DNA of 64,000 nt from a virus (lineage: Duplodnaviria > Heunggongvirae > Uroviricota > Caudoviricetes). The notes beneath the pieces are model-generated. The model had not been told where the DNA came from. It ran no database searches and was given only the letters and a program-made list of their open reading frames with translations. Made by a program: the position numbers and the translations under genes. The stretch lies in the IMG/VR virus record IMGVR_UViG_3300017560_000307. The stretch is one strand, 5' to 3'. Positions 1-64,000 of this stretch are shown one piece after another. The number at the start of each line of letters is the position of its first letter. Within the stretch, counting starts at the first letter, position 1.

Positions 1-1092
1 TCACTCCCGAAGCGGCACTCGCCGACCCCCAATAATCTTTACCTTCCCCTCAGGCTTGCAGATCGGGCACTTCCTTCCATACATGCCGACATAGCTTTCC
101 CTGCAGGATGAGCACACCTTCATATTCTTCATGGCGATATCCAAATCCTTCATCCAGTCAATAGCACTTGGCCGGAGGTGAGGGTAGAAGATCTTGTCAT
201 ATTGCCGGTCGAAACACAGTCGGAAGTTTTCCATCAGGATGACGTCCAGCCTGGCAAAGGCGGCCCGGTGTCGCTTACTGGAATTCGTCTCTCCCGCCGC
301 AGGCTCCGGTGGCCATTTCAATTTGTGAGTGGTGACATCATCTGGTCTCACCCCTTTGAAGAGGCTGAATGGTTCTCTCGGAGTAAGAAGGATGTAATGC
401 AGAGCCATAGCTAATCCCCATAGATCCGATTCTATGGTTGGCCGAACGGTGCCGTAGCGGATCTCAGGAGCCAGGAAGTTGCTCTGGAAAAAGACGAACG
501 TCTCCGGAGCGAGTCCATCACGATAGACTCCAGATTTCCCCGGAACGCCGACTGCTGCCCAGTCCATATCGATCAGGTCAATAGGTGGTTTGCAATACAT
601 GTTGTGAAAGAGGATGTTGGGGGGATTGATATCCGTGTGAATGATATGGGCGTTATGAAGGGACGCTACTTGTCTCGCCAGCGATGCCGCAATCAGGAGA
701 CGACTGCCCAAAGAGAGGTTTTTGAACATCGCCACATCAAGGGATTTGGTTTCCCGGCTGCGTTTCACGTTTTGGACCAGTACCCCAAACTTCGTGTCAT
801 CGGTACGTTGGACCGCGGCATGGGGAAGGGCAGGGACGATATACAGGATGCCAGTCCTTTTGTGGAAGCCCTCAACATACTGTTGGAAGTTCAATATCCT
901 GGCCCGGATTTCCGGCTTGGGGGTTTTGTACTCCTTGTATAGGTATGGTGTCGGATTGCCTGTTTTGGCGTCATGGGTAGCGAAGAAATCTGCCCTGCCG
1001 TTCGTCTTGTCCTTGTCGATTGCGCCAATCACATATGGGGAAGCGACGAGTGTTGACTGCATGTTTGTCCTAAGGGAAAAAAGCTGTTCCAT
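1..1092 (-). CDS. Ser/Thr protein kinase-like protein with C-terminal Cys4 zinc ribbon (third gene of vWA-PP2C-kinase triad)
   Basis: Catalytic-loop-like HTDINPPN, APE-like FLAPE, C-terminal CSSC...CPIC. Start overlaps the PP2C stop by 23 nt. Stop codon falls at positions 1-3. Confidence 0.6.
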   Translation of the reverse strand: MEQLFSLRTNMQSTLVASPYVIGAIDKDKTNGRADFFATHDAKTGNPTPYLYKEYKTPKPEIRARILNFQQYVEGFHKRTGILYIVPALPHAAVQRTDDTKFGVLVQNVKRSRETKSLDVAMFKNLSLGSRLLIAASLARQVASLHNAHIIHTDINPPNILFHNMYCKPPIDLIDMDWAAVGVPGKSGVYRDGLAPETFVFFQSNFLAPEIRYGTVRPTIESDLWGLAMALHYILLTPREPFSLFKGVRPDDVTTHKLKWPPEPAAGETNSSKRHRAAFARLDVILMENFRLCFDRQYDKIFYPHLRPSAIDWMKDLDIAMKNMKVCSSCRESYVGMYGRKCPICKPEGKVKIIGGRRVPLRE

Positions 1093-2188
1093 GCTTCATC
1101 CAGTACTCCAGGCAATCCTCGTCAATCAGTACACCTACAGTGCGGTTGTCATGCTTGTGGGTCGTGTTTGAACCACCCTCCACCTCCAGTTCATATCCAC
1201 GAACCCACCTCTCGAGGATGTGATGGACATCCGCATTGGGTGTCTGCTTGTTGGCGAAGTGGTATGCCATCTCGTCGCGGATCATGTAGATGCCGTTCTC
1301 TTCCCGTTGCTTTTCTACTTGCCTTCTTTGACGATTGACGAACCCTACAGCCATCCCGTCGGAGCAAATGGCAAAGAAGTTCCCGGATTCGTGTAACTTG
1401 GGGATCTTCTGGATATCCGGCTTGATATTGGCGGCCGTGCCCAGGGCGTTGTCCATGCGATCGCCGTATTTCCCTCCCTTGGGCAGGTAGTTGCGGGCGT
1501 ATCGACCATCACCGGAGAAATGAAACGCCCCACCGTCTCCAATGCTGCCGAAGACAAAACAATCGGAGAATTCTGCCACCAGCAGCAGAGTGGTGGCGGT
1601 GATTCCATTACCGCTTTGGGCGAGTGAAAGATTGAGTCTCTGGATATCCCTATCGGCCTGGGTAACGGCTTCCCGCACGATGAGCTCAGGCAATTCAGGG
1701 TGGTTCTCGATGTCTTTGAGACCACCGTCCATCACGAATCTCAGGATGGATCCTACAGCTGAGGACACAACCTGATGGGAACCGATCCGGCTCTGACTAA
1801 AGGATCCGATCCCATCGGCCACGGCTATGACATTGCAGCCAGGAAGCTGGAGATGAAAACAGGCATCTTCCTGCCGACCCTCGTGTCCAACAGAGGTTGC
1901 ACTGGCAACGATACCTGACAAAAAGTTGGGCAAATCCTCGGGAGCGGGCGGGATTTGAGGAGAAAAGCTCGGAGCTGGTATTGGATCTTGCCTGGTATCT
2001 TGCTCGGTTGTCTCATCTACATCTGTGGCGGTTGATTCCGCACATTTATCGACCACCACCTCCTGTACCGCAGCAGGAGGTGGTGCTGGCTCGTCTGGAT
2101 CCTCAGGTGAGCTGGTACACGGCTCTTCTTCGGGAGTCTGAGTCATTACTTTTTTCCAATTCCTCACCCATTTGCGGATTCGCCGCAT
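1070..2188 (-). CDS. PP2C-family Ser/Thr phosphatase
   Basis: VIAVADGIGS and ICSDGMAVGF metal-binding DG motifs. Pro/Glu-rich N-terminal linker. ATGA overlap with the upstream vWA gene. Confidence 0.65.
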   Translation of the reverse strand: MRRIRKWVRNWKKVMTQTPEEEPCTSSPEDPDEPAPPPAAVQEVVVDKCAESTATDVDETTEQDTRQDPIPAPSFSPQIPPAPEDLPNFLSGIVASATSVGHEGRQEDACFHLQLPGCNVIAVADGIGSFSQSRIGSHQVVSSAVGSILRFVMDGGLKDIENHPELPELIVREAVTQADRDIQRLNLSLAQSGNGITATTLLLVAEFSDCFVFGSIGDGGAFHFSGDGRYARNYLPKGGKYGDRMDNALGTAANIKPDIQKIPKLHESGNFFAICSDGMAVGFVNRQRRQVEKQREENGIYMIRDEMAYHFANKQTPNADVHHILERWVRGYELEVEGGSNTTHKHDNRTVGVLIDEDCLEYWMKHGTAFFP

Positions 2189-3009
2189 CAGGCAATGGGC
2201 TGTGTTTCATCTACAGCACTTTCGGACCCCTGTTTGGGAGACTCACGAAGCGCGGTAATGGACTTGAGGAGGAAGTCGCGGAGTTGTTTCCCGGACTTTG
2301 GAGTATCGAAGAAATCTGGCCCGGAGGAGACATCCTTCAACAGCTCCTTATCGGCTTTATCTCCGTAGGCAGCACAGGCAATAGTCACCCGTTCCCGGAC
2401 GATAGAGTCGCCCAGGTGGAGGGGCTGGCCGCTGTAATTCGCTTTAATTACGGCCGCCTTGCCTTTGGGATCGGACGATCGATTTTCCCCACCATCAGAC
2501 ACGATAATAATGGTGGCGAATCGTTTATCCTTGCCCCGCTGCCCATTCACTTCCGGATTACTCAGCCACCCATCGGTAATATCGCCCGCCAGGAGTAATG
2601 CCTTGCCAATAGCTGTGCCATCTCCATAGCTGAAATAAGGCGCAAGATCGACATCAGCAAGATAGGCAACTAAATCAGTAGTCGGGTCAACGAGCGGTGC
2701 TGGCCTGGCGACAACGGTTGCCTCATTATCGAAGGCAATAAAGGCCACATGGTAGGCGCGTCGATTTGTGCCTCCAGCCAATGTCGCCATCAGGTTATCC
2801 TTGGCGTTGAATACCTGATTGAGTACCTCTACCGTTTTTGACACTCCCGGAGTCTCCGCATCATTGTCCTCAGACATTGAGGCGGAGGCGTCAATGCAGA
2901 TGACCACCAGCTCATCGAACCAGGGGGGAACCTCAATATCTTCCCAAGGCTCTCCTGACTCGTGTTCAAATGCAGGTTTCCTACGCACTTCCTCCTTGGG
3001 CGGTTCCAT
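2188..3009 (-). CDS. von Willebrand factor A (vWA/TerY-like) domain protein
   Basis: MIDAS motif DASASMS, TAIG, IIVSDGGEN. First gene of a three-gene minus-strand operon. Confidence 0.7.
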   Translation of the reverse strand: MEPPKEEVRRKPAFEHESGEPWEDIEVPPWFDELVVICIDASASMSEDNDAETPGVSKTVEVLNQVFNAKDNLMATLAGGTNRRAYHVAFIAFDNEATVVARPAPLVDPTTDLVAYLADVDLAPYFSYGDGTAIGKALLLAGDITDGWLSNPEVNGQRGKDKRFATIIIVSDGGENRSSDPKGKAAVIKANYSGQPLHLGDSIVRERVTIACAAYGDKADKELLKDVSSGPDFFDTPKSGKQLRDFLLKSITALRESPKQGSESAVDETQPIA

Positions 3010-3194
3010 GACGCACTCCTTGATTATGGCTTCCAGTATTTGTATTCATTTCCCCCAGAGTCTTCATAATACTCGCATGCCCCGGCTTTGCCAACATATA
3101 TCCGAGCCGTTCGGCTGATACAATAGAGATATCCAATACAAGTAACGAAATCTTTGAACACAGACGCCTATGAGCGCCAGTTCTTGACGTACCT

Positions 3195-3881
3195 ATGTCG
3201 CTTTTTACACCCGAAATTATCCAAACCGAACGAAATATCGACTTGACCGACCCCAATGGCAAGGCTGTGGCTGAAGCCCTGATCAATGCTACGACCGCCT
3301 ATGTGAGTCGCTATGTGGGGTATCCGATCGAGCAGGCGGAGCAAACATCCTATTTCTCGGATGGATACTCCCATGTCTGGCTGCCAACCGGGGCTCCTGT
3401 CTCGTCTCTTTCCCTCTCCCGGAAGTCAGGTGGTGGGTACACAGATATCCCCAGTAATACCTATGACTGGTCAGAGAGCGGAGAGATCGAGAGCACCTTT
3501 AGCTGGCCAAGTGGACTGAAAGCGGTCAAGGCTGTCTATACCGCCGGCTGGACGGAGAACACTTTGCCCGGGGATCTACGCGATGCCATGATCGATATGG
3601 TCACGCTCAAATTGCAGCAGATTGCCAACTTCTCGGCTTCCACTACAGACACCACTACCGGTGAGGGGGAAGAGGAGGAGGGCGGTAGCAGCGAAGTAAC
3701 CACCCCGCCAGGTCAGCTGAAGAAATACAGTGTTGATGGCTATACCGAAGAGTATTCGACGGCCCAGACCGACGCGTTTTGGAAGGCACGTTCTGCCCAG
3801 CTCGCCAAATCCATCGGTGACAACATTCCAAGCAGCATCAAGGAGGTCATGGCTCGTTACCGCAAGCCATTCGCTATCTGA
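3195..3881 (+). CDS. phage head-tail connector/adaptor (gp6-like)
   Basis: N-terminus resembles the gp6-like head-tail connector family. It is the first gene of the tail-side late operon. Acidic Gly/Glu-rich linker. Confidence 0.5.
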   Translation: MSLFTPEIIQTERNIDLTDPNGKAVAEALINATTAYVSRYVGYPIEQAEQTSYFSDGYSHVWLPTGAPVSSLSLSRKSGGGYTDIPSNTYDWSESGEIESTFSWPSGLKAVKAVYTAGWTENTLPGDLRDAMIDMVTLKLQQIANFSASTTDTTTGEGEEEEGGSSEVTTPPGQLKKYSVDGYTEEYSTAQTDAFWKARSAQLAKSIGDNIPSSIKEVMARYRKPFAI

Positions 3882-4180
3882 TGCTCAAACATTTGCAAAC
3901 AAACACCACAGTCAGCGTCGTCGACGGCAAGATGCAGTCAGTTGAGGGTATGAGCAGCCTGCCAGCATTCAAAGTCCCATCATCGGCAGAAGTCATTGCG
4001 ATTCGTGAAGTACCGGCAGCCCTGGCTTTCAGCTTCCGCTTCAAAGACGTCTACGACATCACCCACTTTCACTACCTAATGGAAGGCACAACCCGTTACC
4101 GCGTCGTTGGAGTCGAAACCTTTAACACACCCTTCGGCGCCCACACCCGTGTCCATGCCGAGATGAAGGCGGGTACCTGA
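3881..4180 (+). CDS. phage head-tail joining / head-closure-like protein
   Basis: ATGA overlap with the preceding gene. Size and position match a head-closure protein. No direct motif support. Confidence 0.35.
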   Translation: MLKHLQTNTTVSVVDGKMQSVEGMSSLPAFKVPSSAEVIAIREVPAALAFSFRFKDVYDITHFHYLMEGTTRYRVVGVETFNTPFGAHTRVHAEMKAGT

Positions 4181-4182
4181 CC

Positions 4183-4665
4183 ATGATTAGCTACCACCTC
4201 GACATCCAGGGCATGAACAAGCTGCAGGCTGCCTTCCAGCGATCGCCACAACTAACCATGTCCAAACTGACCACCGCCATGAATAAGTCATTGGTGCGAC
4301 TGAAGGCAACCGCCAAGGAACTGGTCCCGGTTGATAACGGCACATTGCGCGGGTCGATTCTGATTGATCCTCTCCAAATATCAGGCAACACAATCATCGG
4401 CACAGTCGGAACAGATCTAAATTATTCCGAGTATCAGGAGAGGGGAACCGGTATCTATGGTCCCTACGGCACCCCGATCCGGCCCAAGACCAAGAAGGTG
4501 CTGGCCTGGCAGAAAAACGGCAAGCGGTACTTCGCCAAGGAAGTCAAAGGTTCTCGCCCGCGCTGGTATATGCGTGGATCTCTCGAACGCAATACCAATG
4601 CGGTTCAGGGTTACTTCGACACTGCGGCCGCAGAAATTGTCCGTGAGCTTGGAGGTGGCGCCTGA
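4183..4665 (+). CDS. HK97 gp10-family tail component
   Basis: LVPVDNGTLRGS motif typical of the HK97 gp10 family. Lies in the late operon. Confidence 0.5.
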   Translation: MISYHLDIQGMNKLQAAFQRSPQLTMSKLTTAMNKSLVRLKATAKELVPVDNGTLRGSILIDPLQISGNTIIGTVGTDLNYSEYQERGTGIYGPYGTPIRPKTKKVLAWQKNGKRYFAKEVKGSRPRWYMRGSLERNTNAVQGYFDTAAAEIVRELGGGA

Positions 4666-5117
4666 TGACCATCATCAAGCCGCTGCGAGACGCAGTCTAT
4701 GACCTGGTCGACGGCATTGACGTCTCTGAGGTTCTGCCTGGTGGGTGGGAGGACAAGAGTAAGCACCCGCCTAAACAAATAACCTACCCGGCATTCTGGG
4801 TAGAACCGCTTAGCAACACCACGACCACACTGGATAGCGCGAGCAACGTCAGCACCTTCACGTTTGGCATCTCAATCACCGAAAGCTATGAGGATTCGCC
4901 AATCGCGGAAGACACCGCTATCGAGTTGGCAGATCTGGTTTATCGCCAGGTGTTGCAAGCCATTGAGAACGGCAGCCCTATTCAGGAAGTCGAAGGTGTG
5001 CTCGATGTCATTCCCAGTGGGCAATGGGCCTTTGACCAACGATATCCAGCGCGGGTCTACCGGATTGATGTTGCCATTCGCGTTGCCGAAGACCGTTACC
5101 AGGATTTAGACCCGTAG
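4665..5117 (+). CDS. tail completion / tail terminator-like protein
   Basis: Call rests on position and size only. Start overlaps the previous stop. Confidence 0.35.
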   Translation: MTIIKPLRDAVYDLVDGIDVSEVLPGGWEDKSKHPPKQITYPAFWVEPLSNTTTTLDSASNVSTFTFGISITESYEDSPIAEDTAIELADLVYRQVLQAIENGSPIQEVEGVLDVIPSGQWAFDQRYPARVYRIDVAIRVAEDRYQDLDP

Positions 5118-5136
5118 GAAGGCGGGAAACACATAT

Positions 5137-5340
5137 ATGAATACCAAAGATACAGAAATCGAAACAATCGAAGAGGCCACTCCCAAGCAGGAACCAAAAG
5201 CAATTGAAGCCCCCAGGACTGACTATTTCTTCCCGAATCAGGACATAGACCTGCCGTTTGGCGGCGAGTTCACCAGCCTCAAAGAAGCCGAGGAAGCAAA
5301 TGCGAAATACATAGCAAAACACAATAAGGAGCACAAATAA
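5137..5340 (+). CDS. hypothetical small acidic protein
   Basis: 67-aa ORF with an RBS-like GGAAGG upstream. Coupled to the next gene. Confidence 0.3.
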   Translation: MNTKDTEIETIEEATPKQEPKAIEAPRTDYFFPNQDIDLPFGGEFTSLKEAEEANAKYIAKHNKEHK

Positions 5341-6322
5341 TGGCTAAGCAACTAGGACGACAACGTTCAACCGGCCTGGGCAAGGAATCCACTTACGGCA
5401 CAGCCGTGGCCGCAACAAACTGGTTCCCCATCCAGGAAAACAGCATCAATGATCGCAAGGCGACCGTCACCGACAACAGCGGTACCGGCACCCGTGATGA
5501 CATCCTCTCTACCGGGATTGATTACCTCTACTCGGATGGCAATATCAATGGTGTGATCTACGACAAACACTTCCCCTTGTAGGTCTGGCAGCCTTCGGAT
5601 CCATCTCTACAGACAACCACGCGACCGCGACTGGAGTAAAGGTCCACAAAATCAACCTGGCCAATACCCTGCCCTCATTCACCATTTCCACCAAGGACGC
5701 CAATGAGTCCGTCCGCTACGCCGGCGCCCTCTGTGGTCAGCTTGAAATATCTGGCGCCATGGGCTCCCTTGCTACCTATGCCAGTCAATGGATGGGCCGC
5801 AAGAGTGTCGCTGAGAGCAATACCAGCGCCGTAACCAAGGGGAATTCTTTCCTTCCTGGTCAGATCAAGCTCTATGTAGCCGACACAGTGGATGCCCTGG
5901 ATGAAGCCACCAAGAGTTGCTTCACTGACTTCACCTTCACCCTCAACAACAACCTGTCCACCAACGGCTGTCTTGGATCCATCGATCCAGACTTCGATCC
6001 GGGTGTGCGTAACCTGGCATTGACGCTCAACAAGACCTATGTCAGCACCGAGTTCAAGGATCTGGTGATGGGTACAACGCCCAAGGCCTTCCGCATCATT
6101 ATGGAGAACACCGATGTGGTGATTGGATCCGCTTCTGAGCCCGAAGCCAACACTCACCCATCCGTGGCCATCGACTTTGAGCCTGGTTTGTTCACCGAAT
6201 GGAGCAGGGAAGGTGGACTGGATGATTTGATGACTGAGTCGATTAACTACCAGCCACTTCATTCCTTCAGCGCTGCCAAGTCATTGACCATGACCATTAC
6301 CAACATGGAGACCAGTTACTAA
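5340..6322 (+). pseudogene. putative major tail protein split across two frames (5340-5582 frame 0, open frame 5522-6322 frame -1)
   Basis: The 80-aa N-terminal ORF ends at TAG 5580-5582. The -1 frame is open from 5522 to 6322 and encodes about 265 aa with no RBS or start of its own. The combined length of about 330 aa and the position before the G/GT chaperone fit a major tail protein. No canonical slippery heptamer is present. A C4 run lies at 5573-5576. Confidence 0.45.
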
Positions 6323-6714
6323 TGAGTGAATCCAAATTCAAGATCCGCACCAAGCGTATTTCCCTTGGCTTTCTCGGCAAGGCCTGGGAAGACGCGGACG
6401 CCTATATCGAGTCGCGTTTTCTAAGCATCCCGGATAGCCGCATCATCCAGAAGAAAGTTGCAACGGTTGGTGATGACGACACCAAAGCGATCGAAGAGAT
6501 GTCGTCTGTCATCAGCCAGTTGTTTGTCTCAGGGAAGACATTGGCTCATGACGGCACATTGGTGGACTTGGCTGCCGATGACATTGAGTTGGCCTTTGAC
6601 GCGTTGGCCATGCTCGAACTCTATGGACGCGTGCTGGGGAATCCTGACCCAAAAGCCTCGCAGCCCTCGACGACTACCACGCCGGTCGAGGCCACGAGCC
6701 AGCCAAGCGTCTAG
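6322..6714 (+). CDS. tail assembly chaperone (gpG-like)
   Basis: Positioned immediately upstream of the tape measure. A slippery heptamer lies 3-proximal with an open -1 frame beyond it. Confidence 0.6.
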   Translation: MSESKFKIRTKRISLGFLGKAWEDADAYIESRFLSIPDSRIIQKKVATVGDDDTKAIEEMSSVISQLFVSGKTLAHDGTLVDLAADDIELAFDALAMLELYGRVLGNPDPKASQPSTTTTPVEATSQPSV

Positions 6715-6926
6715 AGCAACGGTATCGGGCTATTTTCGGCCTCTCGATGGCCGAATTCGAGATTGAGCCGTCAGAGGAATTCCTTTACTGGGCAGCCGAT
6801 CAGGCCGCTGAGTACAAGGCAAAGGCTGAAGCGATGGAAATAATGCAGCAGAGACAGGAAGCGGAGAGTCGAGGACATAGCAGCAACCCGGCGCCGTTTA
6901 TCTCACCAGACCAGGAAGATATGTAG
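6322..6926 (+). CDS. tail assembly chaperone G-T fusion produced by programmed -1 frameshift
   Basis: CCCAAAA (X XXY YYZ) at 6648-6654 in the zero frame. The -1 frame stays open from 6648 to TAG 6924-6926, adding about 92 aa (…PKSLAALDDYHAGRG…PDQEDM). Confidence 0.5.
6648..6654 (+). promoter_or_regulatory. -1 ribosomal slippery heptamer CCCAAAA
   Basis: Zero-frame codons read gaC CCA AAA Gcc. This is the classic G/GT frameshift position. Confidence 0.5.
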
Positions 6927-6936
6927 TAGGAGGCAC

Positions 6937-9399
6937 GTGGCCCAGAACAAAGTCGAAATACAACTCAGCGCCGTTGATAACGCCACTTCCACCTTCAAGA
7001 GTGTAGGAAGTGGAATTAGTGAGCTCAGTGGCCGGATCCAGGAGCTCAAGAAGATCCAGCAGGATGCCGCGCGAAGTATCCTCACCGCTCCCGATACCTC
7101 TTCATGGCTGGAATCCAAGGCTGACTTGAAGAAAGTCACCGAGGACCTCTCTTTGGCAGAGAAGGAGCTGTCCGAGACAACAAAGAGCCTTGGCATCGCG
7201 CAGGACGGCACCGCGCAGTCTTCTTCATCCCTGTTCAAGACATTCACGGTGGGGACGTTGGCGGCGAATGCCATTCAAAAGGGGATCCAACTGGCGACTG
7301 ATGCCATCAAGGCCTCGATAGATGCTGCATCCAACTACGAACGCTCACTGATGGGTCTCAATTCCGCCGGTGCGGCCTTCGGATTTACTGCTAACCAGAT
7401 GAATGCAGCCATAAAGCAAGTCACAGACGATGGCCTACTCGGCTTCTCAACTGCCGCCGTGGCCCTCAAGACACTTCTATCCACCGGTATGGATATAGAT
7501 ACCGCCACAATGTTAATGGCTCGCTTCAAGGATGAAGCTGCGTTTGGTCGTAAGGAGACTCTGACCTATGGTCAAGCAGTGGAAAACCTGGCGCAAGCGT
7601 ATAAGACGCAGAGTTCCACCTTGGGTGATGCTGCTGGTCATACCGATAACTTCTCAAATGCTCTTGAAGTCGGTGCTGCCGCCCTCGGCAAAACCGTTGA
7701 GCAACTCACCGCTGCTGAGACAGAGCAGGCAAAGCTCATCGGCTACATGCAGCAAGGTGCTTATACTGCTGGCGATGCCGCTGTATATATGGATACCTAT
7801 GCAGGCTCAGTCGCTCGGATGGAAGCTGAAGGACAGAAAGCATCGGTTTCGTTGGGCCAAGTGCTTATGCCGGCCGTGGAGTTCACCACTGGGGCTTTTG
7901 CGGACATGCTGCAAAGTGTGAATAAATCAAGCAAAGGTATAGAGATATTCCAGGGGTCGCTCGTCACGATAGTTGCCATCGCCCAGACTGCGATTCAGGT
8001 CTTTGTCGGTCTTGGCCAGGCAATTATGGGGACAGTCCAGGCGATTCTGAGCCGGGATATGAATAAACTCAATGAGGGAATCAATCGCGCCACTCAAGGA
8101 TTCGTCAATATCTGGGAGAATTACGACACCCAGATGAAGAAGATCATGAATAGTGGGGCAGATGCCGCCGCCAATGCTCACAAAGAGTCACTTGATCGCA
8201 TGACTCAAGAAAACGGTGCCGCTTCAGTAAAGATGCAACAACAAATTGACGACGCCACTCGTCAATATCAACGTTCGATGGAGAGCCGTAATCGGTCATT
8301 CCAGGAATCAGTAAAAGACATGGTTATCGCGCACCGCGATAAGTCTCGATCCATTCAGTCGGATATTGCCAAGGAGCAGGCCGCTTACGACGCTGCCAAC
8401 CTCAAGCGCAAAGAGTCCTACGAGGATGACATCGCCTCCCTTGAAGAACGTCACCTGGACAAGGTCCAAGACATCGAGGCGCAAATTGCCGAAGAGCGTG
8501 AGAAGGGACTGGTAGTTGATGGAATTCTTTACCAGGAAGCCAATGAGAAAAAGATAGCCAAGCTGGAAGACCAACTGCGAAATGAGACAGAGACTTACCA
8601 GAAGTCAATAGATAAGCGAAAGGCCCAATACAGCGAAGATGTCTCCGCAGATAAGAAGCGGCATGACGAGAAGCTCTCACAGTTACAGATATCTCTCAAT
8701 GAAGAGCTAGTTATCCTCAACCGTCACCGCGCTGATGTGGCCCAGGTTGGTGAGGCGGTCAAGGAGGACGATCTTTCACGTCTCAAACGCAGCTTTGCCG
8801 AGCAGAACACTGAGGCCGCCCGCAACTACGCAGAACAGCTGGAGAGGATACGAAAGCAAGGTAACGAGTTGGGGATCAGTTATACCAACTCCATGAAGGA
8901 TGGCGTGAGTGCCGGATCTGATAAAGTCAAGGATCAGATTGCCTTCGATTTGAGGCGCGCTGTTTCATCCGGCGGGTTGGTCATTGGTGACGGTGGCAAG
9001 GCTGCAGCCGACACTTTTTGGACTAAATTCAATAAGAGCATCGGTGATGGTGTTGACGAGGCAGGAGAGGGGATAAAGCTCAACCTCGAAAAGGCGATCA
9101 AGTCTGGAGGGCTGGGTATTTCCGGTGGTGTGGATATCTCCAACATCATCTTTGGTGCTACCCCGCGCGCCGGTGGCGGTACCACACGCCCAGGCGAAAC
9201 CACACTGGTTGGCGAACGTGGGCCGGAAATCGCCCAGTTCCCGGCCGGCACCAGGATCATCCCGACCCAGCAAACCCGGCAGATCCTCTCCCAGCAACCT
9301 CAAGGGCGACAAACCACCGTCAATATCGGCACGGTCGTCAACCAAAGCAATATGGATCCCGACGCCTTTTTCAGCGCCCTGGCCTGGCAAATCAGATAG
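6937..9399 (+). CDS. tail tape measure protein
   Basis: 820 aa with a GTG start and SD AGGAGG. Long coiled-coil, Ala/Gln-rich sequence with a Gly-rich C-terminus. Follows the G/GT chaperone. Confidence 0.8.
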   Translation: MAQNKVEIQLSAVDNATSTFKSVGSGISELSGRIQELKKIQQDAARSILTAPDTSSWLESKADLKKVTEDLSLAEKELSETTKSLGIAQDGTAQSSSSLFKTFTVGTLAANAIQKGIQLATDAIKASIDAASNYERSLMGLNSAGAAFGFTANQMNAAIKQVTDDGLLGFSTAAVALKTLLSTGMDIDTATMLMARFKDEAAFGRKETLTYGQAVENLAQAYKTQSSTLGDAAGHTDNFSNALEVGAAALGKTVEQLTAAETEQAKLIGYMQQGAYTAGDAAVYMDTYAGSVARMEAEGQKASVSLGQVLMPAVEFTTGAFADMLQSVNKSSKGIEIFQGSLVTIVAIAQTAIQVFVGLGQAIMGTVQAILSRDMNKLNEGINRATQGFVNIWENYDTQMKKIMNSGADAAANAHKESLDRMTQENGAASVKMQQQIDDATRQYQRSMESRNRSFQESVKDMVIAHRDKSRSIQSDIAKEQAAYDAANLKRKESYEDDIASLEERHLDKVQDIEAQIAEEREKGLVVDGILYQEANEKKIAKLEDQLRNETETYQKSIDKRKAQYSEDVSADKKRHDEKLSQLQISLNEELVILNRHRADVAQVGEAVKEDDLSRLKRSFAEQNTEAARNYAEQLERIRKQGNELGISYTNSMKDGVSAGSDKVKDQIAFDLRRAVSSGGLVIGDGGKAAADTFWTKFNKSIGDGVDEAGEGIKLNLEKAIKSGGLGISGGVDISNIIFGATPRAGGGTTRPGETTLVGERGPEIAQFPAGTRIIPTQQTRQILSQQPQGRQTTVNIGTVVNQSNMDPDAFFSALAWQIR

Positions 9400-9405
9400 G
9401 AGTAT

Positions 9406-10290
9406 ATGCAAGAGATTTACATTGGTAACGGCAAAAATGAATACCACCTGCATTCACTCAACGAGTGGCTTCCTGCCGTTGTTTCCCGCGGAGTCGAGGG
9501 GCTTGACGGCCCTTCCATGCGTCTCGATGCTTATCCCAACCCGGGTATTCGTGGCGAAACGGTGGCACAGGCATTACCAGGCGGCAGTCTCATTTCCCTG
9601 AGTGGCTATCTCCGCACAGCGCATTTGGATGATCAGCATCAGGTTCTCGCCAATTACACGGCCGAACGGGAAGCCATGGCTAGAGCCTTGACGCATACCT
9701 ATAACAATCTGGGACGTGCCCAGCCTCTGCTCCTGCGATTCACCGACATGACCGGCCGACAATTGCAGGCTACCTGTTTCATGGATCGCTACAGCGCCCC
9801 GTTGGGACTTCCCACCTCCAATGAATGGCGACTCCAGCTAAGAAACCCAAGTGGTGTTCTCGAATCGCAATCGGTAAAGACCGTTACCGTTGGCCTACCC
9901 AAGCCTGGCGGGGTGGACTTCGACCTCATCTGGGACATCATCTTCACCGAATCATCCGGTGGGTTTGCCACCGCCAATAACGCCGGCACGACTGAAGCCC
10001 AAATGGTTGCGCGCCTGCATGGCCCGATGATCAACCCCCGCCTGACCAATGTTGCTACCGGTGAGTTTATCGGGATCAACCACACCCTCCTTGCCGGTGA
10101 TGTCGTCACGATCGACACCCGCGACAGTTCAATTATTCAGGGCGAGTCGACAAACCGTATGGGAGACCTCGTCGCGGGATCAACGCACTGGAAGGTGCAA
10201 CCAGGTACCAATGACATTCACCTGGAGGCGGAGACCTATACCGAAGGCTATGCCGAAATAGACTTTAGAGATACCTATACCGGCCTGTAA
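9406..10290 (+). CDS. distal tail protein (Dit-like) / phage tail family protein
   Basis: First gene after the tape measure, 294 aa. The call is positional. Confidence 0.5.
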   Translation: MQEIYIGNGKNEYHLHSLNEWLPAVVSRGVEGLDGPSMRLDAYPNPGIRGETVAQALPGGSLISLSGYLRTAHLDDQHQVLANYTAEREAMARALTHTYNNLGRAQPLLLRFTDMTGRQLQATCFMDRYSAPLGLPTSNEWRLQLRNPSGVLESQSVKTVTVGLPKPGGVDFDLIWDIIFTESSGGFATANNAGTTEAQMVARLHGPMINPRLTNVATGEFIGINHTLLAGDVVTIDTRDSSIIQGESTNRMGDLVAGSTHWKVQPGTNDIHLEAETYTEGYAEIDFRDTYTGL

Positions 10291-10292
10291 TC

Positions 10293-11399
10293 ATGAGCAA
10301 GACCAAGAAATCCCTCTACAAGTTGCAAATATGGGATCCCCGGCTCGGGGACAAGGGGCTGGTGGCGGATATCTCAGATATCTGCACCCGACGTTCCTAC
10401 ACCGCGGGACTGAATCGGGCGGAGACGCTCGATCTTTCGATGAGTCTTCCTGTCATCGAGGAGCGGGCTGACAAGTTGAAAATGACTCCCCAGGAAATGC
10501 TGGGCCCGGGTATCCACGATATCCATGTCTGGAGGGGGAATCGTCAAATCTTTGGCACCCGGGTCCGCTACGTCAAACCGACTTTGGATACCAACGAGAC
10601 CTTCACTGTCCATGCATCCGGCTATCTGGATGACTTCATCCATCGCTACCTCTGGCCCGTGGTGGGAGATGATGGTGGCAAAACCAGGTATGAAAACATC
10701 GATATCGGCCAGATCATCATGGATATGATCAACACCACCCAAAATCTTCCCTACGGCAACTTGATGATGCAGGAGGGGCATATTGCCCCCAGCCGCCCCC
10801 TGACCGATGACTGGCATCCCTTTGCCACCAACCTGAAAGAGATATTCCAGGCCATTACCGAGCGTAACAACTCAATTGACTTCAGCTTCTCTTACGACCG
10901 GCGAGTCAATGTCCATTCACCCCAACAGGGGCGCTTCCTCAAGGAGTTGCTCTTCAGCTATCCCGGCAACATCAAGACCATCAGCGGACCGATGGATGCT
11001 TCCCAGGTTGCCAATGTCTCCATCAATCGGGGATCAGGAAATGGTCTGGATATCACCCCGATCGAGACCCGGGATGACTTCGATTCCCAGGAGATTTACG
11101 GCCGCATGGAGCGAATCGACGACTATGCCGATGTATCCTATGTGCCGACCTTGCAAAGTTTCGGTGATGAAACCCTTCGTACCTTTGCCACACCACTTGT
11201 TATCCCAGATGTAGTACTTCGTCCAGGAATGCAGCCGGGGGTTGGTACCTACTGGGTGGGTGACTGGGTGAGATTCTCCGTTCCCAACAGACCATCATTC
11301 AAGAATATCGATGGTCGGGCATGGCGAATCCACGAGATTGCTGTGGATATCAATGACATGGATAGCGAGGATGTGCGATTGACCGTCGCCAACCAGTAA
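10293..11399 (+). CDS. tail-associated / baseplate protein
   Basis: Second gene after the tape measure, 368 aa. TAATG-type coupling to neighbours. Confidence 0.4.
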   Translation: MSKTKKSLYKLQIWDPRLGDKGLVADISDICTRRSYTAGLNRAETLDLSMSLPVIEERADKLKMTPQEMLGPGIHDIHVWRGNRQIFGTRVRYVKPTLDTNETFTVHASGYLDDFIHRYLWPVVGDDGGKTRYENIDIGQIIMDMINTTQNLPYGNLMMQEGHIAPSRPLTDDWHPFATNLKEIFQAITERNNSIDFSFSYDRRVNVHSPQQGRFLKELLFSYPGNIKTISGPMDASQVANVSINRGSGNGLDITPIETRDDFDSQEIYGRMERIDDYADVSYVPTLQSFGDETLRTFATPLVIPDVVLRPGMQPGVGTYWVGDWVRFSVPNRPSFKNIDGRAWRIHEIAVDINDMDSEDVRLTVANQ

Positions 11400-11950
11400 T
11401 GAGTACCAATATCTCCAACCTGAAACTTGAGAAGTCTTTTGAAAATGTGCTGAATGGCCTTACCAGGACTCAGGCGCAGGGGAGAGCCATGCAACCCCAA
11501 GGTTCCCAGGCGTTAAATGTTGAGGTTATCTGGGGGTACCGGGTGCTGGATGTGCCACCCAACGCCGATATCGTTGCCACTACCTCAATAGACGTAGAAG
11601 CGGTGGATCCCAGCAAGATTGTAATCGCGACCATCCTGCACTCCACCTTTGTGAAATACACCAACGGCACCCTCATCAATGCCGACCTTGAGAGCCACGA
11701 GATAGGGGATGACGTGTATCGAGTCTGGCTGAATTATGACGGCCGGAGCGATATGGGGGAGTATTGGCTTGTCCCTGGGCCCACCACAAAAACCATTGAT
11801 GAAATCATGTTGGAGACAGCCGGCTCCTCAAGCATCCCCCATCACAAGGCCAGAGTCACGTTTGCGGTGTACCGGCTAGATGACGTCGAGTCGCCTGCAA
11901 GCCTTGACCAGTACCTGATTTTCTTTCAGGTCAGGATGATTATTGGATAA
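11399..11950 (+). CDS. tail/baseplate paralog 1 (183 aa)
   Basis: First of three tandem paralogs. Shared N-terminal Q-rich helix plus the RLGV-EGY motif, and a conserved C-terminus YLIFFQVRM. Confidence 0.5.
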   Translation: MSTNISNLKLEKSFENVLNGLTRTQAQGRAMQPQGSQALNVEVIWGYRVLDVPPNADIVATTSIDVEAVDPSKIVIATILHSTFVKYTNGTLINADLESHEIGDDVYRVWLNYDGRSDMGEYWLVPGPTTKTIDEIMLETAGSSSIPHHKARVTFAVYRLDDVESPASLDQYLIFFQVRMIIG

Positions 11951-11956
11951 CCCACT

Positions 11957-12499
11957 ATGTCGAAAAGACTTCTTGACTATCGTAAAAGCCCCACCGCTCA
12001 GGTCGCCTCTGCCATTCGAGGCGTCAGAGACAACTATGACCGCAAGCGAACCTTGCAAGTGCAGGGCAACCAGTCTCTCCGGTTGGGAGTGCTGGAGGGG
12101 TACTTCATCATGTCTATCCCCACGACCATCAACCCGTCTGTGGCCTACATTGATATTGAATCGCCAACCAGCGGCATCACCATGATAGGCAACCTGATGT
12201 ACTCGACCTTTTACCCCGTGGCAGCCGGAGGAGAGACGCCGTCTGGCGTGTCGTATCAGCTGGGGGATGTGGTAGGTATCTGGCCAACCAGGATGCGCTG
12301 GGATTGTTTTCTGGCCTACGACAAGCGAGATAAGGGCTCAGGATCATTTACTGACCCCGATGACATTTTTGCTACCGTCGTTGAAAGCAACACAGCTCGC
12401 ATCACCGCCAAACTGCAAGCCTTCGAGGCCTGGAGCATGCCAGTAGGAGCCACGCCATCCCTGCTGGTCTTCTATCAGATTAGGGCGACATTCATGTAA
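11957..12499 (+). CDS. tail/baseplate paralog 2 (180 aa)
   Basis: Paralog of 11399-11950 and 12509-13090. Carries LRLGVLEGY and a C-terminal LLVFYQIRATF. Confidence 0.5.
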   Translation: MSKRLLDYRKSPTAQVASAIRGVRDNYDRKRTLQVQGNQSLRLGVLEGYFIMSIPTTINPSVAYIDIESPTSGITMIGNLMYSTFYPVAAGGETPSGVSYQLGDVVGIWPTRMRWDCFLAYDKRDKGSGSFTDPDDIFATVVESNTARITAKLQAFEAWSMPVGATPSLLVFYQIRATFM

Positions 12500-12508
12500 A
12501 GATTCCTT

Positions 12509-13090
12509 ATGAGCAGAAATATCGCAGATAACAAACTAGAGCGACAGGCTATCGCCCAGATAAACCACCTCCAGAACCAGCAGTTGACGGCGCGGACCGT
12601 GCAGCAGCAGGGGATACAGGCAACGCGACTAGGGGTGGTGGAAGGCTATGCAAGCTTCATCATTAACGGCCTGTCAGCGGAAGGGGGGGTGCCTGCGCCC
12701 AGCCCTACAGTCAGCACCTTTGTCGATATCGAGGCGCCGGAAGGGAGCCCTATCCTGGTCGGGTCGCTCATGCATACCTCATTCATGTTTTTTGGGAATG
12801 TTGGGTCAGGGACGCCTATGTCGGTGGAAAACTGGGACTTCCGGTTCGGCGGTGGATTCTCCAACCAGGCGCAGGAAACCTGGATGACATATGCGGGAGA
12901 TATCACCAACGACAACGCCAATCGCCCCTATGACATCCCCAGCGCCCAGGCATACAGGATCCCAGACAATAAGGTGAGGATAGGCTTCAGATATACCATT
13001 GGAAAGGGCTCGGTTATCTCCTCGCCAATGCTTGTTCTGTATTGCTTTTACCAGCTGCGCATGACCCTCGGCTGGAGTGATGACACCTAA
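12509..13090 (+). CDS. tail/baseplate paralog 3 (193 aa)
   Basis: Paralog carrying TRLGVVEGY and a C-terminal LVLYCFYQLRMT. Confidence 0.5.
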   Translation: MSRNIADNKLERQAIAQINHLQNQQLTARTVQQQGIQATRLGVVEGYASFIINGLSAEGGVPAPSPTVSTFVDIEAPEGSPILVGSLMHTSFMFFGNVGSGTPMSVENWDFRFGGGFSNQAQETWMTYAGDITNDNANRPYDIPSAQAYRIPDNKVRIGFRYTIGKGSVISSPMLVLYCFYQLRMTLGWSDDT

Positions 13091-13136
13091 TCCAAACTCG
13101 CCGCTTGATATAATGTAAGCAGCACACCTATATCCC

Positions 13137-13298
13137 ATGACCAACGAAGAACTCTTCCAGAAAATCCAATCAGGCGAACTCCCTCCAGCCGGAATCATCC
13201 GCCGCACTGGCGCTGCCAAAAACATCATCGTGACCACAGTGGTAAACGGCGAGACGGTCGCGGTACCTGATATTGAACTGTCCCAGGAGGCCGCCTAA
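13137..13298 (+). CDS. small hypothetical protein (53 aa)
   Basis: ATG at 13137. Its stop overlaps the next start as TAATG, indicating translational coupling. Below the ORF-track size cutoff. Confidence 0.3.
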   Translation: MTNEELFQKIQSGELPPAGIIRRTGAAKNIIVTTVVNGETVAVPDIELSQEAA

Positions 13299-14275
13299 TG
13301 GCCACCTACGCCCATCCTCTGACCAGTGCCAGCCGCACCAGCCCCCAGGGCTTTTTGAAAATCTTTGGCAAGGTCTTCACCTCCAGTGGTGTGATTGATC
13401 CCGATGCCCTCAAGGTCTCTGCGCAAGTTACCCCAGACCTGAGTGTCATCGTCTCCGGATCGCTCAATGACGACCATGTCATTTTTATCCACTCAAACGG
13501 AACCTTCATCCAGGCATGGAATGCTCAGGATGAGACTGTCGATGTCCCACTCAACGACTCTGGTGTGACCAAAACCGATGCGCTGGTAGCGTATGTGGAT
13601 ATGACGGAAGGCAGCATCGAAAACGCGAACAATCCTGGAGCTATGAAGTTCCTTGTTGTGCGCCGTGGTGGTTCGTTGACTGGCGCTCCGAACTCCACCG
13701 AGATTGAAGCTGAAACTGGAGAGAATCCTTATATTGAGCTCGCTCATATCACTGTCGGGACTGGTGTTGACGCCAAAATCAACTCAGGCAACATCGTCGA
13801 AAAGCGGGTGCGTGCGTATGTCGATGGGGACAAGATCGCACCGCAAAGCGTTGACACCACTCAGATAAAGGATGGATCTCTCACCAATGCCAAGCTCTCC
13901 ACTACCGCTGGCGAATTAGGGGGAGAGTGGCAAAGTTGGACACCGACGTTTGGCGGCCACAGTGGTATGGCTATATCGAGCGTTGTGATCAACATGGCCA
14001 GGTATAAACAGGTTGGCAAGGTGGTCACATTCCAGCTATCAGCAAACTTCACCCTGGGAAGCCCTGCTGCGCCAGGAATTAACTTCAGTATTCCGGTCCC
14101 AGCCAATACGAGTAATGGCACTCAAGTTTTGGGAGCATATGCCAGTGATGGGGGGGCTGTTTTTGCATTTGCATATATAACCAGTAGCGGCAACGGCTCA
14201 GTACAAAAGCCGTCGAATTTTGCCCTGGGGGCAGATAAAGGAATACGAGCCTTTGGCACCTATGAGGCCGCATAA
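13298..14275 (+). CDS. putative tail fiber / receptor-binding protein
   Basis: Last structural gene before the lysis cassette, 325 aa, with Gly/Ser/Thr-rich beta-like segments. Confidence 0.35.
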   Translation: MATYAHPLTSASRTSPQGFLKIFGKVFTSSGVIDPDALKVSAQVTPDLSVIVSGSLNDDHVIFIHSNGTFIQAWNAQDETVDVPLNDSGVTKTDALVAYVDMTEGSIENANNPGAMKFLVVRRGGSLTGAPNSTEIEAETGENPYIELAHITVGTGVDAKINSGNIVEKRVRAYVDGDKIAPQSVDTTQIKDGSLTNAKLSTTAGELGGEWQSWTPTFGGHSGMAISSVVINMARYKQVGKVVTFQLSANFTLGSPAAPGINFSIPVPANTSNGTQVLGAYASDGGAVFAFAYITSSGNGSVQKPSNFALGADKGIRAFGTYEAA

Positions 14276-14319
14276 TACATGTCTAATCTGACCTAGATGC
14301 CATCAAACAACTTATTACT

Positions 14320-14685
14320 ATGTCTCCACGAAAATCACCCACCACTCACATACCAGAACCAGAATCCAACGAAGCGACTCGCCAGGCATATGTATCTTTC
14401 CAGCTGGAAGCCATCAATAAGCAACTGATGGATGGGGCTGAGCGTGCCACCAGACATGAATCACGGATTGAGACTCAACTCGGGGACATGAAGCGCAAGC
14501 TGGAAGAGATTCCGGAGAAGTACGTCTCCAAGCAGGAGCTCAAGGATCGCCTGGACCCCCTCAAAACAGATGTGGCAGAGATCAATGGAAATATCGGCAA
14601 GGTGGTCTGGCTAGTTATTACGGCCGTCATTGTGGCGTTGCTCGGACTCGTGATTATGAACCCAGGGAAGTTCGGAGGGCTCTAA
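14320..14685 (+). CDS. lysis-cassette membrane protein (coiled-coil N-terminus, C-terminal TM)
   Basis: C-terminal TM VVWLVITAVIVALLGLVIM. Located upstream of a holin-like gene. Confidence 0.4.
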   Translation: MSPRKSPTTHIPEPESNEATRQAYVSFQLEAINKQLMDGAERATRHESRIETQLGDMKRKLEEIPEKYVSKQELKDRLDPLKTDVAEINGNIGKVVWLVITAVIVALLGLVIMNPGKFGGL

Positions 14686-14700
14686 CTTCCGAGTCTCATT

Positions 14701-14970
14701 ATGACCATCGGTGACGCCCTGTTTAACATCTTCCTGGTGTTGCTGGGACTGCTCGGTATCGTCGGCATCCTAGTTCTGATTATCAAAGCCACCAAAGCCG
14801 CCCTCTCCATCGCCCTCGCTCTTTTCGGGCTTGCGTTGGTCCTCGCCATGTATCTGGATGCATTGAATGGTTGGCCCATTCTTGGCAGATTCGCCTGGCT
14901 GTTTTTCCAGATCATTCAGGGCATTTATCAGGGCGCAGACAAGGCCACTAGTGGAATTCCACAATTGTAA
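14701..14970 (+). CDS. holin-like protein (2 TM)
   Basis: Two hydrophobic helices, IFLVLLGLLGIVGILVLII and IALALFGLALVLAMYL. 89 aa, adjacent to the endolysin. Confidence 0.5.
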   Translation: MTIGDALFNIFLVLLGLLGIVGILVLIIKATKAALSIALALFGLALVLAMYLDALNGWPILGRFAWLFFQIIQGIYQGADKATSGIPQL

Positions 14971-14978
14971 GGAGGGTA

Positions 14979-16298
14979 ATGACACAGCGACAAGAAGAAT
15001 GGTTTAGGGGTGCTATCGGCAGAGCAATGAATCTGGACGGTGTAGCCGGGCTGCAATGTGTTGATGTTCCCAATGACTATGCACAGTACCTCTTTGGCGA
15101 CTGGGAGCGCACTATTGGCCGTGGCAACGCCAAGGACAAGTACAACAATGCCCCTAATGAATACTGGCAAAAGATCCCTAACACCGGAGCATCCAATCTC
15201 ATCCCCCAGCCAGGAGATGTCATCTTCTGGGGGGAGATGCCTAACAATCCTTATGGACATGTGGCCGTAGTAGAACGTGCCGAATCATCCAGTATCACGC
15301 TCATTGAACAGGACGGTTTTACCAACACCCGACCCGCCTACCGGGTTACCAGGGGCTATGCCCTCAATGGGGTATTGACCTTCGGCTGGATACGACCACG
15401 AAAGGAGAAAATTACAGGAGGAAACGACGTGTCACCAGATCAATCATTCGCGGAAGTGTTTATCGCTATCGCTCAACGGTGGCCCAATCAATCAGAAATC
15501 GATAAGTGGAAGGGATCCGGCCTGCCATCCTACACCTGGTGTCAGAAGTACGCTCCCAATCCGGTTGTCAATGACCGTGTGGCGCTAAAGATCTATCATC
15601 AGGCCCGTATCGACGCGGGTAAGGGCAGGAACCCGGACGGATCCATCTATCCGGCTGAGCAGTTTGCGGCCGACCGTCTCGCCGGCGGTGCCGACTTCAA
15701 GGCCGTGATCAGCGGCGACATGGCAGCTTATCTTGGCACGTTAGACAGCCTGGAAGCCCAGTTAAAGGCATCAAACACCACCAACGCCTCCCTTCGGGCC
15801 AATATCGAGGCGGAAGCCCAGAAACTCTCCTCTGCGGCGCTTGAGAAGGTGAAGGATGAGTCCTTCAAGATTGCTTACCTGACCCAGACTGGCGAGAACC
15901 CACCATCAAAGCAGGTAGAGGAGTGGAAACGCTCCACCCTCTCGGCCGACGAGTGGGTGCGCAAATACGTTGGGAACGATCAGATGAAGGCCATCATTGA
16001 ACAACTGGATGCAGCCACCATCTCCATCCATCGGCTGAACGAGACCGTGACAAGTCTTGAGACTTCTCTGAAACAGGCTGGTCAGACCGCCATCACTCTA
16101 GCTGAGCAGAAGGAACAGGCAGAATCGGCCGCAGCCGACACTTTGAACGCCCTGGCCGCAGAGCGAGTCATCAGCGAAGACCTGCGGAACCAGCTCCAGG
16201 TTGCCCTGGAGAAGGCTCGACCTATCGAACAATGGACATTCATACAACTATTACTTGAGGCAGTGAAGCGACTCAAAGGAGGGTCGCACAATATATGA
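14979..16298 (+). CDS. endolysin with N-terminal CHAP (Cys/His amidase/peptidase) domain and coiled-coil C-terminal half
   Basis: Catalytic Cys in GLQCVDV and His in GHVAVVE. The C-terminal roughly 250 aa is Ala/Gln/Glu-rich coiled coil. Confidence 0.6.
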   Translation: MTQRQEEWFRGAIGRAMNLDGVAGLQCVDVPNDYAQYLFGDWERTIGRGNAKDKYNNAPNEYWQKIPNTGASNLIPQPGDVIFWGEMPNNPYGHVAVVERAESSSITLIEQDGFTNTRPAYRVTRGYALNGVLTFGWIRPRKEKITGGNDVSPDQSFAEVFIAIAQRWPNQSEIDKWKGSGLPSYTWCQKYAPNPVVNDRVALKIYHQARIDAGKGRNPDGSIYPAEQFAADRLAGGADFKAVISGDMAAYLGTLDSLEAQLKASNTTNASLRANIEAEAQKLSSAALEKVKDESFKIAYLTQTGENPPSKQVEEWKRSTLSADEWVRKYVGNDQMKAIIEQLDAATISIHRLNETVTSLETSLKQAGQTAITLAEQKEQAESAAADTLNALAAERVISEDLRNQLQVALEKARPIEQWTFIQLLLEAVKRLKGGSHNI

Positions 16299-16570
16299 CA
16301 ACCGTAGAAATCATTCAATCCGTATTACTAGGTGGTACAGCAACCACTCTTGCTACCCAGATTCTGAAGTCACCATTCATTCCTGTACCGGCAACCAAAC
16401 ATCCCCGTATCACAGCAGCTGTCGTCTCAGTGATTGCCAGCGCTATTGTTGTCTCCCAGGCAGGCGTTGATGTGAGCAACCTTGGTGATGTTGCCAGTGT
16501 TACCGCGATCTTCGCTGGTGTGTTACTTGTGGCTTCTACCACTTATAACCAGTTGATTAGAAAGGGATAA
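16295..16570 (+). CDS. holin-like / lysis membrane protein
   Basis: 91 aa with 2-3 hydrophobic helices. ATGA overlap with the endolysin. Confidence 0.4.
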   Translation: MTTVEIIQSVLLGGTATTLATQILKSPFIPVPATKHPRITAAVVSVIASAIVVSQAGVDVSNLGDVASVTAIFAGVLLVASTTYNQLIRKG

Positions 16571-16597
16571 CGAAGGCAAAAGCCTGGAGTTTGAATA

Positions 16598-16630
16598 AAG
16601 GACGGCCATACGGTCGTCCTTCTTTGTTGT
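16598..16630. terminator. bidirectional intrinsic terminator between convergent operons
   Basis: Hairpin AAGGACGGCC-ata-GGTCGTCCTT followed by CTTTGTTGTT. Sits between the plus-strand lysis genes and the minus-strand gene ending at 16631. Confidence 0.4.
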
Positions 16631-17002
16631 TCACCATTCATTGAATGGGTCGAAATTCTTCCACTCGTCACGGATTCTGAAGTCCGGTCTTCTCTCACTG
16701 GCTCTGATGATGATATAGGCAATACCGGCGAGGATGGCCATAAGGGAACCGAGGATGACGATCACCACCCAAACTGCCGCCAAGGGTTCCGCTAGCTGCT
16801 GCATTGTAAGTACGAACATTATTGATTCCCTTCTACTGTGAATGTGTGGATATGCCCTTCCACCTCCTTGTGTTCCTGGATGAGTTGCAAGACCGAGAGG
16901 GTGCAGATCAGAATCAGGACGATGAGGATGTTTCGTGCGATGCGGTTCGTGCTGCTCATCTAGGCCACCCCGCAGATATTCCTGGTACTCCACTGGTGCC
17001 AA
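16631..17002 (-). CDS. small membrane protein (probable true start at Met62, about coordinate 16819)
   Basis: C-terminal 62 aa carry a TM helix VWVVIVILGSLMAILAGIAYIII. The upstream part of the ORF is His/Pro-rich and overlaps the next gene. Confidence 0.4.
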   Translation of the reverse strand: MAPVEYQEYLRGGLDEQHEPHRTKHPHRPDSDLHPLGLATHPGTQGGGRAYPHIHSRRESIMFVLTMQQLAEPLAAVWVVIVILGSLMAILAGIAYIIIRASERRPDFRIRDEWKNFDPFNEW

Positions 17003-17343
17003 TCTGTACCAGCTTTGGAAATACGATACGCATGCTGGATATTTTCCCTGGCATCGTAGGCTTCATCATCTGAGACTTCTCGATGCCAATACGAATTCAG
17101 CTGGAAGACTCCCCGATCGTGAGAGGCGTGGATATCATTGTTGTACCCCACCGCCTCGCTCCGGAAGTGCGACTCGTTTTCGGCAATGCACAATGCGGCG
17201 CTCGATCGAGATCCAAAGACCCTGACAATCTCTGCCTTTATTTCTTCAACTGTTGCTAATCGTGCCGGCGGTGCCGACTGAGCTGCCAGTACAACGGTTG
17301 GGGTTGGCGTGGGAGCCTCTGCCGGCGTGGTCTGTACTGACAC
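16960..17343 (-). CDS. lysozyme-like / lytic transglycosylase (SLT-like) domain protein
   Basis: ENESHF…GVFQLNSYWH resembles the SLT catalytic-Glu and GLMQ-like motif. Confidence 0.45.
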   Translation of the reverse strand: MSVQTTPAEAPTPTPTVVLAAQSAPPARLATVEEIKAEIVRVFGSRSSAALCIAENESHFRSEAVGYNNDIHASHDRGVFQLNSYWHREVSDDEAYDARENIQHAYRISKAGTDWHQWSTRNICGVA

Positions 17344-17357
17344 TTTTTGCTCAGTGG

Positions 17358-17603
17358 CTACTCTTTTGGGGAGGCTACCTGGAGTTTGAAGCCATTGATA
17401 TAGGCATCCTTGGCAGCGTAGGCATCGACAGCTGGAGCTGGATCGATCATGACTCGAACCATGGTTCGGCCTTTGGTGGTGAAACCGAAGGCGTAGACAC
17501 CTAACCCGATTACTATGGCGACGAATACGATCGCGCCGATCTTCTTGAAATTGAGACCTTTCTTGGTCTGAGATTTATCTGAACTGGTGGTTGTACCCTT
17601 CAT
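17358..17603 (-). CDS. small membrane-anchored protein
   Basis: N-terminal TM IGAIVFVAIVIGLGVYAF. 81 aa. Confidence 0.4.
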   Translation of the reverse strand: MKGTTTSSDKSQTKKGLNFKKIGAIVFVAIVIGLGVYAFGFTTKGRTMVRVMIDPAPAVDAYAAKDAYINGFKLQVASPKE

Positions 17604-17960
17604 GATGTGATTCCCCCTTATTGGAATGTAAGTAATAATGTGATTAATAAGATAAAGAGCTGAAACACACCGGCCGATCAGGGAGATCTACTATGTTGGC
17701 CAGGGAGGTCTTACTCGCCTTGATGGCTTTACCACAAGGTGCTTATATGCCTGTGTTGCCCAGAGAAAATCATAGCTATGTTGTCAGGTGGATGTATCCC
17801 AGCTGCTTACCTTATTAGTCTGTAAATGTTCATATCTATTGGATATATGTATATATTAACATAATATAATACTAATGTCAATACACCAATTTAACCCTGC
17901 TTAGCCTCAAACCGACTATAGATGTGTTAATAGGTGTCCATGAGATACCAACAATCCCAA

Positions 17961-17989
17961 AATAAAAGAACCCGGATTTCTCCGGGTTC
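17961..17989 (-). terminator. intrinsic terminator (minus strand)
   Basis: Perfect hairpin GAACCCGGA-tttc-TCCGGGTTC, followed on the minus strand by a T-tract. Confidence 0.5.
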
Positions 17990-17995
17990 CAGTTA

Positions 17996-18130
17996 CTATC
18001 CTTCGCAAGAGGTACACGCCTCTCGAGCCTTCCTCTCTACAGGACAGGCCGCCTTCGGTGACTTAGCTTTCATCTCAGCCGCTAATGCCTCCATCTCCTC
18101 ATCCAGTGACAACACTTTTTTATCACTCAT
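17996..18130 (-). CDS. small Cys-containing protein (44 aa)
   Basis: Perfect SD GAGGAGG 7 nt upstream of ATG at 18130. Followed directly by the terminator hairpin. Below the ORF-track cutoff. Confidence 0.35.
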   Translation of the reverse strand: MSDKKVLSLDEEMEALAAEMKAKSPKAACPVERKAREACTSCEG

Positions 18131-18266
18131 ACACTTACCTCCTCATAGGCTTGCTACTATTCATTATAAATGACAGCCTAATGAGTCTATGTATACGTAT
18201 GATTTGGGATTGCTGATTAGCATACCTAGATGAGGCTACATATCTCGATTCTGTTCACTTGGCTGA

Positions 18267-18770
18267 TCATGCGAGTTCGACCAATGATCGCTTGATGAAG
18301 ATGTCTGTGTCCCCTCCTTTATCTATGGAGATGCCTATCATCCCGTGTGGAGCGCTCTCGATCTCGGTGATGTACCCCACTTCTGGTAACAGCGCGAAGA
18401 ATGCGTTATCTCGAGCAACGACGGGCGCTCCAATAGTCAGTTCCTGATCTTCAGCCGGCGATGAAGATGATCCGGGCTGCTGGCCGACTTGATTCATGGT
18501 GCGGCGGCGAATTGGTCGTACGTGGCACTTGCGAACCCATTGGCAGTTGGTCACGATCTGACTATTGGAAGGCGAGACGCAGTAGGCATAGTCTTCACCA
18601 GTCGCCACATCAATGATATAGGCGACCTCTCCAGGGTAATATTCCGACTCTTCGTCGATGATGACTGGTGTGCCGAGAGTGAGGTATTGCTCAGCGCTCA
18701 TTATCGTCCTACAGGGAGGCTGAAGAGCATCCCATCTCCGCCCGTGGTAGTTGGTAAGATTCCATTCCAT
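18267..18770 (-). CDS. hypothetical protein (likely start at Met24, coordinate 18701, TAATG-coupled to SPFH gene)
   Basis: Last gene of the minus-strand operon. No recognisable motif. Confidence 0.45.
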   Translation of the reverse strand: MEWNLTNYHGRRWDALQPPCRTIMSAEQYLTLGTPVIIDEESEYYPGEVAYIIDVATGEDYAYCVSPSNSQIVTNCQWVRKCHVRPIRRRTMNQVGQQPGSSSSPAEDQELTIGAPVVARDNAFFALLPEVGYITEIESAPHGMIGISIDKGGDTDIFIKRSLVELA

Positions 18771-19588
18771 CGGGCTATTGCCTGTGCTTGCGTCTCAATC
18801 TTCTTCAACTCCAGATACTCTGGTGTGATGGACTGGGCTTGCTCACGTTGAGCTTCAGCCTCACCACGAGCCTTTTCGATCGCAGCTTCTGCTTCCTTCT
18901 TGACCCGTTCCACCTCGTTATTGGCCTTGACTACCTGCTGGGCTGCCACCTGGGATTGCTCGATTGCCTGGGAGAAGGCCGCGGAGAATGTCAGGTTGAT
19001 GATGTTCACCGAGTCGACCGAGATACCGTACTTTTCCAGTCGTTCACTCAGGTTGGTCTTGGCTGCCTGAGCCACCTCGGATCGCTTCTTGATCAGGTTC
19101 TCGGCCGTGTAATTGGCCGTTGTGGCTTTGAAAGATTCCTGAATCGCTGGGGCAATGACGCGGTCTGCGTAGTTGATGCCGACACCCTGATAGATATCGG
19201 AGACTTTGCCGCGTTCCAGATGGTAGTTCACCGCCAGTTTGGACTGGACGTCCTGCAGATCCTGGCTGGCTGCAGTTGCGTCGACCTCATCTTTCTGGAC
19301 CTGGGTGTTGAAGGTGACGACCTTCTCTATAGGGAAGGGAGCCTTGGTGGTGATACCCGGACTGAGTTCACGGCCGGTAATAGCTCCAAAGCGGGTGATA
19401 ACACCTACCTGTCCAACATCTACAGCAACGACTGAGGTTGAGAGATAGGCGGCAACCAAGACAATAGCGGATGCTATGCCGAGTTTCCTGGCAAGTCCGG
19501 CTGGAGCGTCACTGGCTCCTCGGACAATGAGTGCACCGACACCGGCTGCCAGACCGATGACGGATAAGAGAATAGTGAGAAAGATCAT
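18701..19588 (-). CDS. SPFH/band-7 (stomatin/prohibitin/HflKC-like) membrane protein
   Basis: N-terminal TM followed by GVITRFGAITGRELSPGITTKAPF, a typical SPFH core. Coiled-coil C-terminus. Confidence 0.7.
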   Translation of the reverse strand: MIFLTILLSVIGLAAGVGALIVRGASDAPAGLARKLGIASAIVLVAAYLSTSVVAVDVGQVGVITRFGAITGRELSPGITTKAPFPIEKVVTFNTQVQKDEVDATAASQDLQDVQSKLAVNYHLERGKVSDIYQGVGINYADRVIAPAIQESFKATTANYTAENLIKKRSEVAQAAKTNLSERLEKYGISVDSVNIINLTFSAAFSQAIEQSQVAAQQVVKANNEVERVKKEAEAAIEKARGEAEAQREQAQSITPEYLELKKIETQAQAIARWNGILPTTTGGDGMLFSLPVGR

Positions 19589-19615
19589 ATATGTTGTTTG
19601 TTTTGGGGAGGTTCC

Positions 19616-19888
19616 TTAGGCCTCTTTCTTGACTGGCACCCATTTCTGGATGGTAACGTTCTGTAGCTCTACCTCAGTACATTCAACCTCGTCTTCATAT
19701 TCCCAAGGTTTCATGTCTTCCTGCATCTCGGTGGATGGAAGATCAACGACTGTCTTGTAATGCTTTCCATCTTTCCAGAGGAAGACAATCTCGTGTACTG
19801 TGACCCACCGACGCTGCCCAATGATCGTGCTTGACACGTTATCATAGGCAACATCTTCGTCTCGAAGCTCTTGACTGGGTATCTTCAC
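19616..19888 (-). CDS. hypothetical protein (GTG start)
   Basis: 90 aa. Preceded by the conserved leader motif at 19893-19945. Confidence 0.45.
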   Translation of the reverse strand: MKIPSQELRDEDVAYDNVSSTIIGQRRWVTVHEIVFLWKDGKHYKTVVDLPSTEMQEDMKPWEYEDEVECTEVELQNVTIQKWVPVKKEA

Positions 19889-19892
19889 TTTC

Positions 19893-19945
19893 CTCCATTT
19901 CTGCCCGTGTGGGCGTGTGCCTTATGGCTGTCTCTCTCCTTCTCC
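19893..19945 (-). promoter_or_regulatory. conserved leader motif copy F (GAGAGAGACAGCCATAAGGCACA…GCCC-N4-GGGC hairpin…AGAAATGGAGG)
   Basis: The reverse complement of 19893-19945 nearly matches the leaders at 42228, 43706 and 44153. Confidence 0.45.
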
Positions 19946-19953
19946 AGGACGCG

Positions 19954-20448
19954 CTAGGCTTCCTTTTTGGCTTCGTCCAGCTGTTCCTGGGCCAGGGCAG
20001 CGAGTTCAGTTTTATATTTGTCGACCAGGAATGAGAGGACGAATTGCTCGTTCTGGACCTCAAGATCTGAGTTGAGCACCCCGGTCTTGATAAGCGTCTT
20101 GGTTTCCTTGTCGAATGCCTTTTTGGCGAGTAGTGATAATCTGCTCATGAATGAGCCTCCTTTAGAGAATGTAATAGTTTTGGTCCCTTTGGAACCGGGC
20201 GTGGTGTCAACGTCGTATATGAGATGAGGGACTGGGGTGACGGATGGGGTGGTTACAGGTGTTTCTATTTCCCATTCATCGCCCAAGTTTTGGCACATCA
20301 CAGTATTTCCTATGTAGATCCTTTGACAACCAAGATCGTGATCTACCCCCTCTACGGTAAACGTCTTACCAACCATCTGTTGTTCGGTAACGCCGGAGCC
20401 TTGGGTCACCCGAACGATGTCTCCTACTTGTGTTATCTGTTTTGTCAT
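19954..20448 (-). CDS. hypothetical protein
   Basis: 164 aa, lying in the minus-strand operon. Confidence 0.45.
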   Translation of the reverse strand: MTKQITQVGDIVRVTQGSGVTEQQMVGKTFTVEGVDHDLGCQRIYIGNTVMCQNLGDEWEIETPVTTPSVTPVPHLIYDVDTTPGSKGTKTITFSKGGSFMSRLSLLAKKAFDKETKTLIKTGVLNSDLEVQNEQFVLSFLVDKYKTELAALAQEQLDEAKKEA

Positions 20449-20643
20449 TTACCTCCGTTCTTTGATTTCTTCTATGGCGGATTTTGCGACGTAGGTCAGC
20501 TCACCCCGCTTGTTCCTGAATTGAGGAACGGTCGTCCCATCGTCATCAGTCAGGGTGAGAATCTCTCCCTTCTTCATGCGGGATCCGTAGTTCGTGATGA
20601 GTCGGTATTGCTTACCGGCCTCGAGCTTCACCGCGGCGTTCAT
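20449..20643 (-). CDS. hypothetical small protein
   Basis: 64 aa. ATGA overlap with the upstream gene. Confidence 0.4.
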   Translation of the reverse strand: MNAAVKLEAGKQYRLITNYGSRMKKGEILTLTDDDGTTVPQFRNKRGELTYVAKSAIEEIKERR

Positions 20644-20993
20644 GGCTGCACCTTTCGTGGTCGACCAGGCTTACGCTTGACTGGTTGGGTCTCGGCCGGT
20701 GTCTCTATCTGAGAAGAGTTGTTGACCACAAACTTCCTGGGCTCGGTATAGAGCGATGTGAGTCTGTCTTGGTCTTTCTGTAAGTTCTTTGACAGCGGTT
20801 GGCCGAAGGCTCCGACGCGATTCAGGACCATGGCAGATCCAAATCCCAAGACTGCACTAAAGGCCAAGGTAAGGATTGTTTCAATTTGCATGTATTGATT
20901 CACCTCCTTTAGGTAGCTTTGCTTGTAATTCGACGATAGTGTTGCGGGACCAGATAACCTGCTCTTCCAGGCCCAGGGCGAATCGCCCACCAC
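20640..20993 (-). CDS. membrane protein with AT-hook-like C-terminus (probable true start ATG 20891 with SD AAGGAGGTG)
   Basis: An internal Met is preceded by a strong SD. That start overlaps the upstream gene stop by 11 nt. The C-terminus is KRKPGRPRKV. Confidence 0.45.
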   Translation of the reverse strand: MVGDSPWAWKSRLSGPATLSSNYKQSYLKEVNQYMQIETILTLAFSAVLGFGSAMVLNRVGAFGQPLSKNLQKDQDRLTSLYTEPRKFVVNNSSQIETPAETQPVKRKPGRPRKVQP

Positions 20994-21087
20994 GTCGCTC
21001 CTTTCTCAGTTTTTTGAGGAGGAAGAAATATCGGAGATTTGCTTCCGCCAGTTCCTGATGCAATGTTGTTTGGGCAGTGTGTGACAT
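20881..21087 (-). CDS. hypothetical small basic protein
   Basis: 68 aa. Coupled to the downstream gene through an ATGCAAATTGA overlap. Confidence 0.4.
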   Translation of the reverse strand: MSHTAQTTLHQELAEANLRYFFLLKKLRKERRGGRFALGLEEQVIWSRNTIVELQAKLPKGGESIHAN

Positions 21088-21099
21088 AGAGGTTCCTTT

Positions 21100-22017
21100 C
21101 TAATGCTCCTGGGCCGCCAGATTGGCGAAGTCATCATCGACAGACTCGGTTGAGCCGTCCGGGTTCGTTTTTATTGTGGGTTGCTGGAATAGTGCTTCTG
21201 CTTCGGCCCACATATCTGGATCAACATCATCTGGTGCTGGTCGGGCTGGAGTAGATGAAGCAGCTGGGGTTGCATCTTCCTGATTGAGCATGGCTCGCCA
21301 GTCACTGTTCTTGCTGTGGAAGTAGCAGATGATGTGGCCATCGTGATAGTGGCGGGTCTTCTCTGCTTTTGAGGCCCAGACCGTATTTTTGCAGTCATGT
21401 ATCTCGCACGGAAGATCTGTTGCTTTTCCTGCAGATACAGCGAGATGATTCTGTGCCGGAGTGACAGCGGGATGGCTAGATTCTTTGCTGTCTAGAGGTT
21501 TAGATGTCTTGACAGGAGGGTGACTTGATGGCAAAGTTCCGGCCGGTTTTGATGGTTGATTTGGAGTTCTTACTCGTTGTTTGTGGTGCTCGTCGGAGTC
21601 CGCATCCTTAGTGTCGTCGATCAGGAACATGCCATTGAGTGAGTATTTTCGGGCATAGGAGCTAGTAGCCCCGGTTACCTGGGACGCGTCCATCCCCTTC
21701 TTTGATTCATCCTCTCTTGCAAGTGCGGTTGTGACCTTTGTCCCTTGACCGTGGATGTCTTCAAGGGTGGATATCGCCCTGATGTAGTAGCGATCACCTG
21801 TCAACACCAGCTCATCAACCTGAGTTAGCACCATGTCGTATTTGATGAGTAGCGGCTTTACCGCCTCAAGGATGGACTCATTACTTCGGTATTTGAATCC
21901 ACCAAAGGAATTGTTAAGATCCTTAGGTGCCTTCAACTCCGCCTGGATGAGTCCCAGACGCTGCAGAAAGGTCATTTCAACAGATTTCTCTTGTGGAGCA
22001 GTCTTGGTTTCTGGCAT
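21100..22017 (-). CDS. ERF-family single-strand annealing protein (recombinase)
   Basis: GATSSYARKYSLNGMFLIDD matches the ERF signature YARKYAL. First gene of the minus-strand operon, downstream of an AT-rich promoter region. Confidence 0.6.
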   Translation of the reverse strand: MPETKTAPQEKSVEMTFLQRLGLIQAELKAPKDLNNSFGGFKYRSNESILEAVKPLLIKYDMVLTQVDELVLTGDRYYIRAISTLEDIHGQGTKVTTALAREDESKKGMDASQVTGATSSYARKYSLNGMFLIDDTKDADSDEHHKQRVRTPNQPSKPAGTLPSSHPPVKTSKPLDSKESSHPAVTPAQNHLAVSAGKATDLPCEIHDCKNTVWASKAEKTRHYHDGHIICYFHSKNSDWRAMLNQEDATPAASSTPARPAPDDVDPDMWAEAEALFQQPTIKTNPDGSTESVDDDFANLAAQEH

Positions 22018-22283
22018 AGAATATCCCCCTTATTATTTCCATATCTGTGATAGAGCTGTGGCAGCCAGGAGGCCCCAGAAGATTCCTTGGGCAATCTGGT
22101 ATGGGGTTATCCCAGCCTTGACGGCTAACTTGCGAGATGGTGTATAGATGTATTTGGTATTCATAGTGTTTATGGGTTATAGATACATCATATAGATTTA
22201 TTTAACATATGTCAATATGCCAATTTAGACTATTGATTTAATGTTGGGAATATGCATTAATAGATGTAATTACTCAACTGCCC

Positions 22284-23069
22284 ATGTATGAAGATCTAAC
22301 CTGCAAACCAATACCCATGTCTCTTCGAGATCCCAAACTCGAAGGCATTGATATCACCACCCTTCCCTGGAAGAAGGTGGTAGTCACCAAGCTCATCAAG
22401 CGAGAAGAGTTCCTCTACCGTGGGGATACACATGGGTATGACTTCTGGGGCAAACTCCGGCGATCGCCAACGGTTAGTCATAAGTACGTCCGGCTCCCAG
22501 AGGGACTAGTCCGAGACCACAATGTTTGTGTGGTCTATAAGACTGGCGAGACCATCAACGGCTTCATGCTCATCTTCCAGAATGCCGCCCCCGCCTTTAC
22601 CAAACCCATCAGCATCAAGAAACCGGAGATCTTCGAGTATTTCCATTGGACGCCGTTCATGCCGCCATCCAAAACCAAACACCAGGACGCGCTATTGCTG
22701 TCTCCTGAGAAGGAACAAGAATTCGAGGAGCGAAAGCGTCGTTGGTCTGGATTACCACCCAGCAATCACGAACCCACAACCCAGGTCAAGTACTACTGCA
22801 GTGGCGGGGAGGAACGGGATGGGAAACTGATCCCCCATACGACGTTGCGAGACTTCGATGCACCACCACTCAAGGACTGCCCGCGGTGCGGTGCAGTGAT
22901 GCTGCAAAACAAGCCACAGCAATGTGACTTCTGCGGTAATACCAGGAATCTTCGTCCGTACAGGAAGCAGAAAACCCGTCGATATGGCGGGAAAGAGCAG
23001 ACCTATGAGGATTTGATGGGTAAGTGGTGCAAGGATTGCCGACAAAAGCAAGAGAGGGAGGAGGTATAA
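22284..23069 (+). CDS. hypothetical protein with C-terminal zinc ribbon
   Basis: CPRCG…CDFCG. First plus-strand gene after the AT-rich divergent region. Confidence 0.45.
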   Translation: MYEDLTCKPIPMSLRDPKLEGIDITTLPWKKVVVTKLIKREEFLYRGDTHGYDFWGKLRRSPTVSHKYVRLPEGLVRDHNVCVVYKTGETINGFMLIFQNAAPAFTKPISIKKPEIFEYFHWTPFMPPSKTKHQDALLLSPEKEQEFEERKRRWSGLPPSNHEPTTQVKYYCSGGEERDGKLIPHTTLRDFDAPPLKDCPRCGAVMLQNKPQQCDFCGNTRNLRPYRKQKTRRYGGKEQTYEDLMGKWCKDCRQKQEREEV

Positions 23070-23180
23070 TGAAGTTACGCATAAGCAAGTTCTATGTAGT
23101 GCAGCATACATGGGGATATAAAGATCGATTTCAGGAGCTGCATTCTGGAGTCGATCTTTTTGTTTACCATGAATGCATAA

Positions 23181-23483
23181 GTGCATAGGAGAATGATGAG
23201 TAAGATGAGTAAGATGAAATATCAAACGAACTGGATACCGCAGTTCGGCGCACCAGTTCTACCTCCAGCGAAACCAAAATCAAGACGCTCTACCAAGAAA
23301 CGGCGGGGATCGTGGCAGAAGCCCAGCGAGGCGATGCGGAGATTAGAACTCAGCAAATGCAAGATCACTAAAATGGACCTGAGGACGGGCGAAGTCCTAG
23401 CCGTCATCGAGCCAACGAGCCGGGCCAAGCCGAAATTGTATGGATCCACCGGCCGCAATCCTCACATCCCCCAGAAGACGTAG
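23181..23483 (+). CDS. hypothetical basic protein
   Basis: Lys/Arg-rich, 100 aa. Confidence 0.35.
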   Translation: MHRRMMSKMSKMKYQTNWIPQFGAPVLPPAKPKSRRSTKKRRGSWQKPSEAMRRLELSKCKITKMDLRTGEVLAVIEPTSRAKPKLYGSTGRNPHIPQKT

Positions 23484-23925
23484 CTGATTGATCAGAGGTG
23501 ACACTTCCCATGCCATCTCAAATCAGGCATCTATGACCTGACCGTGACCCATAAATGCAGCACATGGAGTGAACGAGCCGACGAAGGCTCAGGAAAAACA
23601 CTGTAACAAACGATGCTGATGCCAATGAACCGACACTGACACTCTCAGGGTTGCGACTTGGTGATAAAAATCCACTATTAGCCGTTGACTTGCCCCAACG
23701 GAGTGGCTACGGAACCCCGGAAACCCTAAGAAGTAATGGCCGTAGGTAGTTAGAGGTATTGTCGCTTCAATAAGTGCCCGTTTTTCTGCCGTTGCTATCT
23801 TGGGGGGTAGGGGGGCTATTCCCCTGCCAACTCACCATCCCACCTCACCTCTAGGGTGTCGAGTAGTTGAATACACCAACCCCTTCAATCTTCTGGCCGG
23901 TAATCCATTTCCCAGGTCGTGAATA

Positions 23926-23954
23926 TTGACATAATTACTAAATGAGTGTATAAG
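23926..23954 (+). promoter_or_regulatory. sigma70-type promoter, family copy 1 (TTGACA-N17-TATAAG)
   Basis: -35 TTGACA at 23926-23931, a 17-nt spacer, -10 TATAAG at 23949-23954. Upstream of the gene at 23963. Confidence 0.55.
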
Positions 23955-23962
23955 GAAAGTAT

Positions 23963-24265
23963 ATGACATTCGACAAACACAATCTCCCAACCAAATTCCT
24001 GCGTCCCCCCGTTAAAGCCACCCACGAACACGCTATAGAAACGTGGCCACGAAACTGGAGCGTCTATTTCATCGCCAGACATTGGAGTGGGGGAGAGAAA
24101 GGCTGTCTGACCACGATTGCCAAGTGGTTACAGCAGGTCGATCCACAGCCCAAGCCTCTGACCCGCCAACGTGTACAGGCGATCCGGGACAGCGTGTCCT
24201 GGGCCTTGCGAGACTACTCCGACGGCGAGCTGGGCATAAACACCGACACTGACGCGGTAAAATAG
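23963..24265 (+). CDS. hypothetical protein
   Basis: 100 aa, directly downstream of the promoter. Confidence 0.45.
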   Translation: MTFDKHNLPTKFLRPPVKATHEHAIETWPRNWSVYFIARHWSGGEKGCLTTIAKWLQQVDPQPKPLTRQRVQAIRDSVSWALRDYSDGELGINTDTDAVK

Positions 24266-24392
24266 ACATGTAACCATTTAAACATCTGTACATCTAGCGG
24301 CGTCATCTTCCCCCTTAGGTGGCGTTGCTTGACCTACAGATGTTTAGGGGACCATCAGGGAACATTGCCACCGGTAATCGACTCCCGCTGTT

Positions 24393-24938
24393 ATGACCTT
24401 ATCGGAATACTCAAGAGCCGTGGCCAGCGTCCTTCTTGGCCTGGCCTCGCTCTTCGGTTCATTGCCACCAGCCCTGCCGGCGGCCGAGCCAATCATCATC
24501 ACTCCCAGCAACACTGATCTTGTTTTTGCGGCCACACCACCGGAAACGCATATCCAGAAAACGCAGATTACATCTGAAGTTATTGCTCCCGAACCAGATA
24601 CACGACATATCCCATTGGCTATGCCAACTCCTAATACACCCGCCTCTGGCGGGAACAAATATGAATGGATGGAGGCAGCTGGAATACCCGAATCAGATTG
24701 GCAATACGTTGATTTCATCATCACCAGGGAGAGTGGGTGGCGATACACGGCCGTCAATAGCAGTTCAGGAGCGACTGGACTTTGCCAGGCACTCCCTGGA
24801 TCCAAGATGGCTTCAGTGGGAGCGGACTACCTCACAAATCCTGTGACTCAGCTGAGATGGTGCCACTCATATGCGATCCAGAGGTATCGGGGTTGGTACA
24901 GCTCATACCAATTTTGGCTGGCCAATCATTGGTGGTGA
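24393..24938 (+). CDS. secreted transglycosylase-like (Rpf/3D-type lysozyme-like) protein
   Basis: N-terminal signal peptide. The C-terminal domain IITRESGWRYTAVNSSSGATGLCQ resembles the transglycosylase-like ESG…GL.Q motif. Confidence 0.5.
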   Translation: MTLSEYSRAVASVLLGLASLFGSLPPALPAAEPIIITPSNTDLVFAATPPETHIQKTQITSEVIAPEPDTRHIPLAMPTPNTPASGGNKYEWMEAAGIPESDWQYVDFIITRESGWRYTAVNSSSGATGLCQALPGSKMASVGADYLTNPVTQLRWCHSYAIQRYRGWYSSYQFWLANHWW

Positions 24939-24967
24939 GAAGGGAGCTCTATTAAAAGGAAGACACC

Positions 24968-25243
24968 ATGATCCGCCTCCACCGTTTTGATCAGTACTCG
25001 ATCCTACTATGGTGGTCAAAGAGGCCTTCAGCGCATCGCCAGGATCTGCTCTATGTAGCTGAGATGGCACGATCATACCAGGTGGATCCCCAAGACCTGG
25101 CGATACCCAAACTCCGACGATTTATCCGCAAGCTACTCCGAAGACACCGGCTAATTCCAACCAATCGACCACCAACCGATGCCGACTACCAGGCAGCCAA
25201 GGAGACGTTTCTGGAATGGTGGTACGGCCAGGACATCATCTAA
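24968..25243 (+). CDS. hypothetical protein
   Basis: 91 aa. Confidence 0.4.
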   Translation: MIRLHRFDQYSILLWWSKRPSAHRQDLLYVAEMARSYQVDPQDLAIPKLRRFIRKLLRRHRLIPTNRPPTDADYQAAKETFLEWWYGQDII

Positions 25244-25391
25244 ATCTATGAAAGCACTCAAGACCACAAAGACCAGACGAATTCCACACTACAAAAAGAC
25301 CTGCAAGACGTGTGGCCGCAGGCATTATCACTTTGAATATGCAAATTGCCAGACCGCCAAGTGGCAGCTAGCCAAGGAGGAGGATGTTTGA
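25179..25391 (+). CDS. small zinc-ribbon protein (probable start ATG about 25248, 47 aa)
   Basis: CKTCGRRHYHFEYANC. Overlaps the rusA start. Confidence 0.35.
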   Translation: MPTTRQPRRRFWNGGTARTSSKSMKALKTTKTRRIPHYKKTCKTCGRRHYHFEYANCQTAKWQLAKEEDV

Positions 25392-25791
25392 GTGGTCGGC
25401 GGTCATCGAAGGCATCCGGCCGATCAGCAAGAAAAACTCAAGGCGTAACTTCCGCAATCGATCATTGCCATCCGTGGCGCATGAGAAATTCCACGCTGAA
25501 GCATTCCCCATCATTTATCAACAAAGGCCATCTACGCCCCTCACAGGAGCGACCGTGGCCATTATTCATGTCTACTTAAAAGGAAGGCTGGATATTGACT
25601 GGGATAATGTCGGCGCCAGCTGGTGTGACTTGCTGCAAGATGCTGGAGTGATTGAGAACGACGCCCAGATTCGCATGGGAACGGTAATCAAGCATCCTGG
25701 CTCGGCCGACTGGAGATCAGAGATCCACTTGCTGAACTGGGATGATGTAATCAAGGAACCAGACGAGCTTCTCAGTCTTATCCTTCAATAG
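25384..25791 (+). CDS. rusA: RusA-family Holliday junction resolvase
   Basis: GRLDIDWDNVGASWCDLLQDAGVIENDAQI matches the RusA D-x-D-N and catalytic region. Confidence 0.55.
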   Translation: MFEWSAVIEGIRPISKKNSRRNFRNRSLPSVAHEKFHAEAFPIIYQQRPSTPLTGATVAIIHVYLKGRLDIDWDNVGASWCDLLQDAGVIENDAQIRMGTVIKHPGSADWRSEIHLLNWDDVIKEPDELLSLILQ

Positions 25792-25864
25792 TGGGTTTTG
25801 GTTGTCGTGAGGCTGCCAAATTCGCACAATCCTCGTTATACGAATAATCAGGTTATCCGCGTCT

Positions 25865-26314
25865 TTATCGAGACGGCCTAGTATCTATCACTTCTCTAAT
25901 TGCCCTTCCTATCACCTTCATCTCTTCATGAGTAAACCAGTCGCTTTTCGTTCTATTACATAGGAAGCACGACGGGACTACGTTATCCAGCGTATATCCC
26001 TTCTTGGGATCTACCCGATCCAATCCGCTTCCAGTGTTTTTCTGAGCATCCACCGAGCTTCTTCCTGTCACGGGAAGTCCACAATAGACGCAATCGCAAT
26101 CCTGAAATAAAAGATAATCCTTTCTGGTTATATCCATCTCGACTCCCAATTTCCTTGCAGTGTACTCAAGTCGGAGGAACTTACTATTGGGTTGTCTTGC
26201 TTTCTTGTGTGTATGTTCCTTATAGCAATCCATACAGATTTTTGAATATCGAGACCTAAACCTGTCTATCTCTGATTCTCTCCCGCACCACCGACAAACA
26301 AACTGTATTGGCAT
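25865..26314 (-). CDS. HNH endonuclease (free-standing, with N-terminal zinc finger)
   Basis: CVYCGLPV…LDRVDPKKGYTLDNVVPSCFLCN. Confidence 0.6.
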   Translation of the reverse strand: MPIQFVCRWCGRESEIDRFRSRYSKICMDCYKEHTHKKARQPNSKFLRLEYTARKLGVEMDITRKDYLLFQDCDCVYCGLPVTGRSSVDAQKNTGSGLDRVDPKKGYTLDNVVPSCFLCNRTKSDWFTHEEMKVIGRAIREVIDTRPSR

Positions 26315-26548
26315 AGACCTCCTACTAAAAAGACCGACTCCAAAGTGTTCACCCAGGGAGACGGTCTATTTTCAAAATATAGTTGTATCTGGATGAACTG
26401 ATACATCATCTCATATATAAACATTATGTCAACTATCCTATAGTGCTTAATACGTTCGATTATAGGACTTTTGGTGACCTCAGAAACCCCATAGTAAAAT
26501 AGCCCTTTTCACTTCCCGAAACCCGTGCCATAATCAACGTGCCATTAC

Positions 26549-27142
26549 TTGTACGTTTTTGAGCTACTGGGAAGAATAATCATGCTGATCGGCTACGCTC
26601 GCGTCTCAACTGGCGACCAGACACTGGATTTACAAACCGACGCTCTCACCTCAACTGGCTGCGACCAAATTTTCACCGATATGACATCAGGAGCCAAAGC
26701 TCACAGACCAGGATTGGATGAAGCTATCAAGTACGTCCGACCCGGCGACACACTGGTAGTCTGGCGGCTTGATCGTCTCGGTCGCTCGCTTCGTCACCTG
26801 ATCGAAACCGTCAATGACCTGGAAGCTCGCGGCGTCGGGTTCCGTTCCCTCACGGAGTCGATCGACACCACCACGCCTGGTGGCAAGTTGATCTTCCATA
26901 TCTTCGCGTCCCTGGCAGAGTTCGAGCGGGCCCTGATTCAGGAACGCACCAACGCCGGTTTGGCAGCAGCTCGAGCTCGAGGCCGGGTTGGTGGCCGACC
27001 GAAGAAGCTGACGGACAAGCAGGTGGCTCTGGCCAAGCGGATGCATGCCGACAAACAAACAGACATCGCCACCATCTGTCAGACGCTGGGGATCTCCAAG
27101 TCGACACTGTATCGAATACTCAATGAGCCTTCTTCGTCATAG
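26549..27142 (+). CDS. small serine recombinase (resolvase/invertase family) with C-terminal HTH; probable start ATG 26582
   Basis: MLIGYARVSTGDQ carries the catalytic Ser, followed by GDTLVVWRLDRLGRS. C-terminal HTH ATICQTLGISKSTLYR. Confidence 0.7.
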   Translation: MYVFELLGRIIMLIGYARVSTGDQTLDLQTDALTSTGCDQIFTDMTSGAKAHRPGLDEAIKYVRPGDTLVVWRLDRLGRSLRHLIETVNDLEARGVGFRSLTESIDTTTPGGKLIFHIFASLAEFERALIQERTNAGLAAARARGRVGGRPKKLTDKQVALAKRMHADKQTDIATICQTLGISKSTLYRILNEPSSS

Positions 27143-27230
27143 CGATGGTGCTCCAGATGGACTCCACTAAAGGGATATGTTGTGTGGAGTAGATGGTTTG
27201 AAGGCTGATGGGACAGTGCGCTCTGTCCCT

Positions 27231-27728
27231 CTACCCAATATCCTCGACCAATTCCTTGAGCCTCGCCTCCCCAAAAGGTTTCCACTCCGGATCCCCGAAC
27301 ATCACATGGTTGACTCCAGACATGTACCGGATACGAGGCTTCCAGTGAGTGAAGGTGACGCGATCGAACGTATCGACCTGGAGTCTCCCCCACTCTCCTT
27401 CATGCCCTGGATAATGTTCAACCAGGATCAAGTCTTCTGCCTGATCGAGCCAACCCGGCAAGAACTTGGCAATTAGTCGCGGGTACAGTTCTGGCGCAGC
27501 ACCGGTGATACTGGTGCCTTCGTTGTCATCACATTCGCTAACCAGGACCAACGGAGCCAGACCGGGACCGGTATAGATGCGGACACGGCAATGCGCCATT
27601 ATCAGATTCCGCCCCTGATAAGCGAAGATCTCATCAATGACGTTGGTGCGTTTCACTGCCTTCTCCTTGAAAACTGCTTCTTGATTACATAAACATATTG
27701 ATGGTAAAATGGTTATACATCCAGACAT
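27231..27728 (-). CDS. hypothetical protein
   Basis: 165 aa. Its upstream region at 27722-27776 holds palindromic operator-like repeats. Confidence 0.4.
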   Translation of the reverse strand: MSGCITILPSICLCNQEAVFKEKAVKRTNVIDEIFAYQGRNLIMAHCRVRIYTGPGLAPLVLVSECDDNEGTSITGAAPELYPRLIAKFLPGWLDQAEDLILVEHYPGHEGEWGRLQVDTFDRVTFTHWKPRIRYMSGVNHVMFGDPEWKPFGEARLKELVEDIG

Positions 27729-27776
27729 TAAGATTTTTCAATGTCTATACATCGAGATGTTTAAACATCTCGATGG
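27722..27776. promoter_or_regulatory. operator-like palindromes (AGACATT-n10-AATGTCT and 26-bp perfect palindrome CATCGAGATGTTTAAACATCTCGATG)
   Basis: Perfect inverted repeats built on the ACATC/GATGT half-site that recurs across the window. Confidence 0.5.
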
Positions 27777-27864
27777 CTCGGAATGTCATTTAGGGATGCG
27801 CATGGTGCGAAGCTGGTCTCCAAAACCGGCCGCAAGGGATTTCGACTATCTCCGTCCCTGCCAT

Positions 27865-27937
27865 AGCGGGTTGGAGTAACAGTAACTCGGAAGGCTCATA
27901 ATCTTCGTCTATCTCGGTGCAAATCCGAGACCCGCAA
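27865..27937 (+). tRNA. tRNA-Met: tRNA-Met/Ile2 (CAT)
   Basis: Cloverleaf by hand. D-arm GAGT/ACTC, anticodon loop CTCATAA, T-arm CTCGG-TGCAAAT-CCGAG, CCA encoded. Mismatch at acceptor pair 1:72. Confidence 0.6.
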
Positions 27938-27946
27938 CCAATATAC

Positions 27947-28017
27947 CGACTGATGGCCGATTGGCTAGGCACGCGATTGCAAACCGTGGAATCCCCGTTC
28001 GATTCGGGGTCAGTCGT
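27947..28017 (+). tRNA. tRNA-Cys: tRNA-Cys (GCA)
   Basis: Acceptor CGACTGA/TCAGTCG, anticodon loop TTGCAAA, T-arm CCCCG-TTCGATT-CGGGG, CCA encoded. Short D-stem. Confidence 0.55.
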
Positions 28018-28021
28018 CCAT

Positions 28022-28094
28022 ACGCTCATAGCTCAGTGAATAGAGCAGTTGCCTTCGAAGCAGCAGGTCGGAGGTTTGAATCCTTCTGGGCGTA
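28022..28094 (+). tRNA. tRNA-Arg: tRNA-Arg (TCG)
   Basis: D-arm AGCTCAGTGAATAGAGC, anticodon loop CTTCGAA, T-loop TTTGAAT, CCA encoded. Confidence 0.65.
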
Positions 28095-28099
28095 CCAAT

Positions 28100-28172
28100 G
28101 CTTCCTTAGCTCATCAGGTAGAGCGGCGCACTTGTAATGCGCTGGTACGGGGTTCGAGTCCTCGAGGAAGCC
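28100..28172 (+). tRNA. tRNA-Thr: tRNA-Thr (TGT)
   Basis: Acceptor GCTTCCT/AGGAAGC, anticodon stem-loop GCGCA-CTTGTAA-TGCGC, T-loop TTCGAGT. Confidence 0.65.
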
Positions 28173-28176
28173 CCCT

Positions 28177-28250
28177 CTTGGCGTAGAGTAGCGGACGTAC
28201 TCGCTTCCCTTGGAAGGAAGAAATCGCTCGTTCGAATCGAGCCGCCTTGA
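28177..28250 (+). tRNA. tRNA-Pro: tRNA-Pro (TGG), acceptor stem with two U-U mismatches
   Basis: D-arm GAGT/ACTC, anticodon CTTCC-CTTGGAA-GGAAG, T-arm GCTCG-TTCGAAT-CGAGC, CCA encoded. Acceptor pairs 2:71 and 3:70 are mismatched, so it may be a pseudo-tRNA. Confidence 0.45.
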
Positions 28251-28254
28251 CCAT

Positions 28255-28326
28255 GGGTCTCTAGCACAACGATAGTGCAGCATCCCTGCAAGATGAAGGT
28301 TCTCAGTTTGAATCTGAGGAGATCCA
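28255..28326 (+). tRNA. tRNA-Ala: tRNA-Ala (TGC)
   Basis: Acceptor GGGTCTC/GAGATCC, D-arm GCAC/GTGC, anticodon loop CCTGCAA (C at position 33), T-arm CTCAG-TTTGAAT-CTGAG, CCA encoded. Confidence 0.5.
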
Positions 28327-28333
28327 CCAATTC

Positions 28334-28407
28334 GGGCTCGTCGCATAGCGGCCTATTGCAGCGGACTCTTAATCCGCCTTTCCCTGGTTCAAATCCAGGC
28401 GAGCTCA
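28334..28407 (+). tRNA. tRNA-Lys: tRNA-Lys (CTT)
   Basis: Anticodon stem-loop GCGGA-CTCTTAA-TCCGC, T-arm CCTGG-TTCAAAT-CCAGG, CCA encoded. Confidence 0.65.
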
Positions 28408-28414
28408 CCAGTTT

Positions 28415-28485
28415 GGGGATGTAGTGAAATGGCATCACGCTTGGTTTTCAACCAGGTATCCAGGGGTCAGAACCCTGCTTCCCTA
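28415..28485 (+). tRNA. tRNA-Glu: tRNA-Glu (TTC)
   Basis: D-arm GTGA/TCAC, anticodon CTTGG-TTTTCAA-CCAGG, T-arm CAGGG-GTCAGAA-CCCTG, CCA encoded. One acceptor mismatch. Confidence 0.5.
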
Positions 28486-28491
28486 CCATGT

Positions 28492-28564
28492 GTCCCTGTC
28501 GTCTAGAGGACCAGGACACCACCCTCTCAAGGTGGAAACCGGGGATCGTGACCCCGTGGGGATA
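28492..28564 (+). tRNA. tRNA-Glu: tRNA-Glu (CTC)
   Basis: Bacterial tRNA-Glu-like D-arm GTCTAGAGGACCAGGAC, anticodon CCACC-CTCTCAA-GGTGG, T-arm CGGGG-ATCGTGA-CCCCG, CCA encoded. Three G-U pairs in the acceptor. Confidence 0.5.
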
Positions 28565-28571
28565 CCAATAT

Positions 28572-28643
28572 GCCTTCCTAGCTCAGAGGCAGAGCAGCGT
28601 CTTTACACGGCGACGGTCGGGATTTCAAAATTCTCGGAGGGTA
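28572..28643 (+). tRNA. tRNA-Val: tRNA-Val (TAC)
   Basis: D-arm AGCTCAGAGGCAGAGC, anticodon loop TTTACAC, CCA encoded. Imperfect T-stem. Confidence 0.45.
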
Positions 28644-28650
28644 CCAGTGA

Positions 28651-28722
28651 CCCGTTGTGATGAAATTGGCATCATGCCTCCCTGTTAAGGAGAGATTCTA
28701 GGTTCAAATCCTAGCATCGGGG
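28651..28722 (+). tRNA. tRNA-Asn: tRNA-Asn (GTT)
   Basis: D-arm ATGA/TCAT, anticodon CCTCC-CTGTTAA-GGAGA, T-arm CTAGG-TTCAAAT-CCTAG, CCA encoded. Confidence 0.55.
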
Positions 28723-28728
28723 CCATAT

Positions 28729-28800
28729 ATCCGCGTAGCTCAAGGGACAGAGTGCCACTCTGCGAAGGTGATGATGCATGTTCGATTCATGCCGTGGATA
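28729..28800 (+). tRNA. tRNA-Arg: tRNA-Arg (GCG)
   Basis: Acceptor ATCCGCG/CGTGGAT, anticodon loop CTGCGAA, T-arm GCATG-TTCGATT-CATGC, CCA encoded. Confidence 0.5.
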
Positions 28801-28806
28801 CCATTT

Positions 28807-28878
28807 GCGATCATAGCTCAGTGGTAGAGCGCAGCCTTGTCACGGCTGAGGCCGGCGGATCGTTCCCGCCTGGTCGCG
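28807..28878 (+). tRNA. tRNA-Asp: tRNA-Asp (GTC)
   Basis: D-arm AGCTCAGTGGTAGAGC, anticodon CAGCC-TTGTCAC-GGCTG, T-arm GGCGG-ATCGTTC-CCGCC, CCA encoded. Confidence 0.65.
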
Positions 28879-29187
28879 CCAGTTTGGATTGGTTGACTTG
28901 TAAAGCAATATGTGTTCAAATCTTAGCCCCTGAACCAAGTCTTGGATTGGTGCTCCACAGATTTATGCCCCTCATGGGATATGTCGCACGCCCTTTGGTA
29001 ACGTCCACTCAAACATCCCATCATCAAGACATCTTTCCATCTTCCTGTCTTCCTGTCTTTCCATCTAAACATCAAAACGTTTTGCCTCCCATACATCTTG
29101 TCGTCAGTAATGCTTGCCATCCAGCAGGCAAAACAGCCTCCCTTTCCTTCCGATCCTCCGCCCCGCCCTATGTCTTTTTGACACATC

Positions 29188-32100
29188 TTGTCTCCAAAAG
29201 AACATTTGTTCTACGATCATTTCACGCCACAAGGCGTGATTCTGTGTTGGCATGACTGGAGGCGCTGTGTGGCCTATACCGAACTCCATCTCCATACCGC
29301 CTTTTCTTTCCTTGATGGTGCGTCCCTACCCGAGGAGATCGTCGCCCAGGCCACCGCCTACGGATACCGGTCCCTGGCTATCACCGATCACGACGGGCTT
29401 TATGGCGCCATGGAGTTCGCCCAGGCAGCACGCGCCGCCGGTATCACGCCCATCACCGGTGCCGAGATCACCCTTGACGACGGCTCACATCTCACCCTGC
29501 TCGCGGAATCCCGCACTGGCTACGGCAATCTCTGTCGCCTGCTCACCGATAGCAAGCATGGCAGGCCACCCGCCCCGGTCCCCGTACGATCCGATCCTCC
29601 TACCGTACACCCGGTCCTCAAAACGTCTGATCTCGCCAGTTATGCCGAGGGGCTGATCCTGCTCACCGGGTGCCGCAACGGCCAACTGGCCCGCGCCATT
29701 GACGAGCATCGGCTATACGATGCCGAAACCATCCTCTCGACCTACATCGCCTGGTTCGGCCAGGACAATGTCATCGTTGAGCTCCAGCAAAACTACGTTT
29801 TTGGTGACACGCCTCGTATCGCCCGTCTCGTGGCCCTCGCCGATCGGTTCGGAGTGCGCTACGCCGCCACCGGCAATGTGCACTATCACCTGCAGGAACG
29901 TCATCGCCTGCAGGATGTCCTGGTCGCCATCGCCCACCGGGCGACCCTGGATACCTCACATCGGGAACGCCGACCGAACGCTCACTTCCATCTCCGCACC
30001 CCGGAGGAGATGGCCGCTATCTTCGCTGACTACCCGGAAGCGATCCGCACGACAGAGATCATCGCCGAACGCTGCGCCGCCTTCGACCTCACACAAGATT
30101 TACAGTACGAATTTCCGGATTATGAAGCTGGCACAGGGGAATCACCGGATGCCTTTCTCTCCCGGGTGTGCCATGAGGCATTCGCCGATCGATACAGATC
30201 ATCATCGCCAACCATGCGGGATAAGGCCTTCACCCAATTGCAAGAGGAACTGAGGTTGATTGCGCTGCATGGGTTGGCAGGATTCTTTCTGCTTTACCGG
30301 GATTTGCTGAATCTCGCCCGCGATGTCGCCGCTGAGCTCCGAGGTCGTGAAGCCACCGGCTCCCGTAAATTCCTGCCTCCGGGTCGCGGCCGTGGATCAT
30401 CCGTGAGTTCGATTGTGTGCTATTTGACGGGGCTATCTCCGGTCGATCCCCTCGCCCATGATTTGTACCTGGGAAGGTTCCTTAATGAGGAGTTGCCATC
30501 AATCCCAGATATTGATATCGACTTCCCGCGCGAAATCCGCGAACGCATGATCGAACGCGTCTACGAGGTCTACGGTGCGGACCGGGTTGCCCTGGTCTGT
30601 GCTTTCTCCACCTACCGCCTCCGCAGCGCCGTACGGGATGTGGGCAAAACCCTCGGCCTTCCCCTGACCGATCTGGACCGGATTGCCAAACTCAGCGAAC
30701 CACGCTCCGCCGATGGCCTCGCCGAAGAACTGGATCGATTACCGGAATATGCCGCCCGCAAGAACACCCCGCCCTGGTGCTACCTGATCGACCTTGCCAA
30801 ACAACTCGCCGGCTTTCCCCGTCACGTCACCCAGCACGTCGGGGGGATGATTATCTCGGCCACGCCACTCAATGAAATCGTCCCGATCCAGCCCGCCGCC
30901 ATGGATGGCCGCTATATCTGTCAATGGGACAAGGACTCAACCAGAGACGCTCACTTCGTCAAGATTGACTTCCTCGCCCTGGGCATGCTCTCGTTAGTGG
31001 AAGAATGCCTCGATCTGATCGACGCCTCCGGACGCCAACCGATAGATTTAAGTCGCATCGATTTCAACGACCCCAACGTCTTTCATATGATCCAGGAGGG
31101 CGACACCATCGGTGTATTCCAGGTCGAGAGCCGTGCCCAGATCCAGATGATCCGCCGCACCAAACCGGAAAGTCTGGCGGATTTGATCGTTCAGGTAGCA
31201 ATCGTCCGCCCAGGGCCAATCATCGGTGGGGCCGTCGCCCCATTCGTCGAGAGGCGGATCAATCCCCATTACCAGACCGTCTATGACCACCCCAAACTCG
31301 AGCCGGTTCTAAAAGAGACGTTGGGGGTCATCCTCTACCAGGAACAGGTTTTGCAGGTAGCCGAAGTCATCGCCGGATTCACGCCTGGCCAGGCCGATCA
31401 ATTGCGTCGGGCCATGACCCGCAAACGATCGCACGAAGCCATGGAATCCATGCGACAGGATTTTATTACCGGTGCCGAGGGTGAAGGGATTACCCCCGAA
31501 CTAGCCAGCGACATCTTCACCAAACTGGCCGGATTTGCCGATTATGGATTCCCGAAGAGCCACGCGGCGGCCTTCGGTCTCCTCGCCTACCAGTCGTGCT
31601 GGCTCAAGCACTACTATCCAGCCGAGTTTCTCTGTGCCCTTCTCAATAACCAGCCTATGGGGTTCTACGCCCCGCATGTCCTGATCAACGACGCCAAACG
31701 TCACGGCACTCGCGTCCTCCGACCGGATATCAATGCCAGCCATCTGGAATGCACCGTTGAAGGCAAGCGCACCGTCCGGATCGGCCTCACGTTCGTCAAA
31801 GGGCTATCGGAAGATGCCGCCCTGCGCATCGCCGGGGAGCGTCAGCTCAACGGTCCGTATCGTTCTCTCGCCGATCTTATCCGACGGGTCGCCCTCCGCC
31901 CGGAGGCCCAGCAGAACCTGATCGCCGCGGGCGCCTGCGACTGCTTCGGTTTGCAACGACGCGAAATGCTGTGGCAGATCGGGCTATTCGTGTCACCGAA
32001 GAGATTTGGCGCCAGGAGACGACGGGGAAAACATCCGGGGCAGCAACTCCCTCTGGCATTACCCACCATCCAGGATCAGGTGACTCTTCCCCGCACCACG

Positions 32101-32643
32101 CTCTGGCAACGTATGGTGGATGAATACGAAATAATCGATATGAATCTGCACCATCATCCCCTGCAGTTATTGCGTAAGCAGCAGCCCCGGGGAACATCAT
32201 CCAGCCGGGACCTGGAACATCTTCCCGATGGGATGAAGGTTTTCTTGCCCGGTCTCGTGGTTTGCCGGCAACGGCCCGCCACGGCCAAAGGCATCACGTT
32301 CCTGCTGTTGGAAGATGAATTTGGCCTCGTGAATGTCGTCGTCTATCCCGATCTGTATGACCGGCAACGACAGCATGTGAGATCCACATCGTTATTGACC
32401 GTGGAAGGCCGACTCCAACTCGCCAACAACAACATCAATATTGTGGCCGAACGGCTCCATCCAATTGAGACCAACGGCATGGTGAAGGATCCCCCGCGGT
32501 GGGGAGAATCAGCCCCGGTATCAACCGAGGTCAATCCTGACACCATCCAGCTCGTCCAGCTGCCCGCCCGCGATCTCATCGAGACACCACTCACCAGCGC
32601 CGATATCCGGGCCGTCAATCCGGAATCGCACAACTATCGCTAG
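29188..32643 (+). CDS. dnaE: DNA polymerase III alpha-subunit family (DnaE-type, N-terminal PHP domain); possible GTG start at about 29269
   Basis: PHP motif YTELHLHTAFSFLDGAS…ITDHDGLYG, polymerase core motifs, C-terminal OB-like region. 1151 aa. Confidence 0.85.
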   Translation: MSPKEHLFYDHFTPQGVILCWHDWRRCVAYTELHLHTAFSFLDGASLPEEIVAQATAYGYRSLAITDHDGLYGAMEFAQAARAAGITPITGAEITLDDGSHLTLLAESRTGYGNLCRLLTDSKHGRPPAPVPVRSDPPTVHPVLKTSDLASYAEGLILLTGCRNGQLARAIDEHRLYDAETILSTYIAWFGQDNVIVELQQNYVFGDTPRIARLVALADRFGVRYAATGNVHYHLQERHRLQDVLVAIAHRATLDTSHRERRPNAHFHLRTPEEMAAIFADYPEAIRTTEIIAERCAAFDLTQDLQYEFPDYEAGTGESPDAFLSRVCHEAFADRYRSSSPTMRDKAFTQLQEELRLIALHGLAGFFLLYRDLLNLARDVAAELRGREATGSRKFLPPGRGRGSSVSSIVCYLTGLSPVDPLAHDLYLGRFLNEELPSIPDIDIDFPREIRERMIERVYEVYGADRVALVCAFSTYRLRSAVRDVGKTLGLPLTDLDRIAKLSEPRSADGLAEELDRLPEYAARKNTPPWCYLIDLAKQLAGFPRHVTQHVGGMIISATPLNEIVPIQPAAMDGRYICQWDKDSTRDAHFVKIDFLALGMLSLVEECLDLIDASGRQPIDLSRIDFNDPNVFHMIQEGDTIGVFQVESRAQIQMIRRTKPESLADLIVQVAIVRPGPIIGGAVAPFVERRINPHYQTVYDHPKLEPVLKETLGVILYQEQVLQVAEVIAGFTPGQADQLRRAMTRKRSHEAMESMRQDFITGAEGEGITPELASDIFTKLAGFADYGFPKSHAAAFGLLAYQSCWLKHYYPAEFLCALLNNQPMGFYAPHVLINDAKRHGTRVLRPDINASHLECTVEGKRTVRIGLTFVKGLSEDAALRIAGERQLNGPYRSLADLIRRVALRPEAQQNLIAAGACDCFGLQRREMLWQIGLFVSPKRFGARRRRGKHPGQQLPLALPTIQDQVTLPRTTLWQRMVDEYEIIDMNLHHHPLQLLRKQQPRGTSSSRDLEHLPDGMKVFLPGLVVCRQRPATAKGITFLLLEDEFGLVNVVVYPDLYDRQRQHVRSTSLLTVEGRLQLANNNINIVAERLHPIETNGMVKDPPRWGESAPVSTEVNPDTIQLVQLPARDLIETPLTSADIRAVNPESHNYR

Positions 32644-32693
32644 TTAATCCTTGAAAGATTGTAGCTGTATCCGAGTCTCCTGCCATCTCACCA

Positions 32694-32769
32694 TTTAGAC
32701 ATCCAGATGTTTAACCATTTCTCCATCACTACTGCATAGCATCTTGGAATATAGACATCCCAACATCTC
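32694..32769. promoter_or_regulatory. operator-like ACATC/GATGT inverted repeats downstream of dnaE
   Basis: TTTAGACATCCAGATGTTTAACC and ATAGACATCCCAACATCTCC. Confidence 0.4.
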
Positions 32770-32955
32770 CAAATTCGAGTGAAAAAGAAAACCCCGGCAT
32801 CAACCGGGGTTCAGGGCACTCTTGAGATAGCAGCACATCTCTTCCTTTTAATATCACAACCGATTGATACTCTCTGCGACCATCTCCCGCACCTGATTGT
32901 GCCTCATCAGCGGATCGAAATTCACAATCCAGTCCTCCCCTGCCTTGGCTCCATG

Positions 32956-33246
32956 TTACTGGCCAAGGATATGCCCCAGTTCCGCCTTCGTATAATAAGA
33001 TTCCTCATTTTCAAGTCTGTCCGTCGAACCACCCTCAAAGAAGCGGATTTCATCCTGATACTCTTTCCAGGCAACTGGGTTGGCCCGAAGTCGCTCGACT
33101 GAATTCTCAACCTCCCGCCAGAATTTCTCCTTCTGGTACTGAGAGAGTGCGTCCTCAATCACCTGACTGATGGGTCGTCCTTCTTCAATGGAAAGCGCCC
33201 GCAATGTGGCGGCCAATTGACTATCGACTCGTATGGCGGTGGTCAT
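32956..33246 (-). CDS. ribbon-helix-helix (CopG/Arc-like) DNA-binding protein
   Basis: N-terminus MTTAIRVDSQLAATLRALSIEEGRPISQVIEDAL is RHH-like. Transcribed divergently from parA across an operator-rich region. Confidence 0.5.
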   Translation of the reverse strand: MTTAIRVDSQLAATLRALSIEEGRPISQVIEDALSQYQKEKFWREVENSVERLRANPVAWKEYQDEIRFFEGGSTDRLENEESYYTKAELGHILGQ

Positions 33247-33344
33247 TGTTCACATCCTTTCATGGGTCTGTCCTATATTCTCTCAAATCTCCCACCCCAT
33301 CCATGACTTCGTGTACACCTCCATATATCTCATGTCGATATGGT

Positions 33345-33615
33345 GACACATCCAGATGTCTTGATGTCTACATTCTAACCAGTATTGACATCATGAAATC
33401 TTACCGTCTTACCATCTCACCATCATAGACTCTTAACTTCTAACTGGCTTTAGGGTTAACCATTCTTATGTTTAACCACTAAAACTTGCCAACATATTCC
33501 CATTCAGACATCCCGATGTGTGGCCATTCATATGGCTAGACATCTGGATGGAAAAACATTTGGATGTCTGGCAAACTGTACGTACAAGACATGTTGACAT
33601 CGAGACATCTCGACG
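33345..33615. promoter_or_regulatory. cluster of at least 6 ACATC-n2-GATGT operator-like inverted repeats (candidate parS/operator region)
   Basis: GACACATCCAGATGTCTTGATGTCTAC, CAGACATCCCGATGTG, CTAGACATCTGGATGG, TTGGATGTCTGG, AAGACATGTTGACATCGAGACATCTCGAC. Lies between the RHH gene and parA. Confidence 0.5.
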
Positions 33616-34421
33616 CCTACTGTCTGCTATCGATGAGTGACGCTGGTCACAAGGACGGGAGACACATGCCAACGAAGCAACGCATTATCGCAATCGCGTC
33701 GCAGAAGGGTGGGGTGGGGAAAACCACTTCCACACTCAATATCTCGGCAGAGCTGGCGGCTGCGGGTCAACGAGTACTGATGGTCGATCTCGATCCCCAG
33801 GGCCACCTGGCTGAGGGATTGGGTATTAGCGCAGTAGATCTCGAGCACGAAATATCTGAAGTTCTCTTGCGCGAGACCTCGCTCGCTGACATCATCCTGC
33901 AGGTCAGGGAAAATCTCGACCTGGCACCTGCCAATATCCGGCTGGCCACCATCGAGGGGGTCTTGTTTGGTGCTCCACGTCGGGAAGACCGTCTCAAGCA
34001 GGCGCTGGAGACCGTCCAGGGCCGCTACGACGTCGTTTTGATCGATTGCCCACCCAGCCTTGGCAATCTCACCGTCAACGCCTTCTCGGCCGCCACAGAG
34101 GTTCTCATTCCCATGGCTGTGGAGTTCTACTCCCTGTTGGGGGTGCAGCTACTCCTGGACTCCATCACGAATGCCAGGATGGAGATCAACCCCAAGTTAC
34201 ACCTGCTCGGTATTCTACCCACCAGGATGAACCGAACCAATCATGCCGCCGCGGTACTGGAGAAAGCCCGGACGGACTGGCCAGAGGTTCATCTCTTCGA
34301 GCCGCCGATACCAGAAGCCGTCGCGGTGAGAGACAGCGTGGCAGCCGGGCAACCGCTCCGGGAGTTCAACCCGGTGTCCCCCGCAACTAAAGCCTATGCC
34401 ACGATTGCCAAGGAGTTCTAG
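33564..34421 (+). CDS. parA: ParA-family partition ATPase (likely start ATG 33666)
   Basis: Deviant Walker A IAIASQKGGVGKTT. 251 aa from the probable start. Confidence 0.75.
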   Translation: MSGKLYVQDMLTSRHLDAYCLLSMSDAGHKDGRHMPTKQRIIAIASQKGGVGKTTSTLNISAELAAAGQRVLMVDLDPQGHLAEGLGISAVDLEHEISEVLLRETSLADIILQVRENLDLAPANIRLATIEGVLFGAPRREDRLKQALETVQGRYDVVLIDCPPSLGNLTVNAFSAATEVLIPMAVEFYSLLGVQLLLDSITNARMEINPKLHLLGILPTRMNRTNHAAAVLEKARTDWPEVHLFEPPIPEAVAVRDSVAAGQPLREFNPVSPATKAYATIAKEF

Positions 34422-34423
34422 TC

Positions 34424-34696
34424 ATGGCCCGTAAACCATCACCTGTCGCCTCCCGCCAGACGAATAAGCCGGCCGCGGATGAGTTTTGGCAGAAGTCTCC
34501 TGATGAAGATGAAACTGATGAGATTATAGAAATCCAACCCAAAACCAAACGAACGTATCACCTGCCAGATACCACTCCCCAGCTTCTGATGAAAATCCAG
34601 CTGAAGAGATATTTGGATACTGGCAAAAAGACGGACTACTCGGATCTGGTGAGTGAGGCTGTTGAATACCTCGCCGCAGCCGAAGAGGTTAAATAG
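34424..34696 (+). CDS. small partition-associated (ParB/ParG-like) protein
   Basis: 90 aa, immediately downstream of parA with a 2-nt gap. Confidence 0.4.
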   Translation: MARKPSPVASRQTNKPAADEFWQKSPDEDETDEIIEIQPKTKRTYHLPDTTPQLLMKIQLKRYLDTGKKTDYSDLVSEAVEYLAAAEEVK

Positions 34697-34880
34697 TCAC
34701 TACTACCCTCGGGGCTCACGGTATGTCCAACTTGTCATGAGATCATGACTTTTAACGCAGTGTCATATACTCTGTTACCAGCTGGGAGACAATACGTGGT
34801 GCTGTGCTTGTTGAGTACTCTGCGCGCCCATTCTTGATGGCTGACTAGAAGCACACTAATCCTAACTCCAGGCGGCAAGC

Positions 34881-35789
34881 ATGGCTGAAGACGAACTCAA
34901 GTCAAAAACCTTCGAGGGATTCTCCAGTCCCAACTATACCCAGGTGCCCGACGCCCTGTTCGACTACCTCTTGCCCGATCTCTCCGAGATAGAAATCAAG
35001 GTGCTGCTCTATATCATCCGCCGCACCTTCGGTTTCAAAAAGGACTCCGACAACATTTCCCTCCGTCAGCTCTCCGAAGGGATCACCACCAAAGACGGGA
35101 AGCAGCTGGATCGGGGAACCGGACTCTCCAAGTCCGGGGTTACCAAAGCCCTCCTGAGCCTACGCAAAAAAGGCATTCTGATCCGCTATCGCAACTCGGA
35201 CACGGTGCGGGGATCCACCCCCACCACCTACCGGTTACGCATGGCCGGTGATCCCCTGGATAACCAGGATGAAGTGCCCGATGTGGGAGATTACCCCCTG
35301 TCCACAGGTGTAGACACCCCTGTCCACAGGCGTGGACACCCCCTGTCCACAGGTATAGACACCCCTGTCCACGGTGGTAGACAGCCCCTGTCCACAGGCG
35401 TGGACACACAAGAAACAGTTAAACAACAAACAGAAGTTAGAGAAAGAGATCTCGAATTTTCGAATGGTCGGGTGGTCAGAATTAATTACTCGGAGACCCG
35501 GCGCGCGCTCCAACCGTACATCGAAGACTTTGCGCGAGAATTCGGGGATGAGGCCAAACTGTCATCCTCACTCAGCCGCGCCGTCAATCTCTGCGATCGC
35601 AGCGGTCTGGACATCGATGAGTTTATTGATGTGCTCCTAGCTGCCCGAGCCAAGACCAAGGAAAAATCGGCATCGATCAGCAAGCAAGCCGGCGATGGGG
35701 GAATGTGGGGAACGAAGAAAAACCGGATGCCCTATTGGTTCAAAATCGTCGAAGACATGCTTGGTCTCAAGGACCAGCAATCTGGATAG
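34881..35789 (+). CDS. phage replisome organizer / replication initiator (winged-helix N-terminal domain) with internal iteron array
   Basis: IEIKVLLYIIRRTFGFKK…ISLRQLSEGI…KSGVTKALLSLRKKGIL matches the phage replisome-organizer N-terminal domain. The central region PLSTGVDTPVH x4 is encoded by DNA iterons. Confidence 0.6.
   Translation: MAEDELKSKTFEGFSSPNYTQVPDALFDYLLPDLSEIEIKVLLYIIRRTFGFKKDSDNISLRQLSEGITTKDGKQLDRGTGLSKSGVTKALLSLRKKGILIRYRNSDTVRGSTPTTYRLRMAGDPLDNQDEVPDVGDYPLSTGVDTPVHRRGHPLSTGIDTPVHGGRQPLSTGVDTQETVKQQTEVRERDLEFSNGRVVRINYSETRRALQPYIEDFAREFGDEAKLSSSLSRAVNLCDRSGLDIDEFIDVLLAARAKTKEKSASISKQAGDGGMWGTKKNRMPYWFKIVEDMLGLKDQQSG
35294..35407 (+). repeat. five tandem 22-23 bp iterons (CCCCTGTCCACAGGYRTRGACAC) inside the rep gene; candidate origin
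   Basis: Direct repeats at about 35294, 35318, 35340, 35363 and 35385. The core TGTCCACAGG is near-palindromic. Confidence 0.6.
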
Positions 35790-35818
35790 CCATCAAGACA
35801 TCCTGATGCCTTGATGGC
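35789..35818 (+). terminator. hairpin GCCATCAAG-n12-CTTGATGGC after the rep gene
   Basis: 9-bp stem whose loop contains GACATCCTGATG. No strong T-run. Confidence 0.3.
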
Positions 35819-36486
35819 TCACGGGCGCTTTCAAAGACTGTAATTCACCAGGCAGATAATGTACCTGGCGGGAAATAGTTGACCACTTCCTCAGACGTAA
35901 TCGCCCCCCCCTGAAATCGCGGAGACACCTGGACATTTGTGTGCTAACCGCGCCACCTCATCAACGTCCAGACAATGACGACACCCTGAATCGAATCAGG
36001 ATGGCCAACGTTTCAGGTCAGCGGTGCCCAAGACCGGAGCCTGCCGGGAGCCTCTGTCGGTGCAGAAGGAGCAGGGGCGATCATGGGTCAGGTAAGGGAA
36101 TCGATCACGCCGAGGAACGTCGTCTTATCTATTGTACCTCTCAATGTTCCATACATCGGTTAGAGATACCGGTAAACGCTAAGGTGAAACCTTTACCGGT
36201 AGTGTGTCTGGAGTGCATGCAACGCAATTACGCTGATTATTGAGAGCGACTTTCCCTGAATGCGAAACAGGCATCCATAACGGCTTGACGTATCCATCCT
36301 GTGATGCTATTTTGGGTCATGTAACCCTCTCGTGGCCTTCGGGCCACACTTTGTGACAGCCTCTGTCACCTTCTTAACTGCCTTCGTTGCCACCTTTTTC
36401 GGCAACATCAACGATCACATTGGGTGATCGCCTGAACGGTAGTTCATGGTCTCTGATGACCATGGAAAGGTGATAGTCATGCGCTG

Positions 36487-37626
36487 TTGTATTCCCGACT
36501 CCAAAAAATATGCACGTGGCAGCCCGAATATTCTGCCCGCATCCTCGCTGTGAGCATGCGGTTAGTGAGCAATCGGTCTACTTGTGGTACCTCCCGTTTT
36601 TCCATTCGTCAAAGCACAGAAAGGTCACAAACCATGGCAGCTCCAAAATTCGACAAGAAGGTGAAATTCGTTGCAAGCGACTGGGATGACGATTTCGGCA
36701 GTGACTGGGACGAGGATTCCAGCCTGGTGTCGTTCCCTAATTCCCGGAATACGAGGCGGGTATCAGGTGGCACCACACTGGTGGATCCCAATGGGAATCG
36801 CCAACGCTTCAATCCCCGGACAGGTCAATACGAGATCTTGGAACCCGAGGATGAGGATCCACAGATGATGATCTTCGCCGAGGAAGAGCGCCGCCTGATT
36901 CGCCAGATCCAGCGAACGGGTGAGCGGGGCGGACTGGCCGTAGCGGCCACCAGGGACGCCTTCCGCGGTCTCTACGGCAACCAGGGGCTTGGTGGACTCC
37001 GTGCCTGGCTCGCGACGTTCTTCATGAACTTCCGGATTGTTAATCCCGCCACCAAGTCGGACATGTACCGGCTGGTTGAGGAACTGTCGGCCCTGCGGGA
37101 GAAGCGCAGCATCTACCAGGCCAACAAGACCCAGCAGGTCATTGATGTCCAGATGGCGGGCTATCGGAACGACATCGACGGCATCGACCGCCAGCATGGC
37201 CGGGTCCAGGCACTGGAGGACCTCCGGCTTGAGGTCTACGCCGCGGACCAACGAGGTGAGGTAGCCAACAAGTACGCGAACCTCGAGCACCAGCGATATA
37301 TGGAGTCGTTGCAGGCCGGATATGATCATGAAAGGCAGATGAAGCAGATGGACCACGACTTCGAGCGAGACATGACACTGGTGAAGGAACTGCGCCGGAT
37401 GAGGGCTGACAATAACAACCTGGAGATGATCAAGGGCGACATGGGCGCAAGGCAGACGGTGAAGACGATCAATACCATAATCGAGGAATTCGCCCCCTTG
37501 ATGGAGGGGAAGTCACCGGAGGATCAGGTTGCCCTGGCACCCAACTTCCTCCGCAGGGTGGAGGCAGCAGCCAAGCTGCTGGATGAGCAGATGCGCCGGC
37601 TGACGACCTATGAGGATGAAGACTAG
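36487..37626 (+). CDS. hypothetical coiled-coil protein (likely start ATG about 36634 after SD GAAAGG)
   Basis: The N-terminal 49 aa of the ORF overlap a hairpin-rich leader. The remaining 330 aa are acidic and helical. Confidence 0.45.
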   Translation: MYSRLQKICTWQPEYSARILAVSMRLVSNRSTCGTSRFSIRQSTERSQTMAAPKFDKKVKFVASDWDDDFGSDWDEDSSLVSFPNSRNTRRVSGGTTLVDPNGNRQRFNPRTGQYEILEPEDEDPQMMIFAEEERRLIRQIQRTGERGGLAVAATRDAFRGLYGNQGLGGLRAWLATFFMNFRIVNPATKSDMYRLVEELSALREKRSIYQANKTQQVIDVQMAGYRNDIDGIDRQHGRVQALEDLRLEVYAADQRGEVANKYANLEHQRYMESLQAGYDHERQMKQMDHDFERDMTLVKELRRMRADNNNLEMIKGDMGARQTVKTINTIIEEFAPLMEGKSPEDQVALAPNFLRRVEAAAKLLDEQMRRLTTYEDED

Positions 37627-37704
37627 TGAAGTGCTGACCCGGCCCGGTTGACTATCGGGCCGGGCGATCCTGACAGGCAATCCCCATAGGCAAGGAGATC
37701 ACTG

Positions 37705-39483
37705 ATGGCTATTGAAATCGGCATGAACGAGAACGAAGAGGTGGTCGAGGTTCGGGATCCCCAGTGGAGCATTCACACCATTGGTAACCCTGGAACAGGC
37801 AAGTCCTTCTTCCTTGGTGGCCTGTGCGAGCAGGCGGCGGATCAGGGGGATGGGGTACTGGTTCTCGATCTCAAGGACGGCCATCTGGCCAAAACCATTG
37901 CCTCGCGGACGAAATATCCGGAGCGGGTGGTCTATGTGGCTCCGGGACTTTCGCCCAAAGGGATGACCTGGGGAATCAACCCGTTGCATGGCAATCCAAC
38001 ACTGGTGGTCGATAACGTCCTGGAGATGTTCGATCGTACCGGGGTGTTTGTCGAGACCATGACGCAGGTGAAGCAGTACCTGACAATGGGACTCTGGCTG
38101 GCCCTGGAGGATGATGCTCCCACCCTGAAAACGGTCCTGGATATCCTGGTGCGTCCCGAGGAGCGTCGGCGATTGATCCGGCAGGCAATCGAACAGGACA
38201 CGCTCGACCCGGACATCATCTATTTCTGGACCGACTTCGAGGCGCAGAACCGGGGGGACCAGAACAATAACCGGGTCCAGCGGGATGCCGTGGCGTCGAC
38301 CGCGGTGCGGTTGCGGGAGTTCCTGATCGGGGATCCGGTTGGTGCCTGTCTCAAGCACCCTCAAAACACCTTCTTGCTGCAGGAATGGCTCGATGCCGGC
38401 AAGATCGTCATCTGCGATTTGGTCTCATCGAGAGAGGGTACCCCGCATCGGCAGTCTCGCCGGCTGGGCAATGTGATCATGGCCATGTTCGTCAATGCGG
38501 CCGCGGCCCGGATGGATGTAGGGCCTGACGATCGTTCCTGGCGCCTGCTGGCCGATGAATTCGACCAGCTGGCGTCCGAGACCTTTGTCCACTCGATCGA
38601 CAAGCTGCGGGCTGCAAAGGTCATCCCCGTCCTGGCTCACCAGAATTTCGAACAGATCGGGAATCGACGGTTGAATGCGTCTCTCTCCTCGCAACCCGCC
38701 AAGGTCTACTTCCGAATCGCGGCCGCGGACCGGGCCTCGATCATCCATCGCTTTGGGCAGGAGGAAGCCAGGGTATTGATGAACCTGCCGAACTACCACG
38801 CCAGGTTGTTGCAGCCGCCGGCCAATGAAGATACGGGTATTCGTCACGTTGTTGCGTATCTGCATAAGAAGAAGGATCCGATGGTGGAGAACCAGGGTGT
38901 GACGGTCAGGATCACGCCGCATCTGGGGGAGGTGGTGGATGGGCAGTTATCCCGGGTGATCGCCAATTCCCACCGGTATCTGGTCACCCGGCATGATTCA
39001 ATAGAAGGGTATGACTATGGCTTCCCCGACGACGATACAGCAGACGATGAAGGAGGATTCTTCCTCGACGACGAAGCGGGAGAAGAAGTCACGCCAGGGC
39101 CGCGTCGTCCTCAAGGAGGAGCTGGTGGCCAAGGTGTGGCCCTTGCAGGCGATCCGGGCCGGGGAGGATATATTGCTGGCCTTGAACAGGCACCGCTTCC
39201 TCACCAATCTCCAGATAGCGGATCTGCTGTTCCGGGGGACGATAAACAGTCACAAGAAGATCTACAGCGAAGCGGGGGCGAAGGACGCCGCCGACCTGTC
39301 GTTGAAGCGCCTGTTCGAGTCGAGGCTGATCGAGAGGATGATGGTCTTCCAGACCAGCCGGACCAGGGACAAGGCGACGGGCAAGACCACAGGAAACATC
39401 GTCCGGGCACCGGTCAACATTCTGACCAAGGAGGGGACCAGGATAGTGCGGGCAATGCTCGAGGAAAGATCCGACCTCGTTGA
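37705..39483 (+). CDS. P-loop ATPase of TraD/VirD4/FtsK-HerA type (conjugative coupling-protein-like)
   Basis: Walker A GNPGTGKS, Walker B RLLADEFDQL, AHQNFEQI motif. The acidic low-complexity tail overlaps the next gene for about 470 nt. Confidence 0.5.
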   Translation: MAIEIGMNENEEVVEVRDPQWSIHTIGNPGTGKSFFLGGLCEQAADQGDGVLVLDLKDGHLAKTIASRTKYPERVVYVAPGLSPKGMTWGINPLHGNPTLVVDNVLEMFDRTGVFVETMTQVKQYLTMGLWLALEDDAPTLKTVLDILVRPEERRRLIRQAIEQDTLDPDIIYFWTDFEAQNRGDQNNNRVQRDAVASTAVRLREFLIGDPVGACLKHPQNTFLLQEWLDAGKIVICDLVSSREGTPHRQSRRLGNVIMAMFVNAAAARMDVGPDDRSWRLLADEFDQLASETFVHSIDKLRAAKVIPVLAHQNFEQIGNRRLNASLSSQPAKVYFRIAAADRASIIHRFGQEEARVLMNLPNYHARLLQPPANEDTGIRHVVAYLHKKKDPMVENQGVTVRITPHLGEVVDGQLSRVIANSHRYLVTRHDSIEGYDYGFPDDDTADDEGGFFLDDEAGEEVTPGPRRPQGGAGGQGVALAGDPGRGGYIAGLEQAPLPHQSPDSGSAVPGDDKQSQEDLQRSGGEGRRRPVVEAPVRVEADREDDGLPDQPDQGQGDGQDHRKHRPGTGQHSDQGGDQDSAGNARGKIRPR

Positions 39484-40147
39484 TGAGATCCGGTGGACGC
39501 CGCGACTGCGTCAGTTCGCCGACCAGAGTATTGATCACCAGCTGGAGATCAACGATGCCATCATCGCGCTCATCCGGGGCACAGACAGAACCGGCGCCGC
39601 CAAGGTGCTGAACTGGTTTGACGATGACCTGCTCTCGAAGCGGACCCGGTTCAAGGGGTTTATCCCTGACGGTTTCTGCTTGGTGCAAGTGGTAACCGGG
39701 AGTGAGGATGATCCTGATGTCAGAATCTTTCCCCTGTTCCTGGAGATCGATCGCGGGACGGAGACGATCAAGAGTGGCGGTAAAGGGGGACGGGACTGGT
39801 ATTCCAAAATCCGCCGCTATGGTAACTATTTCGCCATCGAATATCCGAGAGACCCGTTCTACCTGACCCTCGGATTCACGCCGGAGGAAGTGAATTTGTT
39901 TGAAGCACCAAGGGTTTTGACGATCACAACCAATCCAAACCGGGTAGAGAAGATGATTGCGACCACGCATAAAGCCCAGGGGTCCAGCGCCTACTGGTAC
40001 GCCTCCAGGGAAGATGTGCACGACACCCCGAACGCCATCATGGGTGAGGTATGGCGGAATCCGATGTTGGCCTATCCCCACAAGAAGCGGCTCGATGTCC
40101 ATCTTCTGGGATTGCCGGAAATCGGGCCCGACTACTCCTTGTTTTGA
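39011..40147 (+). CDS. replication-relaxation family protein
   Basis: WPLQAIRAGEDILLALNRHRFLTNLQIADLLF is typical of the Replic_Relax winged-helix N-terminus. Confidence 0.5.
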   Translation: MTMASPTTIQQTMKEDSSSTTKREKKSRQGRVVLKEELVAKVWPLQAIRAGEDILLALNRHRFLTNLQIADLLFRGTINSHKKIYSEAGAKDAADLSLKRLFESRLIERMMVFQTSRTRDKATGKTTGNIVRAPVNILTKEGTRIVRAMLEERSDLVDEIRWTPRLRQFADQSIDHQLEINDAIIALIRGTDRTGAAKVLNWFDDDLLSKRTRFKGFIPDGFCLVQVVTGSEDDPDVRIFPLFLEIDRGTETIKSGGKGGRDWYSKIRRYGNYFAIEYPRDPFYLTLGFTPEEVNLFEAPRVLTITTNPNRVEKMIATTHKAQGSSAYWYASREDVHDTPNAIMGEVWRNPMLAYPHKKRLDVHLLGLPEIGPDYSLF

Positions 40148-40879
40148 ACAGGGTTCTGGTGAAGAGGGTGGATGAGAATCGAAGAGTCTTTGGTGAAGGG
40201 CGGTTCCGTTGGAGGCGTCCTTGTTTGTTGCCGTGGGCTATTGAGCCAGGGGCTCTCGGGTCAGCGTGGTCTGTCCATGCTGGATGCTGATGTGCCGTGA
40301 CCGGCTCATTCGGATGATGCCTGTGCATCATCCTCAAGCGCCTGCGTTGCTGGAGGCGTAGAGGTTTGAAGTGGCCATGAATCGGGGATCCGATGGTGAA
40401 GGTGGTTGTTATCCCGCGGGGGTGAATTGCTTTCGAGGAAGCAGGGTGGTGAGGTCGGGTTTGGGTGGAGCCGCTCCCAACCGTTGTACAGCGAGGCAGC
40501 AAAGCTACCTCTTCCGTCCGAGGTGGCGGTGGTATGTGGCCTGGGAGGTTTCCCGAGTCCTTCTTGCAATGGCGTGCTTGAATAGCACACCAAAGCAAGA
40601 CGTTGGTGGTGGAGTCGGAGCTGTTTCGCTCCCGGAGGGGGTGTGCTTCCTGCTCTCCTCATTATCCCGAATGACTCCGGCAAGCACCTCAATGTCGAGG
40701 GTTGCGATAGGTCAGGTGCGGGTGTTGGCTGGCCGTGTCTGGACATGCGACGGCTTGCTCTCCCAGATAGAGGCTGCTACATGTCATAAATAAATTATTG
40801 ATTGCTGGTCGCAAAGGATTACTTGGTGACAGGAGAGCGTGCAGAAAGCACACACAATAATCTTGGAGGATAGATCTCT

Positions 40880-41410
40880 ATGGATAGTTTATTTCAACAA
40901 TATCTGGAAGTGATAGACGAGCGTCAGATATTCCATGCAAGAGAGTTTGGGGACCGTATGGAGAAGATGGGATACGTGGTTGATTCGTTCGATCTGGAAG
41001 GTGAGCAACGAAGCTGCTTCTTTACGGATCCTGACATCTTTCGTCCAAATTCAGCGGTTGTCACTATTACGTATCCAGAGCTGCGAAGGCACAAGATCAA
41101 GCTTTTAGGTCATGGGTGTTCTATCTGTATGTCTGATATAGATGAGAAGTGTCTCGAATGTGGGGGATTGAGGGGGTATACGCCGATGGCAGATACTGGT
41201 CCTGAATATAGTCCAGAGGACCTCGTTGGTGAGTGGCCGGAGTGGCTGTGCTTCTGCCACCAGTTTATGCCATATCCAAGGATGCATTATGGCTGTGAGT
41301 TACATGAGCTAGACAAGAAAATTGCGCGTGAACTCCATGAGGAGCGTGAGAAGGTTGAAGAGCCGGCGGAAACCTGGGATACAGTTCCGTTTTCAGTCTT
41401 CCACAATTAG
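40880..41410 (+). CDS. hypothetical protein with Cys-rich zinc-ribbon-like motif
   Basis: CSICMSDIDEKCLECGG. Preceded by a conserved leader that is duplicated at 42000. Confidence 0.45.
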   Translation: MDSLFQQYLEVIDERQIFHAREFGDRMEKMGYVVDSFDLEGEQRSCFFTDPDIFRPNSAVVTITYPELRRHKIKLLGHGCSICMSDIDEKCLECGGLRGYTPMADTGPEYSPEDLVGEWPEWLCFCHQFMPYPRMHYGCELHELDKKIARELHEEREKVEEPAETWDTVPFSVFHN

Positions 41411-41423
41411 CCTGACTTGAAAG

Positions 41424-41450
41424 GGGCGCTTGCAAGGGCGTCCCTTTTTT
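41424..41450 (+). terminator. intrinsic terminator
   Basis: GGGGCGC-ttgcaagg-GCGTCCC followed by TTTTTT, directly after stop 41410. Confidence 0.55.
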
Positions 41451-41628
41451 CATAGTCGCACTACCTGCTTTAGCTGTCGCTTGGCAAGCCTGCGCTCTCG
41501 TCCCGAGTGGCTGTCTGGTCTCTCGACCTGCTGAGCCTGTGTTTTCAAGGCCCGCTGTACGGCCTTGGGCCAAGCCCAAGCCCCCCGGGGCTGGTACCTG
41601 CCGACCTTCACGGTTCGTGGTTATGCGC

Positions 41629-41656
41629 TTGACACAGGCTAATCCGCCTGTATAAA
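41629..41656 (+). promoter_or_regulatory. sigma70-type promoter TTGACA-N16-TATAAA
   Basis: GCGCTTGACACAGGCTAATCCGCCTGTATAAAGCGC. Confidence 0.4.
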
Positions 41657-42033
41657 GCGCTCCGCTGCGGTTGCTCCTGCCTTCATGGCCGATACGCGAT
41701 TGCTCATCCGCAATCGCTCCAGGGAGCGTGTGAAGTAATTGGAGATCCTGAAGGGTCGGGGTGAGTGTTAGTCGAACTGTCGAAGAGTCGAAATAATCGA
41801 TACCAGAGGGCTTGCGAGCGGGGTGTGTTCTTTCTGTTCTTCTCATGATCAGTGGTAGTCCGTTGGCAAAAATGATGGGCTGGGGCGGTCTTTACAGGGG
41901 CTAGAGCGGCGATCCGGGGGTGTCGTGGTGGTCGTTGGGTACTGCGGTTTTTGCCAACTCAGTGGAGTCGAAAAGGGGGATGGAATTAGTGAGAGGAGCA
42001 GTACAGAAAGTACACACAATCAATCCCTAGGAG

Positions 42034-42231
42034 GTGATGAACATGGATCCAAAACTTGAGACCCAGGCAGTGGCCGAGGTGGTTGAGGCCATGATGGACC
42101 TGATGAAGGAGCAGGGGTTTTTACCCGTGCCAGGTGACTACGTCGAGAAGCGTGACACATTGGGTGAGTCGCATATGATCCGATTCCAGAATGCACAACA
42201 GGTGCTGATTGTGATTACCGTGGAGACCTAA
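42034..42231 (+). CDS. hypothetical small protein
   Basis: 65 aa with SD AGGAGGTG. Confidence 0.4.
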   Translation: MMNMDPKLETQAVAEVVEAMMDLMKEQGFLPVPGDYVEKRDTLGESHMIRFQNAQQVLIVITVET

Positions 42232-42288
42232 GGAGAGGGAGAGAGGCAGCCATAAGGCACACGGCCGAGAGGCTAGATATGGGGAAAA
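42228..42288 (+). promoter_or_regulatory. conserved leader motif copy A
   Basis: GAGAGAGGCAGCCATAAGGCACAC…GGCCGAGAGGCT…ATG. Confidence 0.45.
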
Positions 42289-42591
42289 ATGACTAAAGGA
42301 ATGTCTTATATCAGTCGGGTAACTTCCGGCGACGGGAGCGTGTCGCATGCGGGTGACTGGAAGATCGTGGGGCTGACGGAAAAGACCGTCAAGCTGGAGA
42401 TGATCGTGCGACCCAAAACTATCTGGGGAGAGTATGGCTTGGCCAGAGACGCCAAGGTCGGGGATGTAGTCCTTGTGAAGCGAGACAGTAGTGGCCGCCA
42501 TGCTGTGAGAGATTGGGGTGATGGAACCTTTACCATCTACGCCAACCGGGATGGAACACCTCACTCCTTTGAGCCCATGACTTCGAACTAG
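42289..42591 (+). CDS. hypothetical protein
   Basis: 100 aa. Confidence 0.45.
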   Translation: MTKGMSYISRVTSGDGSVSHAGDWKIVGLTEKTVKLEMIVRPKTIWGEYGLARDAKVGDVVLVKRDSSGRHAVRDWGDGTFTIYANRDGTPHSFEPMTSN

Positions 42592-43043
42592 CAGGATGAA
42601 GGTAGAGAGACACCGCCCAAGTGATATGCCTAATCTGAAAGCCCTCTGGATGATTTGCCGCCCAGGGGGCTTTTCTGTGGTCAAGGTTTCTCCGCATGCG
42701 TAAAGTCGGCCTTGCGTGATCGCACAACCTCCTAAACGCCCGGAGCGGGTGGCTACCGAGCAGTCACGGCAAAGCCGCGCCTCATCGTCACGCCACCGTG
42801 AAGTCGTGGAGGAGATACCAGAGGGCTTGCGAGTGTGGGGAGTGGAGACTCCGTCGCAACCACCTGCTGGAGAGATGTAATTTTATCAGAGCAATCAAAA
42901 GCCGCTTCGCTCCTTCTTTTGACAGCTCTGCTATCTGTTCTTTTGATCCAGCAGGAGGATGCTGTCTGAATATTGGGGTGCGGGACTAAACCTATAGTGT
43001 GAAAATATGGGCAAGGCTAATGAGAGATACAAGATTTGGTGTA

Positions 43044-43072
43044 TTGACATAATAGTATAATATTGATATGAT
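43044..43072 (+). promoter_or_regulatory. sigma70-type promoter TTGACA-N17-TATGAT
   Basis: GTATTGACATAATAGTATAATATTGATATGAT. Promoter family member. Confidence 0.45.
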
Positions 43073-43123
43073 ATATATGTATCCAAAAGAGATACAGCAC
43101 ATGAACAATCGAATAGAAAAGAG

Positions 43124-43330
43124 GTGATAAGTATGAATGATAAAGAATCATTGAAGATGGAAGCCGACATCTATCAGAAGCGAATGGATGCTATTGCTGA
43201 CATGACGGTCTTCCTGACAAACGAGGGGCTGGCCATAGCCAACAGGGCTGCAGAGCTATCCCAGAGGTATGAAGAACTTCAAAAATTACGCGACGAAGTA
43301 TTAGAGAAGCTGGAAGCTCAGCCAGAATAG
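43124..43330 (+). CDS. hypothetical small protein
   Basis: 68 aa with SD GAGGTGA. Confidence 0.4.
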   Translation: MISMNDKESLKMEADIYQKRMDAIADMTVFLTNEGLAIANRAAELSQRYEELQKLRDEVLEKLEAQPE

Positions 43331-43704
43331 TGTGTTGTGGGCGAGCGGGTGGGCGCTCGTACCAGTGGCGGAAGTGCATAAGCGATACGGCCGAGAGGCT
43401 AGAACGGGGGTCTATGCAGCGAGTAAATACAGGGTTCAGAGATAAGACTGGGACTGAGGTCTTTACCGGTGACGTGCTTGAGTTTTCGATTACATGGATA
43501 AACGGCGACGGCTACCGTCATGTTCATCAAGTGGTGGAACAAGGTGAAGATTTCAGGCTTGATACAGGCTATCGAGTTGAGTTTAGAGCGGGAAACAGCG
43601 ACAGGATTACGAGAGAAAACGGTCGTTCACTGAGGTCAATGCGTATGGAGTATGGGCGAGTGATTGGGACGGCTCAAGACAATCCAGAGCTGTTGACGGC
43701 TTGA
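43330..43704 (+). CDS. hypothetical protein (likely start ATG about 43408 after leader motif copy E)
   Basis: MQRVNTGFRDKTG…. Confidence 0.45.
   Translation: MCCGRAGGRSYQWRKCISDTAERLERGSMQRVNTGFRDKTGTEVFTGDVLEFSITWINGDGYRHVHQVVEQGEDFRLDTGYRVEFRAGNSDRITRENGRSLRSMRMEYGRVIGTAQDNPELLTA
43375..43407 (+). promoter_or_regulatory. conserved leader motif copy E (partial)
   Basis: GATACGGCCGAGAGGCTAGAACGGGGG, nearly identical to the 3-prime part of copy A. Confidence 0.35.
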
Positions 43705-43705
43705 G

Positions 43706-43760
43706 AGGAGGAGAGAGACAGCCATAAGGCACATACCCATATGGGTAGAAACGGAGGCGC
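43706..43760 (+). promoter_or_regulatory. conserved leader motif copy B
   Basis: GAGAGAGACAGCCATAAGGCACATACCCATATGGGTAGAAACGGAGGCGC then ATG. Confidence 0.45.
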
Positions 43761-44150
43761 ATGCAATTCAGTAAGGACGAACTAGAAACCATCCTGAATG
43801 CTCTCAAATACACATACGAGGGCATAGACGGGGACATGGGCGCAATGGGCGACAAGGAGGCTAATGCCGAGCTTGGGAAGCTTGACTGGCTTATCAAGAA
43901 TATCGAGGCCGGCGATGAATCTATTCCCGACTTCAGTGGATTATTTGAGCAGAACCCAGCGACATTTATTACATGGCTGATGGAGGAATTCCGTAGCGGA
44001 GATGAGAGCTGGCAGCACCATTTATCTGAAGACGACCGCCTTGAGCTGTTCGTCTCTATGCCAACAGGGGCCAGCGACCTCACTTATAAGCTGTTCCAAG
44101 AGGTCTGCGACAACTATGGGGAGAGTCTGACTGACGTACTGAATCGGTAG
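43761..44150 (+). CDS. hypothetical acidic protein
   Basis: 129 aa. Confidence 0.45.
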   Translation: MQFSKDELETILNALKYTYEGIDGDMGAMGDKEANAELGKLDWLIKNIEAGDESIPDFSGLFEQNPATFITWLMEEFRSGDESWQHHLSEDDRLELFVSMPTGASDLTYKLFQEVCDNYGESLTDVLNR

Positions 44151-44152
44151 AG

Positions 44153-44209
44153 CAGGAGAGGAGAGAGATAGGAAAAGCCATATGCCCTCAGGGGCAGAAA
44201 CGGAGTTGC
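44153..44209 (+). promoter_or_regulatory. conserved leader motif copy C
   Basis: GAGAGAGATAGGAAAAGCCATATGCCCTCAGGGGCAGAAACGGAGTTGC then ATG. Confidence 0.45.
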
Positions 44210-44536
44210 ATGAAACATTACCTAGCAGACTTCATTTGCCAGGACGGAGCCCACCAGCATAGCTACCAAGCTCTTATCCGGGCCTATGACATGGAGCAAG
44301 CCAAAACCATTGCCCAGTCCCACGAATACGACTGTGGTGATGATGACGGCCATGACTGGGACTACAGTGACAACCTTCCTCTTACGGCCTTTGGAGACGG
44401 ATTGACAGCCTGCCGGCTACGAGATGTCTCCGAGATAGATGTTACCGCCTATGATGCCTTGAAAGCGCTGGGCGTGGTCACAGAGATTGACCTGGTTGTG
44501 AGAGTCGCCATTCCAGAAAAACATACGAATGTCTAG
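44210..44536 (+). CDS. hypothetical protein
   Basis: 108 aa. Confidence 0.45.
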   Translation: MKHYLADFICQDGAHQHSYQALIRAYDMEQAKTIAQSHEYDCGDDDGHDWDYSDNLPLTAFGDGLTACRLRDVSEIDVTAYDALKALGVVTEIDLVVRVAIPEKHTNV

Positions 44537-44563
44537 GTGTTTAGATTTTTAGATGTCTGGATG
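44526..44563. promoter_or_regulatory. operator-like ACATC/GATGT repeats
   Basis: GAATGTCTAGGTGTTTAGATTTTTAGATGTCTGGATGG. Confidence 0.4.
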
Positions 44564-44564
44564 G

Positions 44565-44626
44565 GTAAGGAGGAGGGGAGAGCGGTTCAAAAGAGATATG
44601 CCTGAATTGGGCAGAAATGGAGATGA
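44565..44626 (+). promoter_or_regulatory. conserved leader motif copy D
   Basis: GGGGAGAGCGG…GATATGCCTGAATTGGGCAGAAATGGAG then ATG. Confidence 0.4.
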
Positions 44627-44932
44627 ATGTTATTTGACACCAGTAAATTGAGTCCGATGAGTCGGGGACGGGTGGAGAAACATCTGAAGGGGCTTATCAG
44701 GTATCAGGGCACCGTCATGACGAATCAGAATATGTATTCACTCTTCTTAGCCGTTGCCAAGTGTCACAGTGTTAATACAGAAGAGATAGATATTCTTTCC
44801 TACGGTCTCAGCACAGGACGGACGGAAACCAAAGAGACACACTTCTATAATCTTGTCTCCGAGGATGGCTTCCTCCTAGAGATTCCTAAGATGCTCTATG
44901 ACGTTTGCACACTATCCGAAGAGTCAGCATAG
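44627..44932 (+). CDS. hypothetical protein
   Basis: 101 aa. Confidence 0.45.
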   Translation: MLFDTSKLSPMSRGRVEKHLKGLIRYQGTVMTNQNMYSLFLAVAKCHSVNTEEIDILSYGLSTGRTETKETHFYNLVSEDGFLLEIPKMLYDVCTLSEESA

Positions 44933-44991
44933 AACGAAAGCCTCCCGACCCGTACCCACGGCGACGGAGGCTTTCACAGTAAAGGGGGATT

Positions 44992-45339
44992 ATGCACGGA
45001 ACAATCAACGTTGCGGCCATCATGGCCAAGCACCAGGCTACAGCACCACTAGCCCCACCCACCACCCCACGAGATGCAGAACACCGCCAGGACTGGCTTG
45101 ATCGCCTGCATATGGGCAGCTTGCAAATGGCCTACGCGCAATATGGCGCTGCCGAAACCGACGAAGCAAAAGATGAAGTCAGGAAACTATGGGGAGAGAT
45201 CCTCACCGAGGCTCTTGAGCGGCGGGGAAGGCACTACAAATGGTTGAAGAAGGTGTATCTGCCTAGAGTGAGGGCGTGGCAGACACGGATGGAGACGAAG
45301 GCGAGGGCGGAAGCAGCAGGTGATGAATTTGTGTATTGA
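44992..45339 (+). CDS. hypothetical protein
   Basis: 115 aa. Confidence 0.45.
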   Translation: MHGTINVAAIMAKHQATAPLAPPTTPRDAEHRQDWLDRLHMGSLQMAYAQYGAAETDEAKDEVRKLWGEILTEALERRGRHYKWLKKVYLPRVRAWQTRMETKARAEAAGDEFVY

Positions 45340-45345
45340 CATAAT

Positions 45346-45375
45346 AATATAATAGTAATAATATAGATGTATAAC
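45346..45375 (+). promoter_or_regulatory. sigma70-type promoter TTGACA-N18-TATAAC
   Basis: GTGTATTGACATAATAATATAATAGTAATAATATAGATGTATAACC. Confidence 0.4.
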
Positions 45376-45394
45376 CAATAAGGGGGATAATTAC

Positions 45395-45589
45395 ATGGCA
45401 GCAAATGAGGCACAACGCATCAGAAATACCAGGGCGCATCAGCTGGCCTGGGTCGCCCAAACAGCCCTGGAGAAGCTGCAGGCGCTCACCGGTAACGACT
45501 ACGTCGACACGGTCAATAAGATGGAAGACATTCTCCAGCAGACCCAGAACGCACCTATGGTGCGCAAGGTTAGAGTGGGGGAAGCATGA
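45395..45589 (+). CDS. hypothetical small protein
   Basis: 64 aa. Confidence 0.4.
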   Translation: MAANEAQRIRNTRAHQLAWVAQTALEKLQALTGNDYVDTVNKMEDILQQTQNAPMVRKVRVGEA

Positions 45590-45987
45590 ATCACGCCTCC
45601 CTAGAGCTAGGTGAAGAGCTGTTTTACTTGAGCGGATGGGATCCTGGACACGAATTAGTGATTATTACGAACTCCAGAAATGCCTCTGATTGCGGAGTCA
45701 GGAAGCCTATCCACTTCAATAAAATTGGCTATGGCACCATGGGTTGCATCACATACAGCCCGGCCTATGACCTAGGATATTTGTTGAGGAAGTTGCCAGT
45801 GCTCATATTGGGAAACCAGAGCCTACAGATAATTCCTTTTGACGATGGATCTTGGGTATTGGAGTACAACAATTTAGATGGTTCCCCTTGTGGTATCGGA
45901 AGTGAAGCAATGGCTCCGGAAGACGCCGCATGCAAGCTCGCCATCAAGCTATTCAAGCAAGGAATCATCACCAAGGAGACTTTATGA
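45586..45987 (+). CDS. hypothetical protein
   Basis: 133 aa. ATGA overlap with neighbours. Confidence 0.45.
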   Translation: MNHASLELGEELFYLSGWDPGHELVIITNSRNASDCGVRKPIHFNKIGYGTMGCITYSPAYDLGYLLRKLPVLILGNQSLQIIPFDDGSWVLEYNNLDGSPCGIGSEAMAPEDAACKLAIKLFKQGIITKETL

Positions 45988-46304
45988 ACATCCCCAACGT
46001 CTCCGCCAAGAAGTTCTACGAGCAGCGCCAGGCCGAAGTCGACCGTAGCAACGAGGCGTTGCGCAACCGAAAGCCCAAGACGCCAGAGGAGCTCGCAGCG
46101 CTTCGCCAGAAGATCCAGGAGCACAAAGACCAGCCACGAGAGTTTGTGGTGGAGCGCGTCGACAAGCCCTATCTTTCCGATATCTTCAAGGGCCGCTGGG
46201 TGGTGACCGTCGTCGAGAGTGATGGGTTGATCGTTCGGCCAGCAGATAAGCTGTTCAGTACGGAGGAAGAGGCAAACGCCTATTACAAGGACATTGCGGC
46301 CTAG
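45930..46304 (+). CDS. hypothetical protein (likely start ATG about 45984, ATGA-coupled)
   Basis: MNIPNVSAKKFYEQRQ…. Confidence 0.45.
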   Translation: MQARHQAIQARNHHQGDFMNIPNVSAKKFYEQRQAEVDRSNEALRNRKPKTPEELAALRQKIQEHKDQPREFVVERVDKPYLSDIFKGRWVVTVVESDGLIVRPADKLFSTEEEANAYYKDIAA

Positions 46305-46321
46305 CCGCAGAATGGAGGACA

Positions 46322-46690
46322 GTGAAAGAAGTATTGATAAGTAAAGAAGATATGCGCGACATTCTTGTATCGGCTCTCAGGGATAGGCTGACGAACGAAT
46401 ATAGCAGCCCTGCAAGAGAAGTCGTGAATAAAGTAATGGCTGAAGTATCCCCAGAGTTTGAGGCAGTTCTGAAGGACGTTCTCAAGGAGGTGGTGCTTGA
46501 TGATGAGTTCAAGAATCAACTAAGGATTGAGTTCAGGCATAAGGTTGCCAAGCTGCTTGTCGGTGAGCTATCTGGCTCAGTAGATAAAGCAGTCAACTCA
46601 TTCAGGCAAGACCCACGTCTCAAGGCCCAAATGATACAGGCTATCGACTCGATAATAAGTCCAGTCGAGTCGGATACGCAGGACTCCTAA
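46322..46690 (+). CDS. hypothetical protein (GTG start after GGAGG)
   Basis: 122 aa. Confidence 0.45.
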   Translation: MKEVLISKEDMRDILVSALRDRLTNEYSSPAREVVNKVMAEVSPEFEAVLKDVLKEVVLDDEFKNQLRIEFRHKVAKLLVGELSGSVDKAVNSFRQDPRLKAQMIQAIDSIISPVESDTQDS

Positions 46691-46778
46691 GCCGGTAAGC
46701 AAACGGAAGCGTAGGCAGCGTCATCCGCTGCCTGGGGTTGATCGATTGTCGGTCGACCACAGCTAGAAGGGTGATGCA

Positions 46779-47015
46779 GTGAAAGAGACCAGAGAGGACA
46801 TTGTAGCCAAACTCGAAGAACGTAGGCAGCGGCTTGCAGACATGCAGGAGCGTGGTGTTGAGTCCTTGAGTCACTATGACAGGGAGATCGCTTTCGGTGG
46901 AGACGACCAGCTTGCTTTGGTGACTTCCATGCAGTTGATACGCAATCACATTGCTTACCACACCCGCCAGTTGGCGGAGATGGATGAGAAGCCGCAACAG
47001 CCTTCACTGTTCTAA
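46779..47015 (+). CDS. hypothetical small protein (GTG start)
   Basis: 78 aa. A hairpin GGCAGCG-tcatc-CGCTGCC lies upstream at about 46713-46731. Confidence 0.4.
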   Translation: MKETREDIVAKLEERRQRLADMQERGVESLSHYDREIAFGGDDQLALVTSMQLIRNHIAYHTRQLAEMDEKPQQPSLF

Positions 47016-47292
47016 TCCGATGCTACTATTAGAAGGAGGCGTGACCTCGAAAGGATGGCACTACATGGCAACAACACGAAAAGTAACCCTCCTTATCGAT
47101 AGCGAAATCGACGATGAGCTGACTGAACTCGCCCACTTAACAGGTCGTGACAAGCAGAGTCTTGCTCAGGAAGCCTTGCTTGAATGGCTAGAGGACCAGG
47201 AAGACATCAGGGATGCTCAGGCGATCCTCGCCGAAGGCAACCAGAGGATTCCGTTCGAGGAGGTCAAGAGAGAGCTTGGTTTGGCGAGTTGA
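46951..47292 (+). CDS. RelB/ParD-type (RHH) antitoxin; likely start ATG about 47065
   Basis: KVTLLIDSEIDDELTELAHLTGRDKQSLAQEALLEWL…RIPFEEVKRELGL is a characteristic antitoxin C-terminus. Confidence 0.55.
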   Translation: MLTTPASWRRWMRSRNSLHCSNPMLLLEGGVTSKGWHYMATTRKVTLLIDSEIDDELTELAHLTGRDKQSLAQEALLEWLEDQEDIRDAQAILAEGNQRIPFEEVKRELGLAS

Positions 47293-47539
47293 ATTTGAAC
47301 CGGCAGCCCGGAAGGCGCTGCGCAAGATCGATCGCACCTGGCAAGAAAGAATCATCAAATATCTCGAAGAGGTTAGTAGCCTTGAGAACCCGCGAGTGCG
47401 AGGAAAGGCCCTAACAGCAGACTTTTTAGGTCTTTGGCGCTACCGCGTCGGTGACTACCGGATTATCTGCGAGTTCGAGAATGACGTACTGATTATTGCC
47501 GTGATCAAGATTGCTCATCGCCGACAAGTCTATAAGTAG
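47213..47539 (+). CDS. RelE/ParE-family toxin; likely TTG start at about 47276 (87 aa) overlapping the antitoxin stop
   Basis: VWRVEFEPAARKALRKI…GDYRIICEFENDVLIIAVIKIAHRRQVY matches the RelE/ParE fold signature. Confidence 0.6.
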   Translation: MLRRSSPKATRGFRSRRSRESLVWRVEFEPAARKALRKIDRTWQERIIKYLEEVSSLENPRVRGKALTADFLGLWRYRVGDYRIICEFENDVLIIAVIKIAHRRQVYK

Positions 47540-47596
47540 GCTCACAGCCCCACCTCTTGGTGGGGTTTTCTTCTGTCCAGGGCCTAAATTGATGTA

Positions 47597-47625
47597 TTGA
47601 CATAGTATTGCATTAGGCGTATAAG
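47597..47625 (+). promoter_or_regulatory. sigma70-type promoter, family copy (TTGACA-N17-TATAAG)
   Basis: GTATTGACATAGTATTGCATTAGGCGTATAAGTAATGTAT. Confidence 0.55.
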
Positions 47626-47639
47626 TAATGTATAGCACA

Positions 47640-48472
47640 TGAACAAGCAAATACGTCATCAATCCGACCCAGGGGTACATTCACAGGGATGGCGAGTGTG
47701 AGCTTTGGATTCTTTGTAACGATTGGTAGGGAGAATCTATAGGGCGGCTAGATCGAGTTCCAATCTGAGGGAGTTCCAACCTACAGGCAGATGGAAATGA
47801 AACGAAATTGCCTGGATCAATAATGTCCACCTAGGTTCGAATCCTAGAGTCCCTGGGTTGGTTTGATGATGACAGTCATGAATCTAAGTGAGGGGTGGTG
47901 CAAAGCAGATAGACACGCCGCAACTCATGCCGGCTCGAGCCGGCGAGGTCAAGCTTCGGCCGCGGTGCTGGGGACGGAGATCCAGTAATGCAGGTGACTT
48001 TACGAGTTGCAATAGCGTACCTCTCAGCGTATGTGCGTAAATGGCATCTCGGCAACTCCTGCCCCCTCACTGAGATTCATGACAAATGATCGAGATTGTC
48101 CCCTCAGCTTCGGCTGGGGTATCGATTTAACCTCTCAACCTTCGTTGGAAGCAGCAAAATACCCAATATGCTGGCGTCGGCGTCTTCGGCGTCGGTTTTA
48201 AACTTCCTGCGATGAGTTGAGGGGATAGTCTCGATTCTTCCCAGAAGGACAGGCCTTTAGGTGTGGGTTTTTGCTAATTTTTCTCACATCTCCTGTTCTT
48301 CTGAGACGGATTGAGCCTCGATCGTTGATCGAAGAGGCTGGCTTTTGGCGAAGGGGTCTTATCCATGCTCCAAGCGTCCCAGCTCTTCGATGAGCGATTG
48401 AAGGTTTCGTGAGCAAGAGGAGACCTCCGGCCATTGCTCCCCCAGCTGGGCCAGGAGGTCTCCGTTTTCTTG
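47640..48472 (+). ncRNA. candidate large structured non-coding RNA (about 830 nt) between promoter and terminator
   Basis: No ORF over 60 aa on the sense strand. Many GC-rich hairpins with CTTCGG tetraloops, and a tRNA-like T-arm CTAGG-TTCGAAT-CCTAG at about 47838-47858. Bounded by the promoter at 47597 and a strong terminator at 48419-48472. Confidence 0.3.
48419..48472 (+). terminator. intrinsic terminator
   Basis: 10-bp perfect stem GGAGACCTCC…GGAGGTCTCC with an inner palindrome CCCAGCTGGG, followed by GTTTTCTTG. Confidence 0.5.
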
Positions 48473-48659
48473 CGAGACTCGGAGAGGAGACAAGAATCTC
48501 CGGGCGTTGTTTGAACCATGCGGTTCGTGTCCGTTGATCCGGCAGGGTCTCGTGGAGAGACGTGAGGGAGGGTGGCTACTTGGCTGCTCTCCCTCTAATT
48601 CTGATGAAAGGATATACGGCGTTCTAACGTCACCCTTCGCCTAGAGCTAGTCATCGGGA

Positions 48660-48983
48660 TTGGTTCTAATACGGAGGGTGATAATGGGCATTTTGGAGAC
48701 AATTGCCAAACAGGAAGTAAAGCGTTGGTTGAGTCCATACGCACTCAGGGGTGATACGGTCGAGTACACAGCGTCGGGCATCATGAGTATCGGATCACTT
48801 CACCTCAGTGCCAACGTCGGCAACTATGCCTGGTTCAACGGAGAGAGTGTCAAGCTCAAGAGTCGGCAGGTAGCTGTGACAATGGTGGGTGGCGTACCCT
48901 GCCTGTATATCTTCTCGCTGGAAAAGCTGTTCGAAGAGATCTTGCATCCCGAAATAGAAGTGAGCCAACCTGGATTATTTTGA
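48660..48983 (+). CDS. hypothetical protein
   Basis: 107 aa with SD GGAGGGTG. Confidence 0.4.
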   Translation: MVLIRRVIMGILETIAKQEVKRWLSPYALRGDTVEYTASGIMSIGSLHLSANVGNYAWFNGESVKLKSRQVAVTMVGGVPCLYIFSLEKLFEEILHPEIEVSQPGLF

Positions 48984-49037
48984 CTCCAAGAACAGAAAAG
49001 AGAACCTCTTTTAGCTCTCTAGAAAGGATGGTCACAA

Positions 49038-49619
49038 GTGACTGAAGCTTATCCCTTGCAGTGGCCGGATGGTTGGCCACGGGAGCAGAATCCCCAATAT
49101 TCCAAGTTTCAAACTGGATTGGTCCAGGCCAGGAATGGTCTGACCCGAGAACTCGAACGACTTGGAGCGAGTGACATTATCATTAGCTCTAATGCCGCTC
49201 TGAATAAGAACGGCGAAATCTCTGCCAGACAGCCAAAAATCCACGACACCGGTGTCGCTGTTTATTTCACTCTTCATGGTGAGCAACGGTGCCTGCCTTG
49301 TGATAAGTGGGTTTTTCTTGAGGACAATGTCCACGCTCTTGAGTTAACTGTAGGGGCTTTACGAGGGTTGGATCGTTGGGGGGCCAAAGAGATGGTCGAC
49401 GCTGCTTTCCGCGGCTTTGCTGCTCTTCCTCCCGGAGATAGTAGTTCAGTCTCTAGCGGATGGTGGACCATCCTGGATGTGTCACCCGAAGCAACGCTGG
49501 ACGAGATTGAGTCGGCATATCGACGCATGGTGAAGATTTACCACCCCGACAAGGGTGGCAACACCCACATGTTCAAGCTTGTGGTTGAGGCTTATAACGA
49601 GGCCAAGACTTCTTATTAA
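49038..49619 (+). CDS. J-domain (DnaJ-like) protein with C-terminal J domain
   Basis: IESAYRRMVKIYHPDKGGN carries the HPD motif at the C-terminus. The N-terminal 150 aa are unknown. Confidence 0.55.
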   Translation: MTEAYPLQWPDGWPREQNPQYSKFQTGLVQARNGLTRELERLGASDIIISSNAALNKNGEISARQPKIHDTGVAVYFTLHGEQRCLPCDKWVFLEDNVHALELTVGALRGLDRWGAKEMVDAAFRGFAALPPGDSSSVSSGWWTILDVSPEATLDEIESAYRRMVKIYHPDKGGNTHMFKLVVEAYNEAKTSY

Positions 49620-50226
49620 ACACAGGGGCGTTTCCACTCGAGACGCCCCTTCTTTCTTTCCGTATACTCCAGCAAGGAGATCCCTTGAACCCATTGTGAA
49701 TAAGGATGTGCCAGAAATGTGCGCGAGTTCAATTGCAGAAGACCATGTAGATATCAGAGCGCGACTTCTCTGGGATAAGTGGGAACCTCTACTTAAACAG
49801 GCAAATATCCCTGTGAGATTGACAGACATTCCACCTACAAAGCCCAGCGGTACAGTAAGCGCCTTATTCAAGGAGGATTCAAATGGACAGAGAACGATAC
49901 TTACAGAGACGATTCTGATTAGTAAGAATGTATCTGCCGAAAGTAGAGCCTGGACTCTTTTTCATGAGTTGAGTCACTTCGTGCTTGGTCATAACAGAGT
50001 GTCGAATAGTGAAATATCCGAGATGAGAAAAGAGTTCGAGTGTGAATGGATAACCCAGTTATTATATAGGAGATTCTTCCCTGGGGTGAAGTCCAAATAC
50101 TCGTTAGATGTCTCCTATTACTCCAAGAGCATCTATGATGATGAATTTATCAGGAATATTGTTTTTCATCAGGAACGGGTCGAGGAAGCGTACAAGAAGA
50201 TATTGTGCATCCTGCAAGGTGATTAG
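49555..50226 (+). CDS. ImmA/IrrE-family zinc metallopeptidase-like protein (likely start ATG about 49717)
   Basis: FHELSHFVLGHN is an HEXXH motif. The upstream part of the ORF overlaps the J-domain gene and a terminator. Confidence 0.5.
   Translation: MATPTCSSLWLRLITRPRLLIKHRGVSTRDAPSFFPYTPARRSLEPIVNKDVPEMCASSIAEDHVDIRARLLWDKWEPLLKQANIPVRLTDIPPTKPSGTVSALFKEDSNGQRTILTETILISKNVSAESRAWTLFHELSHFVLGHNRVSNSEISEMRKEFECEWITQLLYRRFFPGVKSKYSLDVSYYSKSIYDDEFIRNIVFHQERVEEAYKKILCILQGD
49625..49660 (+). terminator. intrinsic terminator
   Basis: GGGGCG-n13-CGCCCC followed by TTCTTTCTTTCC. Confidence 0.45.
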
Positions 50227-50229
50227 ATA

Positions 50230-50258
50230 TTGACATAATGTAAATATGAGCGTATAAG
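50230..50258 (+). promoter_or_regulatory. sigma70-type promoter, family copy (TTGACA-N17-TATAAG)
   Basis: ATATTGACATAATGTAAATATGAGCGTATAAGGAAG. Confidence 0.55.
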
Positions 50259-50280
50259 GAAGATATTACACAGGAGGTAT

Positions 50281-50487
50281 ATGGGTGAATCTAAGTCAGG
50301 GCTATCTTACGGAGGCCCAGGTCTACTTACACTATTAGGTGTTCTATTTATTGGACTAAAGCTGACTGGGTATATTGACTGGCCCTGGTGGTTAGTCCTG
50401 CTGCCTCTTTACGGCGGCCTAATCGTTGTCCTTCTAGTTGCTCTGATTATTGGGATTGTGGTTATCGCTGCTAAATCCAGGAAGTAG
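50281..50487 (+). CDS. small membrane protein (2 TM)
   Basis: LLTLLGVLFIGLKL and WWLVLLPLYGGLIVVLLVALIIGIVVIAA. Confidence 0.4.
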   Translation: MGESKSGLSYGGPGLLTLLGVLFIGLKLTGYIDWPWWLVLLPLYGGLIVVLLVALIIGIVVIAAKSRK

Positions 50488-50666
50488 TGCTCCACATGAC
50501 GACTCCTGGCCCCTACTTCGGTACTCAACCTTTTGGGTATCGAGGCAAAAGGCTAGGAGTAGACTATGCGATTGCGAGAGAGACTAAAGGCAATCTGGCG
50601 CTTCCTGCGCTGGGATACCCGCTACCGGATCGATGAGCATACCAGGAGAATTGCAGGCGATGACGT

Positions 50667-50861
50667 ATGAGCATCCCTTACTGGTCTAGGCCTTGGCTTG
50701 ACGGAGCGGAAGAGCACTACCGGGACGACGAACCTGAAGACTGGTCTGGAATGACCGACGAATTGGACGACGAAGAGCAGGATGACCACGACCGCCGCTA
50801 TGACGACTATTACAGCGAGCAGAACGGCGATATTGGGGATGAGGCAATGCCACCATATTAA
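50667..50861 (+). CDS. small highly acidic protein (DNA-mimic candidate)
   Basis: 64 aa, more than 40 percent Asp/Glu (DDEPEDW…DELDDEEQDDHD). Confidence 0.35.
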   Translation: MSIPYWSRPWLDGAEEHYRDDEPEDWSGMTDELDDEEQDDHDRRYDDYYSEQNGDIGDEAMPPY

Positions 50862-50919
50862 GAGACAACGGCCTGAGGGGTGCCGCTAAACTCCTCCATT
50901 TCTTTAGGAGACTCATAAG

Positions 50920-51441
50920 ATGTTTATACAACCAAAACCCAGTGATCTAAGTGTTGAGGAAGCTAAGAGGAAAATTGAAGAGTTGCAGCGGCATATTCAG
51001 GCTAAGGATTCTGAGAAGACTAAAGGGGTAACCCTCTATAAAAGAGATGGCTCGATTCTGGCCGAGACGGATAAAAGAACAGTGATAGAAGCGGTCTTGA
51101 GCAGTAAAGCCAACCTGTATGGAGCCGACCTGTATGAAGCCGACTTGCGTGAAGCCGACTTGCGTGAAGCCGACCTGTATGGAGCCAACTTGTATGAAGC
51201 CGACCTGAGTGGAGCCGACCTGAGTGGAGCCAACCTGCGTGAAGCCGACCTGTATGGAGCCAACTTGTATGAAGCCGACCTGAGTAAGGCCAACCTGAGT
51301 GGAGCCAACCTGAGTGGAGCCAACCTGAGTGGAGCCAACCTGAGTGGAGCCAAGTTCTATGGTCGAGGAGGCAATACGAAAATCAAGAAGTCCCAGATTG
51401 GTGACTTTCTTACTGCATTGGGAGTCGTTGCTGAAGAATAG
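50920..51441 (+). CDS. pentapeptide-repeat protein (Qnr/MfpA-like DNA-mimic fold)
   Basis: About 20 tandem A(D/N)LxG/E pentapeptides, such as ANLYGADLYEADLREADL…ANLSGANLSGANLSGA. Confidence 0.65.
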   Translation: MFIQPKPSDLSVEEAKRKIEELQRHIQAKDSEKTKGVTLYKRDGSILAETDKRTVIEAVLSSKANLYGADLYEADLREADLREADLYGANLYEADLSGADLSGANLREADLYGANLYEADLSKANLSGANLSGANLSGANLSGAKFYGRGGNTKIKKSQIGDFLTALGVVAEE

Positions 51442-51458
51442 AGGTAACGGCATAGGGG

Positions 51459-51779
51459 ATGCCGAAAACTATCCCCAACCCATTTCGGAGGATCATGTCA
51501 AAGAAACTCATCAATTGGAGTACACCCAAGGCCGTCCAGCAACGAGAGAAAAAATCTGCCAGTACATCTATGCCAAGCAAGGTCAACCGATCCACGGCCA
51601 AGTGGTGCAAGAAGCTCAAGGGAGCTCACAACTACAGCGAGATTGATGGGAAGAGAAAGTGGTTTTGGTGGACGCCAGAGTGCGGATTTCACCTCTTTGT
51701 ATGCTCGGGTTGTGGTCGGCATGACGTGAGATATGATCCCGACCTCTACGAAAGACCATTTTGGCGGGACGATAACTAA
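51459..51779 (+). CDS. hypothetical zinc-finger protein
   Basis: CGFHLFVCSGCGRHD. Confidence 0.4.
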   Translation: MPKTIPNPFRRIMSKKLINWSTPKAVQQREKKSASTSMPSKVNRSTAKWCKKLKGAHNYSEIDGKRKWFWWTPECGFHLFVCSGCGRHDVRYDPDLYERPFWRDDN

Positions 51780-51861
51780 ATATCCGGATTCATCTCATGT
51801 CCCTCGATTCTGGGAGGCAGCAGATGGCAGCCGGAAAGACAAGTACTCACCAAGGAGGTAG

Positions 51862-52434
51862 ATGGAGAAACAAATCAGTGCGTATCAATTCATATCGATG
51901 TATGAGAATTTGGGTTATGACATCGGCCGACTCGGCTGCATCATGCTTGATATCGACCCGGAAGACCTGGGGAAGCGAGTCAGCGAGGCCATCAAGCCGG
52001 AGGAGGTCTATGTTGATGAAGATCCGGCCAGCTATGCCACGGGAATAGTTGCTGGAGAACCACACGTAACCTTGCTCTATGGCCTATTGCGAAGTGGTCC
52101 CGAGATGCAGAAGCACATATTGCAGGTGCTCAATAGCGGCAATGTGTGTCCGCCCACCGTGCAAATCGACGAGGTTGGCTATTTTGATAGTCCCAAGGCA
52201 GACGAACCCTACTACTGTATCGTCGCCCACCTTGTTATCACCCCGGAACTCCAGGAGTGTAACGAGCGTCTGAAGTTCCTCCCCCACATCAACACTTTCC
52301 CGGGCTATAAAGCGCATATGACCTTGGCCTATATCAAGGAAGATGAATTAGTTCGAGACAGGGTAATTGAGGAGCTAAATACCATGCTCCGCGGCCGACT
52401 ATTGCCCACCAAGGGGCTGAATTTCGGAAGCTGA
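51862..52434 (+). CDS. 2H phosphoesterase superfamily protein (LigT/ThpR-like)
   Basis: Two H-x-T-x motifs, EPHVTLLYGL and KAHMTLAYIK. Confidence 0.55.
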   Translation: MEKQISAYQFISMYENLGYDIGRLGCIMLDIDPEDLGKRVSEAIKPEEVYVDEDPASYATGIVAGEPHVTLLYGLLRSGPEMQKHILQVLNSGNVCPPTVQIDEVGYFDSPKADEPYYCIVAHLVITPELQECNERLKFLPHINTFPGYKAHMTLAYIKEDELVRDRVIEELNTMLRGRLLPTKGLNFGS

Positions 52435-52518
52435 AAATGACTAGATCCTAGTTATCCCTCCTGGCTTCATCGGTGCTCAGACCATTTTCTGAGTAGCGAG
52501 AGAGGCTAGGAGCTATCC

Positions 52519-52848
52519 GTGAGCGACAAGCAAAACGGAGACTGGGATTTTGTTATCCATTCGTATTCGGTAGACCAGGCGTTGGCCGATGGTGTGTTGC
52601 AGGAGCCGTTCGATAACCGCTGTTACAACTCCCATCCACCCAAGCGACTGGTGATGACCGCAGCTATTGCGGAAAGCTTGACTCATGCTGACCTGCAAAA
52701 GGTTTGGGATGGTTGGCTGGAGTGGATTCTGACCGCTGAGGAATTGCCTGAAGAAGAGCGAATGTACACATTCGACTTCCACGGCAGGCAGGTCTGGGTT
52801 TTAGAGGATGGTGTGGCGATCACGATTTTATTTGCGGAGGACTATTGA
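52519..52848 (+). CDS. hypothetical protein
   Basis: 109 aa. Confidence 0.4.
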   Translation: MSDKQNGDWDFVIHSYSVDQALADGVLQEPFDNRCYNSHPPKRLVMTAAIAESLTHADLQKVWDGWLEWILTAEELPEEERMYTFDFHGRQVWVLEDGVAITILFAEDY

Positions 52849-53065
52849 CATGCTCAACCAAGAGCGAGCAGTCCTTCGACTGGGTAAGATCCGTGCCAAC
52901 CTGAACGAGTCCATCCGCATTATGCAGCGACTCGATAAGGACCTCCAAGCCCTGCAACAAGATCTGACGCCAACCTTGGCCGATATCCAGGAGCGAGAGT
53001 ACGAGCTGGAAGATCGCATTGATGTGATAAAGCAAGCTCAGAGGCTTTGGGGCGACAAGAAGTAG
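52808..53065 (+). CDS. hypothetical coiled-coil protein
   Basis: 85 aa. Overlaps the previous gene. Confidence 0.35.
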   Translation: MVWRSRFYLRRTIDMLNQERAVLRLGKIRANLNESIRIMQRLDKDLQALQQDLTPTLADIQEREYELEDRIDVIKQAQRLWGDKK

Positions 53066-53119
53066 AGACAAACGGTTATTGGGGAGTCCACCGCTAAGCG
53101 ACTCCCCACCCTACTTACT

Positions 53120-53536
53120 ATGAAAAACCATGTACCAACCCTAGAGACGTGCCAGAAGCTGAAAGAAGCTGGTTTCCCTCAACACTGTACCTTCAAGTGG
53201 ATAGATCCCTTGAGTCGTCCTGGAACCTGGGTATTGCGTACAGACTTCAACATGTTGACTGATGGTTCCATACGACCGCTCCGTCCTCAGTGTGCCGCCC
53301 CCATCCTGACCGAGATTCTGGATCAGTTGAAGCCCTACGCTCATCTTGACGAATGGGATAACGGTTGGTCCGGCTTTGACCTAAGCGTTTTTTGGGACGT
53401 AATCGACACCGATTGGACTTTGAGAATTGCTAATTCTGAAAGGCAGCTAGAAGAGCCGATGAGTTGTCCCCAAGAGTCCAGAGACAACATTGTCGAAGCC
53501 GCAGCCCTCCTTTGGCTTGAACTGAACCCCAAGTGA
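53120..53536 (+). CDS. hypothetical protein
   Basis: 138 aa. Confidence 0.4.
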   Translation: MKNHVPTLETCQKLKEAGFPQHCTFKWIDPLSRPGTWVLRTDFNMLTDGSIRPLRPQCAAPILTEILDQLKPYAHLDEWDNGWSGFDLSVFWDVIDTDWTLRIANSERQLEEPMSCPQESRDNIVEAAALLWLELNPK

Positions 53537-53749
53537 ACCAGTCTCGCCTTATCGAGAGGTGCGCAGACCATCTACGGGTGGTTGGAGCTTGATGAGGAGG
53601 CCCAAGCAGCCTAGTGTCAAGGGGCGTCTCTCGTGTTGAGGCGTCCCTATTCTTTTATGCTGTTGGAGCATCATATAGGCATTTGGGGCGGAACTATTGC
53701 TGTGGTGAGGGGAAAATTAATGGGGTTTTATATATGAGAAATTGCCCTA

Positions 53750-53778
53750 TTGACATATATTATGATATGTCATATACT
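53750..53778 (+). promoter_or_regulatory. sigma70-type promoter TTGACA-N17-TATACT
   Basis: TATTGACATATATTATGATATGTCATATACT, upstream of the gene at 53829. Confidence 0.45.
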
Positions 53779-53828
53779 AAATTTAGGTTAAATAATTAAT
53801 AAATATTTCATAGAAAGGCATTAAAACT

Positions 53829-54110
53829 ATGAGCAACAAAATCCTAATTATCCAAGTAAGCGATACAGAGGCTGAACAGGTCCAGCCTGAAGTGGTAGTG
53901 AAGTTAAAAGAATCTCATCAACAGAACAAGATAGAGCTAGAGAATGGTATTTGGCTAACAGATAATCTTGATGGTAGGTTCTATGATTCAGAAGATAATC
54001 TTTGGTTAGATGTATGGGAAGTTGAGGCAGATAGTTTCGACTTCAATAACCCTAATGACTACTGGGATAACGATAACCCGGCAATAGGTGTTGGGTACGC
54101 CAGGGCTTAA
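53829..54110 (+). CDS. hypothetical acidic protein
   Basis: 93 aa. Confidence 0.4.
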   Translation: MSNKILIIQVSDTEAEQVQPEVVVKLKESHQQNKIELENGIWLTDNLDGRFYDSEDNLWLDVWEVEADSFDFNNPNDYWDNDNPAIGVGYARA

Positions 54111-54172
54111 TAATCAAGACCTGGGCAGGTCTATAAACTGCCCTGCCTAAAAATATATTGACTCCAATAATC

Positions 54173-54313
54173 ATGAATAAACCAATTGAAATTACAAAAC
54201 TAACCTGCCAGCAATGCGGCCACCAGTGGAATCCTCGTAAGAGGTTTGTATCCCAATGTCCTAACCGAAAGTGCCAGTCGCCCAAGTGGAACCAAGAGAA
54301 GGAGGCGAAATAA
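54173..54313 (+). CDS. small zinc-ribbon protein (46 aa)
   Basis: CQQCGH…CPNRKC. TAATG coupling to the next gene. Below the ORF-track cutoff. Confidence 0.3.
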   Translation: MNKPIEITKLTCQQCGHQWNPRKRFVSQCPNRKCQSPKWNQEKEAK

Positions 54314-54861
54314 TGGCTCGAATATATCCCCCATCTCCGATAAGCAATTGCCACAAAGCCCTAGATGAGTTCGCTAAGGACATTAATGTCACCACCAAAA
54401 CTAAAACCCCCGAATTCGAGGGAATTAAAACCCAGCGTGTGGATGAAATACTAGATGATTTTGGCTGGGACGTAACTACAGGCATAAGACCAAGAAACAC
54501 GACTCCCCATATTCACTACACCCAGAAGGATAAAGCCAAGGCCCAGATGATTGAGTTGGTGAAGAGTGTGAAGCCAGACCCGGTTGTCAACCATATTTCA
54601 GACGGCCCAAGAATGATTGATATGGCAGCTGGGAGGAACAGTGGCATATCGGAATACGAACAAGCCCTTATCAAAGCTATAGAAGGAGGTCAGGAAACCA
54701 AAGCTGCCTCCTCTTCACCCACCAAATGCGGCAGCCACACCGTTGTAAATGGAGTTTGTTCGATATGTGGCTGCACACCCAACCTTGATAAAAGATTCTT
54801 CTCAAAGGAAGAGTGGCTTGAGATGGAAAGGCATGGAATGATCGAGGATCCAAATGTCTAA
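54271..54861 (+). CDS. hypothetical protein with C-terminal zinc ribbon (likely start ATG 54313)
   Basis: CGSHTVVNGVCSICGC. Confidence 0.45.
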   Translation: MPVAQVEPREGGEIMARIYPPSPISNCHKALDEFAKDINVTTKTKTPEFEGIKTQRVDEILDDFGWDVTTGIRPRNTTPHIHYTQKDKAKAQMIELVKSVKPDPVVNHISDGPRMIDMAAGRNSGISEYEQALIKAIEGGQETKAASSSPTKCGSHTVVNGVCSICGCTPNLDKRFFSKEEWLEMERHGMIEDPNV

Positions 54862-55068
54862 GCCTGACCTCGCCCTCTTCACCTGCCTTGTCGCCACAGT
54901 GCTTCTGGCCGGGGCTTGGTTCATCATTCAGATTGTGCTTGGGCTACTTCGATAAACTCGCCGCTGATACAGCCGATGAATAACTGCCTGTCTAACTTCC
55001 TCTCCTTGTTGGTCTGAAGGTGTTTCGCAATCGTGCGGGACAGCCAAGGCTAGTAAGGGAGAAAAGAC

Positions 55069-55905
55069 GTGAACAGGCGCGAGCGTGGCGATCAGCTACA
55101 GGAGCAGCTTTCCGAGGCTATCACTGAGCTGGAACAACAGCTCAATGAAGGCCATACCGAGGGGTTTTTACGCCTCTTAGAATTTTATAGTCGGTTCCGC
55201 AAGTACTCCCCAGGTAACGTCATGTTGATCCTGATGCAGCGACCTGATGCATCATTGTGTGCTGGTTTCAGGCAGTGGGAGAAGCTCGGCTACCAGGTGC
55301 GAAAAGGTGAGTCTGCTGTATGGGTTCGGGGTCCGTACTTCAAGGATGTCACGGATCCAGAGACTGGAGAGGTTGAGAACCGTCTGATTGGCTGGCTTGC
55401 CTTGCCAATCTTTGATGTGTCTCAGCTCGAAGGCGATGTAGAGATTCCGTCGTTTACCCATCCACTGGAGGGTGACTACGATGGTCTGTACACCATGGCC
55501 CGGGTAGGAATCGGTGTCCAGGGAGTCCTGGTCATTGAGGATGACCTGCCCTCAACTATTCATGGTATGGCTTCAGGCGACAAAATCACTATCAACAGGA
55601 ATCTGTCTGACAGTGAGAAGTTCCTTTGCCTCCTCCATGAAGCGGCCCATATCGTACTCAAGCATTCAGAGCGGCATGAGGAGACCTCCAAGCAACAGAG
55701 AGAGTTGTGCGCGGAAGCCACAAGTTACCTGCTTGCCAAACTCTTCGGCCTCGATAACCCCTTCAGCAGGGATTACATCATTGCCTACAACGGAACCGTC
55801 GAAGCTCTGCATGAGAGCCTGAGTGAGATTCACCTGGCTGTGCGGAAGATATCCGGCTGGCTGGAGATTGAAGCTCCATCACAGGAGCAATCAATCGCCG
55901 CCTAG
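55069..55905 (+). CDS. ArdC-like antirestriction protein (N-terminal ssDNA-binding domain + C-terminal HExxH metalloprotease)
   Basis: YSPGNVMLI is an ArdC-N-like motif. LHEAAHIVLKH is a zinc-protease motif. Confidence 0.55.
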   Translation: MNRRERGDQLQEQLSEAITELEQQLNEGHTEGFLRLLEFYSRFRKYSPGNVMLILMQRPDASLCAGFRQWEKLGYQVRKGESAVWVRGPYFKDVTDPETGEVENRLIGWLALPIFDVSQLEGDVEIPSFTHPLEGDYDGLYTMARVGIGVQGVLVIEDDLPSTIHGMASGDKITINRNLSDSEKFLCLLHEAAHIVLKHSERHEETSKQQRELCAEATSYLLAKLFGLDNPFSRDYIIAYNGTVEALHESLSEIHLAVRKISGWLEIEAPSQEQSIAA

Positions 55906-56242
55906 TCATCGGGAGCGGGTCAACCACTCGCTCCCTTCTTTTACCAAGTTCATCAGATTGGCTGGTGAGCTTAGTGAAAGGAAGCAGGAGATGACTGCAG
56001 AGGAGCGACAGAATCTCGTCGACCGTTTGAAAGCCGGAGAGCGAGTGTTCTTTGGCTACAACCAGGAACTTACCCCGGAACTGGCGGCACGTTTGCTCGA
56101 CCAGATTGGTAAGTCCTCTGGAGAGACACTATCCAGGGCCCAGGTGATTAGTCATTCTGGTGCTGGTGTGTTGGTCTGGATTGAGGCGTATTCCGGTAAT
56201 CCGATTGATCAGGGCTTTCTGCGCCGATCGAAGCGGAGGTGA
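55823..56242 (+). CDS. hypothetical protein (likely start ATG about 55991, 83 aa)
   Basis: SD GGAAGCAGGAG. The upstream portion overlaps the ArdC-like gene. Confidence 0.35.
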   Translation: MRFTWLCGRYPAGWRLKLHHRSNQSPPSHRERVNHSLPSFTKFIRLAGELSERKQEMTAEERQNLVDRLKAGERVFFGYNQELTPELAARLLDQIGKSSGETLSRAQVISHSGAGVLVWIEAYSGNPIDQGFLRRSKRR

Positions 56243-56245
56243 GTT

Positions 56246-56644
56246 ATGGGACATTATCTATTGCTCATTACAACGACTTCGGAGAGTACAACGTCGGCCG
56301 CGGTGCGTGAAGAGGTGACGGTTCGCCTGGAAAATGACCCTTCCTTTATAGGTGGGGGAGTGGACGGATGTCTGTTCTCGATCGTGTCGCCCCTTGCAGA
56401 CTACTTTTCCGTCGGGGGTTGGTTCTCTGGCTACCTGATAGGAAGGGATGATGAGACTGGCTACGTGGAAGGTGGCTCAGATGATGACGCTATGCTCATC
56501 ACGCCACAGCTCTATCACGACCACCTCAAGCAATGGGAGGGCAGAACGTTGGCTGACACCGATTGTGTTGACTTCCAGGGAGATGTAGTGAGTCCTGATT
56601 TCATCGGTCGCAAGTACCTGGTGGTAATCGATTTTCACCAGTAG
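56246..56644 (+). CDS. hypothetical protein
   Basis: 132 aa. Confidence 0.4.
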   Translation: MGHYLLLITTTSESTTSAAVREEVTVRLENDPSFIGGGVDGCLFSIVSPLADYFSVGGWFSGYLIGRDDETGYVEGGSDDDAMLITPQLYHDHLKQWEGRTLADTDCVDFQGDVVSPDFIGRKYLVVIDFHQ

Positions 56645-56693
56645 AGAGACATGTACCCCGGCTTGGTTCATCCAGGTCGGGGGTTTCTATGTA

Positions 56694-56722
56694 TTGACAT
56701 ATTATATTCGGGGGCGTATAAG
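56694..56722 (+). promoter_or_regulatory. sigma70-type promoter, family copy (TTGACA-N17-TATAAG)
   Basis: GTATTGACATATTATATTCGGGGGCGTATAAGTAAGGTAT. Confidence 0.55.
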
Positions 56723-56798
56723 TAAGGTATGGAACAAACAATACGACTAGATTGCAGGAAGTGTCACCGGTGGTGGGAATGGCCCATCAATCGATTCT

Positions 56799-57032
56799 GT
56801 GACCAATGTAAGCATTGCGGGGAACGGAACTGGAGTTGTCCGGAGGAGGGGAATGAAAATCACGATTGGGGGCAACAACGAATCAATGAGCCACACTATT
56901 AGTGACGGAGCGACTGTCGCTAAAGTGCTTCAGGTTTTCGTCGGTCTACTCATCGCCTATGGCTTTCATCCAAGCAGAATCAATCAGTATTTTGTGGACG
57001 AAGAGTCGCCACTGGAGTGGAACACGGAGTAG
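56799..57032 (+). CDS. hypothetical small protein
   Basis: 77 aa with weak RBS. May be part of a longer non-coding transcript. Confidence 0.3.
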   Translation: MTNVSIAGNGTGVVRRRGMKITIGGNNESMSHTISDGATVAKVLQVFVGLLIAYGFHPSRINQYFVDEESPLEWNTE

Positions 57033-57049
57033 TCAGTCTCTTGCGCTGT

Positions 57050-58180
57050 GTTTGTTCGGACTCCACCAAGCCGGCAAGCACAGCGGAGGGGATTGAAGCC
57101 AGAGAGCTTCCACAGTCATCACGGCACAGTGTTAGGTCTGTTGTGTGTTTTGGTACGAGATGGTCGTACTCCGTGGGGTTGTTGCCTAAGACGTAAAAAC
57201 TCCCTGCCGTCAAAACGGCACCTCTCCGACGAGATTTTCCATGTCTGTGTCGGGCTTGCCTAGAACCCTTGATCGGGGAAGCGGACATGATGAGCCAGCA
57301 ACCTGCCTTCATGGCGGGGATGTGGCGGATTAGCTTCGGCGGCTGCCTACTGGTTCGCTGGTTGGACTCTGGAGGGGATAGTGCTCACCTTCGTCAAAGG
57401 GTGTTGGGCCGTCCGGACGCCTCTCCAGATTCGAGCCAGGTAACTCAAGAAAACCCACCTCATATGCGCGTGTGCAGAGGGTAAAACAGACTTCGGAGGT
57501 CTGGGGGAGGAACCGCGGAAGCGATCGACACACGCTCGAAACATCCTGGCCCGAATTTTGAAAGATGGAGTGAGAGTTGTCGCTAGACAACACTCCGGTG
57601 AGGCGGTTCGCTACCGCCATCGCAACCGGTGGGCGTTCTGGTGAGCACCTAGGGCAACAAGCCGAGGAGCTAAGTCCCTCGGGGCAATTCCTCTCCATCT
57701 TTCAGTGTTTGAACGTTCTCGCCAACCTCAAAAAGTGAACCGAGCGACCGGGGTGTCTCCCGATCACTCAGTCGTCCGGTGGTTTATTCCACCAGGCGAC
57801 TTGAGACACCAGGTTCGGGGTTGGCGAGAGGGCCCAGAATCCTAGCCAACTGCTTGATATAATGCATACAGCCATGCAGTACCCGGCCAGCGTTTTGAAA
57901 CACAATCGCTTCAAGCCAGACAAGAGCTTCCGAGTACTGCCGGGAGCTCTTTTTTGTTCCCAGGCCGACCGCAATCAGCAGTACCGGTGAACACAGCAAT
58001 GTCTGATGGATGCGGGATCTAAGGGTAGGTCCATAGGCAAAAACGGTTTGAACTTTCGCTCCCCTGAGCATGTGCCTGCCGCTGGATGTCCCCTGGTTGT
58101 ACCAGGTCGACAGACCAGCCTCTGCTTTGGGGCGTGAGAGCTTAATCCCTCTCTAATCGTCCCTTCACAACCTCATATTC
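57050..58180 (+). ncRNA. ORF-free, hairpin-rich region (candidate structured RNA or cis-element), internal terminator at 57924-57956
   Basis: Only short ORFs that conflict with each other. CTTCGG tetraloop hairpins, a tRNA T-arm-like GGCGG-TTCGCTA-CCGCC at about 57596-57612, and a terminator AGAGCT-n15-AGCTCT-TTTTTT. Confidence 0.2.
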
Positions 58181-58232
58181 TATGATGTCTAGATGTTTAG
58201 ATGTCAAGATGTTTAAGCTTCTAGATGTCTAA
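58181..58232. promoter_or_regulatory. dense array of AGATGT/ACATCT operator-like repeats
   Basis: ATGTCTAGATGTTTAGATGTCAAGATGTTTAAGCTTCTAGATGTCTAAACATCC, directly upstream of the gene at 58253. Confidence 0.5.
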
Positions 58233-58252
58233 ACATCCAGGAGGGTTTTGCC

Positions 58253-58495
58253 ATGCCTGCGAAAGACTCAAGTTTTACGTTCGTTGGGTTCGGTAAGGAT
58301 CGCTACGGCTTTCGCTGTTCGATTCTGGAAGACCCTCAGACTGGCCAACGCTCTATCACCTATGACATGAACACCTGGTGGGAGCGAAGTCTATTCCTCA
58401 AACACCTGGAGTCCCTCGGTCTGGCCAGTGACACCAGCGAATCCGCGGAGTCTATCACTCCGCTTCCTGAATCGAGAGCAAACCTCCCTCACTAA
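58253..58495 (+). CDS. hypothetical protein
   Basis: 80 aa. Confidence 0.4.
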   Translation: MPAKDSSFTFVGFGKDRYGFRCSILEDPQTGQRSITYDMNTWWERSLFLKHLESLGLASDTSESAESITPLPESRANLPH

Positions 58496-58634
58496 ACCGG
58501 ATGGACGACCGCCAAGGTCGATGCGCCCGGTAGGGGCGAGGAAAAGCTTTAGCTGTCGGTGGTGACCAGTCTGATGCCAATACCGCGCGGTTGGCTGACT
58601 GAACTACTGAATAGTGCCTGGCTAAAGGGTAACT

Positions 58635-58949
58635 GTGTGGCGGATCGCCCCGGTTGCCCTTTCTCCATACCAGAAAGGAGACGCTGACATGTACGAGCAG
58701 GCTATTCAGCAACTGAAGGCCCGCCGCCCGGTCATGTTGGATCTCAAGGAGGGAGTCACTCCTTCTCAGGCTTTTGAAGTCGCTGACGCGATTGAAAAGG
58801 CACTCGGCATGACGCTGGAACGTCGAATGGTGGTAACCGCCGCTCGACACGCATTGGTGTTGTGGGCAGCCGGGCTTTGTCCCGACCCCTTCGCCAACTC
58901 GCTGTTAGGAGACAGGATCCATGCAAGACGAGATCATCCAGCAGCTTAG
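58635..58949 (+). CDS. hypothetical protein (likely start ATG about 58689)
   Basis: SD AAAGGAGACG. Confidence 0.4.
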   Translation: MWRIAPVALSPYQKGDADMYEQAIQQLKARRPVMLDLKEGVTPSQAFEVADAIEKALGMTLERRMVVTAARHALVLWAAGLCPDPFANSLLGDRIHARRDHPAA

Positions 58950-59340
58950 ACAACATCTCACTGAGATGACGTTGCTGGTCGATACCCTGGAATTCGTAGG
59001 TGATGACACACCTTCAGATTCACCACCAGACGAGCCGACTCCACCACCTGCACCTGTAGTTGGTAAAGGAGAGATTTCGCTCACTGGTGTTGTAGGCCGA
59101 CCAAGATTCCAGCAACCAAGAGGCAGGAGCCTTTGGACCGCTGGTCTTCGAGTTGGTCAAGGAGCTGATGCGGTATGGCACAACATCCAAGCGTGGGGAT
59201 CACCGGCAGAGCTTGCCCGAGACCTCGTGCGTCGCGGAGAGACAATCACCGTCGTCGGCAAGGAGAAGGACAACAGCTACGTGAACGCGGACGGCGTGAT
59301 GGTCGAACAGACCGTCGTTGTCGTCAGTCACTTCGCTTAG
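58921..59340 (+). CDS. SSB-like OB-fold single-stranded DNA-binding protein
   Basis: ISLTGVVGRPRF…WHNIQAWGSPAELARDLVRRGETITVVGKEK resembles an SSB OB-fold, preceded by an acidic Pro-rich N-terminus. Confidence 0.45.
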   Translation: MQDEIIQQLRQHLTEMTLLVDTLEFVGDDTPSDSPPDEPTPPPAPVVGKGEISLTGVVGRPRFQQPRGRSLWTAGLRVGQGADAVWHNIQAWGSPAELARDLVRRGETITVVGKEKDNSYVNADGVMVEQTVVVVSHFA

Positions 59341-59678
59341 GCAATACGTGCTTCTTCTGCGGAAGGTCTGTGCGTAAGGGCAAAAACACCTCCAAGCATC
59401 ACATTATGCCCAAGAGGTATGGAAGAGAGACCATCCTGCACCTGGCGTGCAACACATGTCATCAACGATGGCATCGAGAGATCGACAATCCACAGCTGGA
59501 CTTCATCTACTACGCGGTAGTGATGATTCTGGTCAACTGGGGTCGGGGAATTTACTCCCCGGCCCTTTTTCTTTGGATGAGTGTGCGAATATCTCACCTA
59601 TTGACAACGATACATAATAGATGTATAAGTAAGATGTACATACAAAAATACATAGAATGCTTGGGCAGTGAGAGGTAA
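59175..59678 (+). CDS. HNH endonuclease-like protein (C-terminal 100 aa); start uncertain, ORF overlaps the SSB-like gene
   Basis: CFFCGRSV…HHIMPKRYGRETILHLACNTCHQRWH. Confidence 0.4.
   Translation: MAQHPSVGITGRACPRPRASRRDNHRRRQGEGQQLRERGRRDGRTDRRCRQSLRLGNTCFFCGRSVRKGKNTSKHHIMPKRYGRETILHLACNTCHQRWHREIDNPQLDFIYYAVVMILVNWGRGIYSPALFLWMSVRISHLLTTIHNRCISKMYIQKYIECLGSER
59601..59629 (+). promoter_or_regulatory. sigma70-type promoter, family copy (TTGACA-N17-TATAAG) driving the tRNA-like array and Ro60 operon
   Basis: CTATTGACAACGATACATAATAGATGTATAAGTAAGATGTAC. Confidence 0.55.
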
Positions 59679-60190
59679 GGGTTACTTCGCTGATCTTTGG
59701 TGATCAACAACACTTGAAATGTTGCCTATACTGGTTCGATTCCAGTCGATGTCCGCAAGGATGTTTCCACCCTCCTCACCTTCCTCCCAGGCATTTGAAA
59801 ACACTTCACTCAGGTAGTGAGGGGTAGGGTTACTTCGGATGTTAACCGAGAGGTCGCAGGTTCGAGTCCTGTCTGGACGAAAGTTCAGTAGCTCAGTTGG
59901 TTAGAGCGCTTTTACACTCTCCCCACCTTTCTCCTGAGTGTTTGAAATCACAGCCCAGCGGGCAGTGAGAGATTGGGTTACTTCGCTTTTAACGACGTTG
60001 TCGTTGGTTCGAATCCAACTGGGGCCACCTAGGGCCCCATAGCTCAGTGGTAGAGCACGTACATTTCCCACCTCGGTTTTCTCCCGCTGGACTGATATTC
60101 GGTGACTACCCTTCATCTTCGGATGAGGCGACTTAATACCTCTCAACTTTCTCCCAAGGAGTTGAGGGGTAGCTATCGAATACCCACTAA
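59660..60190 (+). ncRNA. array of four tRNA-like / Y-RNA-like modules (candidate YrlA-type Ro60-binding RNAs)
   Basis: Units at about 59660-59760, 59790-59880, 59881-60030 and 60031-60190. Each carries a box GTGAGRGGTWGGGTTACTTCG (three exact GGGTTACTTCG copies), a TTTGAAAHCAC element, and a T-arm-like GGTTCGA(A/T/G)TCC. Units 3 and 4 start with canonical tRNA acceptor plus D-arm (AGCTCAGTTGGTTAGAGC, AGCTCAGTGGTAGAGC) but lack an anticodon arm and a matching 3-prime acceptor. Confidence 0.45.
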
Positions 60191-60216
60191 TCACTATTAC
60201 CTTTCGTAGGAGGCAC

Positions 60217-61698
60217 ATGTCACGTTTCAATTCCACAACAGTCGGCACCCGCACCACAAATTTTGCAGGCGGTCGCGCATACAAGGAGGATGCGAAGCTT
60301 GAAATAGCCTCCATTCTTCTGAATTCATTTGTCACAGACCAATACTACCGATCAGCTGACAACACTATGAGGCGTCTCGTCGAATTGATTGAAACCCTGC
60401 CGGATAAGCGCTTCGCTGCTCAGGCTGCTCTCTTCGCCCGAACCAAGTACAATCTGCGCTCGATTAGCCACGTGGCCGCCGGTGAGGTTGCCCGACTGGT
60501 CAAGGGTGAGCAATGGACCAAGCGATTCTTCGCCGCAGTTGTCCAGCGCCCTGATGACGCCACAGAGATCCTTTCCTACTACACAACCAAATACGGCAAG
60601 CCGATTCCGAACTCTCTAAAGAAGGGATTGGCAGCTGGTTTGACCAAGTTTGACGGCTACCAGCTGGCTAAATACCGGGGTGAAGACAAAACGTTGTCGC
60701 TCATTGACCTGGTTAACATCACCCACCCGGTTCCGTCAGCCAAGAATACTGAGGCGCTCAAACAACTCATTGAGGGCACACTAAAGAACACCGACACCTG
60801 GGAAGCCAAACTGACTGAGGCTGGAAAGTCGGCCGAGTCCGATGAGGACAAGGCGGATCTGAAGGCTGAGGCCTGGGCTGAACTGATTACCAACCGCAAG
60901 CTCGGTTACATGGCTACATTGCGTAACCTAAGGAATTTGGTTGAACAGGTAAAAGACGAGAGCGTCATCAAGCAGGCGCTAGAAACCCTGGCCGACCCAA
61001 ACCAGGTTCGTCGCTCCCGTGTCCTGCCATTCCGCTTCTACACCGCGTATCAGCAGATGAGTCAGGTCTCCGGCGCCAATAAGGTCTTGAAGGCCCTGTC
61101 CACCGCACTCGACCATTCCGTCGGAAATCTGCCCGAGATGCCAGGAAAGACGTTGGTTGTGATCGATCACTCCGGCTCAATGGACAGCCGTATGAGTGGC
61201 AACTCCCAGGCAACGATGTTCCAGACTGGAGCCCTGCTGGGTGTGTCCCTGGCTAAGTCTCAGGACGCCGATCTGATTTACTTTGGTGACACTGCCCGCT
61301 ATTTCACCTTCAACCCGGCCGACAGCATCTTGAGCATCATGATGGCTCTTGAGGAGGCCAATCGCTGGGGCGGTGCTACAAGCGTTGGCCACGGCACCAA
61401 CTTTGAAGCTGCCTTCAATACGGCGACCAAAGCATACGACCGCATCGTTATCTTCTCTGATATGCAGGGTTGGATGGGCTATCGCACACCAACCACAGCC
61501 TTCAACGCGTATAAGAAGCGCACCGGGGCAAACCCAACAGTCTTCTCAGTCGACCTGGCCGGCTACGGCACACTGCAATTCCCTGAGGATCGCGTATTCT
61601 GCCTGGCAGGGTTCAGTGAAAAGACGCTGGAGTTATTACCCAAGCTCGAAGTTGACAAGAACGCGCTGGTTCATGAGATTGAGGAGGTGGAGGTATGA
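60217..61698 (+). CDS. rsr: Ro60-related protein (TROVE domain + C-terminal vWA/MIDAS), Rsr ortholog
   Basis: The N-terminus FAGGRAYKEDAKLE…KRFAAQAALFARTKYNLRSISHVAAGEV aligns with the Ro60 TROVE pattern. C-terminal MIDAS motif VVIDHSGSMDS…IVIFSDMQG. SD GTAGGAGG. Confidence 0.75.
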   Translation: MSRFNSTTVGTRTTNFAGGRAYKEDAKLEIASILLNSFVTDQYYRSADNTMRRLVELIETLPDKRFAAQAALFARTKYNLRSISHVAAGEVARLVKGEQWTKRFFAAVVQRPDDATEILSYYTTKYGKPIPNSLKKGLAAGLTKFDGYQLAKYRGEDKTLSLIDLVNITHPVPSAKNTEALKQLIEGTLKNTDTWEAKLTEAGKSAESDEDKADLKAEAWAELITNRKLGYMATLRNLRNLVEQVKDESVIKQALETLADPNQVRRSRVLPFRFYTAYQQMSQVSGANKVLKALSTALDHSVGNLPEMPGKTLVVIDHSGSMDSRMSGNSQATMFQTGALLGVSLAKSQDADLIYFGDTARYFTFNPADSILSIMMALEEANRWGGATSVGHGTNFEAAFNTATKAYDRIVIFSDMQGWMGYRTPTTAFNAYKKRTGANPTVFSVDLAGYGTLQFPEDRVFCLAGFSEKTLELLPKLEVDKNALVHEIEEVEV

Positions 61699-62369
61699 AC
61701 CCCATCCCTTTTATCCTCCTCAACTTCGCCGGTATTCTCACCCTCTGGGTGTATATCTACCGTCTGGAGAGTAAACAGAATCACCTGCTCAACCGGAAAT
61801 CCCCAGAGTTCCCAGACCTACGCAAACCCTTCATAGATCTGCAGGAGCGCATCACCTCCGAAGCTGAAGAGACTCGTAGTCAGTCATCCAGTCATGCCAA
61901 GAACAATCAGACAGCAGTGAAGATGCTAACCGGGGTGGTGAAGAAACTTCCGTTGGCCGACGAATTGGCCGGAGTCATCTCCACAGAAGCCACTTCAGTC
62001 GTTGAGGCCACCCAGTCGAATATCCAGGAAGACGGCCAGAAGACGAGGGATGCCATTGCGGCCGAACACAAGAAGACCCGGGAACGCATCGCCCAGGTAA
62101 AGACCCGAATGGCGGATGATGAGAAGGACGATCAGAAGGACAAAGCCAAGGTTCGACGCACTAAGGCGGCTCAAAAGCGTATCGCAGAAGCCCTGGATGC
62201 TGGTGCCAAGGTGAATGTCACCACCGACCCATCACTTCCCGAGGGCACTATGGTCCTTCGAGATGAAGAGACTGGTGATCAGGTAACGATCACTGGAGTC
62301 ACCGTGGAAGGCATCAAGGAAGTAGCCAAGAAGACAACACAGAAGAAGAAGCGTAAGACTTCCAAGTAG
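61695..62369 (+). CDS. membrane-anchored coiled-coil protein (Lys-rich C-terminus)
   Basis: N-terminal TM IPFILLNFAGILTLWVYIY. ATGA overlap with rsr. Confidence 0.45.
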   Translation: MNPIPFILLNFAGILTLWVYIYRLESKQNHLLNRKSPEFPDLRKPFIDLQERITSEAEETRSQSSSHAKNNQTAVKMLTGVVKKLPLADELAGVISTEATSVVEATQSNIQEDGQKTRDAIAAEHKKTRERIAQVKTRMADDEKDDQKDKAKVRRTKAAQKRIAEALDAGAKVNVTTDPSLPEGTMVLRDEETGDQVTITGVTVEGIKEVAKKTTQKKKRKTSK

Positions 62370-62432
62370 GATAAAGGTGTACGTTTACGTTTCATGTGAA
62401 ACATTAGGCAATCAGTATTTAGTAGGAGGTAT

Positions 62433-63707
62433 ATGAAGTTACAGGCACCAGAGAACGCAAACTACGCCGCAGTCGTCGTGAAAATTACTGCCATCAATCA
62501 ACTTGAGGGATCCGACAACATCGTCGGTACTCCACTTATCGGATTCCAGGCCATCGTTGGCAAGAGCACCCAGGTAGGGGATATTGGCATTGTCTTCCCG
62601 GCGGAAACCCAGCTAAGTGATGAGTTTTGTCGAGAAAATAGTCTTTACCGACACAGTGACAAGAATAAGGACCAGAGCGCCAAAGGCTACCTGGAAGATA
62701 ATCGCCGGGTAAAAGCCATGAAGTTCCGCGGCAACCGCTCTGACTGCCTCTTTATGCCCTTGAACTCACTGGAATTCACCGGCGCAAAGGTGAAAGAACT
62801 CCAGGTTGGTGATACTTTCGATGAACTGAATGGTCACAAGCTGTGCGAGAAATACGAAATTAAGCGTCGATCGAGCGGGAACGCTAATCTGGTAAAGAAA
62901 CCCCGATTTGTCCGCGTAGATGCTAAGTTCCTTCCCGAACACCTGGACTCCGATAACTTCTTCCGCAATGTCGACCGAATCCTGCCAGGTACTCAGGTGG
63001 TGGTCACCCAAAAGTTGCATGGGACAAGCTCACGCATCGGCCATACGATTGTCACCCGAAAACTAAACATCTTAGAGAAGGCTCTGAAGCGTCTAGGACT
63101 ACGCATCGAGACTCATGAGTACGATTATGTGTTTGGATCCCGAAAGGTCATCAAGGACGTTCACAACCCCGATGGTGGATTCTATTCGTCCGACATCTGG
63201 ACTGAATCAGGCCAGCGTCTGGAGGGCATTCTGCCCCAGAACTTCATCCTCTATGGTGAGTTGGTAGGGTACACCCCTGATGGTGGAGACATCCAGAAGG
63301 GATATCACTACGGCCAACCGATGGGAGTCAATGAGCTTTACATTTACCGCGTCGCATTCATCAACAATCAGGGGCGTCTGACTGATCTCTCCTGGGACCA
63401 GGTGAGGTTATTTTGCGAAGAGCTTGGGCTGAAGCATGTACCAGAACTGTGGCGTGGCAAGATCGATGAGTTCGACGTCCAGGCATTCATGGATCGCCAC
63501 TATGCCGAGACTGGATACACCCACGCAATCCCGCTAGATGACAACGGTACGGTTGACGAGGGTGTTTGTATCCGGGTTGATGGTCTTACTCCTTATATTC
63601 TAAAAGCCAAGAGCCCAGAATTCTTGAGTTTTGAGTCGAAGATGCTGGATGAGGAAGCAACAGATCTCGAGGCAGAGCAGTCTCAAAGCGAGGAGGCCAA
63701 TGTCTGA
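62433..63707 (+). CDS. ATP-dependent RNA ligase of the Rnl2/Rnl5 (DraRnl-like) type with N-terminal extension
   Basis: Motif I KLHGTS (KxHG as in T4 Rnl2), motif IV-like LYGELVGY, motif V ILKAKSPEF. An N-terminal module of about 190 aa precedes the nucleotidyltransferase domain. Confidence 0.55.
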   Translation: MKLQAPENANYAAVVVKITAINQLEGSDNIVGTPLIGFQAIVGKSTQVGDIGIVFPAETQLSDEFCRENSLYRHSDKNKDQSAKGYLEDNRRVKAMKFRGNRSDCLFMPLNSLEFTGAKVKELQVGDTFDELNGHKLCEKYEIKRRSSGNANLVKKPRFVRVDAKFLPEHLDSDNFFRNVDRILPGTQVVVTQKLHGTSSRIGHTIVTRKLNILEKALKRLGLRIETHEYDYVFGSRKVIKDVHNPDGGFYSSDIWTESGQRLEGILPQNFILYGELVGYTPDGGDIQKGYHYGQPMGVNELYIYRVAFINNQGRLTDLSWDQVRLFCEELGLKHVPELWRGKIDEFDVQAFMDRHYAETGYTHAIPLDDNGTVDEGVCIRVDGLTPYILKAKSPEFLSFESKMLDEEATDLEAEQSQSEEANV

Positions 63708-64000
63708 GGTACAAATTTTAAAGGGCTTGCCTGCCAGTGGAAAAACAACCTACGCTCGTCAGCAAGTCGAAGCCAATCCCGGACAAACAAAACGCTGGTC
63801 AAAAGACGATATCCGCGCCATGTTAGATGGTGGTCGCTGGAGCCGATCCAACGAGAGGTTTGTATTGGACCTGCGTGATCAAGTTATTCGGCAGGCGCTG
63901 AAGAACAATACCCACCTCATAATTGACGACACTAATCTTGCGAGCAAGCACGAAGCGCGTATCCGTCACCTGGTTTCCGAAATCAACAAGCTGGAAGGTA
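63700..64000 (+). CDS. polynucleotide kinase (T4 Pnk-like P-loop kinase domain), 5-prime partial in window (continues past the end)
   Basis: ATG 63700 overlaps the ligase stop. GLPASGKTT Walker A, then NPGQ…DDIR and IIDDTNL, resembling the T4 Pnk kinase domain. Confidence 0.6.
   Translation, partial: MSEVQILKGLPASGKTTYARQQVEANPGQTKRWSKDDIRAMLDGGRWSRSNERFVLDLRDQVIRQALKNNTHLIIDDTNLASKHEARIRHLVSEINKLEG

What the first reader, a model, noticed from the sequence alone, without database searches (positions are those of the whole stretch)
47597..48660. About 1 kb ORF-free, promoter-to-terminator unit with dense secondary structure and a tRNA T-arm mimic
A family promoter (47597-47625) is followed by about 830 nt lacking any sense ORF over 60 aa and then a strong terminator (10-bp stem plus U-tract, 48419-48472). 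The interior has many GC stems capped by CTTCGG or TTCG loops, palindromes and a perfect T-arm CTAGG-TTCGAAT-CCTAG with an acceptor-like 3-prime side. Large ornate RNAs (GOLLD/ROOL-type) are known to sit next to tRNA or structured-RNA loci in phages. This could be such an RNA, or a novel one, possibly functionally linked to the Ro60 module.
Basis: seen in the sequence. Interest (0 to 1): 0.6.

Follow-up and report, generated by a model that had tools for sequence, protein, structure and literature searches.

The report
Phage non-coding RNA with tRNA-mimic modules
This gene-free kilobase of a phage genome is a promoter-to-terminator unit for a heavily folded non-coding RNA, part of which belongs to a so far unannotated phage family of RNAs derived from leucine tRNA that have lost the anticodon arm.

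Summary
A promoter of a real phage promoter family (47597-47625) is followed by about 1,050 nt with no coding signal. This is the most strongly folded stretch of the 64-kb window, and it contains a terminator at 48403-48479. It matches no Rfam family: not GOLLD, ROOL, tmRNA, an intron, HEARO or YrlA. The RNA is a chain of long-stem domains. Two partial strain variants (L118, L119) show wobble-compatible substitutions, which point to RNA-level selection on the + strand. The closing helices and the 3' part are conserved, while the interiors of the first two domains are swapped for unrelated sequence. The swapped-in D1 module of L118 carries an exact tRNA-Leu D-arm. Using that D-arm as a probe recovered about 30 IMG/VR elements. 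They share a covarying closing helix, a Leu-type D-arm, a variable insert in place of the anticodon arm, and a 6-bp T-stem with loop UGCAAAU. A covariance model built only from those elements hits the window at 47984-48069 (35.5 bits, E about 1e-7). It finds nothing in 0.83 Mb of control loci. Function is inferred: a multi-module precursor of tRNA-mimic RNAs, which may also act as a leader for the downstream operon. No link to the Ro60 module was found.

The parts
47546..47567 (+). Terminator hairpin of the upstream ParDE cassette. It marks the left boundary of the unit.
   Evidence: The cassette 47046-47579 is about 80% identical to a Thermomicrobiales MAG chromosome, and the homology stops at 47579.
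47597..47625 (+). Family promoter: -35 TTGACA at 47597-47602 and -10 TATAAG at 47620-47625. The transcription start is inferred at about 47632.
   Evidence: It is conserved in strain L118.
47654..47871 (+). Domain D1. The closing helix is 47654-47675/47850-47871 (9+12 bp). The interior is multi-branched and is replaced by unrelated sequence in another strain.
   Evidence: I4; z -4.1.
47832..47848 (+). Canonical tRNA-type T-arm (CUAGG-UUCGAAU-CCUAG) placed just before the 3' strand of the D1 closing helix.
47875..48083 (+). Domain D2, a member of the tRNA-Leu-derived family. The closing helix P1 is 47875-47895/48063-48083. A diverged D-arm-like segment lies at 47896-47919. The 5' interior (47897-47989) varies between strains.
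   Evidence: I1; z -4.3.
47984..48069 (+). Conserved 3' module of D2. It comprises AAUG; the T-stem 47990-94/48058-62; a split T-loop (UG at 47995-96 and CAACU at 48053-57); and an inserted hairpin closed by CGAG 48003-06 / CUCG 48048-51.
   Evidence: Model R1, built only from IMG/VR elements, scores 35.5 bits with E 1.6e-7 over the full model length. Alignment.
48088..48236 (+). Domain D3. It has a 23-bp closing helix with 5 G-U pairs (48088-48110/48214-48236). This helix competes with a local CCCCUCAGC-UUCG-GCUGGGG hairpin. D3 is 97.5% conserved in L118.
   Evidence: (I3).
48242..48303 (+). Domain D4, a long hairpin of 12+9 bp.
   Evidence: pair probabilities 0.99-1.00.
48313..48405 (+). Domain D5, a long hairpin (48318-36/48383-401 and extensions).
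   Evidence: (I6).
48403..48479 (+). Intrinsic terminator. The core stem is 48419-28/48454-63 and the tail GUUUUCUUG begins at 48464.
   Evidence: (I2). The tail matches the phage's other terminators.
48480..48683 (+). Structured stretch after the terminator. It contains a 14-bp hairpin at 48564-48595 and a hairpin that pairs the Shine-Dalgarno sequence of the 99-aa gene (48672-82) with 48629-39.
   Evidence: Strain L119 has three adjacent pair-preserving substitutions in 48584-86.

Best explanation
The interval is a dedicated transcription unit of a siphophage (with plasmid-type ParA and relaxase-like genes) that probably infects Thermomicrobiales. Its product is a non-coding RNA of about 0.85 kb, read on the + strand from the family promoter to the terminator at about 48470.

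The RNA is modular. Five domains lie back to back, each closed by a long helix of 19-23 bp.

Shown: there is no coding signal. Folding is exceptional and favours the + strand. Substitutions between strains toggle Watson-Crick and G-U pairs. The closing helices and the 3' part are conserved, while the interiors of D1 and of the 5' half of D2 are exchanged between strains. D2 is a member of a covarying family of tRNA-Leu-derived RNAs, and so is D1 of the other strain. The family has a closing helix, a Leu-type D-arm, a variable insert where the anticodon arm would be, and a 6-bp T-stem with loop UGCAAAU that sometimes carries an inserted hairpin. Members occur in about 30 unrelated IMG/VR phage contigs, and Rfam 15 does not annotate them.

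Inferred: the primary transcript is a multi-module precursor. The long closing helices act as processing stems, of the RNase III type that brackets rRNAs, and release stable tRNA-shaped RNAs. These RNAs have a tRNA elbow but no anticodon and no CCA end. They would act in trans as mimics, either decoys or tethers, for a factor that recognises tRNA shape, while displaying a fast-evolving insert. Transcripts that read through the terminator also supply the only visible promoter for the downstream 99-aa/DnaJ-like operon, whose ribosome-binding site is sequestered.
For: Promoter family and terminator-promoter junctions.

No coding: and the empty gene calls in 16 and 17.

Structure: z -9.7 on + against -6.7 on -. 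It is the top GC-corrected window of the 64 kb. Four of 13 long inverted repeats lie here. 365 pairs are predicted, 58 of them G-U.

Strain comparison (L118, L119): 12 of 16 substituted pairs stay paired. There are 11 WC/G-U toggles against 2 WC/C-A toggles. An A.G mismatch in the D2 stem becomes A-U. The D1 inner helix differs in sequence but still pairs. The 3' part is 97.5% identical, while the swapped interiors are about 60% identical (unrelated). All four D1/D2 versions fold with z between -3.1 and -5.8.

Family: 59 loci were recovered with the D-arm 21-mer, about 30 of which are not tRNAs. Across 27 distinct sequences, 91% of cells pair against 37-45% for slid controls. 13 of 19 pairs change on both sides. 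The covariation score is 0.607 against 0.177 for shuffles, reached by 0 of 500.

Membership of D2: model R1 scores 35.5 bits with E 1.6e-7 at 47984-48069, and gives 0 hits in 826 kb of controls.

No Rfam match on member loci.

No family promoter lies between 48479 and 48684. The SD pairing has probability 0.98.
Against: No expression data exist, so the start site, termination and processing are all inferred. The helices were not tested as RNase III sites.

Only two partial strain variants are available. The wobble-toggle statistic (binomial about 0.01) rests on an MFE predicted from one sequence.

D3, D4 and D5 have no relatives outside this lineage.

Window D1 carries only a T-arm and a weak D-arm-like stretch, so its family membership is not shown.

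The family was ascertained through one exact D-arm 21-mer, so its true breadth and D-arm variability are unknown. One row of the covariation alignment (L118 D1) was assembled by hand across a 180-nt insert.

Family members have no shared neighbouring gene, which gives no functional handle. The decoy or tether role is a guess.

Relatives of the flanking 99-aa gene lack the element altogether, so it is dispensable.
Confidence: 0.55

Rival explanations
1. The whole kilobase is a cis-acting 5' leader of the 99-aa/DnaJ-like operon. The terminator at 48403-48479 is an attenuator that is read through only under some condition, or with a phage antiterminator as at lambda pR'-tR'. The SD-sequestering hairpin adds translational control. 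The tRNA-like modules would be sensors or protein-binding sites.
For: No family promoter or good sigma-70 match lies between the terminator and the ATG at 48684. The next promoter is at 50230, and a terminator follows the DnaJ-like gene at 49624. The SD is paired with probability 0.98. The hairpin at 48564-95, downstream of the terminator, shows three pair-preserving substitutions, so RNA is made there on the + strand. A local UUCG hairpin competes with the D3 closing helix.
Against: In relatives the 99-aa gene follows a YopX gene after about 60 nt, with no leader, so the genes do not need it. A leader of 1,050 nt with five long-stem domains, two of which are swappable, is far beyond known attenuators. 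Family members in other phages sit next to unrelated genes. This reading is not exclusive of the main explanation.
Confidence: 0.22
2. It is one large ornate RNA of a new class that works like GOLLD or ROOL: a single folded particle, possibly multimeric, with a variable 5' region carrying tRNA-like parts and a conserved 3' region.
For: The size is about 0.85 kb and it is phage-encoded with its own promoter and terminator. The 5' half varies and the 3' half is conserved between strains. GOLLD is described the same way, with tRNAs sometimes in its linker (PMC12286853).
Against: There is no Rfam match to GOLLD, ROOL, OLE, raiA or any other family at E<=10. The architecture is a string of independent domains closed by helices of 19-23 bp, not many short helices joined by conserved junctions and pseudoknots. 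It is 18.7 kb from the tRNA array. The 3' domains have no relatives outside the lineage, so no conserved core can be shown.
Confidence: 0.1
3. It is a DNA-level or decaying element with no RNA function. Candidates are remnants of tRNA genes, MITE-like insertions bounded by inverted repeats, an attP-type tRNA fragment, or single-strand DNA hairpins of a plasmid-like leading region.
For: Family elements occur in unrelated contexts and are bracketed by inverted repeats. Modules are exchanged between strains. The window carries ParA, Replic_Relax and ArdC genes. tRNA-derived pieces are present.
Against: Substitutions favour G-U over C-A by 11 to 2, and the + strand folds 68 kcal/mol better than the - strand. 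That argues for RNA on the + strand, not for DNA hairpins or the template strand. The closing helices of family members covary rather than keeping a common terminal sequence, as transposase-bound ends would. A derived T-loop, UGCAAAU, is invariant in 27 distinct elements, which decay would not give. GGTTCGAATCCTAGAGTCCC occurs in none of 185,579 species genomes, so it is not a copy of a known tRNA 3' end. The unit has its own promoter and terminator.
Confidence: 0.08
4. The region encodes one or more small proteins missed by ORF length cut-offs.
For: ORFs of 41-56 aa on the + strand and 64-81 aa on the - strand exist.
Against: Codon-usage scores are near zero or negative in all six frames. No Shine-Dalgarno sequence precedes the + strand ATGs (read directly). 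The largest open frame has no homolog. The strain variant replaces about 270 nt with unrelated sequence of a different length.
Confidence: 0.02

Closest known systems
YrlA-type bacterial and phage Y RNAs (Rfam RF02553)
   Same: Both are non-coding RNAs of bacteria and phages that copy the tRNA elbow (D-arm plus T-arm) without an anticodon, on a long helix. This same phage carries real YrlA-like modules next to its Ro60 gene.
   Different: There is no YrlA model match in the region. The arm order is tRNA-like (5' helix strand, D-arm, insert, T-arm, 3' helix strand), not the permuted T-arm / acceptor hairpin / D-arm order of YrlA. The D-arm is of the tRNA-Leu type. The T-loop is UGCAAAU. The unit lies 11.7 kb from Ro60, whereas YrlA is found within 4 kb (PMC4201824).
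GOLLD and ROOL large phage RNAs (RF01998, RF03087)
   Same: All are large phage-encoded structured RNAs of unknown function. GOLLD also has a variable 5' region, a conserved 3' region and sometimes tRNAs inside it (PMC12286853).
   Different: There is no covariance-model match. The unit is not next to a tRNA island. It is modular with long closing helices rather than one intricate fold.
tRNA-Leu and the tRNA-like domain of tmRNA
   Same: The family keeps the acceptor-type helix, the exact Leu-type D-arm UGGCGGAAUAGGUAGACGC and a T-arm. As in tmRNA, a large insert replaces the anticodon arm.
   Different: ARAGORN and the Rfam tRNA and tmRNA models do not call the elements. There is no anticodon arm and usually no CCA. 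The closing helix is 9-21 bp. The T-stem is 6 bp and has G where tRNA has U55.
rRNA-operon and phage T7 RNase III processing stems
   Same: Structured RNAs are bracketed by long helices formed from their flanks and arranged head to tail in one transcript.
   Different: Cleavage here is only inferred from helix length. Nothing was tested.

Membership tests
Unnamed tRNA-Leu-derived, anticodon-less phage RNA family (defined here from IMG/VR loci L121-L179) | Closing helix (P1) formed by the two ends, which covaries between members | tested here: met
   In the family, 8 of 10 P1 pairs change on both sides. Window D2 has GUGAGGGG.../...CCCCUCAC extended to 21 bp (I1), and it is kept in L118 through wobble changes and one repaired mismatch.
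Unnamed tRNA-Leu-derived, anticodon-less phage RNA family (defined here from IMG/VR loci L121-L179) | (C)AUG, then a 5-6 bp T-stem with loop UG..CAAAU, directly followed by the 3' strand of P1 | tested here: met
   Model R1, built from 7 IMG/VR members only, scores 35.5 bits with E 1.6e-7 at 47984-48069, and 36.2 bits in L118. It gives 0 hits in 826 kb of controls. The window has CAACU and L118 has CAAAU.
Unnamed tRNA-Leu-derived, anticodon-less phage RNA family (defined here from IMG/VR loci L121-L179) | Subtype B: a hairpin inserted in the T-loop, ACUAUACGAG...CUCGG | tested here: met
   The window has ACUUUACGAG...CUCGG. The closing pairs CGAG/CUCG covary with CAGG/CCUG and CCGU/GCGG in other members.
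Unnamed tRNA-Leu-derived, anticodon-less phage RNA family (defined here from IMG/VR loci L121-L179) | Leu-type D-arm UGGCGGAAUAGGUAGACGC after the 5' strand of P1 | tested here: inconclusive
   The match is exact in L118 D1. L118 D2 has UGGCGGAAAGG. Window D2 has the diverged UGGUGCAAAGCAGAUAGACAC, and window D1 only AUGGCGAGUGUGAGC. The family was ascertained through this motif, so its natural variability is unknown.
GOLLD (RF01998) / ROOL (RF03087) | Match to the family covariance model | tested here: not met
   No hit at the gathering score in the window, at E<=10 in 47400-48800, or at E<=5 in L118.
GOLLD (RF01998) / ROOL (RF03087) | Location next to tRNA islands in phages or prophages | tested here: not met
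   The tRNA array lies at 27865-28881, 18.7 kb away.
GOLLD (RF01998) / ROOL (RF03087) | Homo-oligomeric nanocage | not testable with these tools
   This needs cryo-EM of the transcript (PMC12286853).
YrlA / bacterial Y RNA (RF02553) | Covariance-model match with the order T-arm, acceptor hairpin, D-arm | tested here: not met
   There is no YrlA hit in 47400-48800 at E<=10. The same search type finds two modules at 59849-59910 and 59995-60061 (E 7e-8 and 2e-7).
YrlA / bacterial Y RNA (RF02553) | Within 4 kb of the Ro60 gene on the same strand (PMC4201824) | tested here: not met
   It is on the same strand, but 11.7 kb upstream of Ro60 at 60217.
YrlA / bacterial Y RNA (RF02553) | GNCGAAN0-1G Ro60-binding motif near the 5' end | tested here: not met
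   The only copy is at 48347, inside D5 and far from the 5' end. One copy is about what chance gives.
tRNA / tmRNA | Cloverleaf with an anticodon arm (tRNA), or a tRNA-like domain plus tag reading frame (tmRNA) | tested here: not met
   ARAGORN at default settings finds none. With introns allowed and a relaxed threshold it gives only one poor call at 47717-47856, and no tmRNA. Rfam finds none. Only the T-arm is canonical.
Group I/II introns, HEARO and other Rfam ribozymes or riboswitches | Covariance-model match | tested here: not met
Intrinsic terminator | GC-rich stem followed by a U-rich tail | tested here: met
   There is a 10-bp perfect stem (14 bp with one bulge) with pair probability 1.00 and the tail GUUUUCUUG. 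Termination itself was not tested.

The most novel reading that the evidence does not exclude
The unit is an 'operon' of a previously undescribed class of modular phage RNAs. Each is a tRNA-Leu-derived scaffold (closing helix, D-arm and T-arm elbow) with defined insertion sites that hold rapidly exchanged cargo domains. The modules are made as a multi-module precursor and released at long processing stems. They would serve as programmable decoys or tethers in phage-host conflict, for example against tRNA-targeting defences or tRNA-recognising enzymes.
Probability: 0.3. Interest if true: 0.8.

Novelty: new variant of a known kind. Interest (0 to 1): 0.66.

Why it matters
Phage tRNA mimics are known mainly from Y RNAs and tmRNA. 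This locus points to a second lineage, derived from tRNA-Leu, that is not annotated in Rfam 15. It has clear covariation, members in about 30 unrelated viral contigs, and defined sites where large inserts are tolerated.

The window shows these modules chained in one promoter-to-terminator unit, with their interiors swapped between near-identical strains. That is the signature of an arms-race or cargo-display function.

The locus offers a concrete, testable system for two questions: what tRNA-shaped decoys do during infection, and how large phage non-coding RNAs are built from modules. It also shows that a T-arm in a 'gene desert' can be used as a probe to recover a whole RNA family.

Tried and rejected
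- Known RNA families. Rfam at the gathering score on the window, and at E<=10 on the region and on L118, gave only chance-level miRNA or leader hits. ARAGORN for tRNA, tmRNA and intron-containing tRNA found nothing credible.
- Similar DNA in annotated collections. blastn of the region and of the L118 variant against 50,697 phage records and 72,556 plasmids gave no match.
- Synteny route. 17 IMG/VR relatives of the DnaJ-like gene, and four relatives of the 99-aa gene, have no such gap or sequence.
- Pattern scans of IMG/VR.
  - The T-arm 20-mer hit only ordinary tRNAs.
  - The D3 hairpin 20-mer gave chance hits.
  - A purine/pyrimidine-degenerate T-arm pattern gave 0.
  - The promoter pattern gave 0. 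An earlier promoter scan was wasted on a wrong spacer length.
  - The shared D1/D2 start motif gave 0.
- JGI metagenomes. The degenerate T-arm pattern gave 0. The promoter pattern gave 34 unrelated hits.
- Species genomes. T-arm plus 3' flank gave 0, which argues against an attP copy of a tRNA end. A conserved 20-mer gave one chance hit in a Heimdallarchaeota MAG.
- ParE route. The closest ParE homologs are chromosomal Thermomicrobiales cassettes without the RNA.
- JGI strain variants. P0006 and P0129 could not be fetched.
- Second copy in the window. Only promoter similarity was found. The ORF-poor stretch 56.7-57.7 kb is only moderately structured (z -2.95) and lacks long inverted repeats.
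- Shared neighbour gene of family members. None was found.
- Literature. Searches by topic and by sequence string found no name for the family.
Full report
**Context**

The window comes from a 124-kb metagenomic contig (ena:ERZ27256359:k141_834751). It carries siphovirus tail and lysis genes, an ERF recombinase, a DNA polymerase III alpha subunit, ParA, a Replic_Relax protein, ArdC-like proteins, a Ro60 (TROVE) protein and RNA ligases. It also carries a 13-gene tRNA array at 27.9-28.9 kb.

Immediately upstream of the finding lies a ParD/ParE toxin-antitoxin cassette. The cassette, including its terminator hairpin (47046-47579), is about 80% identical in DNA to chromosomal cassettes of Thermomicrobiales MAGs from the same study. 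The homology stops at 47579, just before the promoter. This suggests the host lineage and fixes the left boundary of the unit.

**Checking the observation**

The promoter is real. TTGACA-17-TATAAG at 47597-47625 is one of five + strand copies of a motif expected 0.06 times by chance. Four copies share the longer consensus TTGACATA-N12-GYGTATAAGKAA, and conservation extends past the -10 element. Three family promoters sit directly after a terminator hairpin, so they open new transcription units.

Downstream there is no coding signal up to the ATG at 48684.
- The longest ORFs are 56 aa on the + strand and 81 aa on the - strand.
- Every open frame of 30 or more codons has a codon-usage log-odds of +2.4 or less, against +20 to +49 for six of seven neighbouring small genes.
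- The largest open frame has no relative among 1.84 billion protein representatives.
- Public gene callers left the interval empty.

The terminator is a perfect 10-bp stem (14 bp with one bulge) with the tail GUUUUCUUG, the same tail type as the phage's other terminators.

The region folds exceptionally well.
- The 846-nt transcript has an MFE of -358.6 kcal/mol with z -9.7.
- It is the most structured stretch of the 64 kb on the + strand after correction for GC.
- It holds 4 of the window's 13 long inverted repeats in 1.7% of the sequence.

The T-arm CUAGG-UUCGAAU-CCUAG is present at 47832-47848. The core GGTTCRANYCC occurs only seven times in the window, and the other six copies lie in tRNAs or in the Y-RNA-like cluster.

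The enrichment in UUCG is real and strand-specific. In the predicted fold, however, most UUCG motifs are not hairpin loops.

**Which strand, and RNA or DNA**

The + strand folds 68 kcal/mol better than its complement (z -9.7 against -6.7). 58 of the 365 predicted pairs are G-U.

Two partial strain variants were recovered through members of the 90% protein clusters. L118 covers 47540-48289 and L119 covers 48550-48700.

In the alignable parts, 12 of 16 substituted pairs remain paired. Counting every change inside a helix, 11 toggle between Watson-Crick and G-U, and 2 create C-A. Without selection on + strand RNA these two outcomes should be equally likely (binomial about 0.01).

Three examples:
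- Three adjacent substitutions in hairpin 48564-95 all keep pairing.
- An A.G mismatch in the D2 closing helix becomes A-U in L118.
- The inner part of the D1 closing helix differs at most positions in L118 yet still forms about 13 pairs.

This evidence is modest, because there are only two sequences and the structure is predicted. It is nonetheless consistent, and it argues against DNA hairpins and against the - strand.

**Anatomy**

From about 47633 the RNA is a chain of domains separated by 0-5 nt:
- D1, 47654-47871, with a closing helix of 9+12 bp.
- D2, 47875-48083, closing helix of 21 bp.
- D3, 48088-48236, closing helix of 23 bp with five G-U pairs.
- D4, 48242-48303.
- D5, 48313-48405.
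- The terminator, 48403-48479.

A further 200 structured nt follow. They include a hairpin that pairs the Shine-Dalgarno sequence of the 99-aa gene (probability 0.98). No promoter is visible between the terminator and that gene.

**Modular variation between strains**

Between the window and L118, the flanking genes are 91-99% identical. The promoter, the closing helices of D1 and D2, and everything from 47990 to 48289 are conserved (97.5%). The interior of D1 is different: 174 nt in the window against about 255 nt in L118. So is the 5' interior of D2. Both are replaced by unrelated sequence of about 60% identity, which is the level of random alignment. All four versions still fold significantly (z -3.1 to -5.8).

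**The family**

The D1 interior of L118 begins GAGGGGA-UGGCGGAAUAGGUAGACGC, that is, an acceptor strand followed by the D-arm of bacterial tRNA-Leu. A scan of IMG/VR with that 21-mer gave 59 loci. About 19 are ordinary tRNA-Leu genes and one is a tRNA-Leu with a group I intron.

About 30 are something else. Each has, in order:
- a 7-14-nt 5' strand;
- the Leu D-arm;
- a variable 45-250-nt insert where the anticodon and variable arms would be;
- (C)AUG;
- a 6-bp stem with the invariant loop UGCAAAU;
- directly after that, the complement of the 5' strand.

Some members (subtype B) carry a hairpin inserted inside the loop: UG-ACUAUACGAG...CUCGG-CAAAU.

I made an alignment of 27 distinct elements with the variable middle excised. 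On it, 91% of cells pair against 37-45% for slid registers. 13 of 19 pairs change on both sides: 8 of 10 in the closing helix and 5 of 6 in the T-stem. The covariation score is 0.607 against 0.177 for shuffles, reached by 0 of 500. The D-arm is invariant by ascertainment and says nothing either way.

Rfam 15 does not annotate these elements at the gathering score (16 loci) or at E<=1 (4 loci). ARAGORN does not call them. I found no name for them in the literature. A 2023 catalogue of 10,006 candidate viral RNAs may contain them without describing them (PMC10690425).

**Membership of the window**

The conserved 3' half of D2 reads AAUGCAGG-UG-ACUUUACGAG...CUCGG-CAACU-CCUGC-CCCCUCAC, which is subtype B.

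A covariance model built only from seven IMG/VR elements matches the window over its full length at 47984-48069, with 35.5 bits and a rough E of 1.6e-7. It matches L118 with 36.2 bits. These are the only strong hits. The model finds nothing at E<=0.01 in 826 kb of 84 unrelated loci.

The 5' side of D2 has the closing strand GUGAGGGG followed by a diverged D-arm, which is closer to the consensus in L118 (UGGCGGAAAGG).

Window D1 has a canonical T-arm in the family's T-arm position but only a weak D-arm-like stretch, so its membership is not shown. D3, D4 and D5 have no relatives outside the lineage.

**Mechanism**

Shown: a promoter-to-terminator unit, non-coding, with RNA-level constraint on the + strand. 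It is modular. At least one module in each strain belongs to a covarying tRNA-Leu-derived family that keeps the tRNA elbow parts but has no anticodon arm and no CCA end.

Inferred: the long closing helices serve as processing stems, like those that bracket rRNAs or phage T7 mRNAs. The released modules are stable tRNA-shaped RNAs that act in trans as mimics and display a fast-changing insert. Transcripts that pass the terminator feed the downstream 99-aa/DnaJ-like operon under translational control.

I rate the composite explanation at 0.55. The 'non-coding structured RNA unit with family modules' part is much firmer than the 'processed decoy' part.

**Rivals**

The main rival is that the whole stretch is a cis-acting leader or attenuator (0.22; compatible with the main reading). 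The others are a single GOLLD-like ornate particle (0.10), a DNA-level or decaying element (0.08) and small proteins (0.02).

**Comparison with known systems**

It works most like YrlA-type Y RNAs and the tRNA-like domain of tmRNA, in that it mimics the tRNA elbow on a helix without decoding. It is a member of neither.
- The YrlA model finds this phage's true Y-RNA-like modules at 59849-60061, next to Ro60, but finds nothing here.
- The order of the arms differs from YrlA.
- The unit is 11.7 kb from Ro60, whereas YrlA lies within 4 kb (PMC4201824).

It resembles GOLLD in size, in phage origin and in having a variable 5' region and a conserved 3' region with tRNA-related content (PMC12286853). 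It fails the model test and has a different architecture.

**Limits**

There are no expression data. Only two partial strain variants are available. E-values from the home-built model are rough. The family was found through one exact seed, so its extent is a lower bound. One alignment row (L118 D1) was assembled by hand across a large insert. The function is conjecture.

Noticed in passing
window 59601-61698: A family promoter at 59601 is followed by tRNA-like elements. ARAGORN calls odd tRNAs at 59663-59756 and 59806-59881. Two YrlA (Y RNA-like) tRNA-mimic modules lie at 59849-59910 and 59995-60061 (E 7e-8 and 2e-7, below the gathering score because only the tRNA-like part matches). All sit directly upstream of a Ro60/TROVE-vWA gene (60217-61698), with an RNA ligase gene at 62433-63707.
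   Followed up: partly
window 47046-47579: The ParD/ParE toxin-antitoxin cassette, with its terminator, is about 80% identical in DNA (the toxin 88% in protein) to chromosomal cassettes of Thermomicrobiales MAGs from the same study. It looks like a host-derived insertion and hints at the host.
   Followed up: partly
window 43400-48684 vs L023, L025, L026, L028: In four relatives the 99-aa gene directly follows a YopX gene. In this phage about 5 kb (some 11 small genes, ParDE and the RNA unit) lies between them, so this is a variable accessory block.
   Followed up: partly
window 55801-56000 and 23001-23200: These two 200-nt stretches have extreme folding z-scores on the + strand (-10.2 and -9.0). 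The first lies just after the ArdC-like gene and includes a terminator at 55911-55935.
   Followed up: no
window 56725-59175: This is a long ORF-poor, weakly coding stretch downstream of the family promoter at 56694. It is moderately structured (z -2.95 for 56726-57700) and lacks the long inverted repeats of the finding.
   Followed up: partly
window 24279-24346, 33505-33570, 58189-58240: Three long imperfect palindromes share an ACATCT/AGATGT motif. One lies just upstream of the ParA gene (33564). They may be operator or centromere-like protein-binding sites.
   Followed up: no
window 47929-47944: There is a perfect 16-nt palindrome, GCCGGCTCGAGCCGGC, inside the strain-variable part of D2. 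It is absent from strain L118.
   Followed up: no
L123, L124, L125, L150, L166, L174, L146: Several family-like elements carry extra canonical T-arm hairpins (GGUUCRAWUCC) inside their variable inserts. Three (L146, L167, L174) end in ACCA like real tRNAs, though the variable inserts of L146 and L174 were not resolved. The family may grade into aminoacylatable forms.
   Followed up: no
L133, L135, L147, L150: These IMG/VR loci contain two or three copies of the family's 3' motif, so tandem or clustered modules are not unique to the window.
   Followed up: no
L151 and L156: L151 is a tRNA-Leu(UAA) gene split by a group I intron of about 280 nt. In L156 the tRNA-Leu 5' part is followed by an ORF that resembles phage homing endonucleases (judged by eye only).
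   Followed up: no
window 1-3009 (- strand): Adjacent genes encode a protein kinase, a PP2C phosphatase and a vWA-domain protein, which is an unusual signalling trio for a phage.
   Followed up: no

What the first reader, a model, noticed from the sequence alone, without database searches (positions are those of the whole stretch)
59601..64000. Phage-borne Ro60 (Rsr) – tRNA-like RNA array – RNA ligase – polynucleotide kinase operon
A single plus-strand transcription unit starts at a strong promoter at 59601. It encodes four tandem tRNA-like/Y-RNA-like modules, a Ro60/TROVE+vWA protein, a membrane coiled-coil protein, an Rnl2/Rnl5-type RNA ligase and a T4-Pnk-like kinase. In Deinococcus and Salmonella, Rsr binds Y RNAs, and in Salmonella it sits in an operon with the RtcB RNA ligase. 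Here the RtcB slot is taken by a Pnk plus ATP-dependent Rnl pair, the T4-style countermeasure to anticodon nucleases. The locus also lies in a genome that carries 13 tRNAs. This architecture suggests a phage RNA-surveillance or tRNA-repair module scaffolded by Ro60 and Y-like RNA.
Basis: partly seen in the sequence, partly recalled or inferred. Interest (0 to 1): 0.9.

Follow-up and report, generated by a model that had tools for sequence, protein, structure and literature searches.

The report
Phage Ro60–Y RNA cassette beside RNA-repair genes
A bacteriophage carries three tRNA-mimicking Y RNAs and a Ro60 RNA-binding protein in one transcription unit with an RNA ligase and an RNA end-healing kinase-phosphatase, a rare but recurring variant of known bacterial RNA-repair operons that probably protects RNA from host nucleases during infection.

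Summary
The observation largely holds. A repeated phage promoter motif (TTGACA-N17-TATAAG, 59601-59629) follows a strong terminator. After it come three, not four, Y-RNA-like modules, then Ro60 (TROVE+vWA), a small N-terminally hydrophobic protein, an Rnl5-type RNA ligase and a T4-type bifunctional Pnkp. An identical contig completes the Pnkp beyond the window.

Modules M2 and M3 are YrlA-type: a circularly permuted tRNA core inside a Ro-stem. M1 is a tRNA body in the same stem. The "fourth module" is only a long hairpin.

The RNA fold is supported by covariation across phage Ro60 loci. These modules lie upstream of Ro60 in about 50 phage loci.

The Ro60-Rnl-Pnkp adjacency is rare. It is absent from about 50 Ro60 loci and most of about 70 Rnl loci. 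It recurs independently in Nocardia-type prophages (L157, L207, L208) and as a Ro60 remnant in L152.

The closest syntenic relatives show that the promoter, Y RNAs and Ro60 form an exchangeable cassette inserted upstream of a conserved ORF224-Rnl-Pnkp backbone. One relative lacks the cassette. Another has homologous Y-like RNAs followed by an unannotated 633-aa protein instead of Ro60.

Verdict: a real new variant of the Ro60/Y-RNA plus RNA-repair theme. Physical cooperation between the two parts is inferred, not shown.

The parts
59539..59576 (+). Intrinsic terminator closing the upstream SSB/HNH unit (11-bp stem, 8 GC pairs, T-rich tail)
59601..59629 (+). Promoter TTGACA-N17-TATAAG, a repeated phage promoter motif
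   Evidence: Five exact plus-strand copies in the window against 0.2 expected. The same motif heads the homologous cassette in L217 and recurs after the operon in L020.
59656..59795 (+). Y-RNA-like module M1. Closing stem AUGCUUGGG/CCCAGGCAU, 5' motif GCAGUGAGAGGUAAGGGUUACUUCG. The cargo is a tRNA body (D-like arm, anticodon-like arm with loop CUUGAAA, T arm) followed by a GCAA hairpin.
   Evidence: MFE -48.9 kcal/mol, z -3.3. Rfam tRNA 21.9 bits, below cut-off. R1 16.2 bits, E 0.003. Same architecture as L021 4035-4165.
59807..59940 (+). Y-RNA-like module M2, YrlA type. Stem CACUCAGG/CCUGAGUG, motif UAGUGAG, S2 helix, UUAC, 5-bp/7-nt hairpin (loop AUGUUAA), AGGUC, T arm, closed acceptor-like stem, D arm.
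   Evidence: Rfam YrlA 42.3 bits, E 9e-8 at 59849-59910. R1 118.7 bits. Covariation on A3.
59955..60090 (+). Y-RNA-like module M3, YrlA type. Stem CCAGCGGG/CCCGCUGG, hairpin loop CUUUUAA.
   Evidence: Rfam YrlA 40.5 bits, E 3e-7 at 59995-60061. R1 97.7 bits. MFE z -3.4.
60096..60182 (+). Long imperfect hairpin between the Y RNAs and the Ro60 ribosome-binding site. It is not a member of the module family. It may be a processing or stability element.
   Evidence: MFE -36.9 kcal/mol, z -2.3. No R1 hit at E<=10. A role in processing is inference.
60217..61698 (+). Ro60/Rsr ortholog (493 aa): TROVE ring plus vWA domain with MIDAS motif DHSGS at residue 317
61695..62369 (+). 224-aa protein with one N-terminal hydrophobic segment and a highly charged remainder. 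It belongs to the conserved backbone with Rnl-Pnkp: homologs lie directly upstream of Rnl in L220 (48% identity) and L217 (34%).
62433..63707 (+). ATP-dependent RNA ligase, Rnl5 type (N-terminal OB domain plus C-terminal nucleotidyltransferase). Motif I is KLHG with K194.
   Evidence: AF2 model pLDDT 83.6; the top PDB matches are Naegleria gruberi RNA ligase, E 4e-16, full length.
63700..64000 (+). Polynucleotide kinase-phosphatase (Pnkp), first 100 codons. Its start overlaps the Rnl stop by 8 nt. The full protein is 298 aa on the identical contig L020 (8348-9244): P-loop GLPASGKT and phosphatase motif DLDGT.
   Evidence: PDB Pnkp1 4xrp 6e-44 and T4 Pnkp 1ltq 4e-25 over the full length.
59175..59678 (+). 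HNH endonuclease ORF at the upstream border of the cassette (HNH domain about 59349-59492). It may be a mobility factor.
   Evidence: A mobility role is inference.

Best explanation
This is a phage RNA-damage-response operon of about 5.6-6 kb. It is made of two units.

(i) An exchangeable cassette. It holds a phage promoter, three Y RNAs whose Ro-binding stems carry tRNA-mimic cores, and a Ro60 ring protein.

(ii) A conserved backbone. It encodes a small membrane-anchored protein, an Rnl5-type nick-sealing RNA ligase and a T4-type Pnkp.

Proposed mechanism:
- Host ribonucleases such as anticodon nucleases or other ribotoxins leave 2',3'-cyclic-phosphate and 5'-OH ends in tRNAs or other structured RNAs.
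- Pnkp converts these to 3'-OH and 5'-phosphate ends.
- Rnl5 seals nicks held together in a duplex context.
- The Ro60/Y-RNA particle binds damaged or misfolded RNAs. Through the tRNA-like Y-RNA domain it either engages tRNA-recognising factors or tethers a host exonuclease such as PNPase. This would triage RNAs for repair or removal.

Shown: the identity and intactness of all parts, their co-orientation and tight spacing, the shared promoter class, the conserved RNA fold, and recurrence of the Ro60-Rnl-Pnkp linkage.

Inferred: co-transcription, RNA processing into discrete Y RNAs, Ro60 binding, the substrates, and any physical cooperation between Ro60/Y RNA and the repair enzymes.
For: Components:
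- Ro60.
- Rnl5.
- Pnkp with both domains.

Operon signals:
- Terminator, then promoter.
- The Ro60 stop overlaps the ORF224 start (ATGA), and the Rnl stop overlaps the Pnkp start.
- TAGGAGG ribosome-binding sites precede Ro60 and Rnl.
- The next terminators and promoter come only after Pnkp and a 91-aa ORF.

Y RNAs:
- Partial Rfam YrlA hits.
- Tandem arrays carrying the shared UAC(U/C)UC motif lie upstream of Ro60 in nearly all of about 50 phage Ro60 loci examined.
- In a 14-sequence alignment, 89% of cells are paired and 21 of 29 pairs show compensatory change. The covariation score is 0.567 against 0.19 when shuffled.
- The covariance model finds full-length hits above 50 bits next to Ro60 in about 30 loci.

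Linkage:
- Rnl-Pnkp is adjacent in at least 25 of 28 viral loci.
- Ro60-Rnl-Pnkp recurs in L157, together with a metallophosphoesterase and three Y modules.
- It also recurs in the Nocardia genomes L207 and L208.
- In L152 it survives as a Ro60 C-terminal remnant abutting Rnl.

Literature:
- Ro60/YrlA occur in bacteria and phages (PMC4201824).
- Phage Ro60 binds Y-like RNAs and host PNPase (PMC12135203).
- rsr-yrlBA-rtcBA is an RNA-repair operon (PMC7790460).
- ROT/TROVE is described as an RNA-repair RNP platform in jumbo phages (PMC7824862).
Against: - About 50 other phage Ro60 loci have no Rnl or Pnkp within 5-10 kb.
- Most of about 70 Rnl loci have no Ro60.
- The closest syntenic relative, L220, keeps ORF224-Rnl-Pnkp with no Ro60 or Y RNAs. 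L217 has a non-Ro60 protein in the slot. The repair pair therefore works without Ro60.
- There are no expression, binding or activity data.
- The Y RNAs fall below Rfam's YrlA gathering score (42 and 40 bits against 69). They carry a variant (GYAGUGAGRG) of the published GNCGAAN0-1G motif.
Confidence: 0.6

Rival explanations
1. Two independent modules lie side by side by chance. The Ro60/Y-RNA cassette, perhaps moved by the flanking HNH endonuclease, landed in a variable slot upstream of a self-sufficient ORF224-Rnl-Pnkp tRNA-repair module. Ro60/Y RNA acts separately, for example by hijacking host PNPase for RNA degradation as proposed for Thermus phage phiLo. It has no functional link to ligation.
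For: - L220 has the backbone without the cassette, and L217 has a different protein in the slot.
- The cassette has its own terminator and promoter.
- Most Ro60 loci lack Rnl/Pnkp and most Rnl loci lack Ro60.
- phiLo Ro60/Yrl binds host PNPase (PMC12135203).
Against: - The same adjacency arose in a distant lineage: Nocardia-type prophages, whose Ro60 is only about 29% identical. It also left a remnant in L152.
- No terminator was found between Ro60 and Rnl.
- In Salmonella, Ro60/Y RNA is likewise operonic with an RNA ligase (PMC7790460).
Confidence: 0.3
2. The Y RNAs are tRNA decoys. Their 5-bp/7-nt hairpins imitate anticodon stem-loops (GUU, UUU and UGA triplets here). They would bait anticodon nucleases or other tRNA-targeting defence proteins. 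Ro60 would stabilise the baits, and Pnkp/Rnl would reseal the cleaved baits or the cleaved tRNAs.
For: - In 19 canonical YrlA-type modules the hairpin loop has U at position 2 (19/19), a purine at position 6 (19/19) and A at position 7 (17/19). There are 12 different middle triplets, and an AGGUC-like linker follows.
- The covariance model core also matches anticodon arm, T arm, acceptor stem and D arm across real tRNA-tRNA junctions.
Against: - The same features are expected as relics if YrlA arose from dimeric tRNA transcripts, a published proposal cited in bioRxiv 10.1101/312249.
- Published YrlA models treat this hairpin as a variable arm.
- There is no evidence that any nuclease recognises it.
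- Some modules have non-canonical loops.
Confidence: 0.07
3. The upstream RNAs are ordinary or decayed tRNA genes unrelated to Ro60.
For: ARAGORN calls a 'tRNA-???' at 59663-59756 and a 'tRNA-Asn' at 59806-59881.
Against: - Rfam tRNA scores are 17.9-21.9 bits, below the cut-off of 29.
- There are no proper acceptor stems and no encoded CCA, whereas nearly all 13 genuine phage tRNAs end in CCA.
- M2 and M3 have the permuted order T arm, closed stem, D arm.
- The conserved flanking stems and motifs are shared with modules upstream of Ro60 in dozens of phages.
Confidence: 0.03

Closest known systems
Salmonella Typhimurium rsr-yrlBA-rtcBA RNA repair operon (PMC4201824, PMC7790460)
   Same: A Ro60 ortholog and tRNA-mimicking Y RNAs are encoded in one unit with an RNA ligase and an RNA end-modifying enzyme. 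The YrlA-type core has the same order: T arm, closed acceptor-like stem, D arm.
   Different: - The ligase is an ATP-dependent Rnl5 plus a Pnkp that heals ends to 3'-OH/5'-phosphate. In Salmonella it is RtcB (3'-phosphate/5'-OH chemistry) plus the RtcA cyclase.
- A sigma70-like phage promoter replaces RtcR/sigma54 control.
- The Y RNAs precede Ro60.
- There are three modules, with two cargo topologies.
- The context is a phage, not a chromosome.
Phage Ro60/Y-like RNA loci (mycobacteriophages and others in PMC4201824; Thermus phage phiLo, PMC12135203, PDB 9KOP/9L5Y)
   Same: A phage-encoded Ro60 with Y-like RNAs immediately upstream on the same strand. The best solved-structure match of this Ro60 is phiLo Ro60 (E 1.7e-30).
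   Different: In the phage loci examined, Ro60 usually sits in or beside tRNA arrays and has no ligase or kinase nearby. Here the tRNA array is 31 kb away, and Rnl5/Pnkp follow directly.
T4 Pnkp + Rnl tRNA repair, and the mycobacteriophage cluster E (Porky/Cjw1-type) Pnk + RNA ligase pair
   Same: A bifunctional kinase-phosphatase of T4 type (1ltq, 4e-25 over the full length) is paired with an ATP-dependent RNA ligase. Porky gp87 (Pnk) and gp90 (ligase, 48% identical) show the same pairing.
   Different: The ligase is Rnl5-type (OB+NTase, NgrRnl fold), not T4 Rnl1 or Rnl2. Here the pair is preceded by a Ro60/Y-RNA cassette and a conserved small membrane protein.
Bacterial Pnkp1-Rnl-Hen1 repair complex (PMC4411300, PDB 4XRP)
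   Same: The closest solved relative of this Pnkp is Pnkp1 (E 6e-44). Both are stand-alone healing enzymes partnered with a separate ligase.
   Different: No Hen1 methyltransferase was found, and the ligase belongs to a different family.
Nocardia-type prophage loci L157, L207, L208 (public genomes, unannotated here)
   Same: The order is Y-like modules, Ro60, 1-2 genes, Rnl5, Pnkp, all on one strand.
   Different: Their Ro60 is only about 29% identical to this one. L157 has a calcineurin-like phosphoesterase between Ro60 and Rnl, and there is no ORF224 homolog.

Membership tests
Ro60 / Rsr (TROVE + vWA) | TROVE (HEAT-repeat ring) domain | tested here: met
   Pfam PF05731 E 9e-23, 81.6 bits against cut-off 23. 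PHROG 850 E 1.6e-45 over residues 1-479.
Ro60 / Rsr (TROVE + vWA) | C-terminal vWA domain with MIDAS motif | tested here: met
   PF25045 vWA_Ro60 E 1.1e-8. DHSGS at residue 317.
Ro60 / Rsr (TROVE + vWA) | Full-length similarity to a solved Ro60 | tested here: met
   phiLo Ro60 9L5Y/9KOP E 1.7e-30 over residues 10-483; D. radiodurans Rsr 2NVO E 1e-9.
Ro60 / Rsr (TROVE + vWA) | Binds Y RNA and misfolded RNA ends | not testable with these tools
   Needs RIP or EMSA.
YrlA-type bacterial/phage Y RNA (Rfam RF02553; PMC4201824) | Score at or above the Rfam gathering threshold | tested here: not met
   42.3 and 40.5 bits against 69. Only model positions 23-86 match, with E 9e-8 and 3e-7. No Rfam YrlA hit at gathering in 14 other phage Ro60 loci either.
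YrlA-type bacterial/phage Y RNA (Rfam RF02553; PMC4201824) | Encoded within 4 kb of Ro60 on the same strand | tested here: met
   Modules end 127-560 nt upstream of the Ro60 start, on the plus strand.
YrlA-type bacterial/phage Y RNA (Rfam RF02553; PMC4201824) | T arm, closed acceptor-like stem and D arm in that order, with a conserved tRNA elbow sequence | tested here: met
   Met for M2 and M3. The helices covary. M1 has a different order (D, anticodon arm, T).
YrlA-type bacterial/phage Y RNA (Rfam RF02553; PMC4201824) | Conserved YUAY before the V region, and the 5' GNCGAAN0-1G motif | tested here: inconclusive
   UUAC is present in all three modules. The 5' motif is GCAGUGAGAG or GUAGUGAGGG, a GYG..AG variant of the GGCGUAG/GUGCGAAG forms seen in other phage modules. 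It is not a literal GNCGAA.
YrlA-type bacterial/phage Y RNA (Rfam RF02553; PMC4201824) | Long terminal stem formed by the 5' and 3' ends | tested here: met
   The three paralogous modules have different but complementary closing stems. Perfect 7-bp closures occur in 40% of 132 modules against 9.5% of shuffled controls.
Rnl5 (NgrRnl/DraRnl) ATP-dependent nick-sealing RNA ligase | N-terminal OB-like domain fused to a C-terminal nucleotidyltransferase domain | tested here: met
   PF21189 (weak) plus PF09414. The AF2 model aligns over about 410-420 columns to NgrRnl 5COT/6VT1, E 4e-16, TM 0.74-0.75. T4 Rnl2 and REL1 match only the NTase domain, at about 1e-8.
Rnl5 (NgrRnl/DraRnl) ATP-dependent nick-sealing RNA ligase | Covalent nucleotidyltransferase motifs, including the motif I lysine | tested here: met
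   KLHG (K194), E276, DEGVCIR and LKAKS are invariant in alignments.
Rnl5 (NgrRnl/DraRnl) ATP-dependent nick-sealing RNA ligase | Seals 3'-OH/5'-phosphate nicks with an RNA 3'-OH strand | not testable with these tools
   Needs a biochemical assay.
T4-type polynucleotide kinase-phosphatase (Pnkp) | N-terminal P-loop 5'-kinase | tested here: met
   GLPASGKT; AAA_33 E 4.6e-13; PHROG 505.
T4-type polynucleotide kinase-phosphatase (Pnkp) | C-terminal DxDxT HAD 3'-phosphatase | tested here: met
   Seen on the identical contig L020, beyond the window end: HAD_PNKP and the DLDGT motif in the 298-aa sequence. Full-length match to T4 Pnkp 1LTQ (4e-25) and Pnkp1 4XRP (6e-44).
rsr-yrl-rtcBA type RNA repair operon | RtcB ligase, RtcA cyclase and RtcR/sigma54 control | tested here: not met
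   No RtcB or RtcA was found in the operon. The promoter is of sigma70 type. The locus works like this operon but is not a member of it.

The most novel reading that the evidence does not exclude
Y-RNA-like arrays in these phages may be portable RNA scaffolds that pair with interchangeable proteins. In this window the partner is Ro60. In the closest syntenic relative (L217), and in an unrelated phage (L221), homologous RNAs carry the same GCAGUGAGA...GGGUUACUU 5' motif and a YrlA-type core. There they precede a roughly 630-aa protein built of helical repeats plus a TerD-like beta-sandwich. That family has at least 1750 members, no annotation, and no detectable homology to Ro60. If this protein is a second, unrecognised Y-RNA-binding partner, the cassette in either form may feed damaged RNAs to the adjacent membrane-tethered Rnl5/Pnkp repair pair. 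That would define a new RNP class and a physical link between RNA surveillance and RNA repair in phages.
Probability: 0.2. Interest if true: 0.8.

Novelty: new variant of a known kind. Interest (0 to 1): 0.55.

Why it matters
What Ro60/Y-RNA particles do in bacteria and phages is still poorly understood. The best genetic clue so far is their operon with the RtcB ligase in Salmonella.

Here the same RNP is linked to the chemically opposite repair route: Pnkp healing plus ATP-dependent Rnl5 sealing. The link arose independently in two distant phage lineages. This argues that the association is with RNA repair as such, not with one enzyme.

It also offers a compact, testable system. One promoter drives three Y RNAs and four or five proteins. 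Such a system could show whether Ro60/Y RNA selects, protects or presents broken tRNAs during the arms race with anticodon nucleases.

The exchangeable cassette, and the unannotated protein family in the Ro60 slot, give natural swap controls.

Tried and rejected
- Megablast of the locus against 50,697 phage records found no match.
- The closest Ro60 relatives (49% identity: the 634-kb phage LR745206 and IMG/VR loci L004-L018) have neither Rnl/Pnkp nor Rfam YrlA hits. They carry only simple UACUUC modules.
- Rfam at gathering threshold reports no YrlA in the window or in 14 related loci.
- A single-sequence Rnl scan of IMG/VR found nothing. An alignment-based scan was needed.
- A PDB sequence search with Rnl gave no hit, or only a weak T4 Rnl2 hit. 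Fold search was needed.
- The fourth-module hypothesis is rejected. The element contains UACCUC and UUUCUCC strings, but its fold differs and the covariance model gives no hit.
- The modules are not copies of the phage's own tRNAs. Only generic D- and T-arm similarity was found.
- A first pattern scan (GGTTACTTCG...GTTCGA) returned many chance matches and had to be filtered by Ro60 presence.
- MAFFT could not register the terminal stems. S1 was therefore tested separately in Python with a permissive null and was left out of the covariance model.
- The comparative-genomics paper most likely to have catalogued TROVE/RNA-ligase contexts (Burroughs & Aravind 2016, recalled from memory) could not be retrieved. 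Prior description of this exact arrangement therefore cannot be excluded.

Full report
**1. What is in the sequence**

The window is from a tailed phage. It encodes a DNA polymerase, an endolysin, a minor tail protein and an ArdC-like anti-restriction protein, and a 13-gene tRNA array at 27865-28881.

At the flagged locus an SSB-like gene (58921-59340) and an HNH endonuclease ORF (59175-59678) come first. An 11-bp GC-rich terminator follows at 59539-59566. Then comes TTGACA-N17-TATAAG at 59601-59629. This exact motif occurs five times in the window, always on the plus strand, against 0.2 expected by chance. It occurs once more after the operon on the extended contig. It is therefore a genuine repeated promoter class of this phage.

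**2. Proteins**

- ORF 60217-61698 is a Ro60/Rsr ortholog. Pfam gives TROVE 9e-23 and vWA_Ro60 1e-8, and it matches PHROG 850. A MIDAS motif DHSGS is present. The best solved relative is Thermus phage phiLo Ro60, E 1.7e-30 over the full length.
- Its stop overlaps the start of a 224-aa ORF (61695-62369). This ORF has no family match. It has one N-terminal hydrophobic segment and a 36% charged remainder.
- ORF 62433-63707 is an ATP-dependent RNA ligase. It matches PF09414, a weak PHA02142 OB domain and PHROG 968 at 1e-102, and its motif I is KLHG.
  - An AlphaFold model (pLDDT 83.6) matches Naegleria gruberi RNA ligase over its whole length, E 4e-16, TM 0.74-0.75.
  - T4 Rnl2 and REL1 match only the catalytic domain, at about 1e-8.
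  - It is therefore Rnl5-type.
- The last ORF starts 8 nt before the ligase stop and is cut by the window end. It carries a P-loop and matches AAA_33 and PHROG 505.
  - An identical metagenomic contig (L020) completes it to 298 aa with a HAD_PNKP domain and a DLDGT motif.
  - It aligns over its full length to T4 Pnkp (4e-25) and to Pnkp1 (6e-44).
- After it come a 91-aa ORF, about 550 nt without ORFs or Rfam matches, two terminator-like hairpins and the next copy of the promoter motif.
- The transcription unit is thus about 5.6-6 kb. Co-transcription is inferred from spacing and signals; it has not been measured.

**3. RNAs**

*Module count.* Between promoter and Ro60 lie three modules, not four. 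They span 59656-59795, 59807-59940 and 59955-60090.

*Shared architecture.*
- A closing stem that differs in sequence but stays complementary: AUGCUUGGG/CCCAGGCAU, CACUCAGG/CCUGAGUG and CCAGCGGG/CCCGCUGG.
- A 5' motif G(C/U)AGUGAG(A/G)G.
- A second helix.
- An invariant GGGUUACUUCG.
- A 3' strand ending in UU(U/C)CUCC.

*Types.* M2 and M3 contain a hairpin, an AGGUC-like linker, a T arm, a closed acceptor-like stem and a D arm. Rfam's YrlA model matches this core with E 9e-8 and 3e-7, but below its gathering score. M1 has a tRNA body in normal order (D-like arm, anticodon-like arm, T arm) plus a GCAA hairpin. The same arrangement occurs in L021.

*They are not real tRNAs.* Rfam tRNA scores are 17.9-21.9 bits, below the cut-off of 29. 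The modules do not encode CCA, whereas nearly all 13 real phage tRNAs do.

*The fourth element.* It spans 60096-60182 and is a long hairpin. The family model does not recognise it.

**4. The RNA family**

- Scanning viral contigs and phage records showed that nearly every one of about 50 phage Ro60 loci has 2-6 tandem modules upstream carrying the shared UAC(U/C)UC motif. Cargoes vary: none, T arm only, YrlA-type or tRNA-body.
- On a 14-module alignment, 89% of cells are paired, against 70% shuffled and about 45% slid. Compensatory changes occur in 21 of 29 pairs. The covariation score is 0.567 against 0.19.
- The resulting covariance model scores M2 at 118.7 bits, M3 at 97.7 bits and M1 at 16.2 bits. 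It finds full-length hits above 50 bits beside Ro60 in about 30 other loci, including the annotated phages Atuin, BRock and csAssE-Sib.
- The same model also hits real tRNA-tRNA junctions in the window's tRNA array, at 46 bits over model positions 28-105.
- The first hairpin has the signature of an anticodon loop. It has a 5-bp stem and a 7-nt loop, with U at position 2 and a purine at position 6 in 19 of 19 cases, and 12 different middle triplets.
- This fits the published idea that YrlA arose from dimeric tRNA transcripts (bioRxiv 10.1101/312249). It could also hint at mimicry of specific anticodon arms. The second reading is speculative.

**5. Is the Ro60-ligase-kinase linkage meaningful?**

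*Rnl and Pnkp are a tight pair.*
- They are adjacent in at least 25 of 28 viral loci.
- They are adjacent in many metagenome and genome loci.
- They are also paired in mycobacteriophage Porky.

*Ro60 is usually elsewhere.* It typically sits inside or beside tRNA arrays with no ligase near.

*But Ro60-Rnl-Pnkp recurs.*
- In L157 the order is three Y modules, Ro60, a 122-aa ORF, a calcineurin-like phosphoesterase, Rnl and Pnkp.
- It recurs in two Nocardia genomes, L207 and L208.
- It recurs in L152. There a Y-module 5' half and the last roughly 35 codons of Ro60 abut the Rnl start, a deletion scar of the same arrangement.

*The closest relatives reveal a cassette.* These relatives have Rnl 75-77% identical.
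- The backbone is SSB, a slot, an ORF224 homolog, Rnl, Pnkp and a roughly 90-aa ORF.
- It is conserved in L220 with an empty slot.
- In L217 the slot holds the same promoter (79% nucleotide identity to 59599-59684), Y-like RNAs (66 bits) and a 633-aa protein that is not a recognisable Ro60.
- So promoter, Y RNAs and Ro60 form an exchangeable cassette, while ORF224 belongs with the repair pair.
- L217 and L218 add RlaP and a CCA-adding enzyme to the repair cluster.

**6. Interpretation**

The best-supported reading is an RNA-damage-response operon. It combines a Ro60/Y-RNA surveillance particle with a heal-and-seal pair, Pnkp and Rnl5. It is analogous to rsr-yrlBA-rtcBA in Salmonella (PMC7790460) but uses the opposite end chemistry. 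It also fits the published view of TROVE proteins as RNA-repair platforms in some jumbo phages (PMC7824862).

The main rival is that two independent modules were juxtaposed by cassette insertion. The independent recurrence of the linkage in distant lineages argues against pure chance. The backbone clearly functions without Ro60. I put 0.6 on functional cooperation in one pathway and 0.3 on independence.

**7. Novelty**

Already described:
- Phage Ro60 with Y-like RNAs.
- The Pnkp plus ligase pair.
- The Ro60/ligase operon theme.

In the searchable literature I found no description of Ro60/Y RNA in an operon with Rnl5 and Pnkp. One key survey could not be read. I therefore class this as a new variant of a known kind.

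**8. Side finding**

The 633-aa protein in the Ro60 slot of L217 belongs to a family of at least 1750 unannotated proteins. A second member in an unrelated phage (L221) again follows a terminator, a promoter, a module starting GGCAGUGAGAUAAGGGUUACUUUG and a YrlA-type core of 69 bits.

Noticed in passing
L217 5249-7150 (Logan SRR22405840_6482); L221 5001-6926: A roughly 630-aa protein family (at least 1750 members, no Pfam, PHROG or PDB sequence match) occupies the Ro60 slot. It lies downstream of Y-RNA-like modules that share the window's 5' motif and a YrlA-type core. The AF2 model shows a helical-repeat domain plus a TerD-like beta-sandwich, with no detectable homology to Ro60.
   Followed up: partly
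L152 7300-7464 (IMGVR_UViG_3300047546_002261): The last roughly 35 codons of a Ro60 gene are fused to the 5' half of a Y-RNA module. They lie directly upstream of Rnl-Pnkp. This is a deletion scar of a former Ro60-Rnl-Pnkp arrangement.
   Followed up: partly
L014, L015, L017 about 6465-7171: In three related viral contigs the Ro60 reading frame is interrupted by an insertion of about 700 bp between residues about 154 and 158. It may be an intron, an intein or a homing element.
   Followed up: no
window 23926, 47597, 50230, 56694, 59601 (all + strand): Five exact copies of TTGACA-N17-TATAAG (0.2 expected), often as TTGACATA...GCGTATAAG. This is a phage-specific promoter class that marks the boundaries of transcription units.
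   Followed up: partly
window 51862-52434 (+): A 190-aa ORF with two HxT motifs (HVTL at 68, HMTL at 152) and a near-threshold 2',5' RNA ligase/LigT match. It is a 2H phosphoesterase, a likely cyclic-phosphodiesterase accessory to RNA repair, about 7 kb upstream of the operon.
   Followed up: partly
window 28048-28125, 28656-28789, 28181-28311, 28361-28442: The Y-RNA covariance model also matches junctions between adjacent genuine tRNA genes: anticodon arm and T arm of one, paired acceptor strands, D arm of the next. This illustrates the proposed dimeric-tRNA origin of YrlA. It is also a source of false positives.
   Followed up: yes
window 59663-59756 and 59806-59881: ARAGORN calls a 'tRNA-???' and a 'tRNA-Asn(gtt)' inside Y-RNA modules M1 and M2. 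Similar miscalls may exist next to Ro60 in annotated phage genomes.
   Followed up: yes
L144 (Arthrobacter phage Atuin) 6899-7329; L145 (Streptomyces phage BRock) 4377-4862: Strong Y-RNA model hits (64-69 bits) lie in unannotated gaps beside the annotated Ro-like genes of isolated phages. Their Ro60 genes sit inside large tRNA arrays.
   Followed up: no
L020 9510-10060 (window-equivalent about 64860-65410, beyond the window): About 550 nt without ORFs downstream of the 91-aa ORF that follows Pnkp. There is no Rfam match. It ends in a 12-bp hairpin. Its function is unknown.
   Followed up: partly
L217 11007-12453; L218 9280-10005: Close relatives extend the Rnl-Pnkp cluster with an RlaP nucleotidyltransferase and a CCA-adding enzyme. 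Whether the window's phage carries these further downstream could not be checked.
   Followed up: no
window 55069-55905 (+): An ArdC-like anti-restriction protein with a metalloprotease region lies about 4 kb upstream. This places the operon in an early anti-defence region.
   Followed up: no
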